Part shown: one piece after another, positions 1 through 64,000 of the stretch
How the letters are laid out: the number at the start of each line of letters is the position of its first letter
How positions within the stretch are numbered: the first letter of the stretch is position 1
Source: Patescibacteria group bacterium
Lineage (GTDB): Bacteria > Patescibacteriota > Microgenomatia > 0-14-0-10-38-17
NCBI GenBank assembly: GCA_050953885.1
Contig: JBMNNJ010000001.1
Span: forward strand, 207,437 to 271,436
Reading direction: 5' to 3'
DNA length: 64,000 nucleotides
The notes under the pieces: generated by a model
Seen by the model: only the letters and a program-made list of their open reading frames with translations
What the model was told of the DNA's origin: nothing
Database searches by the model: none
Translations under genes and position numbers: made by a program

Positions 1-1
1 T

Positions 2-796
2 TTAAACAAGGACGATTATTCTTTTAAAATTATCAAACCATTAATTGAAAAACAAAATAAACCGCCAAAAATTATTACCTATTCGCTTAAAAAAGAAGCC
101 GATTTTAATCTTGATAATTTTCCGGTTAAAACCCGCCTGCCCGGAGACTATAATTTAGCCAATTGCCTTGCCGCGGCGGCGGCGGCCACTTCTTTGGGAA
201 TTAAAAAAGAAACCATTCTTGAGGCAATTGCCAGTTTTGAGGGAGTAACCGGAAGATTAGAGCCGGTTGTAAAAGGCCAAAATTTTGCCGTCTATGTTGA
301 TTTTGCTCATACCCCAAATGCCTTAAAAAACGTGCTTGGTTATCTGCGAAAAGAAGCCGATAGAAAAGGCGGCCGGCTTATCGCTGTTTTTGGCGCCGCG
401 GGTTTGCGCGACCGTCAAAAAAGACCCCAAATGGGCCAAATTGCCGCTCAATTAGCGGACATCAGTATTTTAACGGCGGAGGATCCTCGGACTGAAGATG
501 TTAATAACATTATTAACCAAATTAGCCGGGGAAGCAAAAAGGGAGGCGCAAAAGAAGCCACGGAGAAAAACCTGCTAACACTAAAAAATAAGAAACACTA
601 TTTTTTAAAAATCCCCGATCGGCGCGAAGCGATTAAAACCGCCGTTAAAATTGCCCAAAAAAATGATATTATTGTTCTTTGCGGCAAGGGGCACGAAAAA
701 TCAATGTGCTTTGGCGCCACCGAATATCCCTGGAGTGATAAAAAAGAGGCGGAGGAGACGATCAAACACGAATTAACACGAACAGGGAACGAATAA
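2..796 (+). CDS. murE: UDP-MurNAc-L-Ala-D-Glu--2,6-diaminopimelate ligase MurE, C-terminal part; 5' end lies outside the window
   Basis: Frame 2 is open from the window edge. Mur-ligase C-terminal motifs GVTGRLEPV, YVDFAHTPNAL, AVFGAAGLRDRQKRPQMG, TAEDPRTED. First gene of the dcw cluster. Confidence 0.75.
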   Translation, partial: LNKDDYSFKIIKPLIEKQNKPPKIITYSLKKEADFNLDNFPVKTRLPGDYNLANCLAAAAAATSLGIKKETILEAIASFEGVTGRLEPVVKGQNFAVYVDFAHTPNALKNVLGYLRKEADRKGGRLIAVFGAAGLRDRQKRPQMGQIAAQLADISILTAEDPRTEDVNNIINQISRGSKKGGAKEATEKNLLTLKNKKHYFLKIPDRREAIKTAVKIAQKNDIIVLCGKGHEKSMCFGATEYPWSDKKEAEETIKHELTRTGNE

Positions 797-819
797 ACGC
801 GAATGAGCGAATGGCTGGC

Positions 820-905
820 AAAGCACACAGGATACAACAGGATTAAAAACGGGATTTAACGGGATTTATCCTGTTTTATCCCGTAAACATCCTGTTTAAT
901 CCTGT
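820..905. repeat. family H long hairpin repeat (AAAGCACACAGGAT ... ACAGGAT/ATCCTGT tracts), copy 1 after murE
   Basis: Homologous to 6037-6125 after murF. Both fold as long imperfect hairpins. Confidence 0.7.
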
Positions 906-946
906 ATACTTCTTTAACAATGAAGCAATGAAACAATGTAGCAATC

Positions 947-2404
947 ATGTTCCGGGTCTCTTGTATCGTGTATCATAAAATTATGCCTAAGCCCCTAATC
1001 CTGGAAAATATCCATACTGTTCACCTTACCGGCATCAAAGGGGTGGGAATGACCGCCCTGGCTTGTTGTTTTCAGGATTTGGGGGTAAAAATAACGGGAA
1101 GTGACGTGGCAGAAGTTTTTGTTACCGACGAGGTTTTAAAAAAACGCCAAATTAGCTTTAAAATTGGTTTTAGCGCTAAAAACTTAGGAAACCCTGATTT
1201 GCTGATTACCACCGGCGCTCATGGGGGCCTTTTAAATCCCGAAGTAAAAGCGGCTAAAAAAAGAGGTATTCCGATAATGACTCACGGCGAAGCTCTAGGC
1301 TTCCTAATGAAAGGGAAAAGGGGCATTTCTTTTTGCGGGGTAGGGGGCAAATCAACCACGAGCGCGATGGCGGCGACTGTTTTGGATCACGCCGGCCTCG
1401 CACCTTCCTACGCCGTGGGGGTGGCGGAAATTTTTCCCCTCGGTTTTCCGGGGCGATTTGAAAAAAAAGGTAAATTTTTCGTTGCCGAAGCAGACGAGTA
1501 CGCCACCTGCAAGGGCGTCGATCCGCGGCCTCGTTTTTTCTGGCAAAATCCGGAATTTATTATCTGCACTAATATTGAATACGATCATCCGGATATTTAC
1601 CCAAATCTTGCCGCCACTAAAAAAACTTTTCTTCGCTTTTTCCAAAAAATTCCCCCCGACGGTTTTTTAATTATTAACGGCGATAATCCTAACAACCGAG
1701 ACGTTTTAAAATCCTATCGGGGAAATGTTTTCACCTATGGCAGAGGAGAAAAAAATCAATGGCAAGTAAAAAATATTATTTACCAAGAAAGAAAAAGCCT
1801 TTTCTCCCTTTATTATCAAAATAAAAAAGAGGCCTCATTTTTCCTTTCTATCCCCGGAGAATACAATATATTGAATGCCACTGCTACCATCATTTTAGGA
1901 AAAACTTTAGGTTTATCATATAAAATAGTAGGGGAGGGAATTAAGAAATTTAAGGGGACAAAAAGACGTTTTGAAAAAATTGGCGAGAATCACAGAATTG
2001 CCGTTTATGACGATTATGCTCATCACCCCAGCGAAATTAAAGCCACCCTTAGGGCGGCCAGAAAATGGTTCGGACCTGCCAAAAGATTAATTGCCATTTT
2101 TCAGCCTCACACTTTTTCCCGAACAAAATATCTTTTAAAAGATTTTGGCGCTGCTTTTAAAGATGCTAATATTGTTGTTATCGCTCCCATTTACGCCTCT
2201 GCCCGCGAAGAAAAAGATCCGTCAATTACTCCCGTCGTTCTTGCCCAAGAAATTAGCAAACACCAGAAAGGAGTATATTTTGTAAACAACCTGAAAGAGC
2301 TTACTCCTTTGATTAAAAAAATTGCTCAAAAGGGCGATATTGTCTTTACCATTGGCGCTGGTGATATTTGGAAGATAGGCAAAGAACTATTAAAAAATAA
2401 CTAA
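947..2404 (+). CDS. murC: UDP-N-acetylmuramate--L-alanine ligase MurC; the true start is probably the ATG at 983
   Basis: N-terminal HLTGIKGVGMTALA (MurC Rossmann motif), GKSTTSAM P-loop, DDYAHHPSEI C-terminal ligase motif. Sits in the dcw cluster. Confidence 0.85.
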   Translation: MFRVSCIVYHKIMPKPLILENIHTVHLTGIKGVGMTALACCFQDLGVKITGSDVAEVFVTDEVLKKRQISFKIGFSAKNLGNPDLLITTGAHGGLLNPEVKAAKKRGIPIMTHGEALGFLMKGKRGISFCGVGGKSTTSAMAATVLDHAGLAPSYAVGVAEIFPLGFPGRFEKKGKFFVAEADEYATCKGVDPRPRFFWQNPEFIICTNIEYDHPDIYPNLAATKKTFLRFFQKIPPDGFLIINGDNPNNRDVLKSYRGNVFTYGRGEKNQWQVKNIIYQERKSLFSLYYQNKKEASFFLSIPGEYNILNATATIILGKTLGLSYKIVGEGIKKFKGTKRRFEKIGENHRIAVYDDYAHHPSEIKATLRAARKWFGPAKRLIAIFQPHTFSRTKYLLKDFGAAFKDANIVVIAPIYASAREEKDPSITPVVLAQEISKHQKGVYFVNNLKELTPLIKKIAQKGDIVFTIGAGDIWKIGKELLKNN

Positions 2405-2433
2405 TCAAACAACCCCCGGCGTTACTATCTAAA

Positions 2434-3363
2434 ATGATAAAAAATAAAGAAAAAATTACCGTCAAACTTAAAAAAGCCTTAGGAGTAGAAAAAGTAAAAG
2501 AAAACGTTCTTTTGGCTCCCTTGACTACCTTTGGCATTGGCGGACCAGCTTTTTGGTTTATCACCGCCGGGAACAAAAAAGAAATCCTTGAAGCAATAAA
2601 AGCAAGCCGCGAGCTTAAAATTCCTTATTTTATCCTGGGAGGAGGATCAAATATTTTAATCGCCGATCAAGGATTTCCCGGTTTGGTAATTAGGATTAAG
2701 AATGAAGGCTTAACCATTAAGGGAACAAAAATTGCCGTTGAGGCGGGATTACCGCTGGCAAAATTAGTAGAAATTGCCCAAAAAAACTTACTTAGCGGCC
2801 TTGAATGCGGTGTTGGCATTCCAGGCACCGTCGGCGGAGCTGTTTGCGGTAATGCTGGCACCCGCGAAGAATGGATTGGACAAAAAGTCGCCAAGGTGAG
2901 TATAATAGACAAGAAAAATAAAATTGCTCATTTAAATAATCGTGACTGCAAATTTTCTTACCGGGAGAGTCGGTTTAAAAATAATCCCCAAGAAGTAATT
3001 TTGGAAGCTGTTTTTAACTTAAAGAAAGAAAAAAGAGAGGTTATTGAACAAAAAATTAAATCATTTTTAGAGGCGCGGGGAAACCAGCCCAAAGAAAAAA
3101 GCGCCGGCTCGGTTTTTAAAAATCCTCCCGGCGATTCAGCCGGAAGGCTAATTGATCAGGCCGGTCTTAGGGGTAAAAAAATTGGTCAAGCGCAAATTTC
3201 CAAAAAACACGCTAATTTTATTATTAACACCGGTGGCGCTAAAGCGGAGGAGGTGTTAAAACTTATAAGACTAGCCCAAAAAACAGTGAAAGAAAAATTT
3301 AATGTTAATCTGGAACTGGAAATAAAACTGGTGGGATTCAGTAATGAAACGACGAAAAAATGA
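2434..3363 (+). CDS. murB: UDP-N-acetylenolpyruvoylglucosamine reductase MurB
   Basis: FAD-binding N-terminal domain (LAPLTTFGIGGPA...), C-terminal GSVFKNPPG and AGRLIDQAGLRG motifs typical of MurB. Confidence 0.85.
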   Translation: MIKNKEKITVKLKKALGVEKVKENVLLAPLTTFGIGGPAFWFITAGNKKEILEAIKASRELKIPYFILGGGSNILIADQGFPGLVIRIKNEGLTIKGTKIAVEAGLPLAKLVEIAQKNLLSGLECGVGIPGTVGGAVCGNAGTREEWIGQKVAKVSIIDKKNKIAHLNNRDCKFSYRESRFKNNPQEVILEAVFNLKKEKREVIEQKIKSFLEARGNQPKEKSAGSVFKNPPGDSAGRLIDQAGLRGKKIGQAQISKKHANFIINTGGAKAEEVLKLIRLAQKTVKEKFNVNLELEIKLVGFSNETTKK

Positions 3364-3478
3364 TTCTGACTTTCGTCAGAATGACGTTTACGGAAGAATA
3401 ATGTTATTCGCTCATTCGTGTTAATTCGTTTTCATTCGTGTCAATTCGTGTGTCTTAACAGTTTAGTAATTTAACTCT

Positions 3479-4798
3479 ATGTCAAAATTCATCATCCGCG
3501 GCGGGAAACCATTGCAAGGGGCGGTTCGTTTAGGAGGAGCAAAAAACGTCAGTTTTAAAGTAATGATTGCCTCTCTTTTATGCGAAGGTCGTTCCCGGAT
3601 TTTGAACTTAGCCAAAATCGGCGATGTGGAAACAACGCGGAAAATAATTGAGGCTTTAGGAGCAAAAACTATCCCTTGCGGTGAACGGACCGTTTTTATT
3701 GATCCCAACGGCTTCTCTTCTTATCAAATTCCCGATCGCTTTGGCCCTTCCTCACGCGCTTCCATTCTTTTTGCTCCACCGCTTTTGAAAAAATTTGGCA
3801 AAGCCATTATTCCTTTCCCCGGCGGCGACAAAATTGGCCAGCGCCCCCTTGAACGCCATCTTTTGGGTTTTGAAAAATTAGGCGTGAGAGCAAAAAGCGC
3901 AAACAATCGCCTTTATCTTGAAGCCCCCCATGGTCTCCACGGCGCCACTTATCGCTTCGCTAAAAACACCCACACCGGCACCGAAAACTTAATCATGTTA
4001 GCCGTTTGCGCTCAAGGCGTTACTATTTTAGAAAATGCCGCCCAGGAAACAGAAATTGACGATTTAATTCTTTTCCTGAATCGCGCCGGGGGCAACATTA
4101 AAAGGCTGGCGGGAAGAAAAATCAAAATCATCGGTGTTCCCAAGCTTTCTGGCCAAACTCATTGGGTTATCCCTGATGCCAACGAAGCTGTTTCTTATGC
4201 CTGCGCCGCCTTAATAACCCAGGGAGATATTGCCATCGAAGGGGCTAAAACCAAAGACTTGATTGCTTTCCTTAAAAAAATCAGAGAAACGGGAGGCGAA
4301 TACGAAAGCAGTTCTTGGGGGATCCGATTTTGGTACGCCGGTCCTCTTCAGGCCACCAATGTGACCACCAAACCATACCCGGGCTTTAAAACCGACTGGC
4401 AACCACTTTGGACCACCTTAATGACCCAAGCCCAAGGTGTTAGCAAAGTAATTGAAACCGTTTATGAACAGCGCTTCGGTTTTGTTCCGGAGCTTGAAAA
4501 AATGGGAGGAAAATTCGCTTATTTTAATCCTAAGGTTAAAAACCCGGAAACATTTTACAACTTTAATTACGCCGAAAGCGATCCCAGGCTTTGTCATGGA
4601 CTTAAAATTTACGGTCCCGTCCCGCTTAAAGGAGCCCATCTTAAAACCGATGATCTGCGTCATGGCGCCACCTTAACCTTAGCCGCCCTTGCGGCAAAAG
4701 GGGAAACAATTATCGAAAACGCCGAAATTATCGACCGCGGCTATGAAGCGCTGGATTTAAAACTTAAAGAATTAGGAGGCAACATTAAAAGAATCTAG
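3479..4798 (+). CDS. murA: UDP-N-acetylglucosamine 1-carboxyvinyltransferase MurA
   Basis: MSKFIIRGGKPLQGAVRLGGAKN N-terminus, EPT-fold repeats, 439 aa. Confidence 0.9.
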   Translation: MSKFIIRGGKPLQGAVRLGGAKNVSFKVMIASLLCEGRSRILNLAKIGDVETTRKIIEALGAKTIPCGERTVFIDPNGFSSYQIPDRFGPSSRASILFAPPLLKKFGKAIIPFPGGDKIGQRPLERHLLGFEKLGVRAKSANNRLYLEAPHGLHGATYRFAKNTHTGTENLIMLAVCAQGVTILENAAQETEIDDLILFLNRAGGNIKRLAGRKIKIIGVPKLSGQTHWVIPDANEAVSYACAALITQGDIAIEGAKTKDLIAFLKKIRETGGEYESSSWGIRFWYAGPLQATNVTTKPYPGFKTDWQPLWTTLMTQAQGVSKVIETVYEQRFGFVPELEKMGGKFAYFNPKVKNPETFYNFNYAESDPRLCHGLKIYGPVPLKGAHLKTDDLRHGATLTLAALAAKGETIIENAEIIDRGYEALDLKLKELGGNIKRI

Positions 4799-4804
4799 TT
4801 TTTC

Positions 4805-6061
4805 ATGATTGGCGTTTTTAAAAATCTCTTCCATTGCCTTCAGCGTCTCGCCGCTAAAATATGGCGCGCTTTTTTTCCCAGTTTAATCGTTATTGGCGTT
4901 ACCGGCAGTTACGGCAAAACAAGCACCGTCCAGGCGATTAAGTTTGCCTTAGGAAAAAAATTTTCCCCTCTCACCACCGATATTAATTTGGATACGGTTT
5001 TTAATCTTCCCCTAACTCTTCTTAAAATTCGCCCCAAAAATAAAGCCCTAATTTTAGAATATGGCGTTGATCACCGGGGAGAAATGGAAGCTCACCTGCG
5101 CCTAATTCGACCCCAAATTGGCGTTTTAACCGGCATCAGTCCGGTTCATGCCGAAAAGGAATTGCTTGGCTCGCTTTCGGGGATCATTGAAGAAAAAGGA
5201 AAGCTTTTGGAAGCTCTTCCCAAAACCGGCTGGGCCGTTTTAAATTTTGCCAATCCCCATGTGCGTCAAATGGCTAAAAAAACAGAAGCAAAAATCGTCA
5301 GCTATGGCCAAAAAGGCGCCGATTTTTGGCTTAAAGATGCCAAAGTGAAACTTGGAGGAACTTCTTTCTTGGTTGGCCTACGACAAGGGGGAAAAGAAAA
5401 AGAGGTGAGAGTTAAAACCAAACTAATTGGTCGCCACTTTAGCGAGGAGATTATGGCCGCTTTGGCGGTAGCAAAAATTTTAGGCATAAAGGAAGAAAAA
5501 GCGGCGCGAAACTTGGAAAAACTAACAACCCTGCCGGGCAGAATGAGCTTGGAGAAAGGGCCTGAAGACACTCTTCTTCTTAATGATTCGTTACGAGCAA
5601 ATCCCGCTTCAACGCTCGCCGGTCTTAAAACCTTGGCTGAAATTCCCTACCGGGGCAGGAAAATTGCTGTTCTGGGGGAAATGGGAGAATTAGGGCAATA
5701 TCAAGAAAAAGAGCACCGACTGATTGGTCAAAAGTTGGCAAGTCTTGATATTGATTTTTTCATCGGGATAGGGGGCCTAACTCGCCTTGTCTGGGGAGAG
5801 GCAATCAAAAATGGCTTCCCTCAAAAAAAAGCTTTTTGGGCTAAAGACGTGGTTGAGGCCGCCCAAATTTTGGAAAAACTACTCAAAAAAGGAGACCTTT
5901 GGTATCTTAAGGGCTCACGCCTGCGCCACTTGGAACGAATTTTACTGCTTTTAAATCACGAAAGAGTTGATTGCCGATTAATTTCCTGTCATAATTATGA
6001 TCACTGTCGGGAATGCCCGAGACTAAAGCACACAGGATTAAACAGGATGTTTACAGGATAA
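4805..6061 (+). CDS. murF: UDP-MurNAc-pentapeptide synthetase MurF, with an unusual Cys-rich C-terminal tail
   Basis: VIGVTGSYGKTST P-loop and Mur-ligase middle and C-terminal domains. The last about 30 aa carry C-x4-C-x5-C-x2-C, and the ORF runs into an intergenic hairpin repeat. Confidence 0.8.
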   Translation: MIGVFKNLFHCLQRLAAKIWRAFFPSLIVIGVTGSYGKTSTVQAIKFALGKKFSPLTTDINLDTVFNLPLTLLKIRPKNKALILEYGVDHRGEMEAHLRLIRPQIGVLTGISPVHAEKELLGSLSGIIEEKGKLLEALPKTGWAVLNFANPHVRQMAKKTEAKIVSYGQKGADFWLKDAKVKLGGTSFLVGLRQGGKEKEVRVKTKLIGRHFSEEIMAALAVAKILGIKEEKAARNLEKLTTLPGRMSLEKGPEDTLLLNDSLRANPASTLAGLKTLAEIPYRGRKIAVLGEMGELGQYQEKEHRLIGQKLASLDIDFFIGIGGLTRLVWGEAIKNGFPQKKAFWAKDVVEAAQILEKLLKKGDLWYLKGSRLRHLERILLLLNHERVDCRLISCHNYDHCRECPRLKHTGLNRMFTG

Positions 6062-6125
6062 AACAGGATAAATCCTGTTCAATCCTGTCTTAAATCCCGC
6101 TGTATCCGTGTGCTTTCTATCACAA
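6037..6125. repeat. family H long hairpin repeat, copy 2; overlaps the murF 3' end
   Basis: Terminal inverted repeats AAAGCACACAGGAT / ATCCGTGTGCTTT. Confidence 0.7.
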
Positions 6126-6153
6126 TTTAACCAATTAGCCATTTAACTTTCTT

Positions 6154-7185
6154 ATGCGTTTTTTCCTAGGTTTAATCCTTATTTCCTTTGCGGCTACCAG
6201 CGCCGCCATTGTTCCTTTTATCAATCTTCTTTATCGGCTTAAATTTACCCGCCGTCCTCAAAAAACCCGCGACTTTTTGGGGAGGCGAACTCAAATTTTT
6301 GACCGGTTTCACCGGCAAAAAGCCGGCACTCCCTTGGGCGCCGGTATTCTCCTTATCGTCTTGATTAGTATTTTCTTCGCCGCCGCTTTTTTCTTTTCAA
6401 AAGCAACCGGCGTTTATATCACCAGCGTCTTTCCTATCACAGGAGAACTAAACGTTATTTTTTTCACTCTTTTTTCCTTCGGCCTTTTGGGTTTTTTTGA
6501 CGACTTTAAAAAGATTTTTAATCTTGAAGAAAAAGGCGTCTTTGGTTTGAGGTTGCGCGACAAGTTTCTCTTTCAATGGCTCTTGGCTTTTATCATCGCT
6601 TTCCTTCTTTACTATCAGTTGGGGATTAGTATTATTAACATCCCCTTTTGGGGAGTTTTAGATCTTGGCCTTGGCTACATTCCTTTGGCGGCTTTTATTA
6701 TTGTTGCTTTTACCAACGCCTTTAATATCACCGATGGTCTCGATGGCCTTGCCTGCGGTTTGCTTCTTATCTGCTTAGTCGCCTTTTGCTTCCTTTCTTT
6801 CCAAATTTTTGATACTCCCTTAACGATTCTCACCAGCATTTGGATAGGAGTTTTAATTGCCTTCCTTTATTTCAATGTCTATCCGGCGCGGGTTTTTTTG
6901 GGCGATACCGGCGCCATGGCCTTTGGGGCGCTCATGGCAGTGGTAGGTTTAATGTTGGGAAAAATTATTGCCTTGGCTTTTATCGGGGGAATTTTTATCT
7001 TAGAAGTAGGCTCCAGTCTTCTCCAAATGCTTTCCAAGGCCTGGCGGGGCAAAAAGATTTTCCGAGCGGCTCCCGTTCATCTTTGGTTGCAAGACCGCGG
7101 CTGGGAAGAGCCCAAGATTGTTATGCGCGCTTGGCTGGCTCAATTGGTTTTAGCAATTTTTGGCCTTTGGCTGGCTACTTTTTAA
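6154..7185 (+). CDS. mraY: phospho-N-acetylmuramoyl-pentapeptide transferase MraY
   Basis: Multi-TM protein with NAFNITDGLDGLA and VFLGDTGAMAFGA motifs. Confidence 0.9.
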   Translation: MRFFLGLILISFAATSAAIVPFINLLYRLKFTRRPQKTRDFLGRRTQIFDRFHRQKAGTPLGAGILLIVLISIFFAAAFFFSKATGVYITSVFPITGELNVIFFTLFSFGLLGFFDDFKKIFNLEEKGVFGLRLRDKFLFQWLLAFIIAFLLYYQLGISIINIPFWGVLDLGLGYIPLAAFIIVAFTNAFNITDGLDGLACGLLLICLVAFCFLSFQIFDTPLTILTSIWIGVLIAFLYFNVYPARVFLGDTGAMAFGALMAVVGLMLGKIIALAFIGGIFILEVGSSLLQMLSKAWRGKKIFRAAPVHLWLQDRGWEEPKIVMRAWLAQLVLAIFGLWLATF

Positions 7186-7194
7186 AACTTCAAA

Positions 7195-8514
7195 ATGGAA
7201 TGGAAAAACAAAAAGGTTTTGGTAATGGGGCTGGGCACTCATGGCGGAGGAGTGGGAACGGCGCGATATTTAGCCCAAAAAGGGGCAAAGGTGCGGGTAA
7301 CCGACTTAAAAACCGCCTCCCAATTAGCTTCTTCCCTTGAAAAACTTTCCTCCTTACCCATTAAATTTACTTTAGGCGAACATCGTCCCGAGGATTTTCT
7401 TGAAGCCGAGGTGGTGGTTCGCAATCCCGACGTTCCCCCAAACTCGCCTTTTTTGAAAATCGCCTACGAGCATGGCGCCAAAATTGAAATGGAAAGCAGT
7501 ATTTTTTTTGAAGAATTGCCTTCTTTGAAAACAATTGGCATCACCGGTACTAAAGGCAAAACCACCACCACCATGCTTGTCTACCAAATGCTTAAAGAGG
7601 CAGGAGAAAAAGTGGTGGTCGGCGGTAATTTGGAAATTTCCCTTTTGGAGCTTTTACCCCAAATTGACAAGGACACTTGGGTGGTAGCAGAACTTTCCTC
7701 CTGGCAGACAGAAGGGCTTGAAATTTGTCAGAAATCACCTCATATCGCCGTTATTACCAATATTTTTCCTGACCATCTTAATCGCTATCAAAAGATGGAA
7801 AAATATGTGGAGGCCAAAAAATTTATTTTAAAATATCAGGGCAAAAACGATTATAAGGTCCTTAATAAAAATAATCCCTATGCCCCAGAGTTAGCCCTTA
7901 CCTCGCCAAGCCAAAATTTTTTCTTTGAGAAAAAAAGTCTTAACCCTCAAATCCGCCAAGTGAACCCTCTTTTAGGCGAGCATAATTTGGAAAATCTTGC
8001 CGCCATGGAAACAGTGGGAAAAATTTTAGGAATAAAAACAGATAAAATTGTCAGGGCGGTTAAGCAATTTTCTCCCCCTCCCCATCGCCTGGAAAAGGTA
8101 AGAGAAATTAAAGGCATTACCTTTTACAATGACTCCGCCGCCACCAATCCTGACGCCGCCATCGCGGCCCTTGGTTCCTTTGGCAAAAGGCCAATTATTT
8201 GGATTTTGGGCGGGGCCGACAAGAATCTTAAATTTGAGAAATTGGCCTCCGCTTCCACCAAGGCCAATATTAAAGCAGCCATTCTTCTGAACGGAAGCGC
8301 TACTTTAAAAATAAAAGAGGCATTAGAAAAAACAAAAGTTGCCTTCCCTTTCTTTGGGCCTTTTGATGATTTTGAAAAAGCAGTTCAAAAAGCTTATCAA
8401 CTAGCGAGGGGAGGAGAGGTAGTGCTTTTATCACCCGGCGCGGCCAGCTTTGGCATGTTTAAAAACGAATTTGACCGAGGAGAAAAATTTAAAAAAATTG
8501 TTAATTCTTTATGA
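7195..8514 (+). CDS. murD: UDP-MurNAc-L-Ala--D-Glu ligase MurD
   Basis: KKVLVMGLGTHGGG Rossmann N-terminus, GITGTKGKTTTT P-loop, Mur-ligase C-terminal domain. Confidence 0.85.
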   Translation: MEWKNKKVLVMGLGTHGGGVGTARYLAQKGAKVRVTDLKTASQLASSLEKLSSLPIKFTLGEHRPEDFLEAEVVVRNPDVPPNSPFLKIAYEHGAKIEMESSIFFEELPSLKTIGITGTKGKTTTTMLVYQMLKEAGEKVVVGGNLEISLLELLPQIDKDTWVVAELSSWQTEGLEICQKSPHIAVITNIFPDHLNRYQKMEKYVEAKKFILKYQGKNDYKVLNKNNPYAPELALTSPSQNFFFEKKSLNPQIRQVNPLLGEHNLENLAAMETVGKILGIKTDKIVRAVKQFSPPPHRLEKVREIKGITFYNDSAATNPDAAIAALGSFGKRPIIWILGGADKNLKFEKLASASTKANIKAAILLNGSATLKIKEALEKTKVAFPFFGPFDDFEKAVQKAYQLARGGEVVLLSPGAASFGMFKNEFDRGEKFKKIVNSL

Positions 8515-9620
8515 AAAGAGAAAAAAAGGGAAAGGCCGATAAGATTCTTTTGGTACTAATTTTGGTTATTAGTCTTTTTGGCCTTTTGATGGTTGCCAAC
8601 GCTTCGGCGATTATCGCTCAAGAAAATTTTGGCGATCAGTTTTATTTTTTAAAACGGCAAGCCGCTTGGTGGGTTTTGGGGATAATTTCTTTAGCATTGG
8701 CAAGTCACCTAACTTCTCAACAATTAGAAAAAATCGCTTTCCCCCTTCTTTTTCTTTCTCTTGTTTTAACCACGGCCGTCCTGCTTCCGGGATTAGGCCA
8801 AGAAAAGCTGGGCGCCCGACGGTGGTTGGCTATTGGCGGCTTTACCTTTCAGCCAACAGAATTAACCAAACTGGCCATGGTTTGCTACGGCGCTTCTTTT
8901 TTTGCCTCACAAGAAAAAAAAGAAAAGAAAAATTTTGGACCTTTTTTGCTCATTACTTTATTGGCGGTCGCCTTGGCGATGGCCGGACCTGACTTGGGAA
9001 CAACGGTTGTTTTAGCCTCCACGGGTCTGCTTATTTGCTTTTTAGCCGGTATTTCTTCTTTTAAAATTTTTCTTCTTGCCCTTGCGGCCTTAATAGCAGG
9101 GGCGATTATGATCTTCACTTCTCCCTACCGGTATCAGAGAATGTTGACTTTTTTAAACCCTAATCAGGATTTACAAAAAACCTCTTATCATGTCCACCAA
9201 ATTCTGCTTTCTTTAGGTTCGGGCGGTCTTTTGGGCCAAGGCTTGGGGCAGGGAAAACAAAAATATGCCTATCTTCCGGAAGTGGCCACCGATTCTATTT
9301 TTGCCGTTATTGCCGAAGAGTTAGGCTTTATCGGCGCCACCGCGGTTATTATTCTTCTGGCCCTTTTGGTTTTTCGCTGTTTTAATATTGCCGCCAGAGC
9401 CGGCGATTTGAGGGGAAAACTGTTGGCGGGTGGAGTAGGGGGGTGGCTGGGAATTCAGACGCTAATTAATTTGGGAGGAATCGTTTCTCTTATCCCCCTA
9501 ACCGGCATTCCCCTGCCTCTTATTTCCTATGGCGGCTCCTCGCTTTTGGTCACCCTAACCGCCTTAGGATTAGTGCTGGGAGTTTCAAGAGAAAATAAAT
9601 TACTAAAATACACGAATTAA
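8511..9620 (+). CDS. ftsW: SEDS-family peptidoglycan glycosyltransferase FtsW; start overlaps the murD stop
   Basis: About 10 TM helices and SEDS motifs (PTELTKLAMV, SYGGSSLL). Located between murD and murG. Confidence 0.85.
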   Translation: MKREKKGKADKILLVLILVISLFGLLMVANASAIIAQENFGDQFYFLKRQAAWWVLGIISLALASHLTSQQLEKIAFPLLFLSLVLTTAVLLPGLGQEKLGARRWLAIGGFTFQPTELTKLAMVCYGASFFASQEKKEKKNFGPFLLITLLAVALAMAGPDLGTTVVLASTGLLICFLAGISSFKIFLLALAALIAGAIMIFTSPYRYQRMLTFLNPNQDLQKTSYHVHQILLSLGSGGLLGQGLGQGKQKYAYLPEVATDSIFAVIAEELGFIGATAVIILLALLVFRCFNIAARAGDLRGKLLAGGVGGWLGIQTLINLGGIVSLIPLTGIPLPLISYGGSSLLVTLTALGLVLGVSRENKLLKYTN

Positions 9621-10000
9621 CGCGAATGAGAAACGAATGGACACGAATGAGCGAATAACATTATTCTGCTGTAAGCGTCATCCTGATGAAAATCAGGATC
9701 GGTTTTAAAGCTTAACGCTTGAAACGCTTGAGGCTTGAATCGCTTGAATCGTTTAATGTTTTTACGTTTCAAACGTCTCATACATTTCAAGCATTTCACG
9801 CATGATTCTGAATCAAGTTCAGAATGACGCTAATCGTGGATGTCATCCTGACGAATCCACCAGCCGACGGATTAAAGTTAAAAGTTTTTTTTGTTCTACT
9901 TTTGAATTTTAACTTGTAATTTTGACTTTTAACTTTTGACTTTTAACTTTTTCTGTCCGCCCGCTGGCGGATGGCGCTTGTTTATTGCTTTTTACCAGTT
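9612..10000. repeat. composite repeat array (CGAAT-periodic unit overlapping the ftsW stop, hairpins, inverted family D unit, AAAGT tract, CCGCCCGCTGGCGG palindrome)
   Basis: The family D copy here is the reverse complement of those at 43314 and 45872. Confidence 0.8.
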
Positions 10001-10023
10001 ACTAATTTTAAACTCTATCTTTT

Positions 10024-11103
10024 ATGTCTAATCGTATCATCTTCACCGGCACTCACTTTACTCCTGCCTTGGCGGTTATTGAGGAGATTAAAAAAAAGGA
10101 GCCATGGGAAATTTATTATTTAGGCCGAAAATACACTTTAGAAGGAGAAAAAATTCCCTCGCCGGAATCGCAAATTCTTCCCAAAATGGGAGTTAAATTT
10201 ATCCCCATTCCCGCCGGCCGTTTACAACGCCGCTTTACCCGCTGGACTATTCCCTCGCTTTTACGCGTTCCCTTTGGTCTTTTTAAAGCTTTAAAAGTTA
10301 TCCTTGAAATAAAGCCCAAGGTAATTGTTTCCTTTGGCGGCTATGTGGGGGTGCCTGTTGTTATTGCCGGTTTTTTGCGGCGCGTTCCCATTTTAATCCA
10401 TGAGCAAACCGCTACTGTAGGATTGGCAAATAAAATTAGCGCCCGCTTTGCCCAAAAAATTGCCATTTCTTTTCCGGAAAGCAAAACTTTTTTTCCTGAA
10501 GGAAAAGTTGTCTTCACCGGCAATCCTTTAAGGCCAGAAATTTTTAAAAGCGGCAAGCCGCTTTTCCCCTTAAACGAAAAGAAAAAAACTATTTATATCA
10601 CCGGCGGCAGCCAGGGCGCCAGTATTATAAATGAAACAGTAGAAAGGTGTTTGCTTGACCTTGTAATACAATATAATGTAGTCCACCAGTGCGGCGCTAA
10701 AGACTATCCTCATTTTAAAGAAAAAAAGGCGAAAGATTATTTTCCTGTTGATTACGTGGATAATAATTCCATTGGCTGGGTTTTTGAAAAAGCGGATTTG
10801 GTTGTCTCCCGCGGCGGGGCAAATACTATTCTTGAATTAGCAGCTCTTGGCAAACCGGCGATTATTATTCCCATCCCTTGGGCAACGCATAATGAACAAC
10901 TTAAAAACGCTGAATTTTTGGCAAAAAGCGGCGTGGCAGAAATTTTGCCCCAAGAAAAACTTAATCCTCAAAACTTAAAAGACTTAATTGAAAAAATGAT
11001 GGCCAATTTATCCTCTTATCAAAAAGCGGGGGAAAAATTAAAAAAAACTATTCCCCGCAACGGCGCCCAAAAAATCGTTGCCGAAATTTATAAACTTTTA
11101 TGA
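10024..11103 (+). CDS. murG: UDP-GlcNAc:lipid I GlcNAc transferase MurG
   Basis: GT28 fold with IFTGTHFTPALA N-terminus and GGSQGA and GGANTILE C-terminal motifs. Confidence 0.85.
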   Translation: MSNRIIFTGTHFTPALAVIEEIKKKEPWEIYYLGRKYTLEGEKIPSPESQILPKMGVKFIPIPAGRLQRRFTRWTIPSLLRVPFGLFKALKVILEIKPKVIVSFGGYVGVPVVIAGFLRRVPILIHEQTATVGLANKISARFAQKIAISFPESKTFFPEGKVVFTGNPLRPEIFKSGKPLFPLNEKKKTIYITGGSQGASIINETVERCLLDLVIQYNVVHQCGAKDYPHFKEKKAKDYFPVDYVDNNSIGWVFEKADLVVSRGGANTILELAALGKPAIIIPIPWATHNEQLKNAEFLAKSGVAEILPQEKLNPQNLKDLIEKMMANLSSYQKAGEKLKKTIPRNGAQKIVAEIYKLL

Positions 11104-11501
11104 AAACTCCCCGGTTGAACCTTAAAGAAAAAGAGAGAGCAAAAAAAAGGCTTCTTTTTTTAATCATCATCACCAGCATTTTTTGGATTTACTTTCTCTC
11201 CCAATCGGCAAAAGCCTTTTATACCCAAAAAGAAACCCTCTCTTCTCCTGTTATCGCTATTGAGGAGGAAATAGCCAAAGAGCTTGAAAAAAAAGGAATT
11301 AAAGCAAAGATTACCGAAATTAAATCAGATATGATAATATTAAAATTAGCAAACGGCAATACGGAGGTAATTTTGGGCAAAGATAAAAGTATTACCGATC
11401 AAATTAGGGCTTTGCAATTAATCCTTAATGATAATAAAATGGGAGAAGGAGAGGCAAAAAAAATCGATTTGCGTTTCAAAAATCCGGTGATTACTTTTTA
11501 A
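11100..11501 (+). CDS. small single-TM protein in the ftsQ/divIB position of the dcw cluster
   Basis: 133 aa, one N-terminal TM helix, overlaps the murG stop and precedes ftsA. Too short for a canonical POTRA-containing FtsQ. Confidence 0.35.
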   Translation: MKTPRLNLKEKERAKKRLLFLIIITSIFWIYFLSQSAKAFYTQKETLSSPVIAIEEEIAKELEKKGIKAKITEIKSDMIILKLANGNTEVILGKDKSITDQIRALQLILNDNKMGEGEAKKIDLRFKNPVITF

Positions 11502-11503
11502 AA

Positions 11504-12760
11504 ATGACCAGAAGTAAAACTTTAGCCGCCCTAGACATCGGCTCAACAAAGATTGCCGCCATTATCGCTCAAACTAATGAAGAAGGAATTTTGAGCGTTA
11601 TCGGCTCCGCTTCCCTTCCTTCCCGCGGTATAAAACGAGGCCAAATTGTTAATATTGAAGAGGCCACGGAGGCAATTATTGCCGCGGTTGAAGCCGCCGA
11701 AAGAATGGCCGGGCTGAACGTTAACCATCTTTGGGTTTCCGGCGGCGGCCCGCAAATTGTTTCCCAAAACTCGCGAGGGGTGGTGGCAGTTGGCAATCCG
11801 GGGGGAGAAATTGACGAAGAGGATATCCGTCGGGTTTTGGAATCGGCGCAGGCAATTTCTCTACCCGCGTCGCGCGAGATTATCCACGTTATTCCCCGCC
11901 AGTTTACCGTTGATTCCCAAGAAGGAATTGCCGATCCCAGCGGCATGAGCGGCATTCGGTTAGAGGTGGAAACCCACATTATCAGTGCCTCCTCAACGGC
12001 ATTACGAAATTTACGAAAATGCGTGGATGAATTAGGGGCTCACACCGATGGTATTGTTTTTGATGGTTTGGCGAGCGCCGCGGCGGTGGTTACCCCCACC
12101 GAAAAAGAATTGGGAGTAATTTTAATTGATATTGGGGGAGGGACAACTTCGGTGGTTTTGTATGCCGAGGGCTCGCCAATTTACTCTTCGGTTTTGCCCA
12201 TTGGCGCCCAAAATATCACCAACGACTTGGCAATTGGTTTAAGGCTTTCTTTAGAAGAGGCGGAAAGCCTTAAAGTGGCCTTAGGAAACGATAAAAATAT
12301 TAAAGACGACAAAGAAATTGAGTTAAAATTAGGCAGTCGTCAGCCAAACGAGAAAAAAATCACCAAAAAAATGGTTGTCGAGGAAATTATCCAACCGCGG
12401 CTTGAGGAAATTTTCGGGATGATTAATGAGGAAATCAGACGCAACGATTATCAGAATTTAGCCCCCGCAGGAGTGGTTTTAACTGGCGGAGGAGCCCAAA
12501 CTGTCTCCATTGAAGAAACTTGCCGGCGGATAATGGCCCTACCAGTGCGCCAGGGAGTTCCCTCTGGCCTTACCGGCTTAGTTGATGATATCCTTTCTCC
12601 TGAATTTGCCACCACTATTGGTCTAATTTTTTGGGGCCAACAGCATCAGCCCGAAGAATTTCGCTCAAATTCTGGCCACGGCCGCAAAAAAATGCCCTCT
12701 TTTAACTGGCGGGAACCATTAGAAAAAGTGGTTAACTTTGTTAAATCATTCTTGCCGTAA
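11504..12760 (+). CDS. ftsA: cell division protein FtsA
   Basis: Actin/ASKHA fold with LDIGSTKIAAII and ILIDIGGGTT phosphate motifs. Confidence 0.9.
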   Translation: MTRSKTLAALDIGSTKIAAIIAQTNEEGILSVIGSASLPSRGIKRGQIVNIEEATEAIIAAVEAAERMAGLNVNHLWVSGGGPQIVSQNSRGVVAVGNPGGEIDEEDIRRVLESAQAISLPASREIIHVIPRQFTVDSQEGIADPSGMSGIRLEVETHIISASSTALRNLRKCVDELGAHTDGIVFDGLASAAAVVTPTEKELGVILIDIGGGTTSVVLYAEGSPIYSSVLPIGAQNITNDLAIGLRLSLEEAESLKVALGNDKNIKDDKEIELKLGSRQPNEKKITKKMVVEEIIQPRLEEIFGMINEEIRRNDYQNLAPAGVVLTGGGAQTVSIEETCRRIMALPVRQGVPSGLTGLVDDILSPEFATTIGLIFWGQQHQPEEFRSNSGHGRKKMPSFNWREPLEKVVNFVKSFLP

Positions 12761-13011
12761 AAAGAGGCAAAGCACACGAAATAACGCGAATAAAAAACGA
12801 ATGGACGCGAATGAACAAATGGATTAATGCAAAACTCAAAGTGCAAAATGCAAAACCAAGCTCAAAGACCAAAAACAAAAAATAAAAATAGTTTTTGAAC
12901 TTTGATTTAGGTTTTGATTTTTGATATTTGCGCTTTGCGCTTGTTTGTTACCTGTTACGCATTACGAATTATTTTGCCCGCAACAATATAATATTTTAAC
13001 AATTCAACCTT

Positions 13012-14193
13012 ATGGCTCTTGTTAAACCCCAATCTACCCGTTTTGCCCAAATTAAAGTGCTAGGCATTGGCGGCGGCGGCGGCAACTGCCTTAACAATAT
13101 GGTGGAAAACGATCAAATTGAGGGCATCGATTTTATCGCTGTTAACACCGACGCGCAAGCCTTGTTAGTTAATAAAGCCCCAAAAAAGCTCCAAATCGGA
13201 GAAAAATTAACCAAGGGCTTGGGAGCGGGCGGTAATCCGGAAATTGGCCAAAAAGCCGCCGAGGAATCAAAAGAAGAAATTAAGCGCTTGCTTGAAGGAA
13301 CCGATATGGTTTTTTTAACCGGAGGAGAGGGCGGGGGAACCTGCACCGGCGCAAGCCCGATTTTGGCGCAAATTGCCCGGGAAATGGGCATTTTAACGGT
13401 GGCGGTGGTTACCAAACCTTTCAATTTTGAGGGGCGGCGGCGGATGGAAGCCGCCATTAAAGGAATTGAGGAATTAAAAGACAAGGTGGACACGCTGATT
13501 GTTATCCCCAACCAAAAACTGCTTGATAATATTGATGAAAAAGTAACTCTTGTGGACGCCTTCAGGATGGTGGATTCGATTTTAATTTCCGGCGTTACCG
13601 GTATTGCCGATTTAATCACCAAACCGGGCTTAATTAATCTTGATTTTGCTGATGTGCGCGCCGTGATGAAAAACGCCGGCAGCGCCTTAATGGGTATTGG
13701 GCAGGCAAGCGGAGAAAATCGCGCTCTTGAAGCGGCCAAATTGGCCATTGCCTCGCCACTCTTGGAAACCTCCATTGAGGGCGCCCGCGGCATAATCTTT
13801 AATGTTAGCGGCGGCAAGAATATGACTATGCGCGAGATAGAACAAGCCGCCGAGATGATTAGTTCCCAAGCCGACCCGGATGCCAATATTATTTTTGGCG
13901 CTTCTTTAAACGAAAACCTTAATAACGAAATTAAAATTACCCTCATCGCCGCTGGTTTTGACGAAAAGCGAAGCCGCTTAGCCCAGATGGCTAAATTCCA
14001 AATCCCCACCGGCATCGTCAGCGAGATTCCTGAAGAAAAGCAAGAAAGACAAGGAGAAAAACCCTTGCCTTTTATCAATCAAAAAGAGGAAAGTGATTTT
14101 GAAGAAAAGGAAGAAACGCCGATTGAAGATTTGGGAGAAGAATATGAAGTGCCCGCCTTCTTAAGGCAGGGCAAAAAAAAGCTTCTTAATTAA
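13012..14193 (+). CDS. ftsZ: cell division GTPase FtsZ
   Basis: GIGGGGGN tubulin signature, NTDAQAL, GGGTGTG T4 loop, C-terminal conserved peptide EVPAFLRQ. Confidence 0.95.
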   Translation: MALVKPQSTRFAQIKVLGIGGGGGNCLNNMVENDQIEGIDFIAVNTDAQALLVNKAPKKLQIGEKLTKGLGAGGNPEIGQKAAEESKEEIKRLLEGTDMVFLTGGEGGGTCTGASPILAQIAREMGILTVAVVTKPFNFEGRRRMEAAIKGIEELKDKVDTLIVIPNQKLLDNIDEKVTLVDAFRMVDSILISGVTGIADLITKPGLINLDFADVRAVMKNAGSALMGIGQASGENRALEAAKLAIASPLLETSIEGARGIIFNVSGGKNMTMREIEQAAEMISSQADPDANIIFGASLNENLNNEIKITLIAAGFDEKRSRLAQMAKFQIPTGIVSEIPEEKQERQGEKPLPFINQKEESDFEEKEETPIEDLGEEYEVPAFLRQGKKKLLN

Positions 14194-16696
14194 GCAAAAT
14201 TTTGCTGTTTATCCCCAAGAAATAGCCGCGGCCCAGCCTGATTAATTCTCCTAAATCCCGGGGCAGGCTTGAAGGCAAACTTTCTTCCGCCAAAGTTAAA
14301 CGTTGGGCGGCAGAAATAACAAAAGGATTATTAGGCGAGGGAGAAAGTTGCTCTAATTCTTCAAGAAGAGCTTTGGTTTCCTGATAGGCCAAAGCGGCTT
14401 TTCCCTCCGAGTAAATTTCTTCTTCATTTTCTGCCGCCGCCTCAAGATAAACAATCAGCTGATCAAGTTTTTTATTCATTTGATTTAGATCGTCGGGACT
14501 CGTCCCTTTTTCTTTTGCTTCTAAGGCGACCAAATTTTTTATTCGATAAGCATATTTTAAAGCCTCAACCGGGGAAATTTTCATTAAGGCTGTCAAATGC
14601 TCTAATTTTTCTGTCAAAAGAGAAGAAGAGGAGAAACCGGTTTTTAACTGACTAAGCATTTCCTGATCTTGCCGCTTTTCGCCACTGCTTTCCTTAGATT
14701 TAAGGCTAATTTTATCGGTGGCCTCAATTAAAAACTTATCTTCCTCGCCTAATTTAATTTCACCATGATATTCCCGCCAACTGGTCTCTTCACCCCGAGC
14801 CAAACCAACCCCCAAAACATATTCACCATCATCTACCCCTTTAACAACGACCTCTTTTTGCCAGTTGCTTGGCGGATTAGCAATAATAATTAGCTTTGGT
14901 TTATCTTGCTCCTCCTGACCAATAAAAATATTTTCGCTAAGAATACCCATAAGATTAATATCCAAATAAGCAGGAGAAAGGAGATAAAAAGCAAGATAGT
15001 CGGTGGCATTTCTCTCAAACAAAACATCACCATTAACGGCCGGAGGGGGAAGATTTAAAAAAGAAAAAATTTTCCCTAACGCTTCATTTTTACTAATAAT
15101 TTCGCCATGGTCAAAATTAAAGCCAGCAACATTGCCGGAAGAGTTCTCAAAAGGACGCGCGCTTTGTACTAAAACCGTCCCGTCTCCTCCAAACGAATAC
15201 TTTTTCTCAATAGGTTTTCCATGGGACCATTTTCCTAAAATTTGATCATACCAAGACCTCTCTTTAATTTTTACTCCCGATAAGGTATCTTTACCCTCAC
15301 CGTAAATTAGCTTTAAACTCTCCCCTAAATTTTCTGGCGGCGATAATTGGTTTAACAACGTGTTCTGTGGGTAAGCGGGGGAGGCAAAAGAGTAGGAAAG
15401 TGGTTCGTTCTCGTCTCCGGCGTAAAGATAGGAAAAAGTCGGCAGCATTTCTTCTGTTGAAGGAGCAAGACGCTGAACCGTTTGGTATAAGCTCTCTCCC
15501 TCCTGACGGGCAAGATGAAGAACTAAAGAAAAAGCAAATTTGGAAAGTCCCGGCCGCCAAACTTCCCCGCCTTCCCAAGCCCCATAGGTGTCAACCACCC
15601 CCTTGTGGGGCGTGCCTACGGTTATAAGCTGGTCAATGGGGCAACCGGATACTTGCTGAAGGCAAGTTCGCGCCACTAATCCTCCCATTGAATGGGCAAT
15701 CACATCCGCTTTTTGGCCTTCTTCCAGCTTCTCATTTAAAAAATCGGCTAATTTTTCGGCTGAACCCTTATTACCATCTTCCGATCTAATTTTTTCCAAC
15801 CAATTATAATTAAAAACAAAAAGATCCCTGCCTTCTTCGTAACCGGCATTTTCAAGCGCCGTAATTAAAGGGTTGTAAATCTTCACTCCCGGCATCATAT
15901 GCCAAGGAAAAGGGGATTCTTCCAAATGCGCAGGGGTATAAATATCCGGATAGCGAATTTTCAAAAACATCTCTCCAAAATTTATCGACGCCCCATGGCC
16001 GGGGACAATAACGACAGGATCTTTAATTTTAGTTACCTTGATATTGTCAAAATAGACTTCAGTAGGAGCAACAGCCCCGGTGCCAACACCTAACGCTATT
16101 CTTCCTCTTAAAAACGCATCATTTACGTTTGTATCCACAAAATCAATAAGCAAATTATTATTCTCATATATCTTAAAAATATTCTTATATGCCACAATTT
16201 TAAAATGATAAACTCCGTTACTTGGAGGCGACAAATTTTTGCCAGGAGTTAAGGGAATATAGTGGTCAGAAAAAAATTTAGCTAGATAAACAGTGTTAAA
16301 TGAAACATGTATACCATAACCTTGGGGCCAATTAAAAACATGCCCATTGCCATCGTCATAAGCAGATCTTTCGTCTCTCACCCTAAAAAAGAAATTAATA
16401 TCTTGGCCGGATTTCCTAATCAAATCAAATTCAAACTCATAATCATCCCATAAAAAATCTCCAGCTTGCACTTCTGTATAAGAAAAGTTATCGTTAACTT
16501 TACTACCAAAATAATGATTACCGTTATCCCCTTGTACAACACTCCACAAATAATCTCTCTTTTTATTTATAACAGTCCAACCTTCAAAAGAGCCATTTTC
16601 AAAATCATAATAAAAATTACTAGTCGCAAAAAGAGGTGTAGGAATAAGGAAGAAAAAAGCAAGAAAAAAGAAAAGCCATTTTACTTTTCGCCTCAT
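14186..16696 (-). CDS. large secreted alpha/beta-hydrolase (lipase/PGAP1-like) with an N-terminal jelly-roll (LamG/DUF1080-like) domain
   Basis: Signal peptide (MRRKVKWLFFFLAFFFLIPTPLFA), GxSxG nucleophile elbow VIAHSMGGLVAR, preceding PGHGAS segment. 836 aa. 3' end overlaps ftsZ by 8 bp in convergent orientation. Confidence 0.6.
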   Translation of the reverse strand: MRRKVKWLFFFLAFFFLIPTPLFATSNFYYDFENGSFEGWTVINKKRDYLWSVVQGDNGNHYFGSKVNDNFSYTEVQAGDFLWDDYEFEFDLIRKSGQDINFFFRVRDERSAYDDGNGHVFNWPQGYGIHVSFNTVYLAKFFSDHYIPLTPGKNLSPPSNGVYHFKIVAYKNIFKIYENNNLLIDFVDTNVNDAFLRGRIALGVGTGAVAPTEVYFDNIKVTKIKDPVVIVPGHGASINFGEMFLKIRYPDIYTPAHLEESPFPWHMMPGVKIYNPLITALENAGYEEGRDLFVFNYNWLEKIRSEDGNKGSAEKLADFLNEKLEEGQKADVIAHSMGGLVARTCLQQVSGCPIDQLITVGTPHKGVVDTYGAWEGGEVWRPGLSKFAFSLVLHLARQEGESLYQTVQRLAPSTEEMLPTFSYLYAGDENEPLSYSFASPAYPQNTLLNQLSPPENLGESLKLIYGEGKDTLSGVKIKERSWYDQILGKWSHGKPIEKKYSFGGDGTVLVQSARPFENSSGNVAGFNFDHGEIISKNEALGKIFSFLNLPPPAVNGDVLFERNATDYLAFYLLSPAYLDINLMGILSENIFIGQEEQDKPKLIIIANPPSNWQKEVVVKGVDDGEYVLGVGLARGEETSWREYHGEIKLGEEDKFLIEATDKISLKSKESSGEKRQDQEMLSQLKTGFSSSSLLTEKLEHLTALMKISPVEALKYAYRIKNLVALEAKEKGTSPDDLNQMNKKLDQLIVYLEAAAENEEEIYSEGKAALAYQETKALLEELEQLSPSPNNPFVISAAQRLTLAEESLPSSLPRDLGELIRLGRGYFLGINSKILLN

Positions 16697-16719
16697 ATTA
16701 AAAACAGAGCATTATTACA

Positions 16720-17532
16720 ATGTTAAAATACTATCATAATAAACATTACAACAACAAGTATATCAATAGAAACATGAAAGAAATCAAAAATACCGCTAAA
16801 AATTGGGCTACTATATGGGACAAAAAAAATAACCTCCCAATCGTTCACAGAGAACTAATAGAAGCTATTACTAAAACAACAGAAACTAAAAATAAAAAAG
16901 TTTTAGAGATAGGAGCTGGTTTAGGTGGGGACTTAGTGTATCTGGCTAAACTAGGAGGAATTTGTACAGCAATAGACATAAGCAAGACTTCTCTTAAAAA
17001 AATTAAGCAATTGGCCAAAAAAAATAACGTTCAGATAAAAGCAGTAAAATGTGATGCCAAAAAATTGATTTTCGATAAAGAAACTTTTGACATTATATTC
17101 CATCAGGGATTTTTGGAACATTTTAAAAATCCTCTTCCGCTACTTAAAGAGCAAAAAAGAGTTTTAAAGAAAGAAGGTATTCTTCTTATTGACGTACCAC
17201 AAAGATATAATGCTTACACTGTTTATAAACGATGGAAGTTATTAAAAAAAGAATGGGAGATACCATGGGAGACAGAATATACAAAAAAACACTTACTCAA
17301 AATGCTAGAAGATGCTGAATTAAAGCCAAAGCTAATTTATTATAGAAGTATATTCCCCCCCGGTATTAAAAAAATAATGAAAGGAGAAGTTCCTAAAAGG
17401 CTTCAATCAAAAAAAATAGTCAATAACAGACTATCACGTAAAATAATATTATATTTTGGGAAAATTATAAAAAAAAATGAACATTGCCCCTTTTTTTATC
17501 AATGTATTGGGGTTGTCGCCCAAAAGAAATAA
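16720..17532 (+). CDS. class I SAM-dependent methyltransferase; likely start at 16774
   Basis: Motif I VLEIGAGLGGD, motif II (acidic residue after beta2), FDIIFHQGFLEH motif. Confidence 0.7.
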   Translation: MLKYYHNKHYNNKYINRNMKEIKNTAKNWATIWDKKNNLPIVHRELIEAITKTTETKNKKVLEIGAGLGGDLVYLAKLGGICTAIDISKTSLKKIKQLAKKNNVQIKAVKCDAKKLIFDKETFDIIFHQGFLEHFKNPLPLLKEQKRVLKKEGILLIDVPQRYNAYTVYKRWKLLKKEWEIPWETEYTKKHLLKMLEDAELKPKLIYYRSIFPPGIKKIMKGEVPKRLQSKKIVNNRLSRKIILYFGKIIKKNEHCPFFYQCIGVVAQKK

Positions 17533-17637
17533 AGAAAGCGATTAAAAAGATTCTGTCCGCCAACTGGCGGATTCGTCAGAACCTGTCCTGAATTTAATTC
17601 AGGAATGACGGCCAACTAAAAATTTTTACTTAAAGAA

Positions 17638-18741
17638 ATGACCATTGGCCTTGACGCTCGTTTTGCCCAAGGAAAACTTACCGGCGTGGGAAAATATATC
17701 CAAGCCTTGGCCTTGGGCTTGGCGGCGTGGCATTTTAAAGTGATTCTTTTTTACTCGCAAAAGCCCCAATCAGTCCTAAGAAGGAAGGGGATCAAAACTA
17801 TTATTCTCCCCGGTAATAAATATCTCTGGGAACAAATTTATCTGCCCCGGGCCTTAAAAAGGGAAAAAGTGGATCTTTATCATGCCACCGGCAACTTTGG
17901 TGTTCCTCTTTTTTCAAACATTCCCGCCGTTTTAACCGTCCACGATCTTATCCCCCTCCTGCAAAAAGATTATTTCAACCACGCAAAAATTCCCGTCTTT
18001 TCCCAAAAACTTTATTACTGGCGCGCTAAAACCTCAATTATGAAGGCCCAAAAAATTATCACCGACACTTACTGGACAAAAAAGACGATCGTTGATTTTT
18101 TTAAAACCCCACCTCAAAAAATTAGCGTTATCTACTTAGATTCTTCTTATCCCGAAGAAATTGACGAAAAGGCTTATCTTCAGTTTGATCTTGAAAGAAA
18201 AAAATATCTTATCAACAATGGCGGCCTTGACCGGCGCAAGAATTTGCCCAACCTTATCGGCGCTTTTGCCTTAGCCGAAAGAAAAATGCCTTGGCTAAAA
18301 TTAGTCATCACGGGAGAAAACCCGCAACTACTTCCTTTATTAAAAAAAGAAGTGGAAGAAAAAAAATTAACCCAAAAAGTTATTTTCACCGGCTTTTTGG
18401 AAGAAAAAGCTCTTTGGGGACTTTTAAAAAATGCCTTTTGCCTTTGTTATCCCACCCTTGCGGAGGGCTTTGGTCTTCCTTTAATTGAAGCTTTCCGCGC
18501 CAACACACCGGTTATTACCAGCAACCTTCCGGTTTTAAAAGAAGTCGGGGGCAAGGCTTGCCTTTTTGTTAACCCCTATCAACCCCAAGCCATCGCCCAA
18601 ACAATTATCAGCCTGCAAAACAAAACCCTTCGGCAAAAACTAATCATTTCCGGCCAAAAACAAGCCCAAAAATTTTCTTGGGAGAAAACAATTGAAGAAA
18701 ACATTAAAATCTACAAAAAGATAATAAAAAATACTACTTAA
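17638..18741 (+). CDS. GT4-family glycosyltransferase
   Basis: GT-B fold, C-terminal EGFGLPLIEA E-x7-E motif. Confidence 0.8.
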   Translation: MTIGLDARFAQGKLTGVGKYIQALALGLAAWHFKVILFYSQKPQSVLRRKGIKTIILPGNKYLWEQIYLPRALKREKVDLYHATGNFGVPLFSNIPAVLTVHDLIPLLQKDYFNHAKIPVFSQKLYYWRAKTSIMKAQKIITDTYWTKKTIVDFFKTPPQKISVIYLDSSYPEEIDEKAYLQFDLERKKYLINNGGLDRRKNLPNLIGAFALAERKMPWLKLVITGENPQLLPLLKKEVEEKKLTQKVIFTGFLEEKALWGLLKNAFCLCYPTLAEGFGLPLIEAFRANTPVITSNLPVLKEVGGKACLFVNPYQPQAIAQTIISLQNKTLRQKLIISGQKQAQKFSWEKTIEENIKIYKKIIKNTT

Positions 18742-18894
18742 AAAGGCAAAAATGATAATAGAAGGAAATATAAACGAAACATAAAAAAGTAACCAAATCC
18801 AAAATAATTAATAAAAGAAAATTATCGCTAAAAAAAGCCCGAAATAATTAATAAGATAATTGATAAAAATTTAGAAAATTTTGTTCTGGCAATA

Positions 18895-18930
18895 TGACAA
18901 ATTTTTAAGCGATCGCTTAAAAATTTGTCA
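18895..18930. promoter_or_regulatory. perfect 36-bp palindrome TGACAAATTTTTAAGCGATCGCTTAAAAATTTGTCA followed by TATAAT; copy 1 of a 55-bp duplicated box
   Basis: Left half read directly against the reverse complement of the right half with no mismatch. A consensus -10 hexamer lies 6 bp downstream. Confidence 0.6.
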
Positions 18931-19096
18931 CACCCTATAATATAAATAATATAAAAATAGCTTGGATTAATTGAATTAAAATGGTTCAGAATAAATTAGT
19001 CTAAAATGGTTTAAAAATAAAGCGAGATAAAATTAAAATCAAAAAGTAAGCATCGTAAATATCAACAATCTTTTCTAATGTTAATTCTGGATAATT

Positions 19097-19843
19097 ATGG
19101 CCAAAAATTTTCGTTTTCGCGATAATTTTCTTCTGTCTTTAGCTTTTTTAGGAGATGAATTTCTTAACATCACCCAACCATATCCGCTTCAAGCAGAAAG
19201 ATGGGCTGGTTTACTGCCTCCTGATTATAAAAAAAGTAATTTAAAAAGAAATATTTACCGGCTGTTAAAGACGGAAGAAATAGAAAAAGTAGTTAAAAAC
19301 GGCCAGCCTTATTTAAGGCTAAGCAACCGGGGGAAAAAGATCATTACCCGTGATTTTTCCCTCATCGCCCTCCAAAATAAACCGTGGGATGGTTATTGGC
19401 GAATAATTGCCTATGATATTCCGGAAAAATATAAAAAAACCCGCTATTTACTTCAACAAGAACTTCAGACCCTGGGTTTTGGAATGATGCAAAAAAGCAT
19501 CTATATTTCTCCTCACGATCTTGCCGAAGATATCCAGGAATATTTAGAAAGTAATCATTTAAGCGATTTTGCTTTTGTATCGGTGGCGAAAAGGATTTTT
19601 GGGAAAAGTAATCGGGCCTTGGCTTGGGAAGTGTGGAATTTAGAAAAATTGGAAGAAAAATACGAAGAGTGGATTGAAAACAGCCAAATTTTCCGCCAGA
19701 AAAAAATAGAACTTATCAACAATTTAAGGAAATTCAAAATCGCTTTATCGAAATTCTTTACCAAGACCCCTTTCTCCCTAAAGAACTTTGCTTCGACAAT
19801 TGGGCTGGCGAAAAAGCAGTTAAAGAATTTAAAACGCTTTTAA
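19097..19843 (+). CDS. PaaX-like transcriptional regulator
   Basis: WDGYWRIIAYDIPE...R...L...GFGMMQKSIYISP matches the PaaX C-terminal signature. N-terminal winged-helix-like region. Confidence 0.55.
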   Translation: MAKNFRFRDNFLLSLAFLGDEFLNITQPYPLQAERWAGLLPPDYKKSNLKRNIYRLLKTEEIEKVVKNGQPYLRLSNRGKKIITRDFSLIALQNKPWDGYWRIIAYDIPEKYKKTRYLLQQELQTLGFGMMQKSIYISPHDLAEDIQEYLESNHLSDFAFVSVAKRIFGKSNRALAWEVWNLEKLEEKYEEWIENSQIFRQKKIELINNLRKFKIALSKFFTKTPFSLKNFASTIGLAKKQLKNLKRF

Positions 19844-19925
19844 AAACTCAATTAAATTATCATCAAGATGAGGTTTAAATATTGGACTATCGCGTTATCG
19901 GACGATAAATTACTTATGTTTAATA

Positions 19926-19961
19926 TGACAAATTTTTAAGCGATCGCTTAAAAATTTGTCA
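19926..19961. promoter_or_regulatory. second identical copy of the 36-bp palindrome plus TATAAT box
   Basis: The 55-bp stretch AATATGACAAATTTTTAAGCGATCGCTTAAAAATTTGTCACACCCTATAATATA is identical to 18892-18946. Confidence 0.6.
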
Positions 19962-20322
19962 CACCCTATAATATATAACAGCTATATAACAACTTAGATA
20001 ATTAACTTAGATAATTAACTTAGATAACTAAAATGGTAGTAAAAGTAGAACAATACAATAAGAAAATGACTATAGACGCAAATGGAATAACAAATCTTCT
20101 CCCGAAGAGATAAACAAATAGTTCACACTAAAAAACAAGCGCACACTAAAACGTGCTAATCCAATTTATAGCAAAGTAGCAGACTTTAACCCGCGCCAAG
20201 AAAAGCGCGCAATAAATTGTGCTACTCTATTTTTTCTAGAGTAGCAATTAAACTTTATCTAGCCATATTTATATCCCGGTTATAATAATATCCAACACTC
20301 AAGAATAATTAACACCAAAAAA

Positions 20323-21261
20323 ATGAAAACTTCTTTTATCGCCACGGTATTAAATGAGAAAAAAACAATTGACGCACTTCTTAGCTCTTTGGCAAAACAA
20401 ACCAAAAAACCGGAAGAAATTATCATTGTTGATGGCGGTTCGACCGACCAAACGGTTGCAAAAATTAAGGCTTTTCAAAAAAAACATCCGGAGCTTAAAA
20501 TAAAAGTTTTTGTTAAAAAAGGCGCCAACCGTTCTCAGGGCAGAAATTTAGCCATAAAAAAGGCCCAAAATGAAGTTATCGCCATCTCCGATGCCGGTGG
20601 CGAACTTGACCGGCGGTGGCTTGAAAAAATTAGCCAACCATTTAACGATTTAAGCGTTGAGGTGGTGGCCGGCTATTTCAGGGGCAAAGGGAAAAATGTT
20701 TTTGAAGAATGTGTGGCCACCTTTACCCTCACTGTTCCCCATCGTGTCGACCCCAAAAATTTCCTGCCCACTTCGCGTTCCATGGCCATCCGCCAAAAAA
20801 CTTGGCAAAAATTTGGCGGTTTTCCCGAAGAATTTTCGGATAACGAAGATTTTGTTTTTTCAACCCGCCTTAAAAAAGAAGGGGCGAAAATCGTTTTTGT
20901 TCCCGAAGCGGTTTTTTACTGGTATCCGCGGGAAAATCTTCAGAGTTTTACCAAAATGATCTTCCGCTTTGCCCGGGGAGACGCTCTTGCCGGTCTTCGC
21001 TATGCGAAAGTGGCCACTGTTTTTAGCCGCTATCTTCTCGCTTTTGCCTTAATCTGTCTTTTGCCTTTTTATCCTTTCTTAACCCCGCTAACCATAATGC
21101 TCGCTGTTGCCTATCTTTTATGGCCCATTTTTAAAAATTATCGCTACGTCAAAAAATGGCCCGCTTTCTTTTTCCTGCCGCTTTTACAAATTACCACCGA
21201 CTTGGCGATTATAGCCGGTAGTTTAGCCGGCAGAAAACAAAAACTTTTAAAAAGGGTATAA
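20323..21261 (+). CDS. GT2-family glycosyltransferase with a C-terminal multi-TM region
   Basis: IIIVDGGSTDQT and ISDAGGELD (DxD-like) GT-A motifs. Hydrophobic C-terminal third. Confidence 0.75.
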   Translation: MKTSFIATVLNEKKTIDALLSSLAKQTKKPEEIIIVDGGSTDQTVAKIKAFQKKHPELKIKVFVKKGANRSQGRNLAIKKAQNEVIAISDAGGELDRRWLEKISQPFNDLSVEVVAGYFRGKGKNVFEECVATFTLTVPHRVDPKNFLPTSRSMAIRQKTWQKFGGFPEEFSDNEDFVFSTRLKKEGAKIVFVPEAVFYWYPRENLQSFTKMIFRFARGDALAGLRYAKVATVFSRYLLAFALICLLPFYPFLTPLTIMLAVAYLLWPIFKNYRYVKKWPAFFFLPLLQITTDLAIIAGSLAGRKQKLLKRV

Positions 21262-21271
21262 TAATTTTTAA

Positions 21272-21976
21272 ATGCTCTTACCGAAAAACAACATCACCGC
21301 TTTTATCGTTAATAATAATAAAGAGCCGATTTCCCAAACGCTTAAAAACCAATTAAGCTGGTGTCGGGAAATAAAAGAAGGCATTCTTGCCGCGGGAACA
21401 CCGGTTTTAAATTTAAATATCAAAACCCGCTGGGTCTTTTTTATTTATCCTTGGGAAGAGCCTTCAAAAGAATTGTCTTTGGAAATCCAAAACTTTATTA
21501 ACGAGGCGGATGAGAAATTTCTCACCGGCGCCCAAGTGACGATCCAAAACCAAATTTGGGGGAAAAAAATTAAATTTGGCCGTTTTGGGCCAACCTTGCA
21601 AACCAGAGTTGGCCGCAGAGTAGGGGAGTGGAAGGAAAAAAACGGTCAGCTTTTTTGGGATTTCCCCGGCCGCAAGAAAAGTTTGGAAAATCCTCTTTTG
21701 GCGCGCCCTTTTATCAATTTAGCTGATTTCTTACACAAAACAAATGAACAAACCACCAAACAAGCGCAAGTTTTATTAAAAAAGGGTAAAAAAAGTAATT
21801 GGCTAAAAATTAGCCTCAAGCCGCTTTTAACCATTCTTAAAAACTTTTTCGGCCTAAGTTTTCTGGATGGCTTTATTGGCTTGATTTTAAGTTTATTAAG
21901 CGGGTTTGAAGTTTTCTTGGTAGAAAGCAAGCTTTGGGTGGCAAGTCAAAAAAAGTCTTTTTCAAATGAACCTTAA
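21272..21976 (+). CDS. hypothetical protein, co-oriented with the GT2 gene
   Basis: Intact ORF 10 bp after the GT2 stop. No recognisable motifs. Confidence 0.4.
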   Translation: MLLPKNNITAFIVNNNKEPISQTLKNQLSWCREIKEGILAAGTPVLNLNIKTRWVFFIYPWEEPSKELSLEIQNFINEADEKFLTGAQVTIQNQIWGKKIKFGRFGPTLQTRVGRRVGEWKEKNGQLFWDFPGRKKSLENPLLARPFINLADFLHKTNEQTTKQAQVLLKKGKKSNWLKISLKPLLTILKNFFGLSFLDGFIGLILSLLSGFEVFLVESKLWVASQKKSFSNEP

Positions 21977-22222
21977 AACTTGGCAATTTTTTCTTCTTTT
22001 TTAAGACTCTTTTGGAAACGCTCTTTTCTTTCCTTCCTGTTAATCTTAAAAATCAAGCGGTTTTAGCTCTTATTCTTGCTTTTATCCATTCTTTTTTCAA
22101 TAACAGCCTTTCCTTACCCCCCGCTGGCTCCTTTTTTGCTCTCTTTTTTAGGAATGGCTTTGGCCAAAAACCGCTTTCTTTCTCAAATCTAAAAAATAAC
22201 CTTGTTTATTCTTTATTAAAGA

Positions 22223-22963
22223 TTAAGGCTTATATTTAATTTTAAGCGTTTTCTCGGTTTTATTCCCCGCCTTATCTTTGGCCACCACGATAATTTCATT
22301 ATCTCCTTCCGTTAAAAAATAATCTGCTTCAAAATTTCCTTCCAGTCCTACAATTACCTGCCGCTCATTAACCATCACCACCGCTTCTTTTTCCGTCTTT
22401 CCCTTAATAATCATTTCTTTTTTATCATTAATCGTTTGACCATCGCCGGGCGATTCTATCTCCAACGCTGGCGGTTCTTTGTCAAAAATAACCGTTTGCG
22501 CCAAAGAGGCTTGGCTTTCATTCCCCGCCTGATCATATGCCCGCGCCAAAAAGATATTCTCTCCTTCTTCTAATTCTACTTGGCTAAAACTAAAACTTCC
22601 TTCTTCTCCCACCGTGGTTTTTCCTTTCTCCTCGCCGTTTTGGAAAAGGGCCAGCTCCGCTCCTGCCTCCGCCTGACCGCTAATTGCCAACGAGGCGCTA
22701 TTGGTTGCCTCGGGAAGAGGATCAAGCTGGGGTGGAGGGGGGGGAAGATTATCCCGACCGGCTTCTAAAACCCCTTCCTCACCGTTAGGAGTAATTAAAT
22801 CAACAAACCCGATAACCAAATCGGCACCAAATTTATAAAGACCAAAAGCCGCCAAGAAAAGAAAAATTAGCGCCCCTAAAACAATGGGGCCAATTTTTTT
22901 TGAAGATGATGAACGGGTTTCTTTTTTCCGGGAAAAAAGCTTTGGTTTTTCAAATTTAACCAT
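22223..22963 (-). CDS. membrane-anchored protein with Ig-like (Big-type) repeats and a Pro-rich linker
   Basis: N-terminal TM helix, PPPPPQLDPLP linker, two beta-rich repeats. Confidence 0.5.
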   Translation of the reverse strand: MVKFEKPKLFSRKKETRSSSSKKIGPIVLGALIFLFLAAFGLYKFGADLVIGFVDLITPNGEEGVLEAGRDNLPPPPPQLDPLPEATNSASLAISGQAEAGAELALFQNGEEKGKTTVGEEGSFSFSQVELEEGENIFLARAYDQAGNESQASLAQTVIFDKEPPALEIESPGDGQTINDKKEMIIKGKTEKEAVVMVNERQVIVGLEGNFEADYFLTEGDNEIIVVAKDKAGNKTEKTLKIKYKP

Positions 22964-23007
22964 CTATAATTTTAATAATTTAAGCTTCTGAATTTTGACT
23001 TTCTTTG

Positions 23008-23079
23008 AGCCATCTCTCGGGATCGAACCGAGGACCTACTGTTTACGAAACAGTTGCTCTACCACTGAGCTAAGATGGC
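23008..23079 (-). tRNA. tRNA-Thr (anticodon CGU)
   Basis: Hand-folded cloverleaf GCCATCT/AGATGGC acceptor, anticodon stem ACTGT/ACAGT, loop TTCGTAA, T-arm CTCGGTTCGATCCCGAG. No encoded CCA. Confidence 0.85.
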
Positions 23080-23108
23080 AAGTCGCCTTATCTTTTTGCC
23101 AATCTTTG

Positions 23109-23180
23109 AGCGGTGGAGGGGACTTGAACCCCCGACCTTCTCCTTGGGAAGGAGACATTCTACCACTGAACTACCACCGC
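23109..23180 (-). tRNA. tRNA-Gly (anticodon CCC)
   Basis: Acceptor GCGGTGG/CCACCGC, anticodon stem TCTCC/GGAGA, loop TTCCCAA, T-arm GGGGGTTCAAGTCCCCT, discriminator U. Confidence 0.85.
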
Positions 23181-23348
23181 GATTAGAAAATAATTAAGGC
23201 AAACCTCCGCTCTTGCCACCTTGGCGGGATATTTCGCCACCCAAAGCACCCCCGCTTTGGCAAAAAGAAAAAGGTAATATTATACCCATTAATAATCTCT
23301 AACTCTTTTTATTTTACCTCTTTCCTCTTTTTAAGGCAAAAGCTCTCC

Positions 23349-23924
23349 TTAGGGAATAGTTAAAACAGTGCCAGAAAAAATTAAGCCGGGGTTCGTGCCA
23401 ATCTTTTCCTGATTAGCCTGATAAATCTTTATCCATTGATAACCATCGCCGTAAATCTTCTCGGCAATTTTCCAAAGACTGTCGTCTCTTTCCACCGTAT
23501 ATTCATTAATATCGGCCACTTTCTTGCCGCTGGCAATTTCTCCACCTTCAGGATGACGCGCCGGCATATCAGGAATTGCTAACTCTTGATCCACCACCAG
23601 GAAGTTGGGATTGCCTAATTGATTTTCCTTGGCCACATCCACCCAATTATACCCTGAACCATAATAATGCTCGGCAATTTTCCAAAGGTTTTCCCCCGGC
23701 GCCACCTTATGAGTAGCGGGGAGTTTTACCTCCTCTTCTGTGGCCGCCATTTGCCCTGTTTCTTCCCCAAGAAGCTCTTCTTCACCTGTTGCTATTTCCT
23801 CACCTTGAGAACGGAAAAAATTAAAAATTAGCACCCCGATTAAAACCACCACTGCCACCCCCAGCACAATACTTATTGGCCTTTCCCAAGATTTAATTTT
23901 CTTCAAAATTGATTTTAAATTCAT
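23349..23924 (-). CDS. membrane-anchored protein with two LysM peptidoglycan-binding domains
   Basis: N-terminal TM helix. Two LysM repeats (GENLWKIAEHYYGSGYNW..., DSLWKIAEKIYGDGYQW...). Confidence 0.75.
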   Translation of the reverse strand: MNLKSILKKIKSWERPISIVLGVAVVVLIGVLIFNFFRSQGEEIATGEEELLGEETGQMAATEEEVKLPATHKVAPGENLWKIAEHYYGSGYNWVDVAKENQLGNPNFLVVDQELAIPDMPARHPEGGEIASGKKVADINEYTVERDDSLWKIAEKIYGDGYQWIKIYQANQEKIGTNPGLIFSGTVLTIP

Positions 23925-23983
23925 TTTACCTGCCTTTTCACCTCCTTTTTCTTTACTTTGGGCAGGTAACTTTTTTCAGAAAG

Positions 23984-24056
23984 CGGACCCGACCAGAATC
24001 GAACTGGCGATCTTTCGCGTGACAGGCGAACGTGTTAACCGCTACACCACGGGTCC
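23984..24056 (-). tRNA. tRNA-Asp (anticodon GUC)
   Basis: Acceptor GGACCCG/CGGGTCC, anticodon stem TTCGC/GCGAA, loop CTGTCAC, T-arm GCCAGTTCGATTCTGGT, discriminator G. Confidence 0.85.
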
Positions 24057-24122
24057 TCTCCTTCCTATTTTATATCAAACTATAAGGTAATAGTCAACCG
24101 CAAGATTAGTTTTTGGGATATA

Positions 24123-25958
24123 ATGAAAAGAGCAATGCCGCAAAAAACCGATTTTACCAACGCCGACATCGCCCAAATGCTACGTCGTGTGGCGGCAGTT
24201 TACGAAATTCGCGAAGATCGCTTTCGCAGTCTTGCCTACCAACGCGCCGCGGACAGCATTGAACATGCGGCCGTGGAGGCAAAAGACCTTTGGGATGAAG
24301 GAAAGCTTGATACTCTGCCCGGCATTGGCAAAAACTTAGCCCAACACTTAAACACCCTTTTTAAAACCGGCCGCGTTCCCCATTTTGAAAAATTATTTAG
24401 AACCGTTCCTGCTTCAGTCTTTATATTTTTGGAAATCCCCGGCGTCGGGCCAAAAACTGCCTACCGTTTGGCTTGCGAGCTTAAAATAAAAGAAGAAAAA
24501 GGGGCTCTTAAAAAACTTAAAGAGGCGGCCGAAACGGGAAAAATTAGCCAAATCCCGGGCTTTGGCGAAAAATCGGCAAAAGAAATTCTTGAGGGCATTC
24601 TTGCCTTAGAAAAAAAGAGTGTCATGGAGAAAAGAATGCTCCTCCCCTATGCTGACAGAATTGCCCAAGAAATTATTAACTATCTTAAAAAATCACCCGC
24701 CGTTTTAGAGGCTTATCCTTTAGGAAGCCTGCGTCGTCAAGTGGCCACGATTGGCGATATTGACATTGCCGTCAAAACCGAAAAGCCAAAAGAGGTTATT
24801 CATCATTTTACCAACTACTCCAAAATTAAAAAAGTTCTGGAGAGGGGAGAGAAAGCCTTATGCCGAGTTATCTTGGAAAATAATCGCCAAATTGATTTAC
24901 GCACCCAGGCGCCCCAAAATTTTGGCGCTATGCTCCAATACTTCACCGGCTCAAAACATCACAATATCGCCTTGCGCGAATTTGCCCTGAAAAAAGGCTT
25001 AAGCCTGTCAGAGCACGGCATAAAAAAAGTTAAAAGTCAATCCGCCAGCCGGCGGATAAAAGTCAAAAGTTTTGCTACCGAAAGAGATTTTTATCATTAT
25101 TTAGGCTTAGGTTGGATTCCACCGGAACTGCGAGAAGGAAGCGGTGAAATTGAAGCCGCCGCGAAGGGAAAGCTCCCCCGCTTAGTGGAAAAAAAAGATA
25201 TTAAAGGCGATCTTCATCTCCATTCTAATTTTGAAATTGAACCCAGCCATGATTTGGGAGAAAATACGATGGAAGAAATGGTGGCTTGGGCAATTGCCAA
25301 TGGTTATGAGTATTTAGCTTTTAGCGAGCATAACCCTAGCTTAAGCCAACACCGGGAAAAAGAAATTATTGACCTAATAAAGAGGAAAAAAGAACAAATT
25401 GAACAAATAAATTACTCAATTAAAAAGAGATATTTTAAACGAGCAAAAAATGTAAACTTTTATATTCTGAACGGCCTTGAAGTGGATATTCGCCCCGACG
25501 GTTCTTTGGCTTTACCAGAAAAAGCCCTAGGCCTTCTTGATTTTATCATCGTCTCTGTACATACTCAATTTGGGCTCCCCCGGGAAAAAATGACCCAAAG
25601 AATTTTAAAAGGCCTTGAACATCCCAAAGCAAAAATATTAGGTCATCCCACCGGCCGACTCTTAAACCAAAGAGAGGGTTATGAGCTTAATTGGGAAAAG
25701 CTCTTTTCTTTTTGCCAAAAAAACAATAAAATGTTAGAAGTGAATGCTTATCCCAACCGCTTGGACTTGCCCGATTTTTTGATCCGAGAGGCTGTCAAAA
25801 GAAAAATCAAATTAGCCATTAATACCGATAGCCATGCCTTGGCGCAAATGGAATTTATCAAATATGGCGTGGCCACTGCCCGCCGTGGCTGGGCGCAAAA
25901 AGAGGATATTATTAATACCCAAGGCGTGGGGGAAATCAAAAAAATACTCTTGAATTAG
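24123..25958 (+). CDS. family X DNA polymerase (Pol beta-like) fused to a PHP phosphoesterase domain
   Basis: HhH motifs (LPGIGKNLA, IPGVGPKTA), nucleotidyltransferase GSLRRQVATIGDIDIAV, PHP DLHLHSNF...HTQFG. Confidence 0.85.
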   Translation: MKRAMPQKTDFTNADIAQMLRRVAAVYEIREDRFRSLAYQRAADSIEHAAVEAKDLWDEGKLDTLPGIGKNLAQHLNTLFKTGRVPHFEKLFRTVPASVFIFLEIPGVGPKTAYRLACELKIKEEKGALKKLKEAAETGKISQIPGFGEKSAKEILEGILALEKKSVMEKRMLLPYADRIAQEIINYLKKSPAVLEAYPLGSLRRQVATIGDIDIAVKTEKPKEVIHHFTNYSKIKKVLERGEKALCRVILENNRQIDLRTQAPQNFGAMLQYFTGSKHHNIALREFALKKGLSLSEHGIKKVKSQSASRRIKVKSFATERDFYHYLGLGWIPPELREGSGEIEAAAKGKLPRLVEKKDIKGDLHLHSNFEIEPSHDLGENTMEEMVAWAIANGYEYLAFSEHNPSLSQHREKEIIDLIKRKKEQIEQINYSIKKRYFKRAKNVNFYILNGLEVDIRPDGSLALPEKALGLLDFIIVSVHTQFGLPREKMTQRILKGLEHPKAKILGHPTGRLLNQREGYELNWEKLFSFCQKNNKMLEVNAYPNRLDLPDFLIREAVKRKIKLAINTDSHALAQMEFIKYGVATARRGWAQKEDIINTQGVGEIKKILLN

Positions 25959-25959
25959 C

Positions 25960-26290
25960 AAACAATTTGTAATGCGTAATAAGCAAGCGCAAAGCGCAAA
26001 TACCAAAAATCAAAACCTAAATCAAAGTTCAAAAACAATAAATAAACTCAAATGTTAAATCGCAAAACGCAAGGGAATTTGTAGGGGTCGACCCATGTGT
26101 CGACCCGATTAATGGTTTTAAATAAGGTTGAGTACGGACCCTTTGACGGGCGGACACATGGGTCCGCCCCTACAGAATTGTATTTGCCATTTGCGTTTTG
26201 AGTTTTAGTTTATGGTTTTGGTCTTTGAACTTGGTTTTGCGCTTTGATATTTGATATTTGATTTATTTTTATATTATTCGCTCATTCGTT
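25960..26290. repeat. about 330-bp near-palindromic element (family G) with a central GC-rich hairpin GTAGGGGTCGACCCATGTGTCGACCCG ... CGGGCGGACACATGGGTCCGCCCCTAC
   Basis: Outer arms CAAAGCGCAAATACCAAAAATCAAAACCTAAATCAAAGTTCAAAAAC and their reverse complement. Related half-elements at 12820-12960 and 61140-61255. Confidence 0.75.
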
Positions 26291-26341
26291 TTAATTCGTT
26301 TTCATTCGTTTTAATTCGTGTGTCCAAAAAGGAGGTGAAAA

Positions 26342-26929
26342 ATGAGTATCTTATTAATTCTTTTAATTATTATCGGCGTTATCGGCATTTATATTTGGCA
26401 AACCTATAATTTTTTTGTCACCACTAAAACCAGAATTGGCGCTTCTATTCAGGAAATCGGCAATCAATTAAAAAGGCAAGCCAATCTTATTCCCAATTTA
26501 ATCGAAAGCACCAAAGGCTATCTTGAGCACGAAAAGGGAATTTATGAAAAAATCACCCAAGCTCGGGAAAAAGTGGCCCAAGCGGCCGGCAGTCAAAATG
26601 CCCAGGAAATGGTTGACGCCGCCCAAAGTTTGGGACAAGCCTTAGGGGGAATTCAGGTGGTGGTGGAAAACAATCCGGAACTTAAAGCTTCGGAAACAGT
26701 GCAAAAGCTAACGGAGGAATTGCGGGATACGGCCGATAAAATTATGTATGCCCGACGAACGCTAATTGATTTGACGGCGGATTATAATACCCGGCTGGCC
26801 ACTTTCCCAAGCAATTTGGTGGGAAAAATGTTTAAATTCTCAACCGAAAGAGGCTTGAAAACAGAAAATGTGGAGGAAATCACCAGCGTGAGCGTTGAGG
26901 AAACCAAAAACCCCGAGGTTAAGCTTTAA
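26342..26929 (+). CDS. LemA-family membrane protein
   Basis: N-terminal TM helix and LemA core (IGNQLKRQANLIPNLIESTKGYLEHEK, QVVVENNPELKAS). Confidence 0.85.
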   Translation: MSILLILLIIIGVIGIYIWQTYNFFVTTKTRIGASIQEIGNQLKRQANLIPNLIESTKGYLEHEKGIYEKITQAREKVAQAAGSQNAQEMVDAAQSLGQALGGIQVVVENNPELKASETVQKLTEELRDTADKIMYARRTLIDLTADYNTRLATFPSNLVGKMFKFSTERGLKTENVEEITSVSVEETKNPEVKL

Positions 26930-26943
26930 GACTATTTTAGCAG

Positions 26944-26972
26944 TTGACAAAGCCGTCTGCTAAGGGTATACT
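26944..26972 (+). promoter_or_regulatory. near-consensus sigma70-type promoter TTGACA-17 bp-TATACT
   Basis: Hexamers read directly, spacer counted at 17 nt. Lies 200 bp upstream of htpX. Confidence 0.4.
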
Positions 26973-27172
26973 TTTAGTCGTTAATGCCAGAGGTGTAAAT
27001 AGTAATTCACCTTTGGGATGTAAGACTATTTTCAAGGGTTAGTTTTTGGTTGTAGTCTTTTTAGATTAACATTTTGAGTTTTGACTTTTGTATTTACAAA
27101 AAAGAGTTTAAATGTTACCCATAACTCTTATATAAAAGAACAAGGTAAAATAAATTAGCTGCCGTTTTTCCT

Positions 27173-28063
27173 ATGCTTAACGTTTACGAACAAGTAAGCC
27201 GTAATAAAAGGCGCTCCACGTTTATTGTCTTTTTTTTCATCGTTTTTGTTTTGGGCGTTGGCTGGCTTCTCTCTCAAGCTCTTGATGCCGGAGTAGGGGG
27301 GTTAATTATCGCCCTTCTTTTTGCCGGCCTTTCCACCTTAGGAAGCTATTTTGCGGGCGACAAAATTGTTTTGGCCATGAACCGGGCCAAAGAGGCCGAC
27401 AAAAAAAATTTTCCCACTCTGGTGGGCGTAGTGGAAAATCTTTCTTTAGCGACGCAAATCCCCACGCCTAAAGTTTATGTTATCCCTGATCGAGCCATTA
27501 ATGCCTTTGCCACCGGCCGCGATCCCAAACACGCCAGCGTGGCGGTTACCCAAGGAGCGCTAGACCAACTTAGCCGGACAGAGCTTGAGGGGGTTCTTGC
27601 CCATGAACTAAGTCATATTACCAATTTTGACACCCGCCTTTTTACGATCGTGGCCCTGCTTATCGGCATGATTTCTATTTTGGCAGATTTTTTCCTTCGT
27701 TCTTTTTATTGGCGTGATCGTGACAGTGAAAAGCAGGGAGGGGGTTTATTAACAATCATCGGCCTTCTTTTGGCCATATTTGCTCCTCTGGCGGCGCAAT
27801 TAATCCAACTAGCCATTTCCCGACAAAGAGAGTTTTTGGCCGACGCCTCGGCGGTAAAATTAACCCGCCAGCCGGAGGGTTTAATTGGCGCTTTGGAAAA
27901 AATTGGCCAAAGCCAGCCCTTGCGCTTTGCCCAAAACGCCAACGCTCATTTTTACATTGCCAATCCTTTTAGCCCCAAAGGGGCCCTTAAGGGAATCGCT
28001 AAGCTTTTCAACACTCATCCTCCTTTGGAAGAACGCATTGCGGCATTGAAAAAAATGAGCTAA
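27173..28063 (+). CDS. htpX: M48-family zinc metalloprotease HtpX
   Basis: HELSHI HExxH motif, downstream E (REFLADASA), four TM segments. Confidence 0.85.
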   Translation: MLNVYEQVSRNKRRSTFIVFFFIVFVLGVGWLLSQALDAGVGGLIIALLFAGLSTLGSYFAGDKIVLAMNRAKEADKKNFPTLVGVVENLSLATQIPTPKVYVIPDRAINAFATGRDPKHASVAVTQGALDQLSRTELEGVLAHELSHITNFDTRLFTIVALLIGMISILADFFLRSFYWRDRDSEKQGGGLLTIIGLLLAIFAPLAAQLIQLAISRQREFLADASAVKLTRQPEGLIGALEKIGQSQPLRFAQNANAHFYIANPFSPKGALKGIAKLFNTHPPLEERIAALKKMS

Positions 28064-28480
28064 ATATGTCTTCTCTATAAACTATTTAAACTTAAGGCAA
28101 ATGTTAAAACTTTTTAAAACTTAAAGTTGTTTTTTAGTTTTGATCCGCCAGCTGGCGGACAGAATCGAATAACTAAAAGTTAAAAGTCAAAATTACAAGT
28201 TAAAATTCAAAAGTAGAACAAAAAACTTTTAACTTCTGCCCGCCAGCTGGCGGGCAGAATCATTCTCGTAGCTGTCATTCCTGAATTAAATTCAGGACAG
28301 GCTCTGACGAAAGTCAGGATCTAACTGATTCTGAATCAAGTTCAGAATGACGCTAATCGTGACCGTCATTCTGACGAATTCGCCAGCTGACGGATTGAGA
28401 TTTGAGTTTTAAGTTTTTTCAAGATGAGACAGATGGCATTAAATGCCAATAAATAAATTACCACCAAGAATAAATTAATT
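28064..28480. repeat. composite repeat array (CAAAA/AAAGT tract, three CCGCCAGCTGGCGG-type palindromes, hairpin cluster)
   Basis: Read directly. Confidence 0.8.
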
Positions 28481-28491
28481 AAACTAATATC

Positions 28492-31062
28492 ATGCCTTTT
28501 GATCCGGAAAAACTAACCAGCAGCGCCCAAAAAGCTTTAATTGACGCTCAAAGGGAGGCCGAAGAACGCCATCATCCCGCCGTTGAGCCCCTTCATTTGC
28601 TGGCCGCTTTAATTAATGACACGGAGGGAATTGTGGCCAGCGCCTTAAAAGAAAACGGCGATTTGGGAAAAATCAGCCAAGAGGTAAAAGAGGCTTTAGA
28701 AAAAATGCCGCAGGTGGCGGGAGAAGCAAAAATTTATATCAGCGCCAGCCTTGCCTCGATTTTGGAGCAAGCAGAAAAAGAAAGAAGCGCCTTTGGCGAC
28801 GATTATCTTTCCACTGAACATCTACTTTTGGCTCTTTTAGCTGTCCCCGGCCCCGTCGGCGAAATTCTCTCAAGAGCGGGTGTTCAAAAAAGCCAAGTTG
28901 AAGCATATTTCAAAAGAGAGCGGGGAGGGGAACGCGCCGATTCGCCCGAATCGGAAGGAAAATTTAAAGCCTTAGAAAAATACACCCTTAATTTAACCCA
29001 AATGGCCCGCGAGGGAAAGCTTGATCCGGTGATCGGCCGCGATCAGGAAATCCGCCGCATTATGGAAATTTTAACGCGGCGGCGCAAAAATAACCCCGCG
29101 CTTTTAGGCGATCCGGGCGTGGGCAAAACCGCCATTGTGGAGGGATTAGCCCAGCGGATTATCAGCGGCGATGTTCCGGAAAGTCTTAAAAACAAGGAAA
29201 TTTTAATGCTTGATCTGGCTTCGCTTTTGGCCGGCGCTAAATTCCGGGGAGAATTTGAAGAACGGCTTAAAGCGGTTATTAACGCCGTTGAAAAGGGCGG
29301 CGGCCGTTATATCCTCTTTATCGACGAAATGCATACCCTTATTGGCGCCGGCGGCGCCGAAGGGGCAGTGGATGCCTCCAATATGTTAAAGCCGGCCTTA
29401 GCCCGGGGAAGCCTTCATGCCATTGGCGCCACCACCGTGAGCGAATACCGCCAATATATTGAAAAAGACCCGGCCTTAGAACGCCGTTTTCAACCAATTC
29501 TCATTGAAGAACCAACGCCGGAGGACACCTTGGCAATTTTGCGCGGTTTAAAAGAAAAATACGAGCTTCACCATAATGTCCGTATTGCCGACGATGCCCT
29601 GATTGCCGCCGTGCGCCTTTCGGTGCGCTACATTAGCGACCGCTTTTTGCCCGACAAGGCCATTGATTTAATTGATGAAGCCGCCGCCGCTTTGGCGATT
29701 GAAACCCAAAGCGTGCCGGAAGAAATTGATCAGATGCGCCGCCGCCTGCGCCAATTGCAAATTGAGTCGGAGGCGCTTAAAAAAGAAAAGGAAAAAGAGC
29801 GTTTCGAACAAATTAAAAAAGAAATTTCCTCGCTGGAGGAAAAACTGCGCGGTTGGGAAGCCAAATGGAAAGAGCAAAAAGATATTTTGCAAAAAATTAA
29901 AGAAAACCGCGAAAAGTTAGAAAAGCTAAGACAAGAAGAGGAGAGGGCGGAACGGGAAATAGACCTCGAAAAGGCGGCCAGAATTAAATATGATGAAATT
30001 CCCAAAACCGAGGGGGAACTTAAAAAATACCTCAAACTTTGGCAGGAAATTCCGGAAGAAGAAAAGCTAGTTAAGGACGAAGTTGATGAGGAGGCGGTGG
30101 CTCGGGTGGTGGCCCGCTGGACTCATATCCCCGTTTCCCGCTTGCTTCTTTCCGAAGCGGAAAAATTAGCTCATCTTGAAGAAGAGATTCACGAACGTTT
30201 TGTTGATCAGGAAGACGCGGTGCGGGAAGTGGCCAATGCCATTCGCCGCAATCGGGCGGGATTGGATATGGGCAACCGGCCGATTGGCGTTTTTCTTTTC
30301 TTGGGCCCCACGGGGGTGGGCAAAACTGAACTGGCTCGCACCCTAGCTTTCCTTCTTTTCGACAGCGAACAGGCGATGATTAGAATTGATATGTCCGAAT
30401 ACCAGGAACGTCATAGTGTGGCCCGCTTGATCGGCTCTCCCCCTGGCTATGTCGGTTATGAAGAAGGAGGCCAGCTCACCGAAGCGGTGCGCCGCCGACC
30501 CTACAGCGTGATTTTATTTGACGAAATTGAAAAAGCCCATCCTGATGTTTTTAATCTTTTCCTGCAGATTTTTGACGACGGCCGGCTTACCGATGGGCAG
30601 GGCCGCACGGTTGACTTTAAAAACACGATCATTATTATGACCTCCAACCTGGGAACGCCAATCATCCAGGAAAAAGAGAAAAGCGAAGAAGAAAAAGAAA
30701 GAGAAGTTTGGCAGTTAATCCAGCAAACTTTCAAGCCGGAATTTGTTAACCGTTTGGACCAGATTATTATCTTTAACCAATTAACCAAAGAGCAAATTTC
30801 CCAAGTGGTTGACTTGGAAATTAAGAAAGTGGCTAAAAATCTCCAAGAAAACCGTAACCTAAAGCTGGAAATAAGCCAAGAAGCAAAAGAGCTTATCGCT
30901 AAATTAGGTTATGACCCGCAATTTGGCGCCCGACCCCTAAAGCGGGTAATTCAAAATAATATTTTGGATAAAATCGCTTTAATGATTATTGAGGGCAAAA
31001 TAAAAGAAGGAAAAACAATTAAGGTGGAGGCCCAAAACGGCCAGTTCTTAATTAAAGCATAG
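28492..31062 (+). CDS. clpB: AAA+ disaggregase ClpB
   Basis: Clp N domain, two Walker A ([16 protein letters not shown]), long coiled-coil M domain, 856 aa. Confidence 0.95.
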
Positions 31063-31142
31063 TTAATTAATAAAACAGGGATTATTTTTCCCCAAAAAGT
31101 CGTTTTTTGACTTAAAATAATTAAAGGTGGAAATAAATAAAA

Positions 31143-32567
31143 ATGGAAAATAGAGCTGAATTGTCGCCAGCTTTTCCTTATCCTCAAAGAGAAGTAGAAA
31201 TCAGCAAGGAAAAACTTGGGGAAATTTTAGAAACAAAACCAATAAAACTAACAGAGAAAGAGAGGGAAAGAGTCGGCGAATTTGAAGGCGAACTTTTTGA
31301 ACAATATCTCCCTCTTGAAAACATTGCCCCGGAAACACACGCTGTTTATCCCCAATATTTTCTCAGCGACACGGGGTGGCGTTTGTTTCAAATGGTTTAC
31401 CAAGACTCAAGCCTTAGCCAAAGAATAGAAAAGATCTTAGAAGAGCAGGGAATAAAATTTGACAAAGAAAGTGTTGCCGGCCGACAGACAGAAAAAACAT
31501 TTTGGAACACGGTTTTTAAGGATCTTTTGACAGTCGCCGAGGATGAAGAAAAATTTACCCAATATCAAGAAAAAGGATGGCCGTTTAAAGAGAGGGAAAA
31601 GGCTCTTGGTGAAAAAGCATCGTTAACATTGCCAGGGGAAATCACCGCTTTGGCAAAACCCACTACCCTTGAGGAAGCCGAGAAGCTTTTTTATCAAACT
31701 TCCAACCAAAGCTTGAAAGACATTCAAAAACAGCTTCAGAAAGGGGTAGAAACAGCCTCCAGCGATTGGGCCAGAGATCGTTTCCTGGAAGAATTTCAGA
31801 AAGCTGGCGGCAACGTCGGCCAGATTACCAATCCTGTCATAATAAGCAGAGTCGTTAACCCGGAAAGCCTGCTGGAAAAAATTAAAGGCTACCGAAGCCT
31901 CAAGAAAGAGTGGAAAGAACTAAAACGAAAATTGTTAGAAAACGACGACCCTCTTAGCCAAGCCAAAGTGGCTGTTTTAAACATTTATTTAAGACGACTT
32001 AATGTCTCTATTGCTGAACAATATTCTACCGGGAGGGTAATCGCTTCTTCTCCTCAGCCTAGCCCGGAGGAAAAAAAGGCTTATCAGGCCATTAAAGGGA
32101 CCAAGGCCGAACTACCCGAGGACCGCTTTAGCGCTTCAAAAGTTTCAAGAACAATGGAGCACATTGACCATTTCCTTGTTGGCGCCAGCCAGGTAATCAA
32201 CCCCAACACCGGACTTTACAAAACAATTTCTCCAAAAATTGACGAAATTATTGCTAAAGCTGGGCAAGAAAAGGATTCAAAAAACCAAAAATTTGAAAAA
32301 TACAACGCTGTCAGGGTAAACGCCGAACAGGCTAAGTTTTTAGGAGAGATTATTCTTCGGACTTACCACCTCGATCAGGAGGGATGGACTATTTATATCG
32401 ATCCCCACCAAAAATCTTTAGCCTGTGCTTATAAAGAAGCTTTTGAAGGAGAAGAAAAGAAAATAAAACAAATTAAAATTCCCCCAGAGTATAATCGCGG
32501 CCTGATAGATACTCTCAAAGCTTTAGCCCACGAAATCGAGGGCCACGCCCTAAGGTGGCAAAATTAA
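31143..32567 (+). CDS. DUF1704/MATCAP-like HExxxH metallopeptidase, N-terminal portion; ends at an in-frame TAA directly after HEIEGHA
   Basis: Terminal HEIEGHALRWQN matches the HEXXXHA motif of the QEGLA/DUF1704 family. The same frame continues after a single TAA. Confidence 0.5.
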   Translation: MENRAELSPAFPYPQREVEISKEKLGEILETKPIKLTEKERERVGEFEGELFEQYLPLENIAPETHAVYPQYFLSDTGWRLFQMVYQDSSLSQRIEKILEEQGIKFDKESVAGRQTEKTFWNTVFKDLLTVAEDEEKFTQYQEKGWPFKEREKALGEKASLTLPGEITALAKPTTLEEAEKLFYQTSNQSLKDIQKQLQKGVETASSDWARDRFLEEFQKAGGNVGQITNPVIISRVVNPESLLEKIKGYRSLKKEWKELKRKLLENDDPLSQAKVAVLNIYLRRLNVSIAEQYSTGRVIASSPQPSPEEKKAYQAIKGTKAELPEDRFSASKVSRTMEHIDHFLVGASQVINPNTGLYKTISPKIDEIIAKAGQEKDSKNQKFEKYNAVRVNAEQAKFLGEIILRTYHLDQEGWTIYIDPHQKSLACAYKEAFEGEEKKIKQIKIPPEYNRGLIDTLKALAHEIEGHALRWQN

Positions 32568-32576
32568 GAAACCTTC

Positions 32577-33254
32577 TTGGCAAAAGAGGAGGAGGGGATG
32601 CGCTTATTTAGCGAGTTAACCACGGGCCGCGAAAATCTTCTCTCTGAAGCAGCAGCAATTTATATAGAAAAGAAAACTTTAAGGGAAACCGTAGGAAAAG
32701 AAAGGCTTCCTAGCCGTTATTATTATCTAATTTTGAAAAGAAAAAGAGACGGCGGCAGCTTTAAGGAATGTTTTCAAACTGCTATGGAAGCATTCGCTGA
32801 AAAAAGGGGGCAAACTCTCACAGAAATCATAGGTGATAACAAGAAGTTTGAAGAAGCGTGGCGGTACGCTTATCCTAGAACATTAAGAATTTTCCGCGAG
32901 GAAACACCCCTTGACGATACCAGTGGCTACTTGCCGTCTTCCAAAACTCTCCATTACACCGAGCAGGAAATTATTGGCGAAGAACTGGAAAAAGCCGGTC
33001 TTGCCGATTTATTATTCGTAGGAGGAACTGATTTTTATTCTCTTGCTGATTTAAGAAAATTAGGTTTGCTAGACTTTGATAAAATTAACAAGCCAAAATA
33101 CGCCGCGGTGGCTCTTTTTGAAAAAATAAAAGAACAAATTGACCAAGGAAAAACTTTAGAAGAAATCATCAGCGCTTATGAAAATCAGCCTCCGTCTTTT
33201 GAAACACAGAAAAAGTTATCAAAGCAAACGCCAAAACGGCCAGTTCTTAATTAA
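32577..33254 (+). CDS. C-terminal continuation of the DUF1704-like protein; no ATG, only a TTG start, same frame as 31143-32567
   Basis: Begins (L/M)AKEEEGMRLF, which supplies the acidic/QEGLA-like motif expected about 15 aa after HExxxH. Frame identical to the upstream ORF. Confidence 0.45.
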   Translation: MAKEEEGMRLFSELTTGRENLLSEAAAIYIEKKTLRETVGKERLPSRYYYLILKRKRDGGSFKECFQTAMEAFAEKRGQTLTEIIGDNKKFEEAWRYAYPRTLRIFREETPLDDTSGYLPSSKTLHYTEQEIIGEELEKAGLADLLFVGGTDFYSLADLRKLGLLDFDKINKPKYAAVALFEKIKEQIDQGKTLEEIISAYENQPPSFETQKKLSKQTPKRPVLN

Positions 33255-33267
33255 AGCTTAGGCAATA

Positions 33268-33945
33268 TTGAAAAAAATCCTCGTTACCCTTACCACCACC
33301 AATTCTTCCTGGCAGGAAAAAATTAAAGAAATTAAGAATCTAGAACTTAAAGAAATTGCTTTATTTTTAACCTGCCTTAACCGGCAAGAAAGAGAAGAAT
33401 GCTACCGCGCCCTTGCCAAAACCGGTTTGGAAAAAATTCCCTTTGTCCATCTTCGTTCCGACATGAGCGCCGAGGAGGTAGGATTCTTAATCAAAAATTA
33501 CCAAACCGAAGTTTTTAATATTCACAGCGAAAGGGAATTTCCATTAAAAGATGATTTATCTTTTTGGGCTAACCGGATTTATCTGGAAAACACCGATCTT
33601 CTTCTTGGCGAGGAGGAATTAAAAAAATGGGCGGGAATTTGTTTGGACCTCTCCCATTTGGAAGATGACCGCTACCTTAAGCAAAAGCGGTATAAAAAAT
33701 ATTTAAGGTTAATTAAAAAATATCCGGTGGGCGTTAACCATATTAGCGCCGTGAGGAAAAAAGTTTTCCGTCATCCTGAATTTGGTTTGGTTAAAAGCGC
33801 TCATTTTCTTAAAAGCCTTAACGAGCTTGACTATCTTAAAAATTACCCGGCTAATTTTTTTGCTCCCCTAATTGCCATTGAACTGGAAAACTCTTTGGAA
33901 GAACAATTGAAGATTAAAACTTACTTGGAAAAGCTTCTTTTTTAG
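33268..33945 (+). CDS. hypothetical protein
   Basis: Intact 225-aa ORF, no confident motif. Confidence 0.4.
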   Translation: MKKILVTLTTTNSSWQEKIKEIKNLELKEIALFLTCLNRQEREECYRALAKTGLEKIPFVHLRSDMSAEEVGFLIKNYQTEVFNIHSEREFPLKDDLSFWANRIYLENTDLLLGEEELKKWAGICLDLSHLEDDRYLKQKRYKKYLRLIKKYPVGVNHISAVRKKVFRHPEFGLVKSAHFLKSLNELDYLKNYPANFFAPLIAIELENSLEEQLKIKTYLEKLLF

Positions 33946-34433
33946 AAAGATTTTTCTTCTCTTTTTGCCCACAAAAGCAGGGAAGAAGTTAACAAAAATA
34001 AACCGCCCGATATGAAAAGAATTTGGGTGGGAGCAAAATTACCCACCACCGGCGTGGTGGCCTCTGCCGGCGCGCCCACTCCGGCCGGCATTTCCCCGCC
34101 AACAGTTAAGGTAAAAGCAACCGTGCTTCCCTGCGAGGCAAAAGAAACCTGATGATCGCCATTTGCCAGCGGCGCGGGAGTATAAGACCATTGGCCCGCC
34201 TCATCCACACTCACCGTTTCCGTGGCGCCGTCAATGGTGGCTTCCACCTGACTGCCGGCCACTCCTTCGCCGGTAAAAGTAATGTTGCCGTTGGAATACC
34301 ACCAGTGATCATAAAGCTTGCCCGCCGTTGACAACCCGCCAATATTCTTCAGCTGAAAACCGGCAGCAAAAAGAGGCGCGCCGCTTAAAAGAAAGAAAAA
34401 ACCCGCCGCCAAAAGAACTATCGTTTTCTTCAT
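33942..34433 (-). CDS. small secreted/anchored Gly/Ala/Thr-rich protein with a C-terminal hydrophobic segment and basic tail
   Basis: Signal peptide MKKTIVLLAAGFFFLLSGAPLFAA. C-terminus GGLFLLTSSLLLWAKREEKSF resembles a sorting or anchor signal. Confidence 0.5.
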   Translation of the reverse strand: MKKTIVLLAAGFFFLLSGAPLFAAGFQLKNIGGLSTAGKLYDHWWYSNGNITFTGEGVAGSQVEATIDGATETVSVDEAGQWSYTPAPLANGDHQVSFASQGSTVAFTLTVGGEMPAGVGAPAEATTPVVGNFAPTQILFISGGLFLLTSSLLLWAKREEKSF

Positions 34434-34471
34434 CTTAAGAAGAGAGTAATCCTTTTTTTTCTCGTTGTCAA

Positions 34472-34535
34472 GGCGGCCTTTGGCGCAAAAATCCCGAGGT
34501 TTGAAGCTATTTAACTCCGGGGGTTTGAAGCTACT
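34472..34535. repeat. family C unit CCTTTGGCGCAAAAATCCCGAGGTTTGAAGCTATTTAACTCCGGGGGTTTGAAGCTA
   Basis: Further copies at 36246-36275, 36717-36749, 36866-36897, 36947-37006, 37718-37812, 38495-38545, 39345-39455, 42690-42740, 43262-43310, 50825-50890, 58200-58250, 59051-59096, 59888-59990, in both orientations. Confidence 0.8.
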
Positions 34536-34972
34536 TAGTTTTTTGTGCTATAATAACCTTATCGTTAATCAACCCTCCGTCGACAAACTAATTAAAATCT
34601 TTTTAAAAAGAGGTGGACGGATCGACAAATACTATCTTCAAGATAATAATCAGAGCAAGCACACCCTGCTCTACCTTAAAGGTTGGTTTGCCGGCAAAAA
34701 CATTCGCGAGGCCCTAAATAAAGCCCTTTTTTCGCCCAAAAACAAATAGACTTTGGGGGGAAACTGGCTATTAGCCGACCTTCGTGTTATAATACTTTTT
34801 GATTGATGCAGATTGTGCCTTGGTACATCTGCTTATACTGATTTAGTTTTTTAAAAGATAAAGATACCTCAAGCTTTCTACTCAAGTATCTTCACATTAA
34901 AAACGACTTCATTTCTTTAAGCAGATCTACCTGGGCGCAATTCCCCCCTCAACTTAAAACCGAAAATAACTC

Positions 34973-36166
34973 ATGGCCTACTTCAAACAAAGAAACTATT
35001 ATCGCCGGCCAACTTCTGGCTCCGGCAATTGGGCCAACAAAAGACATTTTCGAAATTCAGGAAAAAAACTCGACGAAAGCCTGTTTATTAAAAAAGCCAA
35101 AGGCGGCCCGGTTGAAAAACCTTTTGCCGAAGGAGCCAAGTTTGCCGACTACGCCCTGGTTGACCAATTAAAAACCAACATTGCCCAACACGGCTATCAA
35201 ACCCCCACCCAAATTCAAGACCAGGTTATCCCTCAGGTTTTGGCCGGTAAAGACATTATTGGCGTGGCTAACACCGGCACCGGTAAAACGGCCGCTTTTT
35301 TAACCGGCCTCATTAATAAAGCCTATTTAGACAGAAATCAAAGAGTATTAATCATCGTGCCCACCCGGGAATTAGCCCTGCAAATTGGCCAAGAATTTAA
35401 CCATCTTGCCAAAGGAATGGGTCTTAATATCGCTACCATTATCGGCGGCGTCAATATCGGCTGGCAAATAAGTCTTTTAAGATCAAATCCCAATTTTATC
35501 GTTGGCACCCCGGGTCGGTTAAAAGATTTAATTGGCCGCAAAAAGATCGAGCCGGCCTCTTTTGGCAATATTGTCTTGGACGAGGTTGATCGCATGGTCG
35601 ATATGGGCTTTATTAAAGATATTAAGTACTTAGTTTCGCTTTTACCCCAAAACCGCCAAGGGCTGTTTTTTTCGGCGACAGTTGATGATAAAACAGAGCA
35701 AATCTTGCAAAACTTTGCTCACCAACCGATTCGGGTCTCGGTAAAACACCAAGACACTCTTGATAATATTGATCAGGATATTATAAAAATTACCAATCGG
35801 GGCACTAAAATCGACGTCTTAAGAAAATTACTGGCCCAACCGGGCTTTGATAAGGTGCTGATTTTTGGCCGAACCAAATGGGGCATGGAAAGGCTGGCCC
35901 GCTCCCTGGTGGAATACGGCATTAAGGCCACCGCTATTCATGGCAATAAATCTCAAAACCAAAGACAAAAAGCCCTGGCGCAATTTAAAAACAACCAGCT
36001 TCAGGTCTTAACGGCCACTGATGTGGCTTCTCGAGGCCTAGATATTGATAACGTTACCCAGGTAATTAATTATGATCCTCCGGCTACTTATGATGATTAT
36101 GTTCACCGCATCGGCCGAACCGGCCGGATGGGTAAAAAGGGCTTAGCGCTGACCTTTATCGAATAA
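34973..36166 (+). CDS. DEAD-box ATP-dependent RNA helicase
   Basis: Q motif, ANTGTGKT (motif I), PTRELA, DEVD (motif II variant), SAT-like, HRIGRTGR (motif VI). Confidence 0.9.
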   Translation: MAYFKQRNYYRRPTSGSGNWANKRHFRNSGKKLDESLFIKKAKGGPVEKPFAEGAKFADYALVDQLKTNIAQHGYQTPTQIQDQVIPQVLAGKDIIGVANTGTGKTAAFLTGLINKAYLDRNQRVLIIVPTRELALQIGQEFNHLAKGMGLNIATIIGGVNIGWQISLLRSNPNFIVGTPGRLKDLIGRKKIEPASFGNIVLDEVDRMVDMGFIKDIKYLVSLLPQNRQGLFFSATVDDKTEQILQNFAHQPIRVSVKHQDTLDNIDQDIIKITNRGTKIDVLRKLLAQPGFDKVLIFGRTKWGMERLARSLVEYGIKATAIHGNKSQNQRQKALAQFKNNQLQVLTATDVASRGLDIDNVTQVINYDPPATYDDYVHRIGRTGRMGKKGLALTFIE

Positions 36167-36280
36167 CCCCAATCCCCGCTCCTCTTGAGGAAAAAAAAGC
36201 TCCTAAGGGTAAAATAAAAAGTGCTATTTAGAAACCGCGTTTATAAGCTAACCAACGCCGGGGGGGGTTAAATAGCTTTT

Positions 36281-36622
36281 TTATTTATTTAAATACATCT
36301 TGAATTCAATGCCGAAATTTTCAAATCCGTTCTTCTCATACATCTTATGGACACTTTCTCTTTCATAACGGCTGGTAGCGACAAGTTTGTAGCACCCGAG
36401 ATTTTTAGCTTCGGTGATAACCATATTTAATAATTTAGTGCCGATGCCCTGTCCTCTAAGTTGTTCATCAACAAATAAATCCTCTAACAAGCCAAATGGT
36501 TCTTTCTTTAGGTCATTTTTCATTACATACAAAAAGGCTCGGGCAACTTCTTTTCCGTCTTTTTCTATAAAGAATTTTACTCCAAATGATTTAACTGGTT
36601 TTTTGTTTATTTTTATGTCCAT
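36281..36622 (-). CDS. GNAT-family N-acetyltransferase
   Basis: Acetyl-CoA binding motif A RGQGIGTKLL. Confidence 0.8.
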   Translation of the reverse strand: MDIKINKKPVKSFGVKFFIEKDGKEVARAFLYVMKNDLKKEPFGLLEDLFVDEQLRGQGIGTKLLNMVITEAKNLGCYKLVATSRYERESVHKMYEKNGFENFGIEFKMYLNK

Positions 36623-37049
36623 TTTTAGTTTTCCCGGAAGAATTTAATTGCTCAAAGGTTTACAATATCTTACCTAAAAAATTGAAATAAGGCAATTTTT
36701 AACCTGTCATTGTGAAGCTAATCAACGCCGGGGGTTAAATAGCTTCATCTGAAGAACGCAGATCCTGACTTTCGTCAGGATGACAGCTACGGGGATGATT
36801 CCCGCCAGGCGGATTCGTCAGAGCTTGTCCTGAATTTAATTCAGGAATGACAGCTACGATTAGTGTGCCTATTTAAATCCGGGGGTTTGAAGCTATCAAG
36901 GAAAGCGCTTTTACTGCGAATAATTAATAATAGTTAATATTATCTGCCTTTGGCGCAAAAATCCCGAGGTTCGAAGCTATTTAACTCCGGGGGTTTGAAG
37001 CTATTTATTCAAATTATTAGGAGCATAACCCCTATGTTAAACTAAATTT

Positions 37050-37718
37050 ATGAAAAAGTTCTTTCTGCCTTTTCTTGGCCTCATCGCTCTTTTTCTAGGT
37101 CTTAATAACCTTAATCTTCGCCAGGAAATTCAAAAATTAACCGCCCAAAACAAAGTTATCGAAGTTATTGACGGCGATTCTCTAACCTTAGCCTCCAAAC
37201 AAAGAGTTCGCCTGGCCAATCTTGATGCTCCCGAATTGGAGTTTTGCGGCGGCATTGAAGCGAAGAATAAACTTGAATCCCTCACTCTAAATAAGACTGT
37301 CCGCTTGGAAATAATCGGCCACGACAACCTGAACCGCTCGATTTCTTTAGTTTATGTTGACAATACTCTGGTTAACGAAATCGTTCTCAAAGAGGGCTGG
37401 GCTCGCTATGACGGCTCGCCTTCGCCGGAAAAAGAAAAATTAAAACAAGCTTATGATTATGCCTTTGAAAACCGGCTAGGGATTTTCAGCCCCTTGTGTT
37501 TTTCCGAAGAGCCACCCAGCCCCAAATGCCTAATTAAAGGCAATGTCGACCGCCATTATGGCCAAAAAACCTATCATTTCCCCGGTTGTAGTGGTTATCC
37601 CCAAGTAATGGTAGAAAAAGACTTAGGCGAAGATTGGTTTTGTTCAGAAAAAGAAGCTGAAAAAGCTGGCTTTACCAAATCCAAAAATTGCTATGGTAAA
37701 ATATACGTTCCTATTTAA
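37050..37718 (+). CDS. secreted thermonuclease (staphylococcal-nuclease/SNase-like) with a Cys-containing C-terminal module
   Basis: Signal peptide. SNase active-site region RLANLDAPE, OB-fold. C-terminal KGNV...YHFPGC...WFCSEKEAEKAGF module. Confidence 0.8.
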   Translation: MKKFFLPFLGLIALFLGLNNLNLRQEIQKLTAQNKVIEVIDGDSLTLASKQRVRLANLDAPELEFCGGIEAKNKLESLTLNKTVRLEIIGHDNLNRSISLVYVDNTLVNEIVLKEGWARYDGSPSPEKEKLKQAYDYAFENRLGIFSPLCFSEEPPSPKCLIKGNVDRHYGQKTYHFPGCSGYPQVMVEKDLGEDWFCSEKEAEKAGFTKSKNCYGKIYVPI

Positions 37719-37951
37719 CCCCCGGAGTTAAATAGCTTCAAACCTCGGGAAAAATATATAATTTTGAACTTACCTCTCCGGCGCGAGCGCCAAAACTACT
37801 GGGCAGGTAGACAAAAATTTAAAACTCTGTTAAAATAGAGAAAACCGAAGAAAAACCAAATATTTGTTTGAAAATTAAAGCTGATGGTAGCATAAAAAGG
37901 CTAAGAGGGATTTCTGGCTTGCTAAAAAATTTTTAATCATCCTTATTACTC

Positions 37952-38440
37952 ATGTTGATTATTCATCCCCAGCCCAATCAGTGGAAAATGTATAGAAAGA
38001 TTCGATTAGCGGCCTTAAAAGAAGATCCGCAAGCCTTTGGCCGCTTTTTTAAAGAAGAAAAAACATATTCCAAAGAAAAATGGTTAGAACGAGTAAATAA
38101 TGACTACAGTCTACTGGCTCTTGAAAACAACAAACCGATAGGAATAATCAGCGCCTATATTACCGAAGAAAAAAACAACAAAGTTGCCCATGTCGTTAGT
38201 GTTTTTGTTCTTAAAGAAGCTCGTGGTAGGGGTGTTGGGAAAAAGTTGCTTAATGCCGTCTTAGAGAAAATAAAAAAAGACCCGACCATTAAAAAAGTTG
38301 TTCTATCTGTAAACAAAGAGCAAATTCCCGCTGTCAAGCTATACCAAAAATTTGGTTTTGAAATTATTGGCCAAAAGCCCGAGCGATTGGGTGATGGCAA
38401 AAAACACATAGAATACGAGATGGAACTATCTTTGAAGTAA
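37952..38440 (+). CDS. GNAT-family N-acetyltransferase
   Basis: Motif A RGRGVGKKLL, GNAT fold length. Confidence 0.8.
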   Translation: MLIIHPQPNQWKMYRKIRLAALKEDPQAFGRFFKEEKTYSKEKWLERVNNDYSLLALENNKPIGIISAYITEEKNNKVAHVVSVFVLKEARGRGVGKKLLNAVLEKIKKDPTIKKVVLSVNKEQIPAVKLYQKFGFEIIGQKPERLGDGKKHIEYEMELSLK

Positions 38441-38556
38441 AGGCCCCAAAAGTAACCTAGGCCAAGAAACCACCTAGCCATCTAGAGGGAAACCCTGTTA
38501 TTTCGTAGCTATTTAACCCCCGGAGTTGATTAGCTTTTATAATGGAAGCCTGAAAC

Positions 38557-39345
38557 ATGTCTTCGAAGAGGCGCTTGAAGAAAAGCTGTAAAGTTTCTAC
38601 TACAATACAAATGGGCATTACTGGCAACAATAAAAAAACAAAAACCGAAATCTGTCACAAACATTTCTTGCAAATTCAAGAAAAGTTAGCTACTAACACG
38701 TGGGCAAAAGAAAAACCTAAAGGGAAAAAAGAAATAATAAAACTCTTAAGAATTTGCAATCAGGCATTTGGGAAAATTCCTGGATATATTAAAGTTCTTA
38801 AATCAATATCAAAAAACTTAAATGAAAACGATTCAATTAAATGGCTAAATTATTTTTCTCAAATTCGATGTGCATATTATCTACAAACACAAGGGGTTAG
38901 TATTACCGCCTTTGAGAAAAAAGTAAATGGAAAATTAATTGATTTAGAAATAAATGAGGCAACGCTTTGTGAAGTTAAATCTTTCGAACCTCAACTTAAA
39001 AAAACAGAAAACGCAATAGAATTAGAGGAAGATGTCTTTAAAAACTTTCTTGAAAATAAAATTAAAAAGGCTCTAGATGAACAAAAAGCTGACTTAGTTA
39101 TAATTGATGATATTTTTTCTTATGAATCTAAAATCTACAGATTTTTAAATTATTTCTTATCGTTCATTAATGATCCTGGTACTGAGCGTTATGAAATGAT
39201 CCAAAAAAAATTTGGTAAATATCTACCTAAAATTCTAATTCTAAGTTTTACAAGCTCAATGGCCATTAATCCCATTATCAGAGACCCAATGGGTAGCGAG
39301 TGGGTTAAAATATTGTCATTAAACAAAGCCAAAAATCATGAATAA
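38557..39345 (+). CDS. AT-rich orphan protein; weak PD-(D/E)xK-like arrangement (IDLEINE...CEVKS)
   Basis: Intact 262-aa ORF, compositionally more AT-rich than its neighbours, bracketed by family C repeats. Confidence 0.4.
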   Translation: MSSKRRLKKSCKVSTTIQMGITGNNKKTKTEICHKHFLQIQEKLATNTWAKEKPKGKKEIIKLLRICNQAFGKIPGYIKVLKSISKNLNENDSIKWLNYFSQIRCAYYLQTQGVSITAFEKKVNGKLIDLEINEATLCEVKSFEPQLKKTENAIELEEDVFKNFLENKIKKALDEQKADLVIIDDIFSYESKIYRFLNYFLSFINDPGTERYEMIQKKFGKYLPKILILSFTSSMAINPIIRDPMGSEWVKILSLNKAKNHE

Positions 39346-39571
39346 AAAAAGCTATTCGACCCCCGGAATTGATTAGCTTCAAAACTCGGGAAAAATATGT
39401 AATTTTGAACGTGCCTCTCCGGCACGGGCGCCAAAACCACCTGGCCAGGTAGCTGAAAAACCTAGCCTTAATCACCCCAAGGGTTGATTAAGGCACTCCT
39501 ATCGAGTATACTTGTACAATACTTCAAGGCACTACCGATAATTTACGCCAATACGCATAAATTTAAAATTC

Positions 39572-39958
39572 ATGATAAAATCTAAAATAAAAGAATTAAG
39601 TTATGAAAAAATGAAAGAAATCGAGAATTTAACAAAAGAGATTGTTTCTTTTCGAGACGAAAGAGAATGGAAACAATTTCATAACCCGAAAGACATGTCT
39701 TTGTCTCTAGTTCTGGAAGCAGGAGAAGTGATGGAGCACTTCCAGTGGAAAAACGGAGAAGAGATGGAAAAATATGTTACCGAGCATAAAGATGAAATTG
39801 GCGAAGAGCTTGCTGACGTTTTATATTGGATTTTGCTTATAAGCCACGACCTTAATATAAACATTCTCGAAGCTTTAGAAAAAAAAATAAAGAAAAATAA
39901 AGAAAAATATCCTGTAGAAAAAGCAAAGGGAAGACATACAAAATATACAGATCTTTAG
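39572..39958 (+). CDS. MazG-like nucleoside-triphosphate pyrophosphohydrolase (all-alpha NTP-PPase)
   Basis: EAGEVMEHFQW (E-x-x-E) and EELADVLYWILLIS (E-E-x-x-D) metal-binding motifs, 128 aa. Confidence 0.75.
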   Translation: MIKSKIKELSYEKMKEIENLTKEIVSFRDEREWKQFHNPKDMSLSLVLEAGEVMEHFQWKNGEEMEKYVTEHKDEIGEELADVLYWILLISHDLNINILEALEKKIKKNKEKYPVEKAKGRHTKYTDL

Positions 39959-39981
39959 CTTTTTGATGTTTTCGATAGAAA

Positions 39982-40689
39982 ATGCTCTCCAAAAGAAAAA
40001 ATAAGCTCGTAGCAAAAAAGAAATTGCAAGAGGGACATAGAGAAAGATTGCGGCAAAGATTTTTACAAGGAGGACTCGATTCCTTCCTCGATTACGAAGT
40101 TGTTGAATTACTTTTGACGCTAGGAACCCCCCGCAGGGATTGCAAGTCTATTGCTAAAGAAATAATTAAAAAATTTGGAAATTTATGTAACGTTCTTGAT
40201 GCTTCTCCGGAAGATCTGCAAGAAATATATGGCGTAGGCCCTAACAACATATTTGGTTTAAAATTATTTCAGGCAATATCAGAGCGATATACCGGCGAAA
40301 AAATTCAAAAAAAAGAAATTCTCAATAACCCTAAGGCAGTATTTGATTACCTTAAAAATCTTATTGGAAAAGAGAAAAAAGAAAGCTTTGTGGTTATATC
40401 ATTAAACTCAAAAAACCAATTAGTCAAAATTAATAAAATATCGTTAGGAACTGTTGATGCAAACATTGTGCACCCTAGAGAAGTCTTCCAAGCAGCCATT
40501 AAAAATTTAGCAACGCAAATAATTATAGCCCATAATCATCCCTCGGGTAGCCTAGAGCCGTCTCCGGAAGATGTTGCTTTAACTAGGCAATTGTTAGAAG
40601 CTTCTTCAATCTTAAGCATTCCGCTCATTGATCATATAATTGTTACCAACAAGGAATACTTAAGCATGAAGGAACATAATTTCATATAG
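39982..40689 (+). CDS. radC: RadC-like JAB/MPN-domain protein with an N-terminal HhH
   Basis: N-terminal HhH (EIYGVGP) and JAMM motif IIIAHNHPSGSLEPSPEDVALT. Starts 24 bp after the mazG-like stop. Confidence 0.85.
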   Translation: MLSKRKNKLVAKKKLQEGHRERLRQRFLQGGLDSFLDYEVVELLLTLGTPRRDCKSIAKEIIKKFGNLCNVLDASPEDLQEIYGVGPNNIFGLKLFQAISERYTGEKIQKKEILNNPKAVFDYLKNLIGKEKKESFVVISLNSKNQLVKINKISLGTVDANIVHPREVFQAAIKNLATQIIIAHNHPSGSLEPSPEDVALTRQLLEASSILSIPLIDHIIVTNKEYLSMKEHNFI

Positions 40690-40695
40690 GCTGAA

Positions 40696-42564
40696 ATGAT
40701 TCTTTACGAAGGAACAATTGAACAATTTAATCAAGATGTTATCCAAAACTGCATCGCTGACAGGGCGGCCGAAAAATATCAAGCCCACTACAATAGAAGA
40801 CCCAACAATTCAGAGTACCGTTCATGGGCTTACTCTCTGGCTATACTTAACAATTCTTTCCGTTATGCAAATCTTAAAGACAATTATGTTCTTCTTGAGT
40901 ATGAGCTTCCATACTCCTCACAAAGAATAGATGTTATACTTTTCGGAGAAAATTATCAGGACCAAAAAAATGTTGTCGTGATCGAATTAAAACAATGGTC
41001 CAATGATAATGTGTCACCCGCAGAATCAAAAGGAAATGTAATTGTTAATTACGGAAGATTTAAAAAAGAAGAACCTCATCCCTCTTTGAAAGTTCAGGGA
41101 TACCATTTTTATCTCAAGGATTTTATAAAGCTTTTTACTGAAAAGAATGCTCCCAACCTTAACTCTTTGGCATATGCTCATAATTATTCCCGAGAAAGAG
41201 GGGGCGTGTTGTTTTCTGATGAGTTTCAATCTGCTTTAGCGGAATTTCCTCTATTTGCAAAAGAAGATTCGATTAAGTTAGCAAACTACTTAAAAGATCG
41301 GCTAAGTAAAGGGAGAGGACAAATTCTTTACGAACGATTTGCTAGAAGCAAAATTGGCCCCTCTAAAAAGCTTCTCGCACATACTTCAGAAATGATTAAT
41401 AAGCAACAAGTTTTTAATTTAATTGACGACCAAATCGCTGCTTATAATGCAATAATGCACAAAGCAAAAAAGCTCTCGGGAACAGAAGAAAAGTCAGTGA
41501 TTTTAGTTAATGGTGGCCCAGGTACCGGCAAATCGGTTATCGCTTTGGAAGTTATGGGAGAGCTTTTAAGACAGGGTAAAAAGGTGGTTCATGCTACTGG
41601 GTCATCAGCTTTTACTAATACATTAAGGAGTCTTGTTGGTTTAAGGGCTAAAAATCTTTTCAAATTTTTTAACAGCTTCACAAGAGCGAACCCTAATTGT
41701 TTTGATGTTCTAATTTGTGATGAAGCTCATCGGATAAGGGAGTCAAGTGCGGATAGATACACCCCAAAAGAGCTAAGGACCAATGACCCCCAAATAGATG
41801 AATTGCTACGAGTTGCCAACCTCAGTGTTTTTTTTATAGATGAATATCAAATTGTAAGACCAAATGAAGTGGGTAGCATCGAAATGATTAAGAACGCAGC
41901 TAAAAGATTTAATATCAAAACCAAAAATATTATCGAATTTGAGCTGAAAACACAGTTTCGTTGTTCCGGCTCCGATGCTTACCTTCAATGGCTTGATAAT
42001 GTCTTAGGGATCAGAGAAACAGGGATTACCGAATTTGATACTAAAATGGAGTTTAAAATATTTGAAAATCCTCAAAAAATGATGAACGAAATTAGGGAAA
42101 GGAATAAGGAAAAGCCCAACTCTGCTCGTATAGTTGCTGGTTTTTGCTGGCCATGGAGTAACCCTCGGCCAGACGGATCGCTAGTGAATGATGTAAAAAT
42201 TGGAGATTTCGAAATGCCTTGGGAAAAAAAGAATCAATTTTGGAAGTGGGCAACAGATAAATCAGGCATGGAGCAAGTTGGCACTGTCTATACTGCTCAA
42301 GGGATGGAGTTTGATTATATCGCGGTAATTTTTGGTAACGACCTTGTTTATAACCCCCAAAAAAATGAATGGGAAGCAATACCTGAAAATTCTTATGACA
42401 CACAGGTTAAGAGAAACAACCCTAATCTAGAAAATCACTTAAAGCATGTTTACCGTGTTTTAATGTCTCGTGCCCATATGGGAGTTTATGTTTATTTTAT
42501 GGATAAAAAAACAGAAGATTATTTTAGAAGACATTTGCCCAAGCTCCCTTCTGCTTCTAAGTAA
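40696..42564 (+). CDS. DUF2075-type protein: N-terminal PD-(D/E)xK-like nuclease module fused to an SF1 P-loop helicase (Nhi-like)
   Basis: RIDVILFGE...VVVIELKQW (D...E-x-K), Walker A NGGPGTGKSV, Walker B DEAH box VLICDEAHRI, C-terminal VYTAQGMEFDYIAV UvrD-C-like motif. Starts 7 bp after radC. Confidence 0.75.
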   Translation: MILYEGTIEQFNQDVIQNCIADRAAEKYQAHYNRRPNNSEYRSWAYSLAILNNSFRYANLKDNYVLLEYELPYSSQRIDVILFGENYQDQKNVVVIELKQWSNDNVSPAESKGNVIVNYGRFKKEEPHPSLKVQGYHFYLKDFIKLFTEKNAPNLNSLAYAHNYSRERGGVLFSDEFQSALAEFPLFAKEDSIKLANYLKDRLSKGRGQILYERFARSKIGPSKKLLAHTSEMINKQQVFNLIDDQIAAYNAIMHKAKKLSGTEEKSVILVNGGPGTGKSVIALEVMGELLRQGKKVVHATGSSAFTNTLRSLVGLRAKNLFKFFNSFTRANPNCFDVLICDEAHRIRESSADRYTPKELRTNDPQIDELLRVANLSVFFIDEYQIVRPNEVGSIEMIKNAAKRFNIKTKNIIEFELKTQFRCSGSDAYLQWLDNVLGIRETGITEFDTKMEFKIFENPQKMMNEIRERNKEKPNSARIVAGFCWPWSNPRPDGSLVNDVKIGDFEMPWEKKNQFWKWATDKSGMEQVGTVYTAQGMEFDYIAVIFGNDLVYNPQKNEWEAIPENSYDTQVKRNNPNLENHLKHVYRVLMSRAHMGVYVYFMDKKTEDYFRRHLPKLPSASK

Positions 42565-42755
42565 CCTATTAAAACGAAGGCGTAAGGGCCCTAACGACTA
42601 TAATTAATAAAAAATTTTATTAGAAAAATAAAAGCTTGCAGGCATAAAAAACGGAGTAGCCAATTTTTTGCTAGGCTCTATGAGCTCAACCAAGAATTCG
42701 AAGCTATTTAACCCCCGGAGTTGATTAGCTTGATAACCTTAACTCAAATAAAACT

Positions 42756-43199
42756 TTAATTTTCTTCAGGCTTAAATTGTCCATCTTCGTATACATATTT
42801 CACTTCAGTCAGGTCGTTTGAGTTAACTTCTTCTGCATAAAGCAAAGTAAAACCATTCCCTACTTCTACCTCCTCTGGGGATTGCTTAACTCCAATCCTC
42901 ATCTTTTCATCACTTTCAAAAACAACCCTGCCTTCATCAATAACCCACAGCTTACCTGCTCCTTGAGTCATAGCTACAGGAATTATTACTAAACTTTCTG
43001 ACAAATCATCTCCATCCACATCCATACTAAAGTATTCTGGACACCTTCCTAAAAAACATTCCGGAAGTTCTTGACTTACAATTTTTTCTTTTTGAGCAGG
43101 AACGTTAATTTTTGTACTTCTTGAAAAATATCCAATCGCAAAACCTAAAAGGATAAAAATTAAATAGGCTAAAAACTTGCCTACTGTAATCTTAGACAT
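42756..43199 (-). CDS. small membrane-anchored hypothetical protein convergent on the island operon
   Basis: N-terminal TM helix, acidic C-terminal domain. Confidence 0.45.
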   Translation of the reverse strand: MSKITVGKFLAYLIFILLGFAIGYFSRSTKINVPAQKEKIVSQELPECFLGRCPEYFSMDVDGDDLSESLVIIPVAMTQGAGKLWVIDEGRVVFESDEKMRIGVKQSPEEVEVGNGFTLLYAEEVNSNDLTEVKYVYEDGQFKPEEN

Positions 43200-43313
43200 A
43201 AGACTATTCTATCAAAAATTGATAAAACTAGGCAAACAAGGTTAAAAAAAGAAAGAAACTTAACTATAAATTTGAAGCTATTTAACCCCCGGAGTTGATT
43301 AGCTTTTGAATTT

Positions 43314-44585
43314 TGCGTGAAATGCTTGAAATGCATGAGACGTTTGAAACGTAAAAACATTAAACGGTTCAGGCGATTCAAGCCTCAAGCTTTGAAGCAT
43401 CAAGTCTTAAGGCAGATCCTGATTTTCATCAGGATGACAACTACCTTGATTCAGAATCAGTTAGCTAAAAGTTAAAATTCAAAATTTAAAAGTCAAAAGT
43501 ACAAGTCAAAATTCAAAAGTAGAGCAAAAAACTTTTAACTTTTAACTTGTCCGCCGGCAGGCGGATTCGTTAAAATGACGGCCACGATTAGCGTCATTCT
43601 GAACTTGATTCAGAATCGTTATTATTGTCAGAAAACACAGATCCTGACTTTCGTCAGAGCCTGTCCTGAATTTAATTCAGGAATGACAGTTACCTTGATT
43701 CAGAGTCGTTATTAATGTCAGAAAACGCAGATCCTGACTTTCGTCAGGATGACGGTTGCGATTAGCGTCATTCTGAACTTGATTCAGAATCTGTGTTATT
43801 GTCAAAAAACGCAGATCCTGACTTTCGTCAGGATGACGGTTACAGGTTCTGACTTTCGTCAGAATGACGGTTACGGGACTACAGGAATAACCCTGCCCAC
43901 CAGCCGACGGACAAGTTAAAACTCAAAACTCAAATGTCAAATCTCAAAACTACATGTTAAAACTTAAAACTACATGGTAAATGTTAAAACTTTTTAAAGC
44001 TTAATTCGTCAGAATGATGACAGCCGTGCCGTCATTCCGGACTTGATCCGGAATCGGTGTTAATGCCTAAAGAACGCAGATCCTGACTTTCGTCAGGATG
44101 ACGGTTATCTGAAGAACGCAGATCCTGACTTTCGTCAGGATGACGGCCACGATTAGCGTCATTCCGGACTTGATCCGGAATCGGTGTTATTGTCAGAAAA
44201 CGGTAGATCCTGACTTTCGTCAGGATGACGGCTACGGGGATGATTCCCGCCAAGCGGATTCGTCAGGATGACGACAGTCGTGCCGTCATTCCGGACTTGA
44301 TCCGGAATCGGTGTTAATATCTGAAGAACGCAGATCCTGACTTTCGTCAGGATGACAGCTATGGGGATGATTCCCGCCAGGCGGATTCGTCAGAATGACG
44401 GCCACGATTAGCGTCATTCTGAACTTGATTCAGAATCAGTTAGATCCTGACTTTCGTCAGGATGACGCTTTCGTCAGAGCCTGTCCTGAATTTAATTCAG
44501 GAATGACGGCCACGGCAGGATAATTTTATTCGCTCATTCGTGTTGATTCGTTTCCCATTCGCGTTGCTTCGTGTCTTTGGTCCAA
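43314..44585. repeat. about 1.25-kb BIME/REP-like composite array: one family D 100-bp unit, CAAAA/AAAGT low-complexity tract, CCGCCAGCTGGCGG-type palindromes, more than 20 short hairpins in repeating units of about 95 bp, ending in a CGAAT-periodic unit
   Basis: Three hairpin types (ATCCTGAC-TTTC-GTCAGGAT, ATTCTGAA-CTTGA-TTCAGAAT, TCCTGAATT-TAA-TTCAGGA) each followed by ATGACGG. They recur with conserved linkers such as GCGATTAGCGTC and GTTATTGTCAGAAAACGCA. No unique spacers. Confidence 0.85.
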
Positions 44586-44644
44586 AAATCTTGTGCTAAA
44601 ATGAAGAAAGATAAAAGAATCGCTTTTGGAAATTAAAATTCGCC

Positions 44645-45400
44645 ATGAATCACTACCGCCAACGGGAAACCAATCTTTACCAGCCCGGCCAGGAAAGACC
44701 TTTTTGGTTAAGCCGCTCCAAGATTGATCTTTTTTTGGAATGCCCCCGCTGTTTTTACCTTGACCGCCGCTTGGGTTTGAGCCGTCCCGGCATGCCTTCT
44801 TTTTCCCTAAACTCCGCCGTTGACCAGCTTTTAAAAAATGAATTTGACCTCCTGCGCCAAGAAGGCAAACCCCACCGGCTGATGGAAAAATACCGCATTG
44901 AGGCCATTCCCCTAAATCATCCCGATCTTCCCCTCTGGCGCGACGATGTCCACCGCTGGGAAGGGGCCCATGTTCACCACCAGCCCACCAATTTTGAAAT
45001 AAGCGGCATTGTTGACGACATCTGGGTAGACCGGAAAAATAATTTCTACATTGTGGACTACAAATCCACCAGCACCACAGCGGAGATTTCCCTTGAAGAT
45101 GAATACAAGCAAGGTTATAAAAAACAAATCGAGGTTTACCAGTGGATTTTTAGAAAAATGGGCTTTAGCGTTGCCAACACCGCCTATTTTGTCTACGCCA
45201 ACGCCAGCAAAAACCGCCCCCGCTTTGACGGCCGTTTGGAATTTGAGGTGCAAATTATCACCTACGAGGGCAATGACGCGTGGGTAGAGCCCACCCTTAA
45301 GGAGATTAAAAAATGCCTTGATTCCCCCAAAGTGCCCGCCGCCGACCCCGATTGCGAATATTGCCGTTATCGCCAATTAATCAGCCAGAAACTTAAATGA
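44645..45400 (+). CDS. Cas4/RecB-like PD-(D/E)xK nuclease with Fe-S cluster cysteines (stand-alone)
   Basis: IVDDIWVD...FYIVDYKST (D...D-x-K) core. N-terminal CPRCFYL and C-terminal C-x13-C-x2-C cysteines. Confidence 0.65.
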   Translation: MNHYRQRETNLYQPGQERPFWLSRSKIDLFLECPRCFYLDRRLGLSRPGMPSFSLNSAVDQLLKNEFDLLRQEGKPHRLMEKYRIEAIPLNHPDLPLWRDDVHRWEGAHVHHQPTNFEISGIVDDIWVDRKNNFYIVDYKSTSTTAEISLEDEYKQGYKKQIEVYQWIFRKMGFSVANTAYFVYANASKNRPRFDGRLEFEVQIITYEGNDAWVEPTLKEIKKCLDSPKVPAADPDCEYCRYRQLISQKLK

Positions 45401-45717
45401 TTTCTCTTGAAGACTTTCAAAAGTTGGACATCAGGGTAGGGGAGGTAAAAGAAGCCGCGGCGGTGGCCGGCAGTAAAAATCTTTTCCTCTTAAAAGTTAG
45501 CCTGGGTAAAGAAGAACGCCAAATTGTTTCCGGTTTGGCCGGCTTTTACCAGCCCGAAGAACTTTTAGGCAAACAGGTTATTCTTCTTGCCAATCTTGAA
45601 CCAAGAGTAATTTTTGGCCTTGAAAGCCAGGGAATGCTTTTGGCCGTTGACAGTGGCGCGGAAGTGGCCCTGCTCACCCCTGATCGCAAAGTAACCCCGG
45701 GCAGTCCGGTAAAGTAA
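45397..45717 (+). CDS. tRNA-binding (Trbp111/CsaA/Myf-domain) protein; start overlaps the upstream stop as ATGA
   Basis: LDIRVGEV...LKVSLGKEERQIVSGLAGFY...GMLLAV OB-fold tRNA-binding signature. Confidence 0.8.
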   Translation: MISLEDFQKLDIRVGEVKEAAAVAGSKNLFLLKVSLGKEERQIVSGLAGFYQPEELLGKQVILLANLEPRVIFGLESQGMLLAVDSGAEVALLTPDRKVTPGSPVK

Positions 45718-45734
45718 AAAAATTACCTTGAGGG

Positions 45735-46310
45735 TGATTTATGCGAATTGAGACGAACGAAAAACGAATTAACACGAAAAATAAACTCAAATCTCAAATC
45801 TCAAAACGCAAAACTACATGGTAAATGTTAAAACTTTTTAAAGCTTAATTCGCCAGCGGGCGGATAAAATCATGCGTGAAATGCTTGAAATGCAGGAGAC
45901 GTTTGAAACGTAAAAACATTAAACGGCTCAGACAATCAAGCCTCAAGCGTTTCAAGCATCAAGCTTTAAGACAGATCCTGACTTTCGTCAGGATGACGGT
46001 TACGGGGATGATTCCCGCCAGGTGGATTCGTCAGAATGATGACAGCCGTGCCGTCATTCCGGACTTGATCCAGAATCAGTGTTATTGTCAGAAAACGCAG
46101 ATCCTGACTTTCGTCAGGATGACAGCTACCTTGATTCAGAATCGTTATTAATACCTAAAGAACGCAGATTCTGACTTTCGTCAGAATGACGGTTACGGAA
46201 AGCGTCAGGATGACGACAGCCGTGCCGTCATTCCGGACTTGATCCGGAATCTGTGTTATTATCAGAAAACGCAGATCCTGACTTTCGTCAGGATGACAGC
46301 TACAGGTTTG
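45735..46310. repeat. composite repeat array (CGAAT-periodic unit, CAAAA tract, family D 100-bp unit, hairpin cluster)
   Basis: Built from the same modules as 43314-44585. The ORF-track 'proteins' here (45876-46151, 46155-46367) are repeat translations. Confidence 0.8.
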
Positions 46311-46337
46311 ATTTTTGCATTTTGAATTTATTCTTAT

Positions 46338-46619
46338 ATGGTTCAGGCTAAAATCTCCGTTTCTCATCTGGCCAAATTAGCCAACCTCCATCTTTCTTCC
46401 CCAGAAGAAAAATTAATCGGCCCCCAAATTGAGGAAGTGGTGGGCTCTTTTTCGGTTTTGGACCGCGTTTCGGCTTTGGAAAAACTTCCCCCCACTTTTC
46501 AGGTGGGCCAAAACGAGAATATTCTCCGGCCCGACGAGGTTCAACCCTCCCTGGCGCGCCCAAAAATTCTTGGCAAAAATACTTTTTTTACCACCAAAGC
46601 CGTTTTAACCAAAAAATGA
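46338..46619 (+). CDS. gatC: Asp/Glu-tRNA amidotransferase subunit C
   Basis: ISVSHLAKLANLHLSSPEEKLIGPQIEEVV matches the GatC core. Immediately upstream of gatA. Confidence 0.8.
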   Translation: MVQAKISVSHLAKLANLHLSSPEEKLIGPQIEEVVGSFSVLDRVSALEKLPPTFQVGQNENILRPDEVQPSLARPKILGKNTFFTTKAVLTKK

Positions 46620-48040
46620 AGCCCAAAACAAATTTTGCCGAAAAAAGCCCTTCTCTTTTGGCCTGGCAGGAAAAACTCCAAAAAGAAGAGGTAAAAAGCG
46701 AAGAAATTATCTCTTTTTACCTGGAAAAAATTAAAGAAAAAGATCGGGTTTTAAATGCTTACTTAAGCGTTAATCCCCAAGCTTTGGATCAAGCCCGCGA
46801 GGCGGATCGGGAAATAAGCGGCGCCGCTGATAAAAAGCTTCTTTTTGAAAAAAAGCCGCTTTTGGGCTTGCCTTTGGCCATTAAAGATAATTTTTGTACC
46901 CTCGATTTGCCCACCACCGCCGCTTCCCGAATTTTAGAAAACTGGCAAGCTCCCTATGAGGCCACCGTGGTTAGCCGCCTGAAAAAAGCGGGCGCCATTA
47001 TTTTGGGAAAAACCAATATGGACGCCTGGGCTCATGGCTCCTCCACGGAAACTTCCGACTTTGGCGAGACAAGCAACCCCTACGACATTAACCGCGTTCC
47101 CGGCGGTTCTTCGGGGGGTTCGGCCGCCGCCGTGGCCGCGGCGATGGCTCCCGCCGCCATCGGCTCGGAAACAGCCGGCTCCATTCGCCAACCGGCCGCC
47201 TGGTGCGGAGTGGTGGGTTTAAAACCCACCTATGGCCGCGCTAGCCGCTGGGGGCTGATTGCCATGGCCTCGTCTTTGGACTGCCCCGGACCGCTCACCC
47301 AAGATGTTGCCGACGCCGCCCTGCTTTTGGCAATTATCAGCGGTCAAGACCCTCATGATGCCACCAGCATTCAGGAGCCAAGCCTTGAAATAAAACCTAA
47401 CCCCCGCCTTGATTCCTCCCTCACTATCGGCATTCCCCGCCAATACTTGGAAATCGCCGCTCCCGAAATTCAAGAAAAGATAGAAAAAATTATCAGCCGG
47501 CTTGAGAAAGAAAAAATTAAAATTAAGTTTATTTCTTTGCTTGACCCGAAAATCAGCATGGCCGTTTACGCCATTGTCCAGCGCGCCGAGGTTTCCTCCA
47601 ACCTGGCCCGCTATGACGGCATTCGTTTTGGGAAAAACCGCTCTTTTTTTGGTTTGGAGGCCAAGAGAAGAATTATCACCGGCACTTTCGTTCTCTCCGC
47701 CGGCTACTTTGACCAGTACTATCTTAGGGCCCAAAAAGCGCGTACCAAAATTAGCCAAAATTTTGCCCAAGCTTTTGGGGAAGTTGACTTGATCCTTGCC
47801 CCCACTTCGCCTAGCGCCGCCATTGAAAAAGGCGGGCAGGAAAAAGAGCCGCTTTTTGGTGAAAAGCAGGATATTCTGGTGGAAGCCAGCTCTTTGGCCG
47901 GCCTTCCCGGCATCAGCCTTAACGCCGGTTTTACCAAAGAAGGCCTGCCGGTGGGAGCGCAAATTATCGGCCCGGCCAAAAGCGAGGAAAAAATTCTCAA
48001 TTTTGCCTGCTTTTTGGAAAAAAAGATATCAGAAAATTAA
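46616..48040 (+). CDS. gatA: Asp/Glu-tRNA amidotransferase subunit A (amidase signature)
   Basis: Amidase signature GGSSGGSAAAVAA and catalytic Ser-cisSer-Lys context. Confidence 0.9.
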   Translation: MKPKTNFAEKSPSLLAWQEKLQKEEVKSEEIISFYLEKIKEKDRVLNAYLSVNPQALDQAREADREISGAADKKLLFEKKPLLGLPLAIKDNFCTLDLPTTAASRILENWQAPYEATVVSRLKKAGAIILGKTNMDAWAHGSSTETSDFGETSNPYDINRVPGGSSGGSAAAVAAAMAPAAIGSETAGSIRQPAAWCGVVGLKPTYGRASRWGLIAMASSLDCPGPLTQDVADAALLLAIISGQDPHDATSIQEPSLEIKPNPRLDSSLTIGIPRQYLEIAAPEIQEKIEKIISRLEKEKIKIKFISLLDPKISMAVYAIVQRAEVSSNLARYDGIRFGKNRSFFGLEAKRRIITGTFVLSAGYFDQYYLRAQKARTKISQNFAQAFGEVDLILAPTSPSAAIEKGGQEKEPLFGEKQDILVEASSLAGLPGISLNAGFTKEGLPVGAQIIGPAKSEEKILNFACFLEKKISEN

Positions 48041-48043
48041 AAA

Positions 48044-49318
48044 ATGAAAAGAAAACTTTCCCAAACCGTCTTTGGCAGCAGCAGTTTTTTAAAGCTCTGG
48101 GGGGTGCAAATTTCCTCGGTTGTCAGCGCCAATATCCTTCTTTTCTCCTCCATTAACTTTATTTTTAGCCACACCCAATCAACTATCGCCGTCGGCCTTT
48201 TAACCTTCTTTTATTATCTTCCCACCGTTATCTTAGGTTTTTTCAGCGGCGCGGTGGTAGATCGTTTCCCTAAAAATAAAATTTTAGTTATTTCCAGTCT
48301 TGCTCAAGCCCTTTTTGTCTGGCTTTTTTTAGGAATAAAAACACGTCCTTTTCTTATTTACCCCCTTGTTTTCCTTTATTCTTCTTTTGATGAATTTATC
48401 AATCCCACCATCGGCACCCTTTTGCCGGAAACGGTTAAAAAAGAACATCTGGGTGAAGCCAACAGCGTTTGGCTTTTTTCCTCGCAGGGAGCGGTAATTT
48501 TAGGGTCAATCGGCGCCGGTTTGTTTTTAAAAATTCTCCCCAGCCTTTACGCAATTTATCCTCTTATTAGCCTTGTCCTTTTTACGGGAGTAATTTTTTC
48601 TCTCCTGCTTTTTAAATCTTCCCCAAAGCTGGCAACCGTAAAAAGGCAAAACCGCCAACCGGTAGACTTTGAAGAATTTCTTCAAGAGGTTAAAGACGGC
48701 TATCACTTTGTTCGCCAAGAAAAAGCCATTCTTTTCCCCCTCCTTCTTATCGCCCTAACCCAAATGGTCACCGGCAGTGGCGTTATCGCCCTTCCCGCTA
48801 TCGCTCAAGCGCTTAAAATTCAGTTTGCTGACGCTTCCTTTTATTTAATTACCCCCGCTCTTTTGGGGGCAATTAGCGGTAGTTTCCTGGTAAGCAAAGT
48901 CATTCGGGAGAAAACAATCAGGAAAAAAACCCTTATTATTAAAAGTCTTATTTCCTGCGGATTAATTATTCTTCTAGTAAGTTTGGCGGCGATTTTCTTA
49001 CCTCGGCCAATTTTCGCCGCTTCTCCTCTTCTTTTCTTGGGCGGCTTTGCCTTCGTTTTCCTTCTTGTCCCCGCCCAAACTTTAATTCAGGAAAATTCCC
49101 CCCTAAATCTTCGCGGCCGGGTTTACGGCGCTCTTTCGGTACTGGTGACCATTGCTGCCGCCATTCCCGTCCTTTTAACGACCATTTTTGTCGAATTTTT
49201 GGGCGCAAAAACTTTTTTGGCTCTTGCCGGGGCGGCCATTTTAATGGCAGGCCTTTACCTCCAAAAACACCAGCAAGCAATTTTTGCCCAATTTAAAAAC
49301 AATGGAAAGAAAAAATAA
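48044..49318 (+). CDS. MFS-type transporter inserted between gatA and gatB
   Basis: About 12 predicted TM helices, MFS length and loop pattern. Confidence 0.7.
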   Translation: MKRKLSQTVFGSSSFLKLWGVQISSVVSANILLFSSINFIFSHTQSTIAVGLLTFFYYLPTVILGFFSGAVVDRFPKNKILVISSLAQALFVWLFLGIKTRPFLIYPLVFLYSSFDEFINPTIGTLLPETVKKEHLGEANSVWLFSSQGAVILGSIGAGLFLKILPSLYAIYPLISLVLFTGVIFSLLLFKSSPKLATVKRQNRQPVDFEEFLQEVKDGYHFVRQEKAILFPLLLIALTQMVTGSGVIALPAIAQALKIQFADASFYLITPALLGAISGSFLVSKVIREKTIRKKTLIIKSLISCGLIILLVSLAAIFLPRPIFAASPLLFLGGFAFVFLLVPAQTLIQENSPLNLRGRVYGALSVLVTIAAAIPVLLTTIFVEFLGAKTFLALAGAAILMAGLYLQKHQQAIFAQFKNNGKKK

Positions 49319-50639
49319 TTTCTCACCCGTAATCGGCTTGGAAATCCATTTGGAGCTGACCACGGCCAGCAAGATGTTTTGCCCCTGCCCGGCCGATCAT
49401 TTTGGCAAAGAGCCTAACACTCAAACCTGCCCGGTTTGTCTTGGCCTGCCCGGCGCCTTGCCCGTACCCAACAAAGAAGCGATTCGTCGCACCCTGCTTT
49501 TGGCCCTTGCCTTAAATTGCCAAATTAATACCCATACTTGGTTTGACCGCAAAAATTACTTTTACCCTGACCTGCCTAAAGGCTATCAGATTAGCCAATT
49601 TTTCAAGCCCTTAGGGATAAACGGTCAATTAGCCCTTTCCTCGGGAAAGAAAATTAACATCCGCGAAATCCATTTGGAAGAAGACACCGCCAAATCTCTC
49701 CATCGCGACGGCCACACCCTGCTTGACTTTAATAAATCGGGGGTTCCTTTAGTGGAAATTGTCAGCGAGCCGGATTTGGCCTCGGCCGAAGAGGCAGTTG
49801 ATTACGCCAAAACTCTCCATACTCTGATAAGAAAAATTAAAATCAGTCCGGCCGATATGGAAAAAGGGCAGTTAAGGCTGGAAGCTAATATTTCCTTAAA
49901 AAAAGATCCTCAAGACCCCTTGCCAAATTATAAAGTAGAGGTGAAAAACATCAACTCTTTTAAGTTTTTGAAAGACGCCATTACCTACGAAATTAAGCGG
50001 CAAAAAGAACTTCTTGAAAACAACAAGAAAATTATTCAGGAAACCCGGGGTTATGACGCCAAAAACAAGAAAACTTTTTCCCAACGGACTAAAGAAGAAG
50101 CTTATGAATACCGTTATTTCCCCGAACCGGACATTCCCCCATTAAATCTTGAAGAGGTTTTTGACTTTGACAAGCTTAAGGAAGAAATTCCCGAACTGCC
50201 CGAGCAAACAATAAGGCGGTTGGAGACCGATTATCAATTAGCCGCTGCCGACGCGCAAATTTTCTCAAAAAGCAAAAAGGCTCTTGATTATTTTGAAAAA
50301 GCGGTGAAATTTGGCCAAAAGGAAAATATCGGTCCCCAAGAAATCGCCAACACCATCATTAATAAGCGCCTCCCTTGGGAAAAGCTTTCTCCCCAAGAGC
50401 TAATTTTAAAAATTAAAAGCCAAAAAGAGCAGGAGTTGGTGGGGGGAGGGGAATTGGCAAGCATCATTAACCAAGTGCTTGCCAAAAATCCCCAGGCGGT
50501 GGCCGATTTTAAAAAAGGAAAGGAAAACGCTCTCGGCTTTTTAATCGGCCAGGTGCAAAAAGAAACTAAGGGAAAGGCCGATGTCCGCCAGGCGCAAGAG
50601 ATGCTAAGACGCGAATTAACACGAATGAGAAGCGAATAG
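49284..50639 (+). CDS. gatB: Asp/Glu-tRNA amidotransferase subunit B; likely true start ATG at 49302
   Basis: VIGLEIHLELTTASKMFC N-terminal motif, C-terminal GatB/YqeY tail GFLIGQVQKETKGKAD. Confidence 0.85.
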   Translation: MPNLKTMERKNNFSPVIGLEIHLELTTASKMFCPCPADHFGKEPNTQTCPVCLGLPGALPVPNKEAIRRTLLLALALNCQINTHTWFDRKNYFYPDLPKGYQISQFFKPLGINGQLALSSGKKINIREIHLEEDTAKSLHRDGHTLLDFNKSGVPLVEIVSEPDLASAEEAVDYAKTLHTLIRKIKISPADMEKGQLRLEANISLKKDPQDPLPNYKVEVKNINSFKFLKDAITYEIKRQKELLENNKKIIQETRGYDAKNKKTFSQRTKEEAYEYRYFPEPDIPPLNLEEVFDFDKLKEEIPELPEQTIRRLETDYQLAAADAQIFSKSKKALDYFEKAVKFGQKENIGPQEIANTIINKRLPWEKLSPQELILKIKSQKEQELVGGGELASIINQVLAKNPQAVADFKKGKENALGFLIGQVQKETKGKADVRQAQEMLRRELTRMRSE

Positions 50640-51180
50640 ACGCGAATGAGCGAATAACTGGCGCAAAAATAATTCAAAAGGCAAAAGTCAAAATTCAAAA
50701 TTGCAAGTCAAAAGTTAAAAGTTTTTTGCTCTACTTTTGAACTTTAACTTGTACTTTTGACTTTTGAATTTTGACTTTTAACTTTTAGTTATTCGATTCT
50801 CTCCGCTACGCTGGCAGACAGAATCATATTTTTCCCGGGGTTTGAAGCTAATCAACTCCGGGGGTTAAATAGCTTCAAACCTTGGGATTTTTGAATTTAA
50901 TTCAGGAATGACGGTTGCGATTAGCGTCATTCTGAACTTGATTCAGAATCGTTATTGTTATTAATGTCTAAAGACACAGATCCTGACTTTCGTCAGGATG
51001 ACGGACGGGGCGGTTACAGGTTCTGACTTTCGTCAGGTGACGGCCACGATCAGCGTCATTCTGAACTTGATTCAGAATCGTTATTGTTATTAATGTCAGA
51101 AAACGCAGATCCTGACTTTCGTCAGGATGACAGTTACGGAACTACAGGAATAATCCTGTCCGCCAGTTGGCGGATGGCGT
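50620..51180. repeat. composite repeat array (CGAAT unit overlapping the gatB 3' end, 130-bp AAAGT/CAAAA inverted-repeat tract, family C unit, hairpin cluster)
   Basis: Same modules as the other arrays. 50670-50790 is itself a near-palindrome. Confidence 0.8.
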
Positions 51181-51267
51181 TTTTTATTACGCATTGCCCA
51201 TTACCCATTACAAGTTACGCCTTATTCCCCCAACACCAGAAGATAATGCTATACTAAGAAAGAGGGT

Positions 51268-54200
51268 ATGTCTTCGCCGAAAAACAACACACCAGAATTC
51301 GTCCATCTTCATGTCCACAGCGAGTATTCCCTGCTTGACGGTTTGTCAAAAATTGAAAAATTAGTCGGTAAAACCAAAGAGCTGGGGATGAACGCCGTTG
51401 CCTTAACCGACCACGGCGTCATGTATGGGGCGATTAAATTTTATAACGCCTGCCGTCAGGCGGGAATTAAGCCGATTATCGGGTGCGAAATGTATCTTAC
51501 CCCCAAATCGCGTTTTGAAAAAAGCGGCGGCGCGCAGGAAGGAAAAGAGCTTTACCATCTCTTGGTTTTGGCCAAAAATTACGAGGGTTACCAAAACCTA
51601 ATGCAACTGGTAACTCGGGCGCATTTGGAGGGGTTTTATTATAAACCCCGCCTTGACTGGGAGCTTTTGGAAAAATATCACCAAGGCCTGGTGGTCACCA
51701 CCGCTTGCCTACAGGGAATTCTTCCTTCTCTTTTATTGGGAAACCGCGAAGAAGAAGCGCGGGCAGCGGCCCAAAAATTATGGGAAATTTTTGGCGACGA
51801 TTTTTATTTGGAGCTTCAAGATCATCCTAAAATTACCGACCAGAAAAAAGCCAACCGGCTTTTAGTCAAGCTCTCCCGCGAAATTGGCCTGCCGCTTTTG
51901 GCCACCAACGACAGCCATTATCTTAATCCCGAAGACGCCCAAGCCCAAGACGCTCTTTTGGCCATCGGCACCCAAAAAAAAATTAACGACCCCAAGAGGC
52001 TTTCCATGCTTGACTCCCCCGATTTTTATCTTAAGTCCCCGCAGGAAATGGCGACGGCTTTTGCGGATTACCCCGAGGCGATTACCAACACCGTTGCCGT
52101 GGCCCAAAAATGCCAGCTGGAAATTCCCTTGGGTCAAAAAATTTATCCCTCTTTCCCTTTGCCGGCAGGGAAAACTGCCCCCCAATATCTTAAAGATTTG
52201 GTTTGGGAACGAGCGCCCAGGCGTTACCCGAAAATTACCTCCGAAATTAAAGAAAGAATTAATTATGAACTGGAAATTATTATTAAAATGGGTTATGCCG
52301 AATATTTTTTAATTGTTCAGGATTATGTTAACTGGGCCAAAGCACAGGGAATAAGAGTCGGCCCGGGGCGGGGCAGCGGCGCCGGTTCCATCGTTGCTTT
52401 TATTTTAAGAATTACCTCCATTGACCCTCTCGAACACCATCTTCCTTTCGAGCGCTTTTTAAACCCCGAACGCCAATCAACTCCCGATTTTGATATCGAC
52501 TTTTCCGACGACCGCCGCGACGAGGTGATTGAGTATGTTCGCCAAAAGTATGGCGAGGACCGCGTGGCCAACATTATCACCTTTGGCACTATTGAGGCCC
52601 GCATGGCGGTGCGCGACATTGCCCGGGTGCTTGATTATCCTTATGCCACCGGCGATCGCCTGGCCAAAATGATCCCCGCCGAAGCAGGCAGAAAAACAAG
52701 TTTGGATGAAGCCCTCAAGCTTAACCCCGAACTGGCCCTGGCTTATAAAACCGAAAAAGAAACTCGGCAGATTATTGATTTGGCCAAGGGGATCACCGGT
52801 GTGGCTCGCCACGCTTCCACCCATGCCGCCGGGGTGGTTATCGGCGATAAACCTTTAGTCTGCTATACCCCTTTGCAAAAAGAAAGCCGAGGAGAGCGGA
52901 TTACCACCCAATACGACATGTATTCTTTAGATTTAAATGTGGCCGACGATGCCATTGGTCTTTTAAAAATGGACTTCTTGGGATTGCGCAATTTAACCAT
53001 TCTGGAAAAGGCGATTGATTTTGTTGAAAAAACAGAAGGGGAAAAAGTTGATATTTCCGAAATTCCTTTAGATGATAAAAAAGTTTACGAGATGATTTCG
53101 CGGGGCGAAACTACCGGTGTTTTCCAGCTTGAAAGCGAGGGAATGCGACGTTTGGCCCGCAATCTTCAGCCTTCGCGTTTTTCCGACCTTTCCGCCATGG
53201 TCGCTCTTTTCCGCCCGGGGCCAATGCAGTTTATCGACGATTTTGTTAACCGCAAGAAAAACCCCCGCCTGATTGACTACCCTCATCCCGACCTGCGACC
53301 AATTTTGGAGGAAACTTACGGCATTATCGTTTATCAAGAACAGGTGTTGCAAATTGCTCACGAGATGGCCGGTTTTTCCCTGGGCCGGGCGGATATTTTG
53401 CGCCGGGCAATGGGCAAGAAAAAAGCCTCGCTCATGGCTAAAGAAAAAGAGGATTTTATTAAGGGTTGCGTGGCCAAGGGGTATCCCAAAAAAACGGCCG
53501 AGCAGGTTTATTCTTTTATCGAAAAATTCGCCCAGTACGGCTTTAATAAAGCCCATTCCGCTTCTTACGCGATGATTGCCTACCAAACCGCGTGGATGAA
53601 AACCCACTATCCGGTAGAATTCACCGCCGCCCTTCTTTCCACTGAAAGCGACAAATCGGAAAAGAGGCTGGTCTTGGCCATTGATGAATGCCGGCGGATG
53701 GGCATTAAAATTCTTCCTCCCGATATTAACATCTCCCAGGCCGCCTTTACAATCGAAAAAAGCCCCGACTCACTTGAGGGAAAAACGATCCGCTTTGGCC
53801 TTTCGGCGATTAAAAACGTCGGCGAGGCGGCGATTGAGGCGATTTTGAAAGAACGAGAAAAAGGAGAATTTAGTTCGCTAACCGATTTTTGCCTGCGCGT
53901 TGATACCCAAAAAGTTAATAAAAAAGTTTTGGAAAGTTTAATTAAAGCCGGCGCCATGGATCGCTTCGGCAAAAGAGCCGCCCTTTTAACGGCGCTGGAA
54001 GAGATTAGAAAACGGGGTGAGCAAGAGCAAAAAAACCGCCTTAATCATCAGGCCAGTCTTTTTGGTCAGGAAGAAGCGGTAAAAATTACCCGCGACAAAT
54101 TGCCGCCGGTGGCCGAATTTTCCCCGCAGGAGATTAAAAAATTTGAAGAAGAACTTTTGGGATTTTCCCTAAATGGCGGCCCTCTTTGGGATAAAAATTT

Positions 54201-54768
54201 AGCCCAAAAATTTGACCAGAAAATTGCCGATGTTTTAGGGCTGCCGGCGGGAAGCCGGGCCAAAATTTTAGGGGTTATTGATCAGGCAAGAACGGTTTTT
54301 ACCCGCAACGGCAATCACGAAATGGCTTTTTTAAAAATTGTTGATGAAACCGGCCAAATTGAGGCGGTGGTTTTCCCCAAAATTTTTGCCGAAACGCGCG
54401 AAAAACTGGTTGCCGGTCAGGCGGTGGCTTTGGTCGGAAAGCTGGATGAACGCGAGGAAGAAAAGTCCTTTCTGGTTGATAAAGTCTACTCTCTTGATGA
54501 GGCAAAGAAAAATTTTCTCAACGGCGAGGAAGACTATGATTTTACCATTATTATCCCCGAGAAAACCCGCCCTCAAGAACTGATGTCCTTAAACAAACTT
54601 CTTAAAACTCATCCGGGAGAAAAAAAGGGGCTTTTAATTTTTCAACAAAAAAATGGGGAAAAGTCTTTAGCCCTTAACTTTGGGGTTGACTTCACTTCCA
54701 CTTTAGAGGGAAAAATTCAAGAATTGTTAAATACCAATTCCTCTGCTATAATAAACGCCAATGACTAA
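51268..54768 (+). CDS. dnaE: DNA polymerase III alpha subunit DnaE
   Basis: PHP domain [15 protein letters not shown], polymerase core, OB domain, 1166 aa. Confidence 0.95.
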
Positions 54769-55099
54769 AACCAAAAAAGTGGAAATTCCAGAAAAAAGCG
54801 AAGAAAAAGTAGAAAGGGAAGAACCAAGGGTAGGGGAGACAGTTCGAGTTTACTTTAAGATACGGGAAAAGGGCGATAAAACGCGGGAAACCTTCTTTGA
54901 AGGCGATTTAATCGCCAAAAAGGGGCAGGGGAATGGGAAAACAATCACGGTGCGGCGCATCGGTAGCAACAAAATTGCCATCGAAAGAATTTTTCCTCTT
55001 TACTCGCCTTTAATCACTAAAATCGAAACAAAAAGCAAGCCTAAAAAAAGGACACGACGGGCCAAGCTTTACTACCAACGCCAAGCTTATAATAAATAA
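54761..55099 (+). CDS. rplS: ribosomal protein bL19
   Basis: [11 protein letters not shown]...[10 protein letters not shown]...[11 protein letters not shown]19 signature. Confidence 0.85.
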
Positions 55100-55171
55100 G
55101 CAGCAAAGGACATACTTAATGCCATCCTGGACTTGATTCAGGATCTTAAAAGATGCTGAATTAAATTCAGC

Positions 55172-55552
55172 ATGACAAATAGAGTCTTGCCCCCAGATCG
55201 ACATCGGATAGGCCAGAGAGGAGAAACCTTGGCCGCTGGCTTTCTTCAAAAACAAGGTTACCGGATTTTGGAAAGAAACTTTCGCGTCAAAGGGGGAGAA
55301 ATTGACATTATTGCCCAAGAAAAAAATAGCCTGGTTTTTGTGGAAGTTAAGGCGCGGCAAGATGATTCTTTTGGCCGGCCGGAGGAGGCCATTAACCCCC
55401 AAAAAATCGCCACCATTATGAGGGTGGGCGAATATTATGCTTCCTGCCATCCCGAACTGCCCCAAGAATTACGAGTGGATGTTTTGGCCATTAACAAGGA
55501 AAACGGCCAAATTTCTTTTCGCTTATATCGCGATATTCACAAGGACTTGTAA
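55172..55552 (+). CDS. yraN: YraN/UPF0102-family endonuclease
   Basis: GQRGETLAAGFLQKQGYRILERNFR...GEIDIIAQE...VFVEVKAR motif. Confidence 0.8.
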   Translation: MTNRVLPPDRHRIGQRGETLAAGFLQKQGYRILERNFRVKGGEIDIIAQEKNSLVFVEVKARQDDSFGRPEEAINPQKIATIMRVGEYYASCHPELPQELRVDVLAINKENGQISFRLYRDIHKDL

Positions 55553-55659
55553 GCTAAATCTCAAAACGCAAATGGCAAAACTACATGGTAAATCTAAAAA
55601 CTTTTTTAAAATTTGTTTTTCAGATTTGAGTTTTAAGTTGTAGATTTGAGATTTGAGTT

Positions 55660-56892
55660 TTGAGATTTAAATTTTTTTTATTTTTTATGCCCTATCGTCC
55701 TCCCGAGAAAATTTTAGAAAAATACGCCCAGGTTTTGGTTAACTTTGCCCTAAATAATGGTCAAGGGATAAAAAAGGGGGAGGTGGTTTTTCTCCAAGTT
55801 TCCGAAGCGGCTAAACCACTGCTTATTCATTTAAGACGCCAAGCGCTTTTGGCCGGCGCTTACCCGATTATTCAATATTTGCCCGAAGGGCTGGAGCGTG
55901 AATTTTACGAATTGGCTAAAAAAGACCAGCTTATTTTTTTCCCCAAAAAATATCTTAAGGGGATAGTGGAACAAGCCGACCATTTCATCAGCGTTTTATC
56001 GGAAACCAATAAATACGAGCTTGAAGGAATTGCGCCCCAAAAAATTCTCCAGCGAAGCCGGGCTTTTGCTCCCTATAAACGCTGGCGGGAGGAAAAAGAA
56101 GGCCGGGGAAAACTCTCCTGGACGCTCGCTCTTTACGCCACGCCGGCAGAAGCCAAGGAAGCCGGCCTTACCTTAAAAGAATATTGGCAGCAAATTATCC
56201 GCGCTTGTTTCCTAGACTTTCCCGACCCGGTCAAAAAGTGGCGGGAAGTTTTTGCCCAAATTGAGCAAACCAAAAATCGCCTTAACCAACTGGCAATTGA
56301 AGAAATTGAAGTTAAGGCCAAAGATACTAATTTGACCATCGGTATTGGCGCCAATCGCCAATGGAGAGGCGGCTCGGGCACCAATATCCCCAGCTTTGAA
56401 ATTTTCACCGCCCCCAACTGTCGGCTGATTAACGGTAAGGTTTATTTTAACCAGCCGCTTTATGTTTTTGGCCAGCTTATTAAAGACATTTATTTGGAAT
56501 TTAAAAACGGCCGGGTGGTTTTGGCCCAAGCCCAAAGAGGCCAAAAGGCGCTTGAAGAAATTATTAAAACCCCGGGCGCCAATAGAGTAGGGGAGTTTTC
56601 CTTAACCGACGGCCGCCTTTCGCGCATTACCCATTTCATGGCGGAAACACTTTATGATGAGAATCGGGGCGGCCGAAACGGTAATTTTCATCTTGCTCTG
56701 GGCTCGGCTTATCAGGAATGCTATCAGGGGAGCAACAAGGAAAAATTAAAAGCAAAAGATTGGCAAAAGTTAGGCTTTAACCGCTCGCCTTTACATCTTG
56801 ATTTTGTTTCCACCCAAAACCGCGTCGTTACCGCCTGCCTTAAAAACGGCCGGAAGAAAATTATTTACCAAAACGGCCAGTTTAAAAAATGA
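55660..56892 (+). CDS. M29-family (AmpS/PepS-like) aminopeptidase
   Basis: N-terminal ILEKYAQVLVNFALN..., about 410 aa, metal-binding H/E/D pattern typical of M29. Confidence 0.65.
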   Translation: MRFKFFLFFMPYRPPEKILEKYAQVLVNFALNNGQGIKKGEVVFLQVSEAAKPLLIHLRRQALLAGAYPIIQYLPEGLEREFYELAKKDQLIFFPKKYLKGIVEQADHFISVLSETNKYELEGIAPQKILQRSRAFAPYKRWREEKEGRGKLSWTLALYATPAEAKEAGLTLKEYWQQIIRACFLDFPDPVKKWREVFAQIEQTKNRLNQLAIEEIEVKAKDTNLTIGIGANRQWRGGSGTNIPSFEIFTAPNCRLINGKVYFNQPLYVFGQLIKDIYLEFKNGRVVLAQAQRGQKALEEIIKTPGANRVGEFSLTDGRLSRITHFMAETLYDENRGGRNGNFHLALGSAYQECYQGSNKEKLKAKDWQKLGFNRSPLHLDFVSTQNRVVTACLKNGRKKIIYQNGQFKK

Positions 56893-58190
56893 ACACCAAG
56901 CAAACCTTAGTTATTTTTGGTGCTAGCGGCGCCCTATCTCGGGAAAAGCTTTTTCCGGCTCTTTTAAGGTTGAACCAAGAAGGGGAAAGTTTCTCCCAAA
57001 TCATTGGTTTTGCCCGCACCCCCCTAACCACCAGAACTTTTATTAAAAGTCTAAAAAGCGCTTATTGTGGCAGGGAAGAAAAAAATCAGTTTTGGCAAAA
57101 AGTCTCTTATTTAAGCGGTTCGTACTCGCCCGAGGGAATTTCAAAACTTAAACCTTTTCTTGCCAAAAAGCCTGTTCTTTATTATTTTGCCCTGCCTGTT
57201 TCCCCCGATTTTATCATTCCCCTTATCAGCGGCTTAAAAAAAGAGGGTTTGCTTAAAGATAAGGACAAATTAATTTTAGAAAAACCGGTGGGCAAGAATC
57301 TTAAAGAGGCGCAGGAAATTATTAAATTCTTAAAAGCAACTGTTTGCTTAAAAAATGTTTACTTTATTGATCATTATCTTGGCAAAACCATGGTTCGCAA
57401 TATTATCGCTCTCCGTTTTGCCAACCCTATTTTTAAAAGTCTTTGGAACAACCAATTTTTGGAAAAAATTAACATTGATATTTTGGAAAAAGAAGGCATT
57501 GGCCGGCGGGGGCAATATTATGACCAAAGCGGCGCCATTCGCGATATTGTCCAAAACCACGGCCTGCAGCTTTTAAGCCTCATTGGTATGGACGAGCCCA
57601 GAAGCCTTGAGGAGCAGGAATTTTTTAAAAAACGCCGGGAGGTTTTACAAAAAGTTCGCCTCTTTGGGGGGAAATTTGCCGGCAATGTTAAAATTGGCCA
57701 ATACCAAGGTTATCAGAAAGAACCATATGTTGCCCCAAATTCTCTTACCGAAACCTACGCTTGCCTAAATTTGGAAATTAATTCCCCCAAAATGGCTGGC
57801 ATTCCCATCAAAATTACCACCGGAAAAAAATTGGCCCGAAAAAAAACGGTGATAGAAATTTATTTTAAAAAAGATTTTACCTGTTCTTGGCAAGGACAAT
57901 GCAATCGTCTTCTTTCCAATCGCCTGACGATTGATATTGCCTCACCGGCGATTTCCCTACAGCTTAACACCCGCTTTAAAAACAACCAGGCAATTCCCTC
58001 TCCAGAGGAGTTAAAAATAAAAATCGGTAATGATCAAGAAGATCCCTATCAGCAGGTTTTAAGCGATATTTTGGCAAACAGCCAATTTTCCTTTCCCCAA
58101 GCGGAGGATATTCTTTCCTCATGGCGTTTTATTGACCCTCTTCTTGCCAAAATCAATTCCCAAAGAAAGAGGATTTTAAAAATTTACTAA
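56889..58190 (+). CDS. zwf: glucose-6-phosphate 1-dehydrogenase
   Basis: N-terminal VIFGASGALSREKLFPAL Rossmann motif and IDHYLGK catalytic signature (RIDHYLGKE). Confidence 0.8.
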   Translation: MNTKQTLVIFGASGALSREKLFPALLRLNQEGESFSQIIGFARTPLTTRTFIKSLKSAYCGREEKNQFWQKVSYLSGSYSPEGISKLKPFLAKKPVLYYFALPVSPDFIIPLISGLKKEGLLKDKDKLILEKPVGKNLKEAQEIIKFLKATVCLKNVYFIDHYLGKTMVRNIIALRFANPIFKSLWNNQFLEKINIDILEKEGIGRRGQYYDQSGAIRDIVQNHGLQLLSLIGMDEPRSLEEQEFFKKRREVLQKVRLFGGKFAGNVKIGQYQGYQKEPYVAPNSLTETYACLNLEINSPKMAGIPIKITTGKKLARKKTVIEIYFKKDFTCSWQGQCNRLLSNRLTIDIASPAISLQLNTRFKNNQAIPSPEELKIKIGNDQEDPYQQVLSDILANSQFSFPQAEDILSSWRFIDPLLAKINSQRKRILKIY

Positions 58191-58294
58191 ACCAAATCGG
58201 CCCTTTTCCCGAGATTATAAGCTAATTAACCCCCAAGTTGATTAGCATATTTTGGCTTCCTCGTAGTTTTTCTAAGTGATTGCGAAAAATAAAT

Positions 58295-58380
58295 GCGGCT
58301 TACTGCTCGTAGTTCTTCGAAGCGTTAGCGAAGAAGAACGGAGTGTGGTTTACTGCTCGTAGTTCTTCGAAGAACGGAGT
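58295..58380. repeat. direct repeat of TTACTGCTCGTAGTTCTTCGAAG (2 copies about 60 bp apart)
   Basis: Read directly. Lies just upstream of the tandem tRNA-fragment units. Confidence 0.7.
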
Positions 58381-58382
58381 GC

Positions 58383-58660
58383 AGTAGCTCCAATGGGAAT
58401 CGAAGACGCGCCGATTATCATCATTTAGCCCGAAAATTCCCATCTCAGAATCACGATTCACCGGCGGAAGCCCTATTATTAGAGGTATTTGATGGGTTCG
58501 ATAAACCCATTGTCGCTACTTAGTAGCTCCAATGGGAATCGAAGACGCGCCGATTATCATCATTTAGCCCGAAAATTCCCATCTCAGAATCACGATTCAC
58601 CGGCGGAAGCCCTATTATTAGAGGTATTTGATGGGTTCGATAAACCCATTGTCGCTACTT
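58383..58660. repeat. two tandem 139-bp units, each starting with the 22-nt 3' end of tRNA-Glu (minus strand) followed by 117 bp of unrelated sequence
   Basis: Units 58383-58521 and 58522-58660 are essentially identical. The third occurrence of AGTAGCTCCAATGGGAATCGAA starts the intact tRNA. Confidence 0.85.
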
Positions 58661-58662
58661 AG

Positions 58663-58734
58663 TAGCTCCAATGGGAATCGAACCCATGTTACCACCTTGA
58701 AAGGGTGGTGTCCTAACCGTTAGACGATGGAGCC
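58663..58734 (-). tRNA. tRNA-Glu (anticodon UUC)
   Basis: Acceptor GGCTCCA/TGGAGCT (G1-U72), anticodon stem CCACC/GGTGG, loop CTTTCAA, T-arm TGGGTTCGATTCCCA. Confidence 0.85.
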
Positions 58735-58768
58735 AAGATAAAATGATTTTACCAAAAAAGAGAAAGAA

Positions 58769-59008
58769 ATGCCAACTTTACTATTAATAAAACCTATGGT
58801 ATTATTCATCTTTATGAATAAAGAAAAAAACCCACCAGAAGAAGGGCCTTTTTTTGGCACCACCGGCCCTTTTGGGACGGGTAAAAAATTTATGCTGGGA
58901 CTAACACCAGAAGATTTGGAAAGATTAATAGAAACTTACGGGAAAGGCGCTAAAGTGGCGGATGTCATTACCAGCGAAATTCTCAAAAAAGGTAACCGCC
59001 AAAACTAA
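58769..59008 (+). CDS. small hypothetical protein (may start at an internal Met)
   Basis: 79-aa ORF with a hydrophobic N-terminus. No motif. Weak support. Confidence 0.25.
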   Translation: MPTLLLIKPMVLFIFMNKEKNPPEEGPFFGTTGPFGTGKKFMLGLTPEDLERLIETYGKGAKVADVITSEILKKGNRQN

Positions 59009-59111
59009 ACCCTCTCGCCGCTTACCCCATTTCTCTTAAGCGCTCTAAAGAAAATCCCGAGGTTTGAAGCTATTTAACTCCGGGGGTTTGAAGCTAAAAA
59101 ATATTTCCTCC

Positions 59112-59828
59112 TCATTTCTCCCTTAAGTCGTTCCAAAAATGACGGAATTTTACTTTTGTCTTTTGCCAAGGAGTAATTTTACCACCCTCAACCGCCACAC
59201 GAAACTCGGTATAAAAACGAGATAAGTTTTTAACCAAGTATTTAAAAAGTTCGTCTTTTCCCTTCGTTTTGCCCCGGCAAATATGCTGATGGCAACCAAC
59301 GGCCACTGTAAAAGCCGGCAGGAAAAGATTAATCTCCTCCAAATCGGCAGAGGTTAAATCTCTCCCTTTCTCTCCTGATTCAAACTCCATCATTGCTCCT
59401 CTTGCCTCCAGTTTATCTTGGCGATATTCCTCGTAGCGCATTTTAATTAATTTCTCCCAATCGGCAAGATGTTTTTTCTCAATGCCAAGATTTTTAAGAT
59501 ATCCAACATGGGCTTTGGGAATTTCGTCTCGAACCATCAGCAAATAATCACGAAATTCTTCTGGCTGTCTTATGTCGGGCGCTTCTAAGGTAAGCATGAA
59601 AAGCGTCAGGGGAGCAATGATCAACTCATTGAAAATACGATCTTTTTCTAATTGTTCCCGCTTATCAAATTCCGCTAACTTTTGAAATTTTGGGTCGTTA
59701 AACACTTTCGCCACAAAACCAATCGCCCCCTGATCAAGCATCGCCGCCGTGGCTTTGGCCATTTTAGGCAAAGAATCTGCCGAAAAGTCTTCCTTTTCAA
59801 GTTGTTCAATTTCCTCTCGGGGCTCCAT
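59112..59828 (-). CDS. hypothetical protein
   Basis: Intact 238-aa ORF flanked by family C repeats. No confident motif. Confidence 0.45.
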   Translation of the reverse strand: MEPREEIEQLEKEDFSADSLPKMAKATAAMLDQGAIGFVAKVFNDPKFQKLAEFDKREQLEKDRIFNELIIAPLTLFMLTLEAPDIRQPEEFRDYLLMVRDEIPKAHVGYLKNLGIEKKHLADWEKLIKMRYEEYRQDKLEARGAMMEFESGEKGRDLTSADLEEINLFLPAFTVAVGCHQHICRGKTKGKDELFKYLVKNLSRFYTEFRVAVEGGKITPWQKTKVKFRHFWNDLREK

Positions 59829-60076
59829 TAACTTTATTTTAGCACCTCTTGTTGACAGCGTAAAATTTCAATATTTGGGCACTAAAAATCAAAAATCCCG
59901 AGGTTTGAAGGCTCGCTAACGCCGGGAGTTTGAAGCTAAAAAAATCCCGAGGTTTGAAGCTATTTAACGCCGGGAGTTGGAAGCTAATTTCCTTGCTCTT
60001 GATTGTCATCTTCCGATGTGCGAAAATAGAAAAAATCAAGAAAGGGAAGAACTCTCTTAAAAGGGGGTGAGAAAAA

Positions 60077-60340
60077 ATGGCGGATGTTAAAGTTGGTAAA
60101 ATCACTCATTATTACGATAAAATCGGCGTGGCGGTTTTGGCCGTGAACGAAGCGCCGCTTAAAACAGGAGAAACAATTAAAATTACCGACAATGAAGGCA
60201 ACGAACTTTTCACCCAAGAAGTTACCTCCATGCAGGTAGAGCATCAAAATATTCCTGAAGCTAAAGTAGGCGAAGAGGTGGGGCTTAAGGTGGAGCAAGA
60301 AGTAAAAGAAGGCGACGAGGTTTATAAAGTGACGGCTTAA
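60077..60340 (+). CDS. small EF-Tu-domain-2-like beta-barrel protein
   Basis: VGKITHYYDKIGVAVLAV...KTGETIKI... resembles the translation-factor beta-barrel domain. 87 aa. Confidence 0.4.
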   Translation: MADVKVGKITHYYDKIGVAVLAVNEAPLKTGETIKITDNEGNELFTQEVTSMQVEHQNIPEAKVGEEVGLKVEQEVKEGDEVYKVTA

Positions 60341-60350
60341 TTTTCTCTTT

Positions 60351-60752
60351 TTGAAAATGAAAGTTGAAAAAGCGGAAGATGTCCGGCTTTTGGCGGAAAA
60401 AATTATTCTTTCCCTTAACTTTTCCCATATTAAAAAAGAGCGCCTTTTTTTCTACCGCAGTTTTTCCTCCAAAACTCGCGCCTTAGCTCGTATCTGGTCT
60501 TTTCCCTCCCTTTGGCAAGAAGCCCTTAATTTGCCCTCGTACTATATTATTGAGGTGGTTAGCGAAAAGTTTGATAAACTTGATCCCGAACAACAAGCCA
60601 AGGTTTTAATTCACGAACTGCTTCACATCCCCAAAACTTTTTCCGGCGCTCTCCTGCCGCACCGCACCGGCACTTTTAAACTTAGCCAGAGAACGGTTAA
60701 TAAGATGTATCAAGAATACAAAAATAAAGAGAAAGATAAAATTGATACTTAA
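60351..60752 (+). CDS. HExxH (HELLH) putative metallopeptidase-like protein (SprT/DUF45-like)
   Basis: LIHELLHIP zinc-binding motif. Starts 10 bp after the preceding small ORF. Confidence 0.4.
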   Translation: MKMKVEKAEDVRLLAEKIILSLNFSHIKKERLFFYRSFSSKTRALARIWSFPSLWQEALNLPSYYIIEVVSEKFDKLDPEQQAKVLIHELLHIPKTFSGALLPHRTGTFKLSQRTVNKMYQEYKNKEKDKIDT

Positions 60753-60779
60753 AAGCGAATTTTTTCTGTCCGTCTGGCA

Positions 60780-61259
60780 AAAAAATCTCAAATTCCTATT
60801 TAATTCAAAATTTAAAAGTCAATCCGCCAGCTGGCGGATCAAAATTGCAAGTTAAAATTAAAAAGTAATGCAAAAAACTTTTAACTTTTGTCCGCCAGCG
60901 GGCGGATTCGTCAGAATGACAACCACGATTAGCGTCATTCTGAACTTGATTCAGAATCGTCTTAAGGAATGATTCTGACTTTCGTCAGAATGACACTTTC
61001 GTCAGGATGACAACAGCCGTGCCGTCATTCCGGACTTGATCCGGAATCGGTGTTATTGTCAGAAACGCAGATTCTGACTTTCGTCAGAATGACGGTTACG
61101 GGACGGTTACAGGAATAATTTTGTCCGCCAGCTGGCGAATTTAGTTTTGAGTTTTAACATGTAATTTTTAGTTTTGCGATTTAACATTTGAGTTTATTTA
61201 TTGTTTTTAAATTTTGATTTAGGCTTTGATATTTGATATTTGCGTTTTGATTTACCCTT
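60780..61259. repeat. composite repeat array (CCGCCAGCTGGCGG palindromes, AAAGT tract, hairpin cluster, half of the family G palindromic element)
   Basis: Same modules as the other arrays. Confidence 0.8.
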
Positions 61260-61943
61260 ATGCTTACCATCATCCACGGCGAAAATGTGGTTGCCAGCCG
61301 CAATTATCTTTTAAGCCAAATTGACCAATTTAAAAAAAAGGGCCAGGAGGTGCTTTTTTTAGACGAGAAAAACTTTACCCCCGAAAATTTAGTGGCCGCT
61401 TTGGAAAAAGATCTTTTTGGCCAGCAAAAAGTCGTTGTTTTTGAATCGTTTTCCCACCTTAAACCAAACCCAAAAAAAGAAGCGACAGAAATTATCAAGC
61501 AACACCCGGAAGGAATACTTTTTCTTTGGGAGGCAAAAACCCTCCCCGCTTCTTTTTTTAAGCCTTTCCCCAAAGGCCAGGCGCGTCTTTTTAAGCCTAG
61601 CCCTATTCTTTTTCAATTCTTGGATGCCCTTTCGCCAAAAAATAAACAAAAGACTATTTTCCTTTTAGGCCAAGCTCTTAAAAAAGAAGAAACAGGTTTG
61701 GTTTTTTATTTTCTTACGCGACGAATAAGCGATTTAATTTTAATCAAAGAAAACCATGAAGAAAAAGTTTCCGCCCGACAGGCTTGGCAAAAAGAAAAAT
61801 TAAAAAAACAGGCGCAGGATTTTTCTCAAGAAAAACTCACCGATTTTCTTTGCCAACTTATTTGGCTTGATTATCAGCAAAAAAGCGGCCAGCTTTCCTA
61901 TCCTTTCGAATTTGGCCTTGAACTTTTGCTGGCAAAAATGTAA
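61260..61943 (+). CDS. holA: DNA polymerase III delta subunit (HolA-like, short form)
   Basis: N-terminal IIHGEN...L pattern typical of delta N-domain. 227 aa. Moderate support. Confidence 0.5.
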   Translation: MLTIIHGENVVASRNYLLSQIDQFKKKGQEVLFLDEKNFTPENLVAALEKDLFGQQKVVVFESFSHLKPNPKKEATEIIKQHPEGILFLWEAKTLPASFFKPFPKGQARLFKPSPILFQFLDALSPKNKQKTIFLLGQALKKEETGLVFYFLTRRISDLILIKENHEEKVSARQAWQKEKLKKQAQDFSQEKLTDFLCQLIWLDYQQKSGQLSYPFEFGLELLLAKM

Positions 61944-62255
61944 ACTAATAATTAAATTGGTATATTGTTAAACTGTTAAATTGCTATATTGCTTAAAGAC
62001 GCGAATGAGCGAGGAGTACCATTCTGACATAAACGTCATTCTGAACTTGATTCAGAATCTGCTTTGGGGATAAAGGACAGATCCTGACTTTCGTCAGGAT
62101 GACGGTTTCGTCAGAGCCTGTCCTGAATTTAATTCAGGAATGACGATTTCGTCAGGATGACGGTTTAAATTAATTTCTTAATTTTCAGCGAGCCTTGCGA
62201 GCAAATTTCTTTTAAAATTTCAATTTAACAGTTTAGCAATTTAGCAATAAATTTC

Positions 62256-63626
62256 GTGGTTGATCCCAACATTTTCTCCGCTTATGACCTGCGGGGAGTG
62301 GTGCCTCAGCAGTGGGACGAAAACGATGCCTACAATTTAGGTCGCGCTTTTGGCACTTTTTTTAAAAAAAGAGGAGTTAACGACTGTTATTTAGGCCGCG
62401 ATAACCGCCTCACCTCTCCTTTAATTGCCAAAAAAATAAGCCAAGGCCTGCGGGAAAGTGGCGTTGAGGTGATTAATTTGGGCATCATTATTACCCCGAT
62501 GATTTATTTTTCCTGGCACCACTTTAAGGCGCCGGCCACCATTATGGTTACCGCCAGCCATAACCCGCCGGAATATAACGGCCTCAAGGCAAGCCTTAAC
62601 CAAAAACCAATTTTTGAAAAAGATTTAGAAGAAGTAAAGAAAATTTTTCTTGAGAAAAAATTTTCCTCCGGGCAGGCAAGCGAGAAAAAAAGAGAAATCG
62701 CCCCCGCCTATATTAATTATCTTCAAGAAAATATTAAAATCACCAAAAACTTTAAGGTGGCCATTGACACCGGCAACGGCGCCGCCGGCCTTTTTACCGA
62801 AAAAATCTTTAAAAACGAGGGTTGTCAGGTGACTTCCCTTTTTGCCGAATCCGATGGTTCCTTCCCCAACCATCAACCCTATCCCCAGAAAACCGAATTT
62901 TATACCGCCTTAATCGGGGAACTTAAAAAGGGCGGCGATGATTTAGGCTTAGCTTTTGACGGCGACGGCGACCGTTTGGGTGTTTATGATTCGAGCGGCC
63001 AATTTATCGAAAACGACCTTTTAGCCGGCATTTTTGCCCGTGATATTTGCGAAAAAAATCCGGGGGCAAAAATTGTTCTTAATGTTTCGACCACCATGGT
63101 GGTTTTGGAGGCAATCGAAAAAGCCGGCGGTCAACCTTTGCTTTGGAAAACCGGCTATCCCAACATTTCCCAAAAAATGAAAGAAGCGGGAGCTCTTTTT
63201 GGCGGCGAGATAAGCGGTCATTTTTTCTTTGCCGACCGTTATTTTGGCTTTGACGACGCCGTTTACGCCACTTTAAGACTTTTGGAGTTAATCGAAGAGA
63301 AGGGGAGCCTGGAAAAATTAAAAGAAGGCTTCTCCCATTATTATCAAATCCCCGAATTTCGCTTAAGTTTACCAGCGGGGAAAAATAAATACGAATTAAT
63401 AGAAAAAATCGGTCAGTCAATTGAAAAAAATTATCCCCAAGCCGAGATTTTAACCATTGACGGCGTTCGTTTTTCTTTCCCAAACGGCTGGGGGTTAATT
63501 CGCGCTTCAAACACCGAACCGCTTCTCTCCGGCCGCGCCGAGGGAAAAACTCCCCAAGAATTGGAAAAAATCCGCGCCATTATTAATGAAGAGCTGGCAA
63601 GGGTAGGGGTAGGGGGGAGAATATGA
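62256..63626 (+). CDS. phosphoglucomutase/phosphomannomutase (phosphohexomutase family)
   Basis: Active-site TASHNPPEYNG, metal-binding DGDGDR, sugar-binding GEISGH. Confidence 0.85.
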   Translation: MVDPNIFSAYDLRGVVPQQWDENDAYNLGRAFGTFFKKRGVNDCYLGRDNRLTSPLIAKKISQGLRESGVEVINLGIIITPMIYFSWHHFKAPATIMVTASHNPPEYNGLKASLNQKPIFEKDLEEVKKIFLEKKFSSGQASEKKREIAPAYINYLQENIKITKNFKVAIDTGNGAAGLFTEKIFKNEGCQVTSLFAESDGSFPNHQPYPQKTEFYTALIGELKKGGDDLGLAFDGDGDRLGVYDSSGQFIENDLLAGIFARDICEKNPGAKIVLNVSTTMVVLEAIEKAGGQPLLWKTGYPNISQKMKEAGALFGGEISGHFFFADRYFGFDDAVYATLRLLELIEEKGSLEKLKEGFSHYYQIPEFRLSLPAGKNKYELIEKIGQSIEKNYPQAEILTIDGVRFSFPNGWGLIRASNTEPLLSGRAEGKTPQELEKIRAIINEELARVGVGGRI

Positions 63627-64000
63627 AAAACAATATTATTCTAAAAGCAGAGGTGAGCATCTTGCGGATAATTCAAGCTTAAGTTGAAAAAACTCAAAAT
63701 TCAAATCGCAAAACTCAAAACTAAAACTCAAAACTCAAATCTGGAAAAACATTTTTAAACTTTAAAAAGTTTTAACATTTGCCATGTAGTCCTGCCTTGC
63801 CGGCAGGCAGGTTTGCCATTTGCGTTTTGAGTTTTGAGATTATTTTTCGTGTTTATTCGTTTTACATTCGCGTCAATTCGTGTCTTTAAACGATGAAACA
63901 ACACAGTTTTTATACTTAATACATCATACTTAACTTAATACTATATACTATTTTTCCCATGCCTATCTCTCCTTATTCCCAAAAAATAAACAAGCCCTGG

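Follow-up and report, generated by a model that had tools for sequence, protein, structure and literature searches.

A 622-residue protein encoded in a 64,000-nucleotide stretch of a Patescibacteria contig, called the window below, is probably a DNA-targeting nuclease-helicase of a sister branch to the Nhi and Nhi-like proteins, carried in a mobile unit with genes for a MazG-like and a RadC-family protein. Conservation and structural modeling confirm that it joins a predicted N-terminal PD-(D/E)xK nuclease and a DUF2075 (PF09848) SF1 helicase in one chain, and the agreement of its predicted motifs and PF09848 domain with these families lies far beyond chance. The motifs are conserved throughout the branch, the homology to Nhi and Nhi-like is remote, and the gene is recurrently paired with a second one in mobile and defense-island contexts. 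Single-chain Nhi-type nuclease-helicases are a recently recognized form of nucleic acid immunity, and the present branch extends into Patescibacteria and archaea, whose defense systems, to our knowledge, have been little tested experimentally.

Architecture of the nuclease-helicase

The gene and the features predicted within its product are as follows (positions in the window):

40696 to 42564, plus strand: nuclease-helicase, a single open reading frame with an ATG start (622 aa plus stop)
40696 to 41190, plus strand: PD-(D/E)xK nuclease domain, aa 1 to 165, with alpha-beta-beta-beta-alpha-beta order in the AlphaFold2 model
40897 to 40899, plus strand: E68, acidic residue of core strand 1, invariant in the alignments
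40930 to 40932, plus strand: D79, the "D" of PD-(D/E)xK (RID, in RIDVILF), strand 77 to 85, invariant
40984 to 40992, plus strand: E97-L-K99, the "ExK" of PD-(D/E)xK (VIELKQW), end of strand 91 to 99, invariant
41077 to 41103, plus strand: HPSLKVQGY, corresponding to the family motif HPSxQVxxY (RecB/Cas4-type QxxxY), with K132 replacing Q
41191 to 41415, plus strand: helical linker, aa 166 to 240, with a conserved PSKKL segment (conservation and AlphaFold2 model)
41416 to 42534, plus strand: DUF2075/SLFN-group-3 type SF1B helicase, aa 241 to 613 (Pfam PF09848, Foldseek)
41512 to 41535, plus strand: Walker A (motif I) GGPGTGKS, aa 273 to 280; G273, G276, G278, and K279 invariant
41719 to 41733, plus strand: Walker B (motif II) DEAHR, aa 342 to 346; D342 and E343 invariant
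42292 to 42315, plus strand: motif V TAQGMEFD, aa 533 to 540; Q535, G536, and E538 at least 95% conserved
42451 to 42471, plus strand: motif VI YRVLMSR with the arginine finger R592; Y586 and R592 invariant

The AlphaFold2 model has a pLDDT of 94.8 over the whole protein and of 96.5 over the N-terminal domain, whose core runs through a helix (38 to 57), three strands (64 to 70, 77 to 85, and 91 to 99), a second helix (129 to 143), and a last strand (154 to 161). A first-pass annotation made from the sequence had placed a D...ExK arrangement within beta strands of the first 120 or so residues, and had named the lack of the nuclease core, or of conservation of the candidate catalytic residues in homologs, as grounds for rejecting it. 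Both are present: D79 lies in strand 77 to 85 and E97-L-K99 in strand 91 to 99 of a core of the expected order, and E68, D79, E97, and K99 show no substitution in alignments of 93, 39, and 120 sequences. The motifs do fall inside that stretch, although the core continues to about residue 165 and the linker to about residue 240. In the alignment of 93 sequences (29 to 83% identity), the invariant positions comprise these four residues together with K279, D342, E343, Q385, Q420, R422, and R592. The predicted order of the core and the conserved putative catalytic residues place the domain in the PD-(D/E)xK superfamily. PD-(D/E)xK nucleases are also the top and the dominant Foldseek matches of the domain, but weak ones (best E = 4e-3). 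Membership in the NERD family (Pfam PF08378) was rejected, as its match to residues 60 to 147 scores 17.8 bits (E = 0.005), under the gathering cut-off of 22.1 bits. The glutamine of the QxxxY motif is present in 116 of 120 close relatives and in 96% of distant ones, lysine being found in the 622-residue protein and three others; this replacement was counted against the function proposed below.

For the helicase half, Pfam PF09848 (SLFN-g3_helicase) matches residues 266 to 603 over its full length (model positions 1 to 354 of 354) with 285 bits (E = 1.3e-84), against a gathering cut-off of 24 bits. The P-loop, DEAH Walker B, and TxxQGxEFD-like motif read in the first pass stand at their expected places as GGPGTGKS, DEAHR, and TAQGMEFD, and H345 and R346 of motif II are 96 to 97% conserved in an alignment of 95 representatives. 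Foldseek matches of the full model are led by SLFN11 and include DSH9, RecD2, Ighmbp2, Dda, Dna2, nsp13, and Upf1 (E between 1e-12 and 1e-8). Searching the PDB by sequence returned P-loop matches alone. From its conserved or invariant motifs (I, II, III, V, and VI), its two predicted RecA-like domains, and its nearest folds, the helicase is assigned to the SF1B type (Dda/RecD2/Upf1-like). The earlier wording "DEAH-box SF1" helicase calls for a caveat: "DEAH-box" usually denotes an SF2 family, and here DEAH describes just the motif II sequence of an SF1B-type enzyme.

A mobile cassette with MazG-like and RadC partners

The nuclease-helicase gene is the last of a three-gene unit in which it follows the MazG-like and RadC genes:

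39349 to 39379, no strand: 31-nt imperfect palindrome AAGCTATTCGAC-CCCCGGA-ATTGATTAGCTT, upstream boundary of the unit
39572 to 39958, plus strand: MazG-like all-alpha NTP pyrophosphohydrolase, 128 aa, DCTPP1/RS21-C6-like (Pfam PF12643, EAxExxE...EExxD metal motif)
39982 to 40689, plus strand: RadC-family protein, 235 aa, N-terminal HhH and JAB/JAMM domains, intact HNHPSG...S..D motif
42701 to 42731, no strand: exact consensus copy of the 31-nt palindrome, downstream boundary of the unit

The MazG-like protein is identified as a putative DCTPP1-type pyrophosphatase by its family (Pfam PF12643, 63.6 bits, E = 2e-17, cut-off 27), by the EExxE...ExxD metal motif kept in it and in 29 adjacent homologs, and by its nearest solved structures, 4qgp and the mouse and human dCTP pyrophosphatase 1 (E about 1e-19). 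The RadC-family protein is matched by Pfam RadC (E = 3e-43) and by NCBIfam NF000642 (222 bits, cut-off 180). RadC is classically a "repair" protein and MazG classically a "house-cleaning" one, a circumstance that stands against a reading in terms of defense.

All eight close relatives possess the complete cassette of RadC, MazG, and helicase, in two gene orders and with different flanks each time, and the identities of the three proteins track one another across them. Among the distant relatives, both bacterial and archaeal, a MazG-like gene adjoins the helicase gene on the same strand at 29 of 77 loci and is missing from the other 48; since Nhi-like is active alone, MazG may therefore be dispensable. 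RadC was found at none of 80 distant loci, which rules it out as a universal partner and makes it specific to the close clade. The first pass had spoken of a single polypeptide, which holds for the enzyme but not for the probable functional unit, as the gene sits in a conserved MazG-like/RadC cassette. A defensive role has been predicted for MazG domains, none being validated (DefensePredictor, Science 2026), and no paper was retrieved when the literature was searched for MazG and DUF2075 in combination. The presence of MazG-like and RadC genes beside an Nhi-type protein is new, having been described for neither Nhi nor Nhi-like.

The cassette has a GC content of 0.357, against 0.417 for the window. 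The palindrome that bounds it also recurs in further gaps between genes of the window, and no copy lies between the three cassette genes. Elements of about 31 nt with RYYYAAC/GTTRRRY-like ends stand between almost all genes from 36.2 to 43.3 kb, with further copies at 2.4, 34.5, 50.8, and 59.0 to 59.9 kb, and we interpret them as copies of a REP or terminator-like element of genome-wide distribution. A reading as integron attC sites was rejected, the palindrome being much too short and present elsewhere, with no integrase seen. An Rfam scan of 36 to 47 kb gave no match, and promoter and terminator consensus scans performed no better than on shuffled sequence. The flanking reading frames at 38557 to 39345 (262 aa) and 42756 to 43199 (147 aa) were rejected as members of the unit because they have no family matches and are not conserved beside homologs. 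The nearest neighbors in the window are GNATs, an SNase, and unknown reading frames, with no recognizable defense genes among them.

The branch is large, comprising 642 clusters (at 50% identity, E <= 1e-30), and homologs from Patescibacteria, Bathyarchaeia, and Fibrobacteraceae share about 70% identity. Full-length copies reside on 33 plasmids. On a Priestia plasmid, an operon of MrcB_N, MazG, and DUF2075 lies amid a restriction endonuclease, an ABC-three-component system, and a type I R-M system, and the copy on a Hymenobacter plasmid is within an R-M island. At two loci a gene for an MrcB_N 5mC-reader lies directly beside the helicase gene, in an operon with MazG at L093 and fused to HNH at L006, and another locus (P0060) has AbiEii, an OLD-TOPRIM ATPase, PDDEXK_3, and NYN as neighbors. 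A batch scan of flanking reading frames yielded matches to HNH, HNH_2, Fic, methylases, McrBC, PD-Lambda, and PDC, and members of the family are themselves fused to N6_Mtase, Type_ISP_C, Peptidase_S24, caspase, and PNP domains. The plasmid and island contexts, along with the methylase, Type ISP, S24, and caspase fusions, point to defense. Several close relatives adjoin housekeeping genes, such as those for ClpB, MnmA, and AlaS.

Proposed function and alternative readings

We infer an anti-phage function for the branch, together with its choice of substrate and a cooperation of the three proteins. Most likely, a RecB/Cas4-style nuclease, tied by the helical linker to an SF1B-type DUF2075 motor, would be carried by ATP hydrolysis along invading phage or plasmid DNA and cut it. 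The MazG-like partner would act on the nucleotide pool, with dCTP or a modified form of it as the probable substrate. It could thereby deprive phage DNA synthesis of nucleotides or of modification, or it could bar modified nucleotides from the host DNA and so keep the nuclease from attacking self. As a clade-specific third component, the RadC JAB-domain protein is possibly regulatory. The recurrence of a nucleotide-pool enzyme as partner makes the pair a concrete two-gene system in which pool control may be coupled to DNA degradation. A bolder proposal, which we advance tentatively and regard as rather unlikely, is that the MazG-like protein, the Nhi-like nuclease-helicase, and in some cases RadC form a new multigene defense system of bacteria and archaea in which the DCTPP1-type enzyme, through its control of the dCTP (or modified dCTP) pool, sets the self/nonself discrimination or the potency of a DNA-translocating nuclease; if true, this would be the first MazG-family enzyme obligate in an immune system.

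The same three genes could be viewed as a housekeeping operon for repair and replication maintenance in a genome-reduced bacterium, with RadC, MazG, and a Dna2/AddAB-like enzyme processing damaged DNA and sanitizing the dNTP pool. Such an operon would account for a RadC protein that passes a curated family model, a MazG-like protein nearest to the house-cleaning enzyme DCTPP1, the presence of Dna2 and RecD2 among the fold matches of the helicase, the proximity of ClpB, MnmA, and AlaS to some close relatives, and the LexA-like S24 domain, with its link to DNA damage, in some family members. Nevertheless, we consider it unlikely: a core function passed on by vertical descent would be at odds with carriage on plasmids and with an identity of about 70% between unrelated phyla and into archaea, each close relative has its own flanks, and the cassette occupies a low-GC patch. 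Moreover, recurrent R-M, Abi, HNH, and McrBC neighbors, like fusions to methylase, Type ISP, and caspase domains, are hallmarks of conflict systems, and the nearest characterized homologs are immunity proteins. Cargo that serves a mobile element itself, for example in replication, DNA processing, or counter-defense, instead of host immunity, is a further reading. Phages and other mobile elements often carry RadC-like and MazG genes, the cassette is mobile, and relatives are found on many plasmids and in phage records. The latter, though, number only 4 of 50,697, of the 105 plasmids with matches, 89 are classed as non-mobilizable, and neither the window nor the close relatives show integrase, replication, or transfer genes alongside the cassette, all of which makes cargo highly improbable.

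A sharper form of the preferred reading, DNA-targeting immunity by an Nhi-type enzyme, is modification-dependent (type IV-like) restriction, in which DNA with modified cytosine would be attacked and MazG would protect self by hydrolyzing modified dCTP. The MazG-like partner is nearest to DCTPP1, an enzyme with a preference for 5-substituted dCTPs, MrcB_N 5mC-readers stand beside the gene at L093 and L006, and McrBC and HNH_2 neighbors recur. In addition, phages evade the verified Nhi-like protein by inactivation or loss of their own DNA methylase (10.1101/2022.08.27.505566). Against this, no modified-base reader domain is recognized within the 622-residue protein, the MrcB_N neighbors are rare (two loci) and may be independent type IV systems sharing an island, and escape from staphylococcal Nhi proceeds through mutations of the phage SSB, not methylation (10.1101/776245; 10.1101/2022.08.27.505566). 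In this specific form the idea seems improbable to us. Still, sensitivity to DNA modification, as in Nhi-like, is a possible common thread, and the branch bears on how Nhi-type enzymes distinguish phage from host DNA.

Comparison with Nhi, Nhi-like, and other systems

The alignments to Nhi and DUF2075 suggested in the first pass succeeded, the latter through the full-length PF09848 match. Profile alignment by hhalign to the Nhi family that Bari et al. (2022) described, which is defined by tBLASTn matches to SERP2475, gives 99.2% (E = 2.7e-19) over 422 columns at 16% identity, with both domains collinear and the D, the ExK, and helicase motifs I to VI in register. Opposite D79 stand the aspartates of FDLL in Nhi and of RRPD in Nhi-like, and E97-L-K99 pairs with IELK in the former and IECK in the latter. 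At the sequence level, membership in the SERP2475 family was not found: BLASTP against Nhi matched the P-loop alone (E = 0.002), and the PADLOC Nhi model scored 48.6 bits over residues 242 to 470 only, a part of the helicase. For Nhi-like, hhalign to an ortholog that is 96.7% identical to the verified protein over the 399 aa available gives 99.7% (E = 6.9e-27) over 551 columns, from residue 3 or so to about 604, at 21% identity; BLASTP against the verified protein gives E = 1e-8, and identity across the two methods is 21 to 23%. With 16 to 23% identity to the characterized families, the protein therefore belongs to a sister branch and is probably a member of neither, and as no defense-system model spans it entirely, this branch stands apart as a large one that moves horizontally. 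It does possess the predicted N-terminal nuclease and PF09848 domain that are the stated basis of the name Nhi-like, and sequence comparison supports that label at the level of superfamily and architecture. Hence, what survives of the first-pass assignment to the Nhi type is the fusion architecture and a remote homology over both domains, end to end for Nhi-like, the protein itself probably falling outside both characterized families.

Nhi-like (Millman et al. 2022, SG141, Bacillus cereus FSL H8-0482) is verified as anti-phage and is protective as one cloned gene (10.1101/2022.05.11.491447). It is similar in length (611 versus 622 aa) and has the same order of N-terminal PD-(D/E)xK domain (RRPD...IECK versus RID...IELK), helical linker, and PF09848 helicase, and both are on plasmids in some hosts. 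They differ in that the B. cereus gene is solitary, with gaps of 340 to 440 bp and without MazG or RadC, whereas the present gene is the third of a cassette, and in that the weak match of the N-terminal domain is to HSDR_N in the former and to NERD in the latter. Nhi of Staphylococcus epidermidis (SERP2475) likewise has an N-terminal PD-(D/E)xK nuclease and a central DUF2075 SF1 helicase in one chain; its unwinding is reported as bipolar, and its immunity is abolished in nuclease mutants and in helicase mutants alike (10.1101/776245). However, its C-terminal glyoxalase/bleomycin-resistance domain is absent from the 622-residue protein, the AGFCWPWS...PW...W insert of canonical PF09848 domains is present here but unaligned in Nhi, and the partner genes of the two are not the same.

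The PADLOC candidate PDC-S41 (PDLC05014) also has a DUF2075 domain and is the best-scoring PADLOC model for the protein, but membership was rejected, the match being 74 bits in three fragments versus E = 6e-242 for a true member, which indicates a different paralog. Such a true member was found neighboring one homolog of the 622-residue protein. The Type ISP enzymes LlaGI and LlaBIII, which combine nuclease, motor, N6 methylase, and specificity modules in one chain, are paralleled by two relatives in the family (P0151 and P0174), though the protein itself lacks both the methylase and the specificity domain, and the motor of classical Type ISP enzymes belongs to SF2. Finally, the human group 3 Schlafens SLFN11, SLFN5, and SLFN14 share the DUF2075/PF09848 helicase, matched over its full length here, but eukaryotic Schlafens have an N-terminal Schlafen-core RNase where the 622-residue protein has its predicted PD-(D/E)xK nuclease.

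Motifs, conservation, and predicted fold of the nuclease-helicase

The first-pass annotation had claimed, from the sequence alone, a single polypeptide that joins a nuclease to a DEAH-box SF1 helicase. The gene is indeed a single long ORF with an ATG start, encoding 622 aa, with boundaries exactly where that annotation had placed them. It lies among the following features:

38557-39345, + strand: ORF of 262 aa, flanking the cassette
39572-39958, + strand: MazG-like gene
39982-40689, + strand: RadC-family gene
40696-42564, + strand: nuclease-helicase gene
42756-43199, - strand: ORF of 147 aa, flanking the cassette
44645-45400, + strand: PDDEXK_1/Cas4-like nuclease gene

An identical protein from a Patescibacteria MAG (P0001) is recorded as a 'DUF2075 domain-containing protein'. 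Residues 266-603 of the product span the entire Pfam PF09848 model, whose name has changed from DUF2075 to 'Schlafen group 3 DNA/RNA helicase domain' (285 bits; E=1.3e-84). The claimed helicase motifs are present (GGPGTGKS, aa 273-280; DEAHR, 342-346; TAQGMEFD, 533-540), as is the N-terminal nuclease motif, in which RID supplies D79 and IELK supplies E97 and K99; the match to Pfam NERD falls under the cut-off (17.8 versus 22.1 bits). Searched exhaustively, 1.84 billion cluster representatives yielded 3660 related clusters with E<=1e-3, of which 642 reach E<=1e-30, the majority of the related clusters being ~620 aa long and aligned from residue 1 to ~614. The candidate catalytic residues E68, D79, E97, and K99 are invariant across 93 aligned sequences 29-83% identical to the query, as are P129, Q246, G273, G276, G278, K279, D342, E343, D382, Q385, Q420, R422, W509, G529, Y586, and R592. 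The same N-terminal residues show no variation either in a separate alignment of 39 N-domain sequences or among the 120 closest relatives. The family motif HPSxQVxxY (RecB/Cas4-style QxxxY) reads HPSLKVQGY in the window protein, where K132 (41089-41091) replaces a near-invariant Q, a substitution shared with only 3 of 120 close relatives.

An AlphaFold2 model of the full-length protein, built on the 93-sequence alignment, reached a pLDDT of 94.8 and a pTM of 0.93; the N-terminal 238 aa, modelled separately, reached a pLDDT of 96.5. In the N-domain model, helix 38-57 is followed by strands 64-70 (E68), 77-85 (D79), and 91-99 (E97, K99), three short strands, helix 129-143, and strand 154-161. 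The predicted order, alpha-beta-beta-beta-alpha-beta, matches that of nucleases with the restriction-endonuclease fold, and the model puts the acidic and lysine residues in the expected places. In Foldseek searches, the N-domain gave weak scores (best E=4e-3), with PD-(D/E)xK nucleases accounting for 11 of the 14 top matches; these weak top matches include Can2, NucS/EndoMS, BsoBI, Card1, BstEII, SfsA, EcoO109I, and Bax1, and Hachiman HamA, Cap4, Exo5, and Bse634I lie further down. The full model matched the SF1B helicases SLFN11 (helicase), DSH9, RecD2, Ighmbp2, Dda, Dna2, nsp13, and Upf1 in the PDB (E 1e-12 to 1e-8), at a TM of ~0.3 and with none covering the whole protein.

A cassette with MazG-like and RadC partners

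The nuclease-helicase gene starts 6 nt past the stop of the RadC gene, which the MazG-like gene precedes with a 23-nt gap. All three genes occur together in each of the 7 close relatives examined (70-72% identity) as well as in the window, in the order RadC-MazG-helicase or MazG-RadC-helicase, with junctions mostly of 2-8 nt (full range, from a 4-nt overlap to a 114-nt gap). Different, unrelated genes flank the cassette in every close relative, and identities covary among them (RadC, 59-65%; MazG, 53-70%; helicase, 70-72%); therefore, the three-gene unit behaves as a mobile cassette. One of these loci (L089, 9002-9316) carries, besides its cassette MazG, a second, different MazG-family gene ~1.1 kb downstream.

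Among 80 distant loci from GTDB species genomes, with relatives 30-50% identical, homologs of the window MazG-like protein occur in 31 and RadC homologs in none. A profile search placed the MazG-like gene next to the helicase gene, in the same orientation, in 29 of 77 distant loci, mostly upstream with an overlapping junction or one of <=20 nt, and sometimes downstream; the hosts include Thermoplasmata, Firmicutes, Bacteroidota, Proteobacteria, Acidobacteria, and Chloroflexota. It is the sole widely conserved neighbor of the nuclease-helicase in these loci. The MazG-like protein retains the metal motif EAxExxE...EExxD, and its nearest solved relatives are the archaeal pyrophosphatase 4qgp and mouse/human dCTP pyrophosphatase 1 (RS21-C6; E ~1e-19). 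The RadC protein passes the curated NCBIfam RadC model with its JAMM motif intact (HNHPSG...S..D). PADLOC contains neither partner, our literature search found MazG and DUF2075 together in no paper, and in a 2026 study MazG is one of the defence domains predicted without validation (PMC13092281). The MazG-like partner, joined by RadC in the window's clade, is conserved, and the association is apparently unreported.

A ~31-nt imperfect palindrome, AAGCTATTTAAC-CCCCGGA-GTTGATTAGCTT, occupies many intergenic gaps in the window, framing individual genes or small operons. Copies at 39349 and 42701 flank the cassette, with none between its three genes; others lie at 36245, 36715, 36870, 36975, 37711, 38506, and 43275 and at 2411, 34513, 50845, 59076, 59918, and 59966. 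Because it is spread genome-wide within the window, we read it not as an integron attC site but probably as a REP or terminator-like element. The palindrome plus ~60 more bases forms a 94-nt direct repeat (85% identical; 37711-37804 and 39352-39445). Its two copies lie downstream of an SNase gene and upstream of the MazG-like gene, respectively, and could represent a regulatory or mobile sequence that the two sites share. Dense interleaved hairpin-repeat arrays (e.g., GCAGATCCTGACTTTCGTCAGGATGACGG, TTCTGAACTTGATTCAGAA) at 43400-44520, 45790-46340, and 36750-36880, in part with a ~127-nt period, have no Rfam match and are not CRISPR-like because their spacing is irregular; ~1.1 kb and 0.5 kb of such non-coding DNA flank the Cas4-like gene (Pfam E=8e-16; PADLOC Cas4 models to E=2e-11; C-terminal cysteines), near which neither cas genes nor a CRISPR array was seen. 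Neither of the two cassette-flanking ORFs reaches a curated cut-off in Pfam, NCBIfam, or PADLOC, and neither has a counterpart beside homologs elsewhere. A second low-GC stretch, 16000-20000 (0.34 versus ~0.42), may be another acquired region.

Conflict-related contexts and proposed activity

The main rival explanation casts the cassette as a repair operon. It is disfavored by the horizontal spread of the family, by its plasmid and island contexts, and by the domain fusions of its members. Relatives ~70% identical are scattered across Patescibacteria, 'Bathyarchaeia', Fibrobacteraceae, and others; 33 bacterial and archaeal plasmids carry full-length copies, as do only 4 phage records; and the GC content of the cassette is 0.357 versus 0.417 for the window. 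On a Priestia aryabhattai plasmid (L093, NZ_CP083270.1, 5548-8866), a restriction endonuclease, an ABC-three-component system, and a type I R-M system surround an apparent operon of MrcB_N, MazG-like, and DUF2075 genes, in which the MrcB_N (5-methylcytosine-reader) gene runs into the start of the MazG-like gene. Elsewhere, MrcB_N is fused to HNH immediately downstream of the nuclease-helicase (L006, 3930-4880). A Hymenobacter canadensis plasmid (L092, NZ_CP114769.1, 4904-8890) carries two tandem DUF2075 paralogs of 618 and 629 aa downstream of an R-M cluster that comprises a restriction endonuclease, a methyltransferase, and DUF4747; a separate nucleotide pyrophosphohydrolase gene lies ~6 kb off. 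The neighbors of one close relative are AbiEii, an OLD-type TOPRIM ATPase, PDDEXK_3, and NYN. The 126 nearest flanking ORFs, scanned as a batch, included HNH_2 (5), Fic (3), DNA methylases, KAP NTPase, type I REase, McrBC, PD-Lambda-1/5, and several PDC candidates, with ordinary metabolic genes intermixed; within the window itself, no recognized defence gene adjoining the cassette was found.

Family members are also fused, C-terminally (P0121, P0126) or N-terminally (P0151, P0174, P0185, P0192), to N6_Mtase, Type_ISP_C, Peptidase_S24 (LexA-like), caspase (Peptidase_C14), and PNP_UDP_1. Four loci (L064, L065, L069, L074) have ~800-820-aa ORFs, the size of the S24-fused forms, and keep the adjacent MazG-like gene. 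Such patterns of mobility, neighborhood, and fusion are those seen in conflict systems; among the fusions, those to methylase and Type ISP domains favor a DNA-translocating activity of the restriction type.

By analogy with Nhi, for which DNA-degrading motor-nuclease activity was demonstrated biochemically (bioRxiv 10.1101/776245), our favored mechanism is an ATP-driven SF1B motor that would carry a metal-dependent PD-(D/E)xK nuclease along foreign DNA and degrade it. The MazG-like partner would act on dCTP-type nucleotides. DCTPP1 prefers 5-substituted dCTP. This preference, the MrcB_N neighbors, and phage escape from Nhi-like suggest cytosine or DNA modification as the discriminating signal, a proposal that we nevertheless consider rather unlikely. 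Such escape proceeds by loss of a phage DNA methylase (10.1101/2022.08.27.505566).

Relation to Nhi and Nhi-like proteins

Nhi (SERP2475 of S. epidermidis) combines an N-terminal PD-(D/E)xK nuclease with a DUF2075 SF1 helicase; its immunity requires both activities, the helicase is bipolar, and its C-terminal glyoxalase-like domain is poorly conserved (bioRxiv 10.1101/776245). Against the 15 Nhi-family sequences in Supplementary File 1 of Bari et al., profile-profile comparison gave 99.2% probability (E=2.7e-19; 422 columns, 16% identity), aligning RiD/VELKQW of the window family to FDLL/NIELKS of Nhi with helicase motifs in register, whereas pairwise BLASTP against SERP2475 matched the P-loop alone. 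The Nhi-like comparison used the verified sequence from the supplement of Millman et al. (10.1101/2022.05.11.491447) and a full-length ortholog from a B. cereus plasmid, 96.7% identical to it across the 399 aa available. BLASTP gave E=1e-8 (23% identity over 354 aa), and hhalign gave 99.7% (E=6.9e-27; 551 columns), pairing residues 2-614 with 3-604 of 611. The best PADLOC models were PDC-S41 (74 bits, in fragments), AbiO, and Nhi (48.6 bits, confined to aa 242-470); the window protein is not PDC-S41, because a genuine PDC-S41 protein scores E=6e-242. Hence the earlier Nhi-like label stands for architecture and superfamily: by sequence comparison, the nuclease-helicase shares the architecture and origin of Nhi and Nhi-like but forms a distinct, new, uncharacterized branch, probably outside the characterized families. 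The enzyme type is already known; the association with a MazG-like partner is new and testable. It is in gene organization that the systems differ further: the verified B. cereus Nhi-like gene is solitary and was cloned as a single gene, whereas the window gene sits in a cassette.

Follow-up and report, generated by a model that had tools for sequence, protein, structure and literature searches.

CGTC-tagged REPs (repetitive extragenic palindromes) were defined by Di Nocera, De Gregorio and Rocco in 2013 as elements with a CGTC or TGTC tag, a stem of 8–9 bp with AT at its positions 1–2, and a loop of 4 or 5 nt, and they include the families CGTC-1 and CGTC-2 (PMC3733652). They form inverted dimers, often heterodimers, carry a short unpaired tail with the consensus CCA, and were reported without associated RAYT or tyrosine transposase genes (PMC3733652). 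CGTC REPs were reported from five phyla, mostly from alpha-proteobacteria; large clusters are mainly found in Neisseria and Wolbachia, and dRS3 of Neisseria is a member of the class (PMC3733652). The Neisseria element NTS (CGTCATTCCCGCG...GCGGGAATC) is bound by SsnA, a 94-aa single-domain GIY-YIG nuclease (Ssn family, cd10448), only as ssDNA and not as RNA, and the cleavage site is a few nucleotides upstream of NTS (PMC11893778). Elements of this kind, the Ssn-related motifs (SRM), were searched for with the pattern HGTCWYN(0-2)YYVSBRHN(0-5)WNVSBRGN(0-2)RNCYNB (Chenal et al. 2025, PMC11893778). REP/RAYT systems, in comparison, have a GTAG tag, a Y1 transposase as partner, and REPs beside the RAYT gene, none of which was found for the hairpins described here. 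Neisseria intergenic mosaic elements (NIMEs), as reportedly described by Parkhill et al. 2000, are arrays of 50–150-nt repeat units bounded by dRS3-type inverted repeats.

We analyzed a 64,000-nt stretch of DNA (the window) that contains the dcw cluster, genes for ClpB, GatCAB, DnaE, and G6PD, and four tRNAs, with a non-coding share of 17%. Its FtsZ had 94% identity to a protein labelled Candidatus Shapirobacteria, which places the host among the CPR/Patescibacteria as a Shapirobacteria-like bacterium. When the window was scanned for perfect palindromes (8-bp stem, 4–5-nt loop) without regard to their flanks, 42 elements were obtained. Of these, 35 had GTC at one end only and C at the opposite end, and the remaining seven were unrelated sequences. 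A search for the complete strict motif of GTC, 8-bp stem, loop, and C yielded 35 perfect copies, compared to 0.01 in 100 Markov shuffles, and the tag YGTCATYC occurred 53 times, compared to 3.6 expected. Together with six type C hairpins, the window contained 41 intact tagged hairpins (~0.7 per kb), plus a few copies with one mismatch and some truncated copies. More than 60 hairpins had been counted in the initial annotation. Their abundance was indeed far above chance, but such a number is reached only when truncated copies and two other hairpin families are included, namely type D (TCCGCC-N4-GGCGGA, about 9 copies) and R2 (6–7 copies).

Read in its own orientation, a unit consists of a 5′ YGTC tag, an 8-bp stem starting with AT, a GAAA or CTTGA loop, and C. 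Among the 35 perfect copies, the tag was CGTC in 27 and TGTC in 8, and the first tail base was C in all 35. The bases after this C were TGC, GTT, or GGT, which do not match the CA of the CCA consensus tail of CGTC REPs. Type A (CGTC-ATCCTGAC-GAAA-GTCAGGAT-C) and type B (CGTC-ATTCTGAA-CTTGA-TTCAGAAT-C) had ATNNNNNN 8-bp stems; type A also occurred with the arms ATTCTGAC/GTCAGAAT and ATCCTGAT/ATCAGGAT, and type B′ was CGTC-ATTCCGGA-CTTGA-TCCGGAAT-C. Type C (CGTCAT-TCCTGAAT-TAA-ATTCAGGA-C) had a 3-nt loop and no AT foot. All palindromes listed beforehand, which correspond to types A, B, B′, and C and to the ATCCTGAT/ATCAGGAT variant, were present. As ssDNA, the hairpins had computed folding energies of −6 to −9.4 kcal/mol.

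On the plus strand, types A and C are inverted relative to type B. The tag lies 3′ of A and C but 5′ of B, so the motif is directional, with a 5′ CGTCAT tag. The initial annotation, in which each palindrome was followed by ATGAC(G/A)G, was correct for types A and C on the plus strand but not for type B, which is preceded by CGTCAT. The hairpins formed 13 tag-outward inverted dimers, mostly with gaps of 22–30 nt, and dimers and fixed linkers were reiterated as 84-nt (×3) and 127-nt (×3.1) units. Every tagged A, B, or C hairpin was intergenic, and together they occupied 11 of the 28 intergenic regions of at least 100 nt. Many hairpins were located 3′ of co-directional genes. Hairpins nested in the loops of other hairpins were also seen (L001, 2622–2676; also L032, L074, and L104). 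Three other candidates were rejected: integron attC sites because the core sequence does not fit, CRISPR for lack of spacers, and Dam/GATC sites because these occur only in type A.

The mosaic arrays with fixed linkers described earlier were confirmed in their positions (3.4, 9.7, 17.6, 28.3, 36.8, 43.4–44.5, 46.0–46.3, 50.9–51.1, 60.9–61.1, and 62.0–62.1 kb) and in their units. The main array is flanked by divergent genes at 42756–43199 (minus strand) and 44645–45400 (plus strand), and its surroundings and parts are as follows.

43280–43302, plus strand: R2 hairpin copy, GAAGCTATTTAAC-CCCCGGA-GTTGATTAGCTTC
43314–44585: main mosaic array, 1.2 kb non-coding, with 17 intact CGTC-tagged hairpins, truncated copies, and linker modules
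43416–43438, minus strand: type A variant TGTC-ATCCTGAT-GAAA-ATCAGGAT-C
43467–43545: inverted tandem heptamers (AAAAGTC)n / (ACTTTTA)n, also present in a hairpin-free relative
43550–43565: type D hairpin TCCGCC-GGCA-GGCGGA
43585–43841, plus strand: three tandem 84-nt units of type B (plus), a 22–25-nt spacer, and type A (minus), tags outward
43593–43616 and 43767–43790, plus strand: type B hairpins of the 84-nt units
43641–43687: truncated type A fused to type C, within the block of 84-nt units
43731–43753 and 43815–43837, minus strand: type A hairpins of the 84-nt units
43847–43868, minus strand: type A variant with a 7-bp stem, TTCTGAC-GAAA-GTCAGAA
44004–44400, plus strand: 3.1 tandem 127-nt units, each with type B′ (plus), type A (minus), and the linker GGGGATGATTCCCGCCAGGCGGATTCGTCAG
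44031–44054, 44158–44181, and 44285–44308, plus strand: type B′ hairpins of the 127-nt units
44080–44102, 44122–44144, 44207–44229, and 44334–44356, minus strand: type A hairpins of the 127-nt units
44413–44507: terminal group of the main array, with B (plus) at 44413–44436, A (minus) at 44444–44466, and C (minus) at 44484–44507
44556–44643: breakpoint between two strains, holding all 17 differences from contig Ga0591961_000307 over window positions 44556–55400

The other hairpin sites of the window were smaller arrays and single copies.

3363–3385, minus strand: single type A hairpin that begins at the murB stop codon; missing in the relative L249
9677–9828: array in inverted orientation between ftsW and murG, A (plus) and B (minus); missing in L249
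17586–17609, minus strand: single type C hairpin; missing in L249
28274–28351: inverted array of C (plus), truncated A, and B (minus)
36762–36851, minus strand: A and C hairpins beside an R2 copy, at the left edge of a variable island
45975–46297: array 5′ of gatC with five intact hairpins and a B′/B hybrid with a mismatch (46057–46075); identical in the second strain
50926–51131: array 5′ of dnaE, B, A, B, A; adjoins an R2 copy at 50848–50870
55153–55176, minus strand: singleton variant TGTC-ATGCTGAAT-TTA-ATTCAGCAT-C
60934–61093: array of B, A′, B′, A′
62035–62144: array of B, A, C

The tag, the stem and loop of types A and B, the high copy number, the extragenic location, and the inverted dimers, which are often heterodimers, all agree with the description of CGTC REPs, as does the lack of an adjacent transposase gene. 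The 4-nt loop of type A resembles CGTC-1 and the 5-nt loop of type B resembles CGTC-2. The window elements differ from the described members in their CPR host, in their tail of C plus variable bases rather than CCA, and in their large clusters, and type C departs further by its 3-nt loop and the lack of an AT foot. With Neisseria NTS, dRS3, and SRM they share the CGTCAT tag, the palindrome, and the C after it, the positions reported to matter most for cleavage and binding in Neisseria. They are also SRM-like in being directional hairpins with conserved bases just 5′ of the palindrome and C just after it, and in their high density in a symbiotic lineage. The assignment of the window hairpins to the CGTC-tagged REPs, the superfamily of Neisseria dRS3/NTS and SRM, is well supported.

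In contrast to SRM, the window elements were not matched by the published pattern (0 matches, compared to 0.14 in shuffles), which did match the NTS positive control and found 97 GC-richer elements in other loci. The window elements escape the pattern because their stems are AT-richer and their tails differ, and censuses built on it therefore undercount AT-rich variants. The dRS3 consensus ATTCCC-N8-GGGAAT was also unmatched in the window, the closest element being ATTCCGGA-CTTGA-TCCGGAAT. Similar to NIMEs, the 84- and 127-nt units are bounded by tagged hairpins and lie beside strain-variable genes, but their sequences and the phylum differ.

Among the matches listed, the exact 23-nt type A and 25-nt type B sequences recurred in unrelated lineages, including Sphingomonas, Bacteroidetes, Ignavibacteria, Gammaproteobacteria, Desulfobacteraceae, Spirochaetia, and CPR. 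The heterodimer of type B, spacer, and type A (about 75–85 nt) recurred in Gammaproteobacteria, Bacteroidetes, Desulfobacteraceae, and CPR, and tag-outward dimers predominated in every data set. A few A/B hairpins were found in viral contigs, in which no ssn was found. The class itself is known; what is new is the host phylum and the dense occurrence in a tiny CPR genome, with variants outside the SRM pattern, which extends the CGTC-REP/Ssn-motif class to a Shapirobacteria-like CPR genome.

Compensatory changes between the arms, suggested in the initial annotation, were found both within the window and across taxa. Within the window, four stem positions varied between variants, each compensated on the opposite arm. 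Since each variant is common to several copies, these represent few independent compensatory events. For the cross-taxon comparison we used 34 loop-5 elements that were picked only by unpaired anchors (GTCAT, CTTGW, ATC), after removal of all sequences whose selection could have been due to the search pattern itself. Double changes occurred in all six of the six variable pairs, paired cells accounted for 97.1% compared to 80.4% in shuffles (0/500 shuffles as high), and double-changed cells numbered 59 compared to 18 in shuffles, while slid registers collapsed. Pairing is under selection across many lineages.

The hairpins could also function at the RNA level, if they were transcribed and acted as terminators, 3′-end stabilisers, or processing sites. 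Such an RNA role was proposed for REPs (PMC3733652), all copies in the window are intergenic with many of them 3′ of co-directional genes, and five terminator-like sites with short T-rich tails on their own strand were found, compared to 1.6 in shuffles. However, only tRNAs reached the gathering score of Rfam 15 in the window, and the best match in the main array was engA with 20.9 bits (cutoff 46, E = 0.22). G-U wobbles were no more frequent than other mismatches in the cross-taxon set (7 vs 8), so nothing in the pairing specifically indicates RNA. The largest array lies between divergent genes, both array orientations occur among same-strand genes (9.7 and 28.3 kb), and termination does not need tens of reiterated hairpins. 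In addition, SsnA does not bind RNA, and the features by which it recognises ssDNA are exactly the GTC tag and C tail conserved here. We therefore regard a function as RNA as quite unlikely.

Like REP/BIME of E. coli and REPINs of Pseudomonas, the window elements are short tagged palindromes with alternating orientation, fixed linkers, and inverted dimers as the likely unit. Pfam searches of all ORFs of at least 70 aa identified no transposase, RAYT, integrase, or GIY-YIG gene in the window, which agrees with the earlier statement that RAYT and transposase genes are missing there. A search for RAYT outside the window did find a Y1_Tnp gene (PF01797, 224 aa) next to mraZ, at 3964–4638 of contig L122. 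This contig is 100% identical to window positions 1–12404, and the gene lies 4.4–5.1 kb left of window base 1. The protein has the HUH motif NHFHF and the tyrosine motif YIHLNP, and its score of 50.8 bits for NCBIfam REP_Tyr_transpos falls short of the 80-bit cutoff.

With this gene nearby, and with inverted pairs and mosaic arrays typical of REP/BIME, the CGTC hairpins might be non-autonomous elements that are bound and mobilised by the Y1 (HUH) transposase. We consider this very unlikely, since the gene is flanked on both sides by 53-nt R2 hairpins (L122 3898–3951 and 4709–4761) and not by CGTC hairpins, the tag is CGTC and not GTAG, CGTC REPs were reported without tyrosine transposase genes (PMC3733652), and the NCBIfam score is under the cutoff. 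R2 also occurs inside the window, where several copies adjoin CGTC arrays. A RAYT/TIRYT-like system is thus present in this genome but goes with another repeat family, and the reduced genome contains two separate hairpin-repeat systems, the CGTC hairpins and a Y1-transposase-associated family. The original comparison to REP elements and structured RNAs is consequently retained for the REP-like palindromes in BIME-like mosaics, but not for the link to RAYT, given the CGTC tag, or for structured RNA, given the lack of an Rfam match.

A different candidate partner was suggested by genes for small GIY-YIG proteins near the hairpins of other bacteria. Homologs of 97 aa with PF01541 as their only domain were found in Daviesbacteria, Kerfeldbacteria, Buchananbacteria, and an unclassified Patescibacteria MAG. 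These Ssn-like proteins have the same catalytic spacing as SsnA (Y9/Y20/E67 vs Y6/Y17/E64). No Ssn structure was present in the PDB, where the closest matches were UPF0213 GIY-YIG proteins with only 27–29 bits. In all three CPR loci examined (L244–L246, from Daviesbacteria, the Patescibacteria MAG, and Buchananbacteria), CGTC hairpins flank the Ssn-like gene at distances of no more than 150 nt. Locus L246 contained a type-C-like element and CGTCATTCTGAACTTGTTTCAGAATC, which differs from window type B by one loop base. Outside the CPR, an exact type A hairpin precedes the start of an Ssn-like gene by about 120 nt in a Bacteroidetes MAG (L037), and in Sphingomonas faeni (L053) such a gene lies between two exact type A hairpins. 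Apart from the CPR loci, these two were the only ones among about 260 loci searched. They represent 2 of ~240 listed hairpin-bearing loci of other taxa, which is to be expected of a low-copy gene but provides no statistical association by itself.

In the host itself, no ssn was found by regex, phmmer, jackhmmer, or Pfam in ~88 kb, a further difference from SRM hosts with their cognate gene. These ~88 kb comprise the window and ~24 kb of flanks of the same or a sister strain (L122, 9 kb left; L251, 8 kb right; L250, alternative left). The protein-search matches included no Shapirobacteria-labelled Ssn.

The best explanation of the window hairpins, to which we assign a probability of about 0.6, is a CGTC-REP/Ssn-motif system that would act at the ssDNA level together with a putative partner nuclease of the host. 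Following Chenal et al. 2025, the hairpins may extrude as ssDNA during replication, repair, or DNA uptake, and a small GIY-YIG Ssn nuclease, presumably encoded elsewhere in the genome, would bind them and cut their DNA a few nucleotides 5′ of the tag. Since the tags of a dimer point outward on opposite strands, two predicted cut sites would bracket it. Such a bracketed dimer would fit both spread as a unit and frequent recombination or rearrangement at arrays, with tag-outward dimers (spacer about 23–30 nt) and fixed linkers being reiterated into NIME-like mosaics.

To examine the age of the arrays, we compared the window with a syntenic relative whose FtsZ is 94% identical (L249, GCA_018052565.1). 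No CGTC hairpin was present in the 16.7 kb examined, which cover three orthologous sites occupied in the window (3363, 9677, and 17586), so the arrays are recent gains. The relative keeps the heptamer inverted repeats, which are an older module. The initial annotation had associated recent junk expansion with two observations, a lack of covariation and the absence of arrays from relatives. The second was found at these three sites, but the covariation is real.

A selfish or neutral recent expansion would provide no host function, and pairing would be kept only for propagation or by intra-hairpin templated repair. This is consistent with the arrays missing from the relative, with the near-identity of the window copies, whose four compensated positions are common to many of them, and with the nesting of other hairpins inside hairpin loops. 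However, it concerns host benefit rather than mechanism and is compatible with the Ssn model, and the 23–25-nt sequences persist across phyla with an invariant tag and tail, which argues for a conserved protein partner. As an explanation in its own right, we find it rather unlikely.

The arrays also mark a difference between two co-existing strains in JGI sample 3300060679. The two strains were identical from 44645 to 64000, save for one 139-nt tandem copy, with the 17 differences confined to 44559–44643, and left of the breakpoint at 44556–44643 their sequences were unrelated. On that side, one strain has the 1.2-kb array and an island with SNase, GNAT, MazG, RadC, and Schlafen-helicase genes, and in the other, a type I restriction-modification system and YgjP accompany a shorter, different array. 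An island swap thus has its breakpoint at the array edge, much as NIMEs adjoin variable genes in Neisseria, and this one breakpoint suggests that arrays may serve as recombination junctions.

CPR bacteria presumably rely on DNA uptake, and an ssDNA-cutting Ssn system, if present in them, would link repeats, competence, and island turnover. In a more speculative extension of the Ssn system, which we hold to be unlikely, the heterodimer would form the mobile unit of a non-autonomous element and would move in a transposition-like way, distinct from HUH/RAYT, through Ssn single-strand cuts on both strands. In DNA-scavenging, naturally competent CPR, the arrays together with Ssn would then set the recombination sites of incoming ssDNA and drive defence-island exchange at the edges of arrays. 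The two strains, which are the same on one side of the array and have different islands on the other, fit the idea of a recombination junction.

The contig Ga0591961_000687 (L122), which was 100% identical to window positions 1-12404, carried a Y1/HUH transposase gene 4.4-5.1 kb to the left of window base 1, with ileS on one side and mraZ on the other. On both sides of this gene was one 53-nt hairpin, CCCGAGGTTCCTGCCTAATCAAC-CCCCGGA-GTTGATTAGCTTGCAACCTCGGG, a layout that resembles REPtrons and TIRtrons. Copies of this second hairpin family (R2) in the window all shared two identical arm mismatches, and clustered within and around a strain-variable island and beside the arrays of CGTC-tagged REP hairpins.

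L122 3898-4761: Y1/HUH transposase gene, RAYT-like, 224 aa, PF01797, with flanking hairpins
Window 36718-36740, 38511-38533, 39354-39376, 42706-42728, 43280-43302, 50848-50870, about 58215-58245: R2 copies (GAAGCTATTTAAC-CCCCGGA-GTTGATTAGCTTC)
Window 37000-43200: strain-variable island, compared with 1-7400 of L250, the alternative left flank of a sister strain

The island of the window strain encoded SNase, GNAT, MazG-like, and RadC proteins and a Schlafen-type helicase. At the equivalent place, the sister strain from the same metagenome had YgjP and a type I restriction-modification system made up of HsdS, HsdR, and, upstream, a 516-aa ORF to which Pfam assigned no family.

Other repeats were found in the window as well.

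Window 9898-9951, 28174-28214, 43467-43545, 50674-50786, 55605-55675, 63689-63739: inverted heptamer runs, (AAAAGTC)n then (GACTTTT)n
L249 3190-3240, 9910-10000: inverted heptamer runs in a syntenic relative free of CGTC hairpins
Window 3412-3451, 9610-9651, 26282-26319, 44520-44575, 45744-45786, 50607-50656: tandem 10-mers (ATTCGTGTTA / ACACGAATGA)
Window 58383-58682: perfect 139-nt tandem repeat, 2.2 copies, adjoining tRNA-Glu (58662-58734, minus strand)
Window 25036-25057: TCCGCC-AGCC-GGCGGA hairpin preceded by GTCA, inside a PolX-family polymerase gene (24123-25958)

The inverted heptamer runs occurred in many intergenic regions and would fold into long AT-rich hairpins. Because they were also present in the hairpin-free relative, they are older than the CGTC arrays. 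The tandem 10-mers of the window lay directly 3' of stop codons or directly 5' of promoter-like TGnTAAAAT boxes, and none were seen in the L249 intergenic stretches inspected. In Porphyromonadaceae MAGs (L012, L042, L085, L097, L113, L115), long stretches of tandem hexamers (CCGGCAACCGGTAAC...) came after the type A hairpin, echoing the link between hairpins and short tandem repeats in the window. At the tRNA-Glu gene, the first 22 nt of every 139-nt unit were a copy of the tRNA 3' end, and the units resemble reiterated attachment-site scars; the sister contig had one copy fewer.

The hairpin in the polymerase gene was the only one of the TCCGCC-AGCC-GGCGGA type found inside a coding region. 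In other taxa, a second small hairpin was located inside the loop of a CGTC hairpin at L001 2622-2676 (an example being GTCATTCTGAACTT[31 nt]ATTCAGAATC) and also at L032, L074, and L104, suggesting that CGTC hairpin loops are insertion targets.

In Daviesbacteria GCA_030648645.1 (L244 2490-5155), a GIY-YIG gene resembling that of Ssn, the small ssDNA nuclease partnered with CGTC-type hairpins, was located between recA and recX with flanking hairpins. In the protein search hit tables, most contigs with Ssn-like genes were shorter than 3 kb, which is consistent with assemblies breaking at flanking repeats or multi-copy genes.

Follow-up and report, generated by a model that had tools for sequence, protein, structure and literature searches.

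How did the 3' end of a tRNA gene come to be repeated at a fixed spacing behind the gene itself, and does such an arrangement testify to the activity of an integrase? The question was raised by an initial annotation of a 64-kb stretch of DNA (64,000 nucleotides, hereafter the window), in which repeated tRNA-Glu 3' ends were taken as the hallmark of integrase-mediated insertion. The window comes from the chromosome of an uncultured bacterium of the Patescibacteria (CPR). A protein identical to its G6PD, which is encoded beside the repeats, is annotated in an NCBI metagenome-assembled genome of Patescibacteria/CPR, and candidate division WS6 is among the sources of more distant G6PD homologues.

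The tRNA-Glu gene (anticodon ttc) was located by ARAGORN at 58662-58734 on the minus strand, and positions 58663-58734 scored 67.4 bits against the Rfam tRNA model RF00005. The acceptor stem is closed by a G1.U71 wobble pair and the minimum free energy (MFE) of the cloverleaf is -27.3 kcal/mol. The threefold occurrence of the 22-nt tRNA-Glu 3' end at 139-bp spacing, on which the initial annotation was built, was confirmed: the plus-strand 22-mer AGTAGCTCCAATGGGAATCGAA (in tRNA sense, TTCGATTCCCATTGGAGCTACT) was found at 58383, 58522 and 58661, its sole sites in the window with up to three mismatches allowed, for a chance expectation of 0 (100 shuffles). This segment, called here the core, extends from T54, the first base of the T loop, to 2 nt beyond the discriminator, and comprises the entire T loop, the T-stem 3' strand, the acceptor 3' strand, the discriminator and these 2 nt. 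Analysis by TRF gave a period of 139 with 2.2 copies, 100% matches and no indels across 58383-58682, and a repeat search showed 58383-58521 and 58522-58660 to be 100% identical. One unit of 139 bp is made of 117 bp, designated X, and one core. The tRNA-Glu array is the only perfect tandem repeat in the 64-kb window, and no copies of this kind were detected at the other three tRNA genes of the window. The features of the locus are listed below.

58221-58246, plus strand: terminator-like hairpin 3' of G6PD (terminator scan)
58260-58382, no strand assigned: flank hairpin repeats, 36/50-nt period, 2.4 copies (TRF, strain comparison and fold)
58383-58404, minus strand: core copy 2, the most distal, adjoining the flank ...ACGGAGTGC (22-mer and strain comparison)
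58405-58521, minus strand: X, distal copy, 117 nt (TRF and repeat search)
58492-58520, plus strand: inverted tRNA-3'-like segment of the distal X (local alignment to the tRNA)
58522-58543, minus strand: core copy 1, a displaced tRNA 3'-end fragment (exact 22-mer, no tRNA model match)
58544-58660, minus strand: X, tRNA-proximal copy, 117 nt (100% identical to 58405-58521)
58631-58659, plus strand: inverted tRNA-3'-like segment of the proximal X, ATGGGTTCGATAAACCCATTGTCGCTACT (local alignment to the tRNA)
58661-58682, minus strand: core copy 0, the 3' end of the tRNA itself (exact 22-mer match)
58663-58734, minus strand: tRNA-Glu(UUC) gene, intact, without encoded CCA (ARAGORN and Rfam RF00005)
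58746-58775, minus strand: promoter-like site, TTGGCA, 18 nt, TG-TAAAAT (consensus match only, 10/12)

The displaced cores are fragments and not tRNA genes, since they are preceded by GCGTC where the tRNA has the T-stem strand ATGGG. An Rfam scan at E <= 10 found no tRNA-like gene inside the units. The number of flank hairpin repeats at 58260-58382 differs among strains, and the hairpin that adjoins the array is predicted to pair with the last bases of the core. A coding function of the array was considered and rejected, stops being present in all tRNA-sense frames within about 20 codons; in addition, 139 is not a multiple of 3 and the substitutions among units of different strains display no single-phase periodicity.

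The 117 bp between the cores had been described as non-tRNA sequence. This description held for 88 nt but not for the remaining 29 nt (58492-58520 and 58631-58659). On the plus strand, the tRNA-proximal 29 nt of X form an inverted, slightly degenerate copy of the T arm and the acceptor 3' strand, in which 24 of 27 aligned bases match the tRNA in local alignment, with a 2-nt gap. X and the tRNA end thereby face each other tail-to-tail in a near-palindrome and, read in tRNA sense, the locus runs from the direct tRNA end to the inverted copy, the 88 nt and the direct copy, after which the order repeats. The other 88 nt showed no likeness to the tRNA in a shuffle test, nor to the rest of the window; when the remaining 84 nt were compared with the tRNA, 1943 of 2000 shuffles scored equal or better. 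The idea that X is a decayed inverted tRNA-Glu was rejected, because the similarity ends after 29 nt.

On one side of the array are found dnaE, rplS, a UPF0102 gene, an M29 peptidase gene and G6PD, the last being convergent with the tRNA. On the other side lie orf79 (small and conserved), a 238-aa ORF, a metallopeptidase gene, holA and a phosphoglucomutase gene. No Pfam match to an integrase, a recombinase or a transposase was obtained in ORFs of at least 120 aa over the whole 64-kb window, so that the earlier remark that no integrase gene is nearby holds at this larger scale. A promoter-like site with an extended -10 element, recognized by consensus match only, is present directly upstream of the tRNA-Glu 5' end. 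On the tRNA strand, no terminator-like site was detected in 58000-59100, hence none between the tRNA and the array. The hairpin at 58221-58246 is the sole one nearby; although called as the plus-strand terminator of G6PD, it is the first terminator-like feature that a read-through transcript of tRNA-Glu would meet, on the opposite strand. As the first terminator-like hairpin beyond the tRNA lies past the array, we infer that transcription starting at the tRNA-Glu promoter most likely continues through the array, which would form a 3' trailer.

In order to compare the locus among relatives, about 30 contigs (designated by L numbers) were gathered by exact-protein look-ups with G6PD, its cluster variants and orf79, and by one junction-pattern scan. 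The alleles were compared at a single junction, that between the flank ...ACGGAGTGC and the core. No unit is present in L010, L037 and L038, in which the flank meets the tRNA end directly. One unit was found in L004, L016, L031 (a 99.6-kb contig), L032, L034, L011-L015 and L028, and two units in the window and in L001/L030, a separate and structurally different assembly. L026 and L033 contain at least two units, each contig beginning within a further unit. The zero-unit alleles are exact empty sites, in which the flank ...ACGGAGTGC abuts the tRNA 3' end. Furthermore, six independent Logan contigs end at the core plus 8 nt, that is 30 nt into the first unit; this is the k-1 branch point for k = 31, at which a graph is expected to branch only when the sample contains an X-core-X junction. 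In L008, the nearest relative outside the clade (72% G6PD identity), the G6PD stop is only 11 nt from the tRNA end and no repeats occur at the G6PD-tRNA junction. From the allelic series, the Logan branch points and the repeat-free L008, it was concluded that the array is real, clade-specific and polymorphic. The distinction between one and two units in short-read assemblies is to be read with caution, as the assembler may collapse the counts, but it is robust that some alleles have no unit and others at least one, and that arrays of two or more units exist. A G6PD-based search for the locus in the GTDB genome collection gave no match, and the species and its near relatives are apparently absent there.

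These data also bear on the proposal, entertained by the initial annotation as what would undo its reading, that the units are a spuriously expanded or collapsed repeat. It is true that perfect repeats of 139 bp are longer than most k-mers used with short reads, and that many contigs break at this place. However, independent assemblies carry zero, one, two and at least two units: two units are found in two assemblies, the window and L001, which are structurally different elsewhere, and the unit-to-unit junctions are assembled in L026 and L033. The six independent Logan unitigs end at a genuine X-core-X branch point, and zero- and one-unit alleles are not interconvertible by collapse, since the 22-nt core is shorter than k. 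As X variants moreover differ between lineages, an assembly artefact is essentially excluded.

Four variants of X were observed, each of 117 nt, without indels and with 11 variable columns. Units are identical inside the window array and inside the L026 array, while the two arrays hold different variants, and lineages differ at up to 9 of the 117 positions. Between the window and L011/L028, identity is 92.3% for X, about 92% for G6PD and 90-92% for orf79, whereas other spacers are gapped and only 77-82% identical. Every detected copy of X sits at the tRNA-Glu junction. X has thus been inherited with the chromosome since the lineages split, as its divergence keeps pace with that of the flanking genes; the expansions were independent, recent and confined to lineages, units being alike within arrays and unlike between them. 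L010, whose G6PD is closer to that of the window than the G6PD of L011 is (96.7% against 92.3% identity), is nevertheless devoid of X, which was most likely lost by precise deletion between 22-bp repeats. The mosaic strains L016 and L032 show that homologous recombination is active at the locus.

A simple mechanism can be proposed on this basis. Every unit is flanked by perfect direct repeats, of 22 bp or, once two units are present, of 139 bp, between which unequal homologous recombination or replication slippage would add or remove whole units, each gain or loss restoring an intact tRNA-Glu gene. Gain and loss of whole units between direct repeats would account for the alleles with zero, one, two and at least two copies among near-identical strains, as well as for homogenization within a genome combined with divergence between lineages. 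We infer that recombination or slippage between the 22-bp or 139-bp direct repeats suffices to yield these products and that no integrase is needed. Thus, the array is probably a tandem repeat that arose locally within the 3' trailer of tRNA-Glu and is maintained by recombination; it is specific to the clade and variable in copy number, and its layout resembles that of the E. coli tyrT/RtT repeats. The tandem amplification offered as one option by the initial annotation fits this picture, as units are identical within arrays and differ between lineages (window against L026, L011 and L028).

Several points count against this best explanation. The first [core-X-core] arrangement requires a founding event, which simple slippage does not supply, and the boundary of the repeated block falls exactly at the start of the T loop, which gives it the look of an integrase att site. 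A further point comes from a sister strain. L038 contains no X unit but, in the same spacer, a 444-bp cassette with an intact gene for an 81-aa GIY-YIG protein. This cassette is bounded by perfect 33-bp repeats, made of 14 nt of flank and 19 nt of the tRNA 3' end. A piece of the tRNA 3' end borders this second, unrelated insert as well, and its T-loop breakpoint is only 3 nt away from the one seen with the X units. This parallel likewise counts against the preferred explanation, as it hints at a site-directed process rather than a random duplication. The candidate origins of the first unit are an att-type event, a break-repair rearrangement and an event linked to the GIY-YIG cassette.

Should the units be regarded, then, as a CIME-like miniature cassette, in which X and the core are what remains, att site included, of an element that had entered the tRNA-Glu gene at its T loop, and which a tyrosine integrase encoded elsewhere would insert, excise and stack in tandem? 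Integrases that target tRNA genes often use the T-loop sublocation, the att repeat starting in the anticodon or T loop and reaching the gene end, and the identity block found here, which opens with the first base of the T loop and closes 2 nt beyond the tRNA, corresponds to this classic sublocation. The precise empty sites in near-identical strains (L010, L037 and L038) also agree with such a cassette, and in this respect the hallmark invoked by the initial annotation stood: an att-like T-loop block and empty sites are indeed present. An empty site is equally expected from recombination between 22-bp repeats. The other part of the claim did not stand, no mobile-element signature being detected. 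No integrase was detected in the 64-kb window, where ORFs of at least 120 aa were covered, or in about 25 related contigs. No exact match to an X 40-mer, to the core 22-mer or to a degenerate 29-mer covering conserved X positions exists among IMG/VR viral contigs, and comparison of X with phage and plasmid collections by blastn gave only chance matches of 22-27 nt. No GTDB species genome contains the X 29-mer, and no metagenome contig matched an X 22-mer, although the latter search was insensitive because the variants present there differ within that 22-mer. In addition, the displaced cores lack dyad symmetry, with GCGTC in place of the T-stem arm ATGGG. To our knowledge, 117 bp is far below the size of any integrative element, and we know of no attP site that features an inverted 29-nt copy of the tRNA beside its core. 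The DNA between the repeats does not look foreign either, since it matches nothing in these collections and X diverges to the same extent as the flanking genes, with units identical within a strain. Tandem accretion of att-bounded elements devoid of integrase is documented (PMC3146451), but serial integration at ssrA produced tandem att-bounded islands that are all different, many of them with integration modules (PMC3146451). The att repeats of elements integrated at tRNA or tmRNA genes, with their tandem accretion (CIMEs, Dehalococcoides ssrA islands), and the array have in common a repeat of the gene 3' end starting in the T loop, copies downstream of an intact gene and empty sites; the array differs by the mere 117 bp between repeats, by the lack of an integrase or any element gene, by identical units instead of distinct islands, by the lack of homology to mobile elements and by the co-divergence of X with the chromosome. 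Such a cassette is therefore considered unlikely. Serial or repeated integration, as proposed by the initial annotation, is not supported, X being present at one junction only, co-diverging with the chromosome and forming identical units where no integrase is found; an integrase-type event is possible for the founding of the very first unit. A selfish element of the MITE or REP type, of 138 bp with imperfect terminal inverted repeats of about 23 bp and a transposase supplied in trans, appears very unlikely. The unit ends (AGTAGC..CAATGGG..TCGAA) do form inverted repeats, with 18 matches over about 23 positions, and the genome is rich in dispersed hairpin repeats; yet neither the 64-kb window nor any fetched contig holds a second X locus, one of the presumed terminal repeats is simply the neighbouring tRNA end, copied exactly, and the window encodes no transposase. 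We know of no transposase that generates a 22-bp target duplication.

The array may also be seen as a by-product of a nuclease break, in which an endonuclease directed to the T arm or 3' end of the tRNA (the product of the GIY-YIG gene that sister strains have in this spacer, or another enzyme) would have cut the gene, fold-back or template-switch repair would have created the direct-inverted-direct order, and segmental amplification would have followed. The precedent is SegB, a GIY-YIG homing enzyme of phage T4, whose recognition site extends from GGTTCRANTCC through the tRNA 3' end and whose cut falls close to this end (PMC2330249), and which drives tandem segmental amplification of the tRNA locus in T-even phages (PMC13096335). 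The SegB motif RAWTSGAAC is matched by the T loop of tRNA-Glu and not by the displaced cores. An inverted tail-to-tail copy centred just past the tRNA end is the expected trace of fold-back repair, and the intact GIY-YIG gene of L038 lies in a cassette bounded by tRNA ends, with degraded copies in L028 (truncated) and L010 (a 25-codon remnant). However, the L038 protein consists of just a catalytic domain, of the UPF0213/BH0048 type (PDB 1zg2, E = 2e-6), with no NCBIfam match, and the DNA-binding domain that homing enzymes possess is missing. No GIY-YIG homologue was found in the window. Arrays occur in strains without the gene, whereas the strain with the intact gene has no X unit; moreover, 88 nt of X lack an identifiable template. 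The likeness to SegB thus consists of tandem units anchored on a tRNA gene, a GIY-YIG gene in the spacer of sister strains and breakpoints inside the region recognized by SegB, from the T loop to the tRNA 3' end. It stops there: the locus is chromosomal and bacterial, the unit contains neither a whole tRNA nor a nuclease gene, and the GIY-YIG gene, found only in sister strains and outside the 139-bp unit, encodes a stand-alone UPF0213-type domain of 81 aa that is absent from the window. On balance, an origin by nuclease break is judged quite unlikely.

A layout of repeats in a tRNA trailer has been known since the 1970s as an oddity of the E. coli tyrT operon. In E. coli K-12 tyrT-tyrV, a unit of 178 bp is repeated 3.1 times with 95% identity, and each unit carries the 3' 19 nt of tRNA-Tyr (AATCCTTCCCCCACCACCA), starting within the T loop. 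According to the literature, RttR is a processing product released from the tyrT transcript; the MFE structure of RttR as annotated has an internal GGGGAAGGAU paired with the 3' end that derives from the tRNA. In both systems, tandem units lie 3' of a tRNA gene, each with its terminal 20 nt or so from the T loop onwards, and in the predicted folds a tRNA-derived 3' segment pairs with an internal complementary stretch. The E. coli units are located in the 3' trailer of a tRNA operon, a position that the Patescibacteria array would share. However, there is neither sequence nor covariance-model similarity between them: the RtT model RF00391, which gave four matches of 133-138 bits in the E. coli tyrTV control, had no match in 57000-60500 of the window at E <= 10, nor in L011, L026 and L028 at the gathering score. 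The units also differ in length (139 bp against 178 bp) and identity (100% against 95%), and here the complementary segment is a recognizable inverted, tail-to-tail copy of the tRNA end. Moreover, the Patescibacteria locus has no encoded CCA and no Tpr-like ORF, its copy number ranges from zero upward among strains, and the host belongs to another phylum. The tRNA-Glu array is best described by its resemblance as an analogue, and not as a member, of the RtT family. It provides a second, non-homologous case of the tRNA-trailer repeat layout, from a very distant lineage with reduced genomes. This suggests that the repeated combination of a tRNA 3' end with a complementary arm keeps emerging in evolution and may share a cause or a use. 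For the programs that search for islands and prophages, it also follows that repeated tRNA 3' ends with a precise empty site are insufficient proof of integrase activity.

Folding predictions were made for the units and for the tRNA-Glu precursor. In tRNA sense, one unit has an MFE of -48.1 kcal/mol (z = -4.0), compared with z = -1.8 on the complementary strand. Each 139-nt unit could close on itself into a rod-like hairpin, since the inverted copy of the tRNA end stands at the start of X and the direct copy closes the unit. The predicted closing helix, formed by the inverted tRNA-like arm and the direct core, is about 19-20 bp long with a tandem G.A mismatch inside, and the segment given above as ATGGGTTCGATAAACCCATTGTCGCTACT would form its 5' strand in the tRNA-sense RNA. 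Among the four X variants, four substitutions fall in paired columns and all are compatible with pairing (G-U to G-C or A-U), the other 7 of the 11 being in unpaired columns. No compensatory double change was seen among these four variants and shuffled data equalled the observed values, in a comparison that so few variants leave underpowered. The rod fold is thus compatible with the data but unproven.

In the absence of units, the precursor is predicted to adopt the cloverleaf followed by the flank hairpin. When at least one unit is present, the T arm and the acceptor 3' strand of the tRNA are predicted to pair at equilibrium with the inverted arm, in a hairpin of 47 nt with -23.9 kcal/mol (z = -6.7), and the 5' acceptor strand of the tRNA then pairs with the distal core. 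According to the same predictions, forcing the cloverleaf in the presence of the trailer costs 12-16 kcal/mol, and the cloverleaf remains the MFE structure only until 17 nt of X have been made. In vivo, the cloverleaf would have to be kinetically trapped or rapidly processed, and in the model the core of each unit can neutralize the inverted arm afterwards. A harmless or useful trailer would hardly be expected to out-compete the cloverleaf, unless kinetics govern the folding or 3' processing is fast; this prediction, too, counts against the preferred explanation.

A bolder proposal, which we regard as improbable, is that the unit is an RtT-like small RNA tuning tRNA-Glu by its copy number, or else that the locus records a SegB-like amplification by a nuclease directed to the T loop. 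In the former case, a 139-nt RNA would be cut from the tRNA-Glu precursor; its "anti-tRNA" arm may capture the T arm and acceptor 3' strand of nascent tRNA-Glu, while the terminal direct copy of the tRNA end would serve as a decoy freeing the tRNA. A copy number going from zero to at least three would then tune the maturation or the supply of tRNA-Glu. In the latter case, a T-loop-directed nuclease would amplify the flanks of a chromosomal tRNA gene in a cellular genome. The natural series of zero, one, two and three copies in near-identical strains would offer a ready test of whether such trailers affect tRNA maturation at all.

The predicted pairing of the 5' acceptor strand with the distal core also prompted another reading, in which the array would be an intervening sequence of the T loop and the distal core the true 3' half of the tRNA after splicing. 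No intron signature was found in the array, and this reading was rejected because the proximal core completes a normal tRNA-Glu gene.

Two of the retrieved loci of related strains, L016 and L032, proved to be mosaics relative to window 57591-58800. In L016, the G6PD gene is of the L011 type (92.5% identity), and from the stop codon on the sequence is 100% window-type. In L032, a window-type X (the 117-bp part of the array unit) is combined with a short flank of the L011 type. These composite sequences indicate that homologous exchange among strains is frequent at the tRNA-Glu locus.

In the locus L038 (positions 672-1148; JGI 3300009767), the spacer equivalent to window 58191-58661 contains a 444-bp cassette, which encodes a stand-alone, UPF0213/BH0048-like GIY-YIG protein of 81 aa. 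The gene is intact and oriented in the tRNA sense. The cassette ends are perfect 33-bp direct repeats. In each repeat, 14 nt derive from the flank and 19 nt from the 3' end of tRNA-Glu; the breakpoint lies within the T loop, at the C56/G57 boundary. The GIY-YIG gene is truncated in L028 (71 aa) and reduced to a 25-codon remnant in L010, and no copy of it was found in the window. The acceptor stem of tRNA-Glu itself (window 58663-58734) is closed by a G1.U71 wobble pair, a feature shared with L008 and L039, which are more distantly related.

Besides the array, further repeats were observed in the window:

58260-58382: hairpin-forming repeats, period 36/50 nt, core GTTCTTCGAAGAAC
59048-59097, 59890-59987, 34488-34533, 36958-37003, 37717-37750 and 50833-50891: dispersed family of ~48 nt, AAAATCCCGAGGTTTGAAGCTA...
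43585-44400, with related copies at 9804-9925, 46027-46297 and 60839-61098: second family, hairpin-rich

The repeats at 58260-58382 are located between the G6PD terminator and the array, and their copy number varies from ~0.5 to 3 depending on the strain. The copy adjoining the tRNA or the array is predicted to pair with the final bases of the tRNA trailer. As for the ~48-nt family, the copies at 59048-59097 and 59890-59987 bracket a minus-strand ORF (59112-59828) for a 238-aa protein of unknown function; this ORF is absent or replaced in L038, L039 and L040. The second family has units of 84/127 nt with 76-80% identity, dispersed as well as tandem, and lies in and near a low-GC region (36-44 kb) coding for a Schlafen-like helicase, a PD-(D/E)XK nuclease, RadC and a MazG-like protein.

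Upstream of G6PD, the M29 peptidase gene overlaps G6PD by 4 nt in the window; in L010 (positions 3330-5000) and in L017-L020, the two genes are separated by an insertion of ~1.7 kb with two ORFs of 136 and 141 aa, the latter containing a HELSH motif. Finally, positions 1-2080 of L001 (JGI contig Ga0617567_087) are inverted with respect to window 54252-56332, with a breakpoint around window 56332/56466, inside the gene for the M29 peptidase. The arrangement represents either a genuine inversion or a misassembly.
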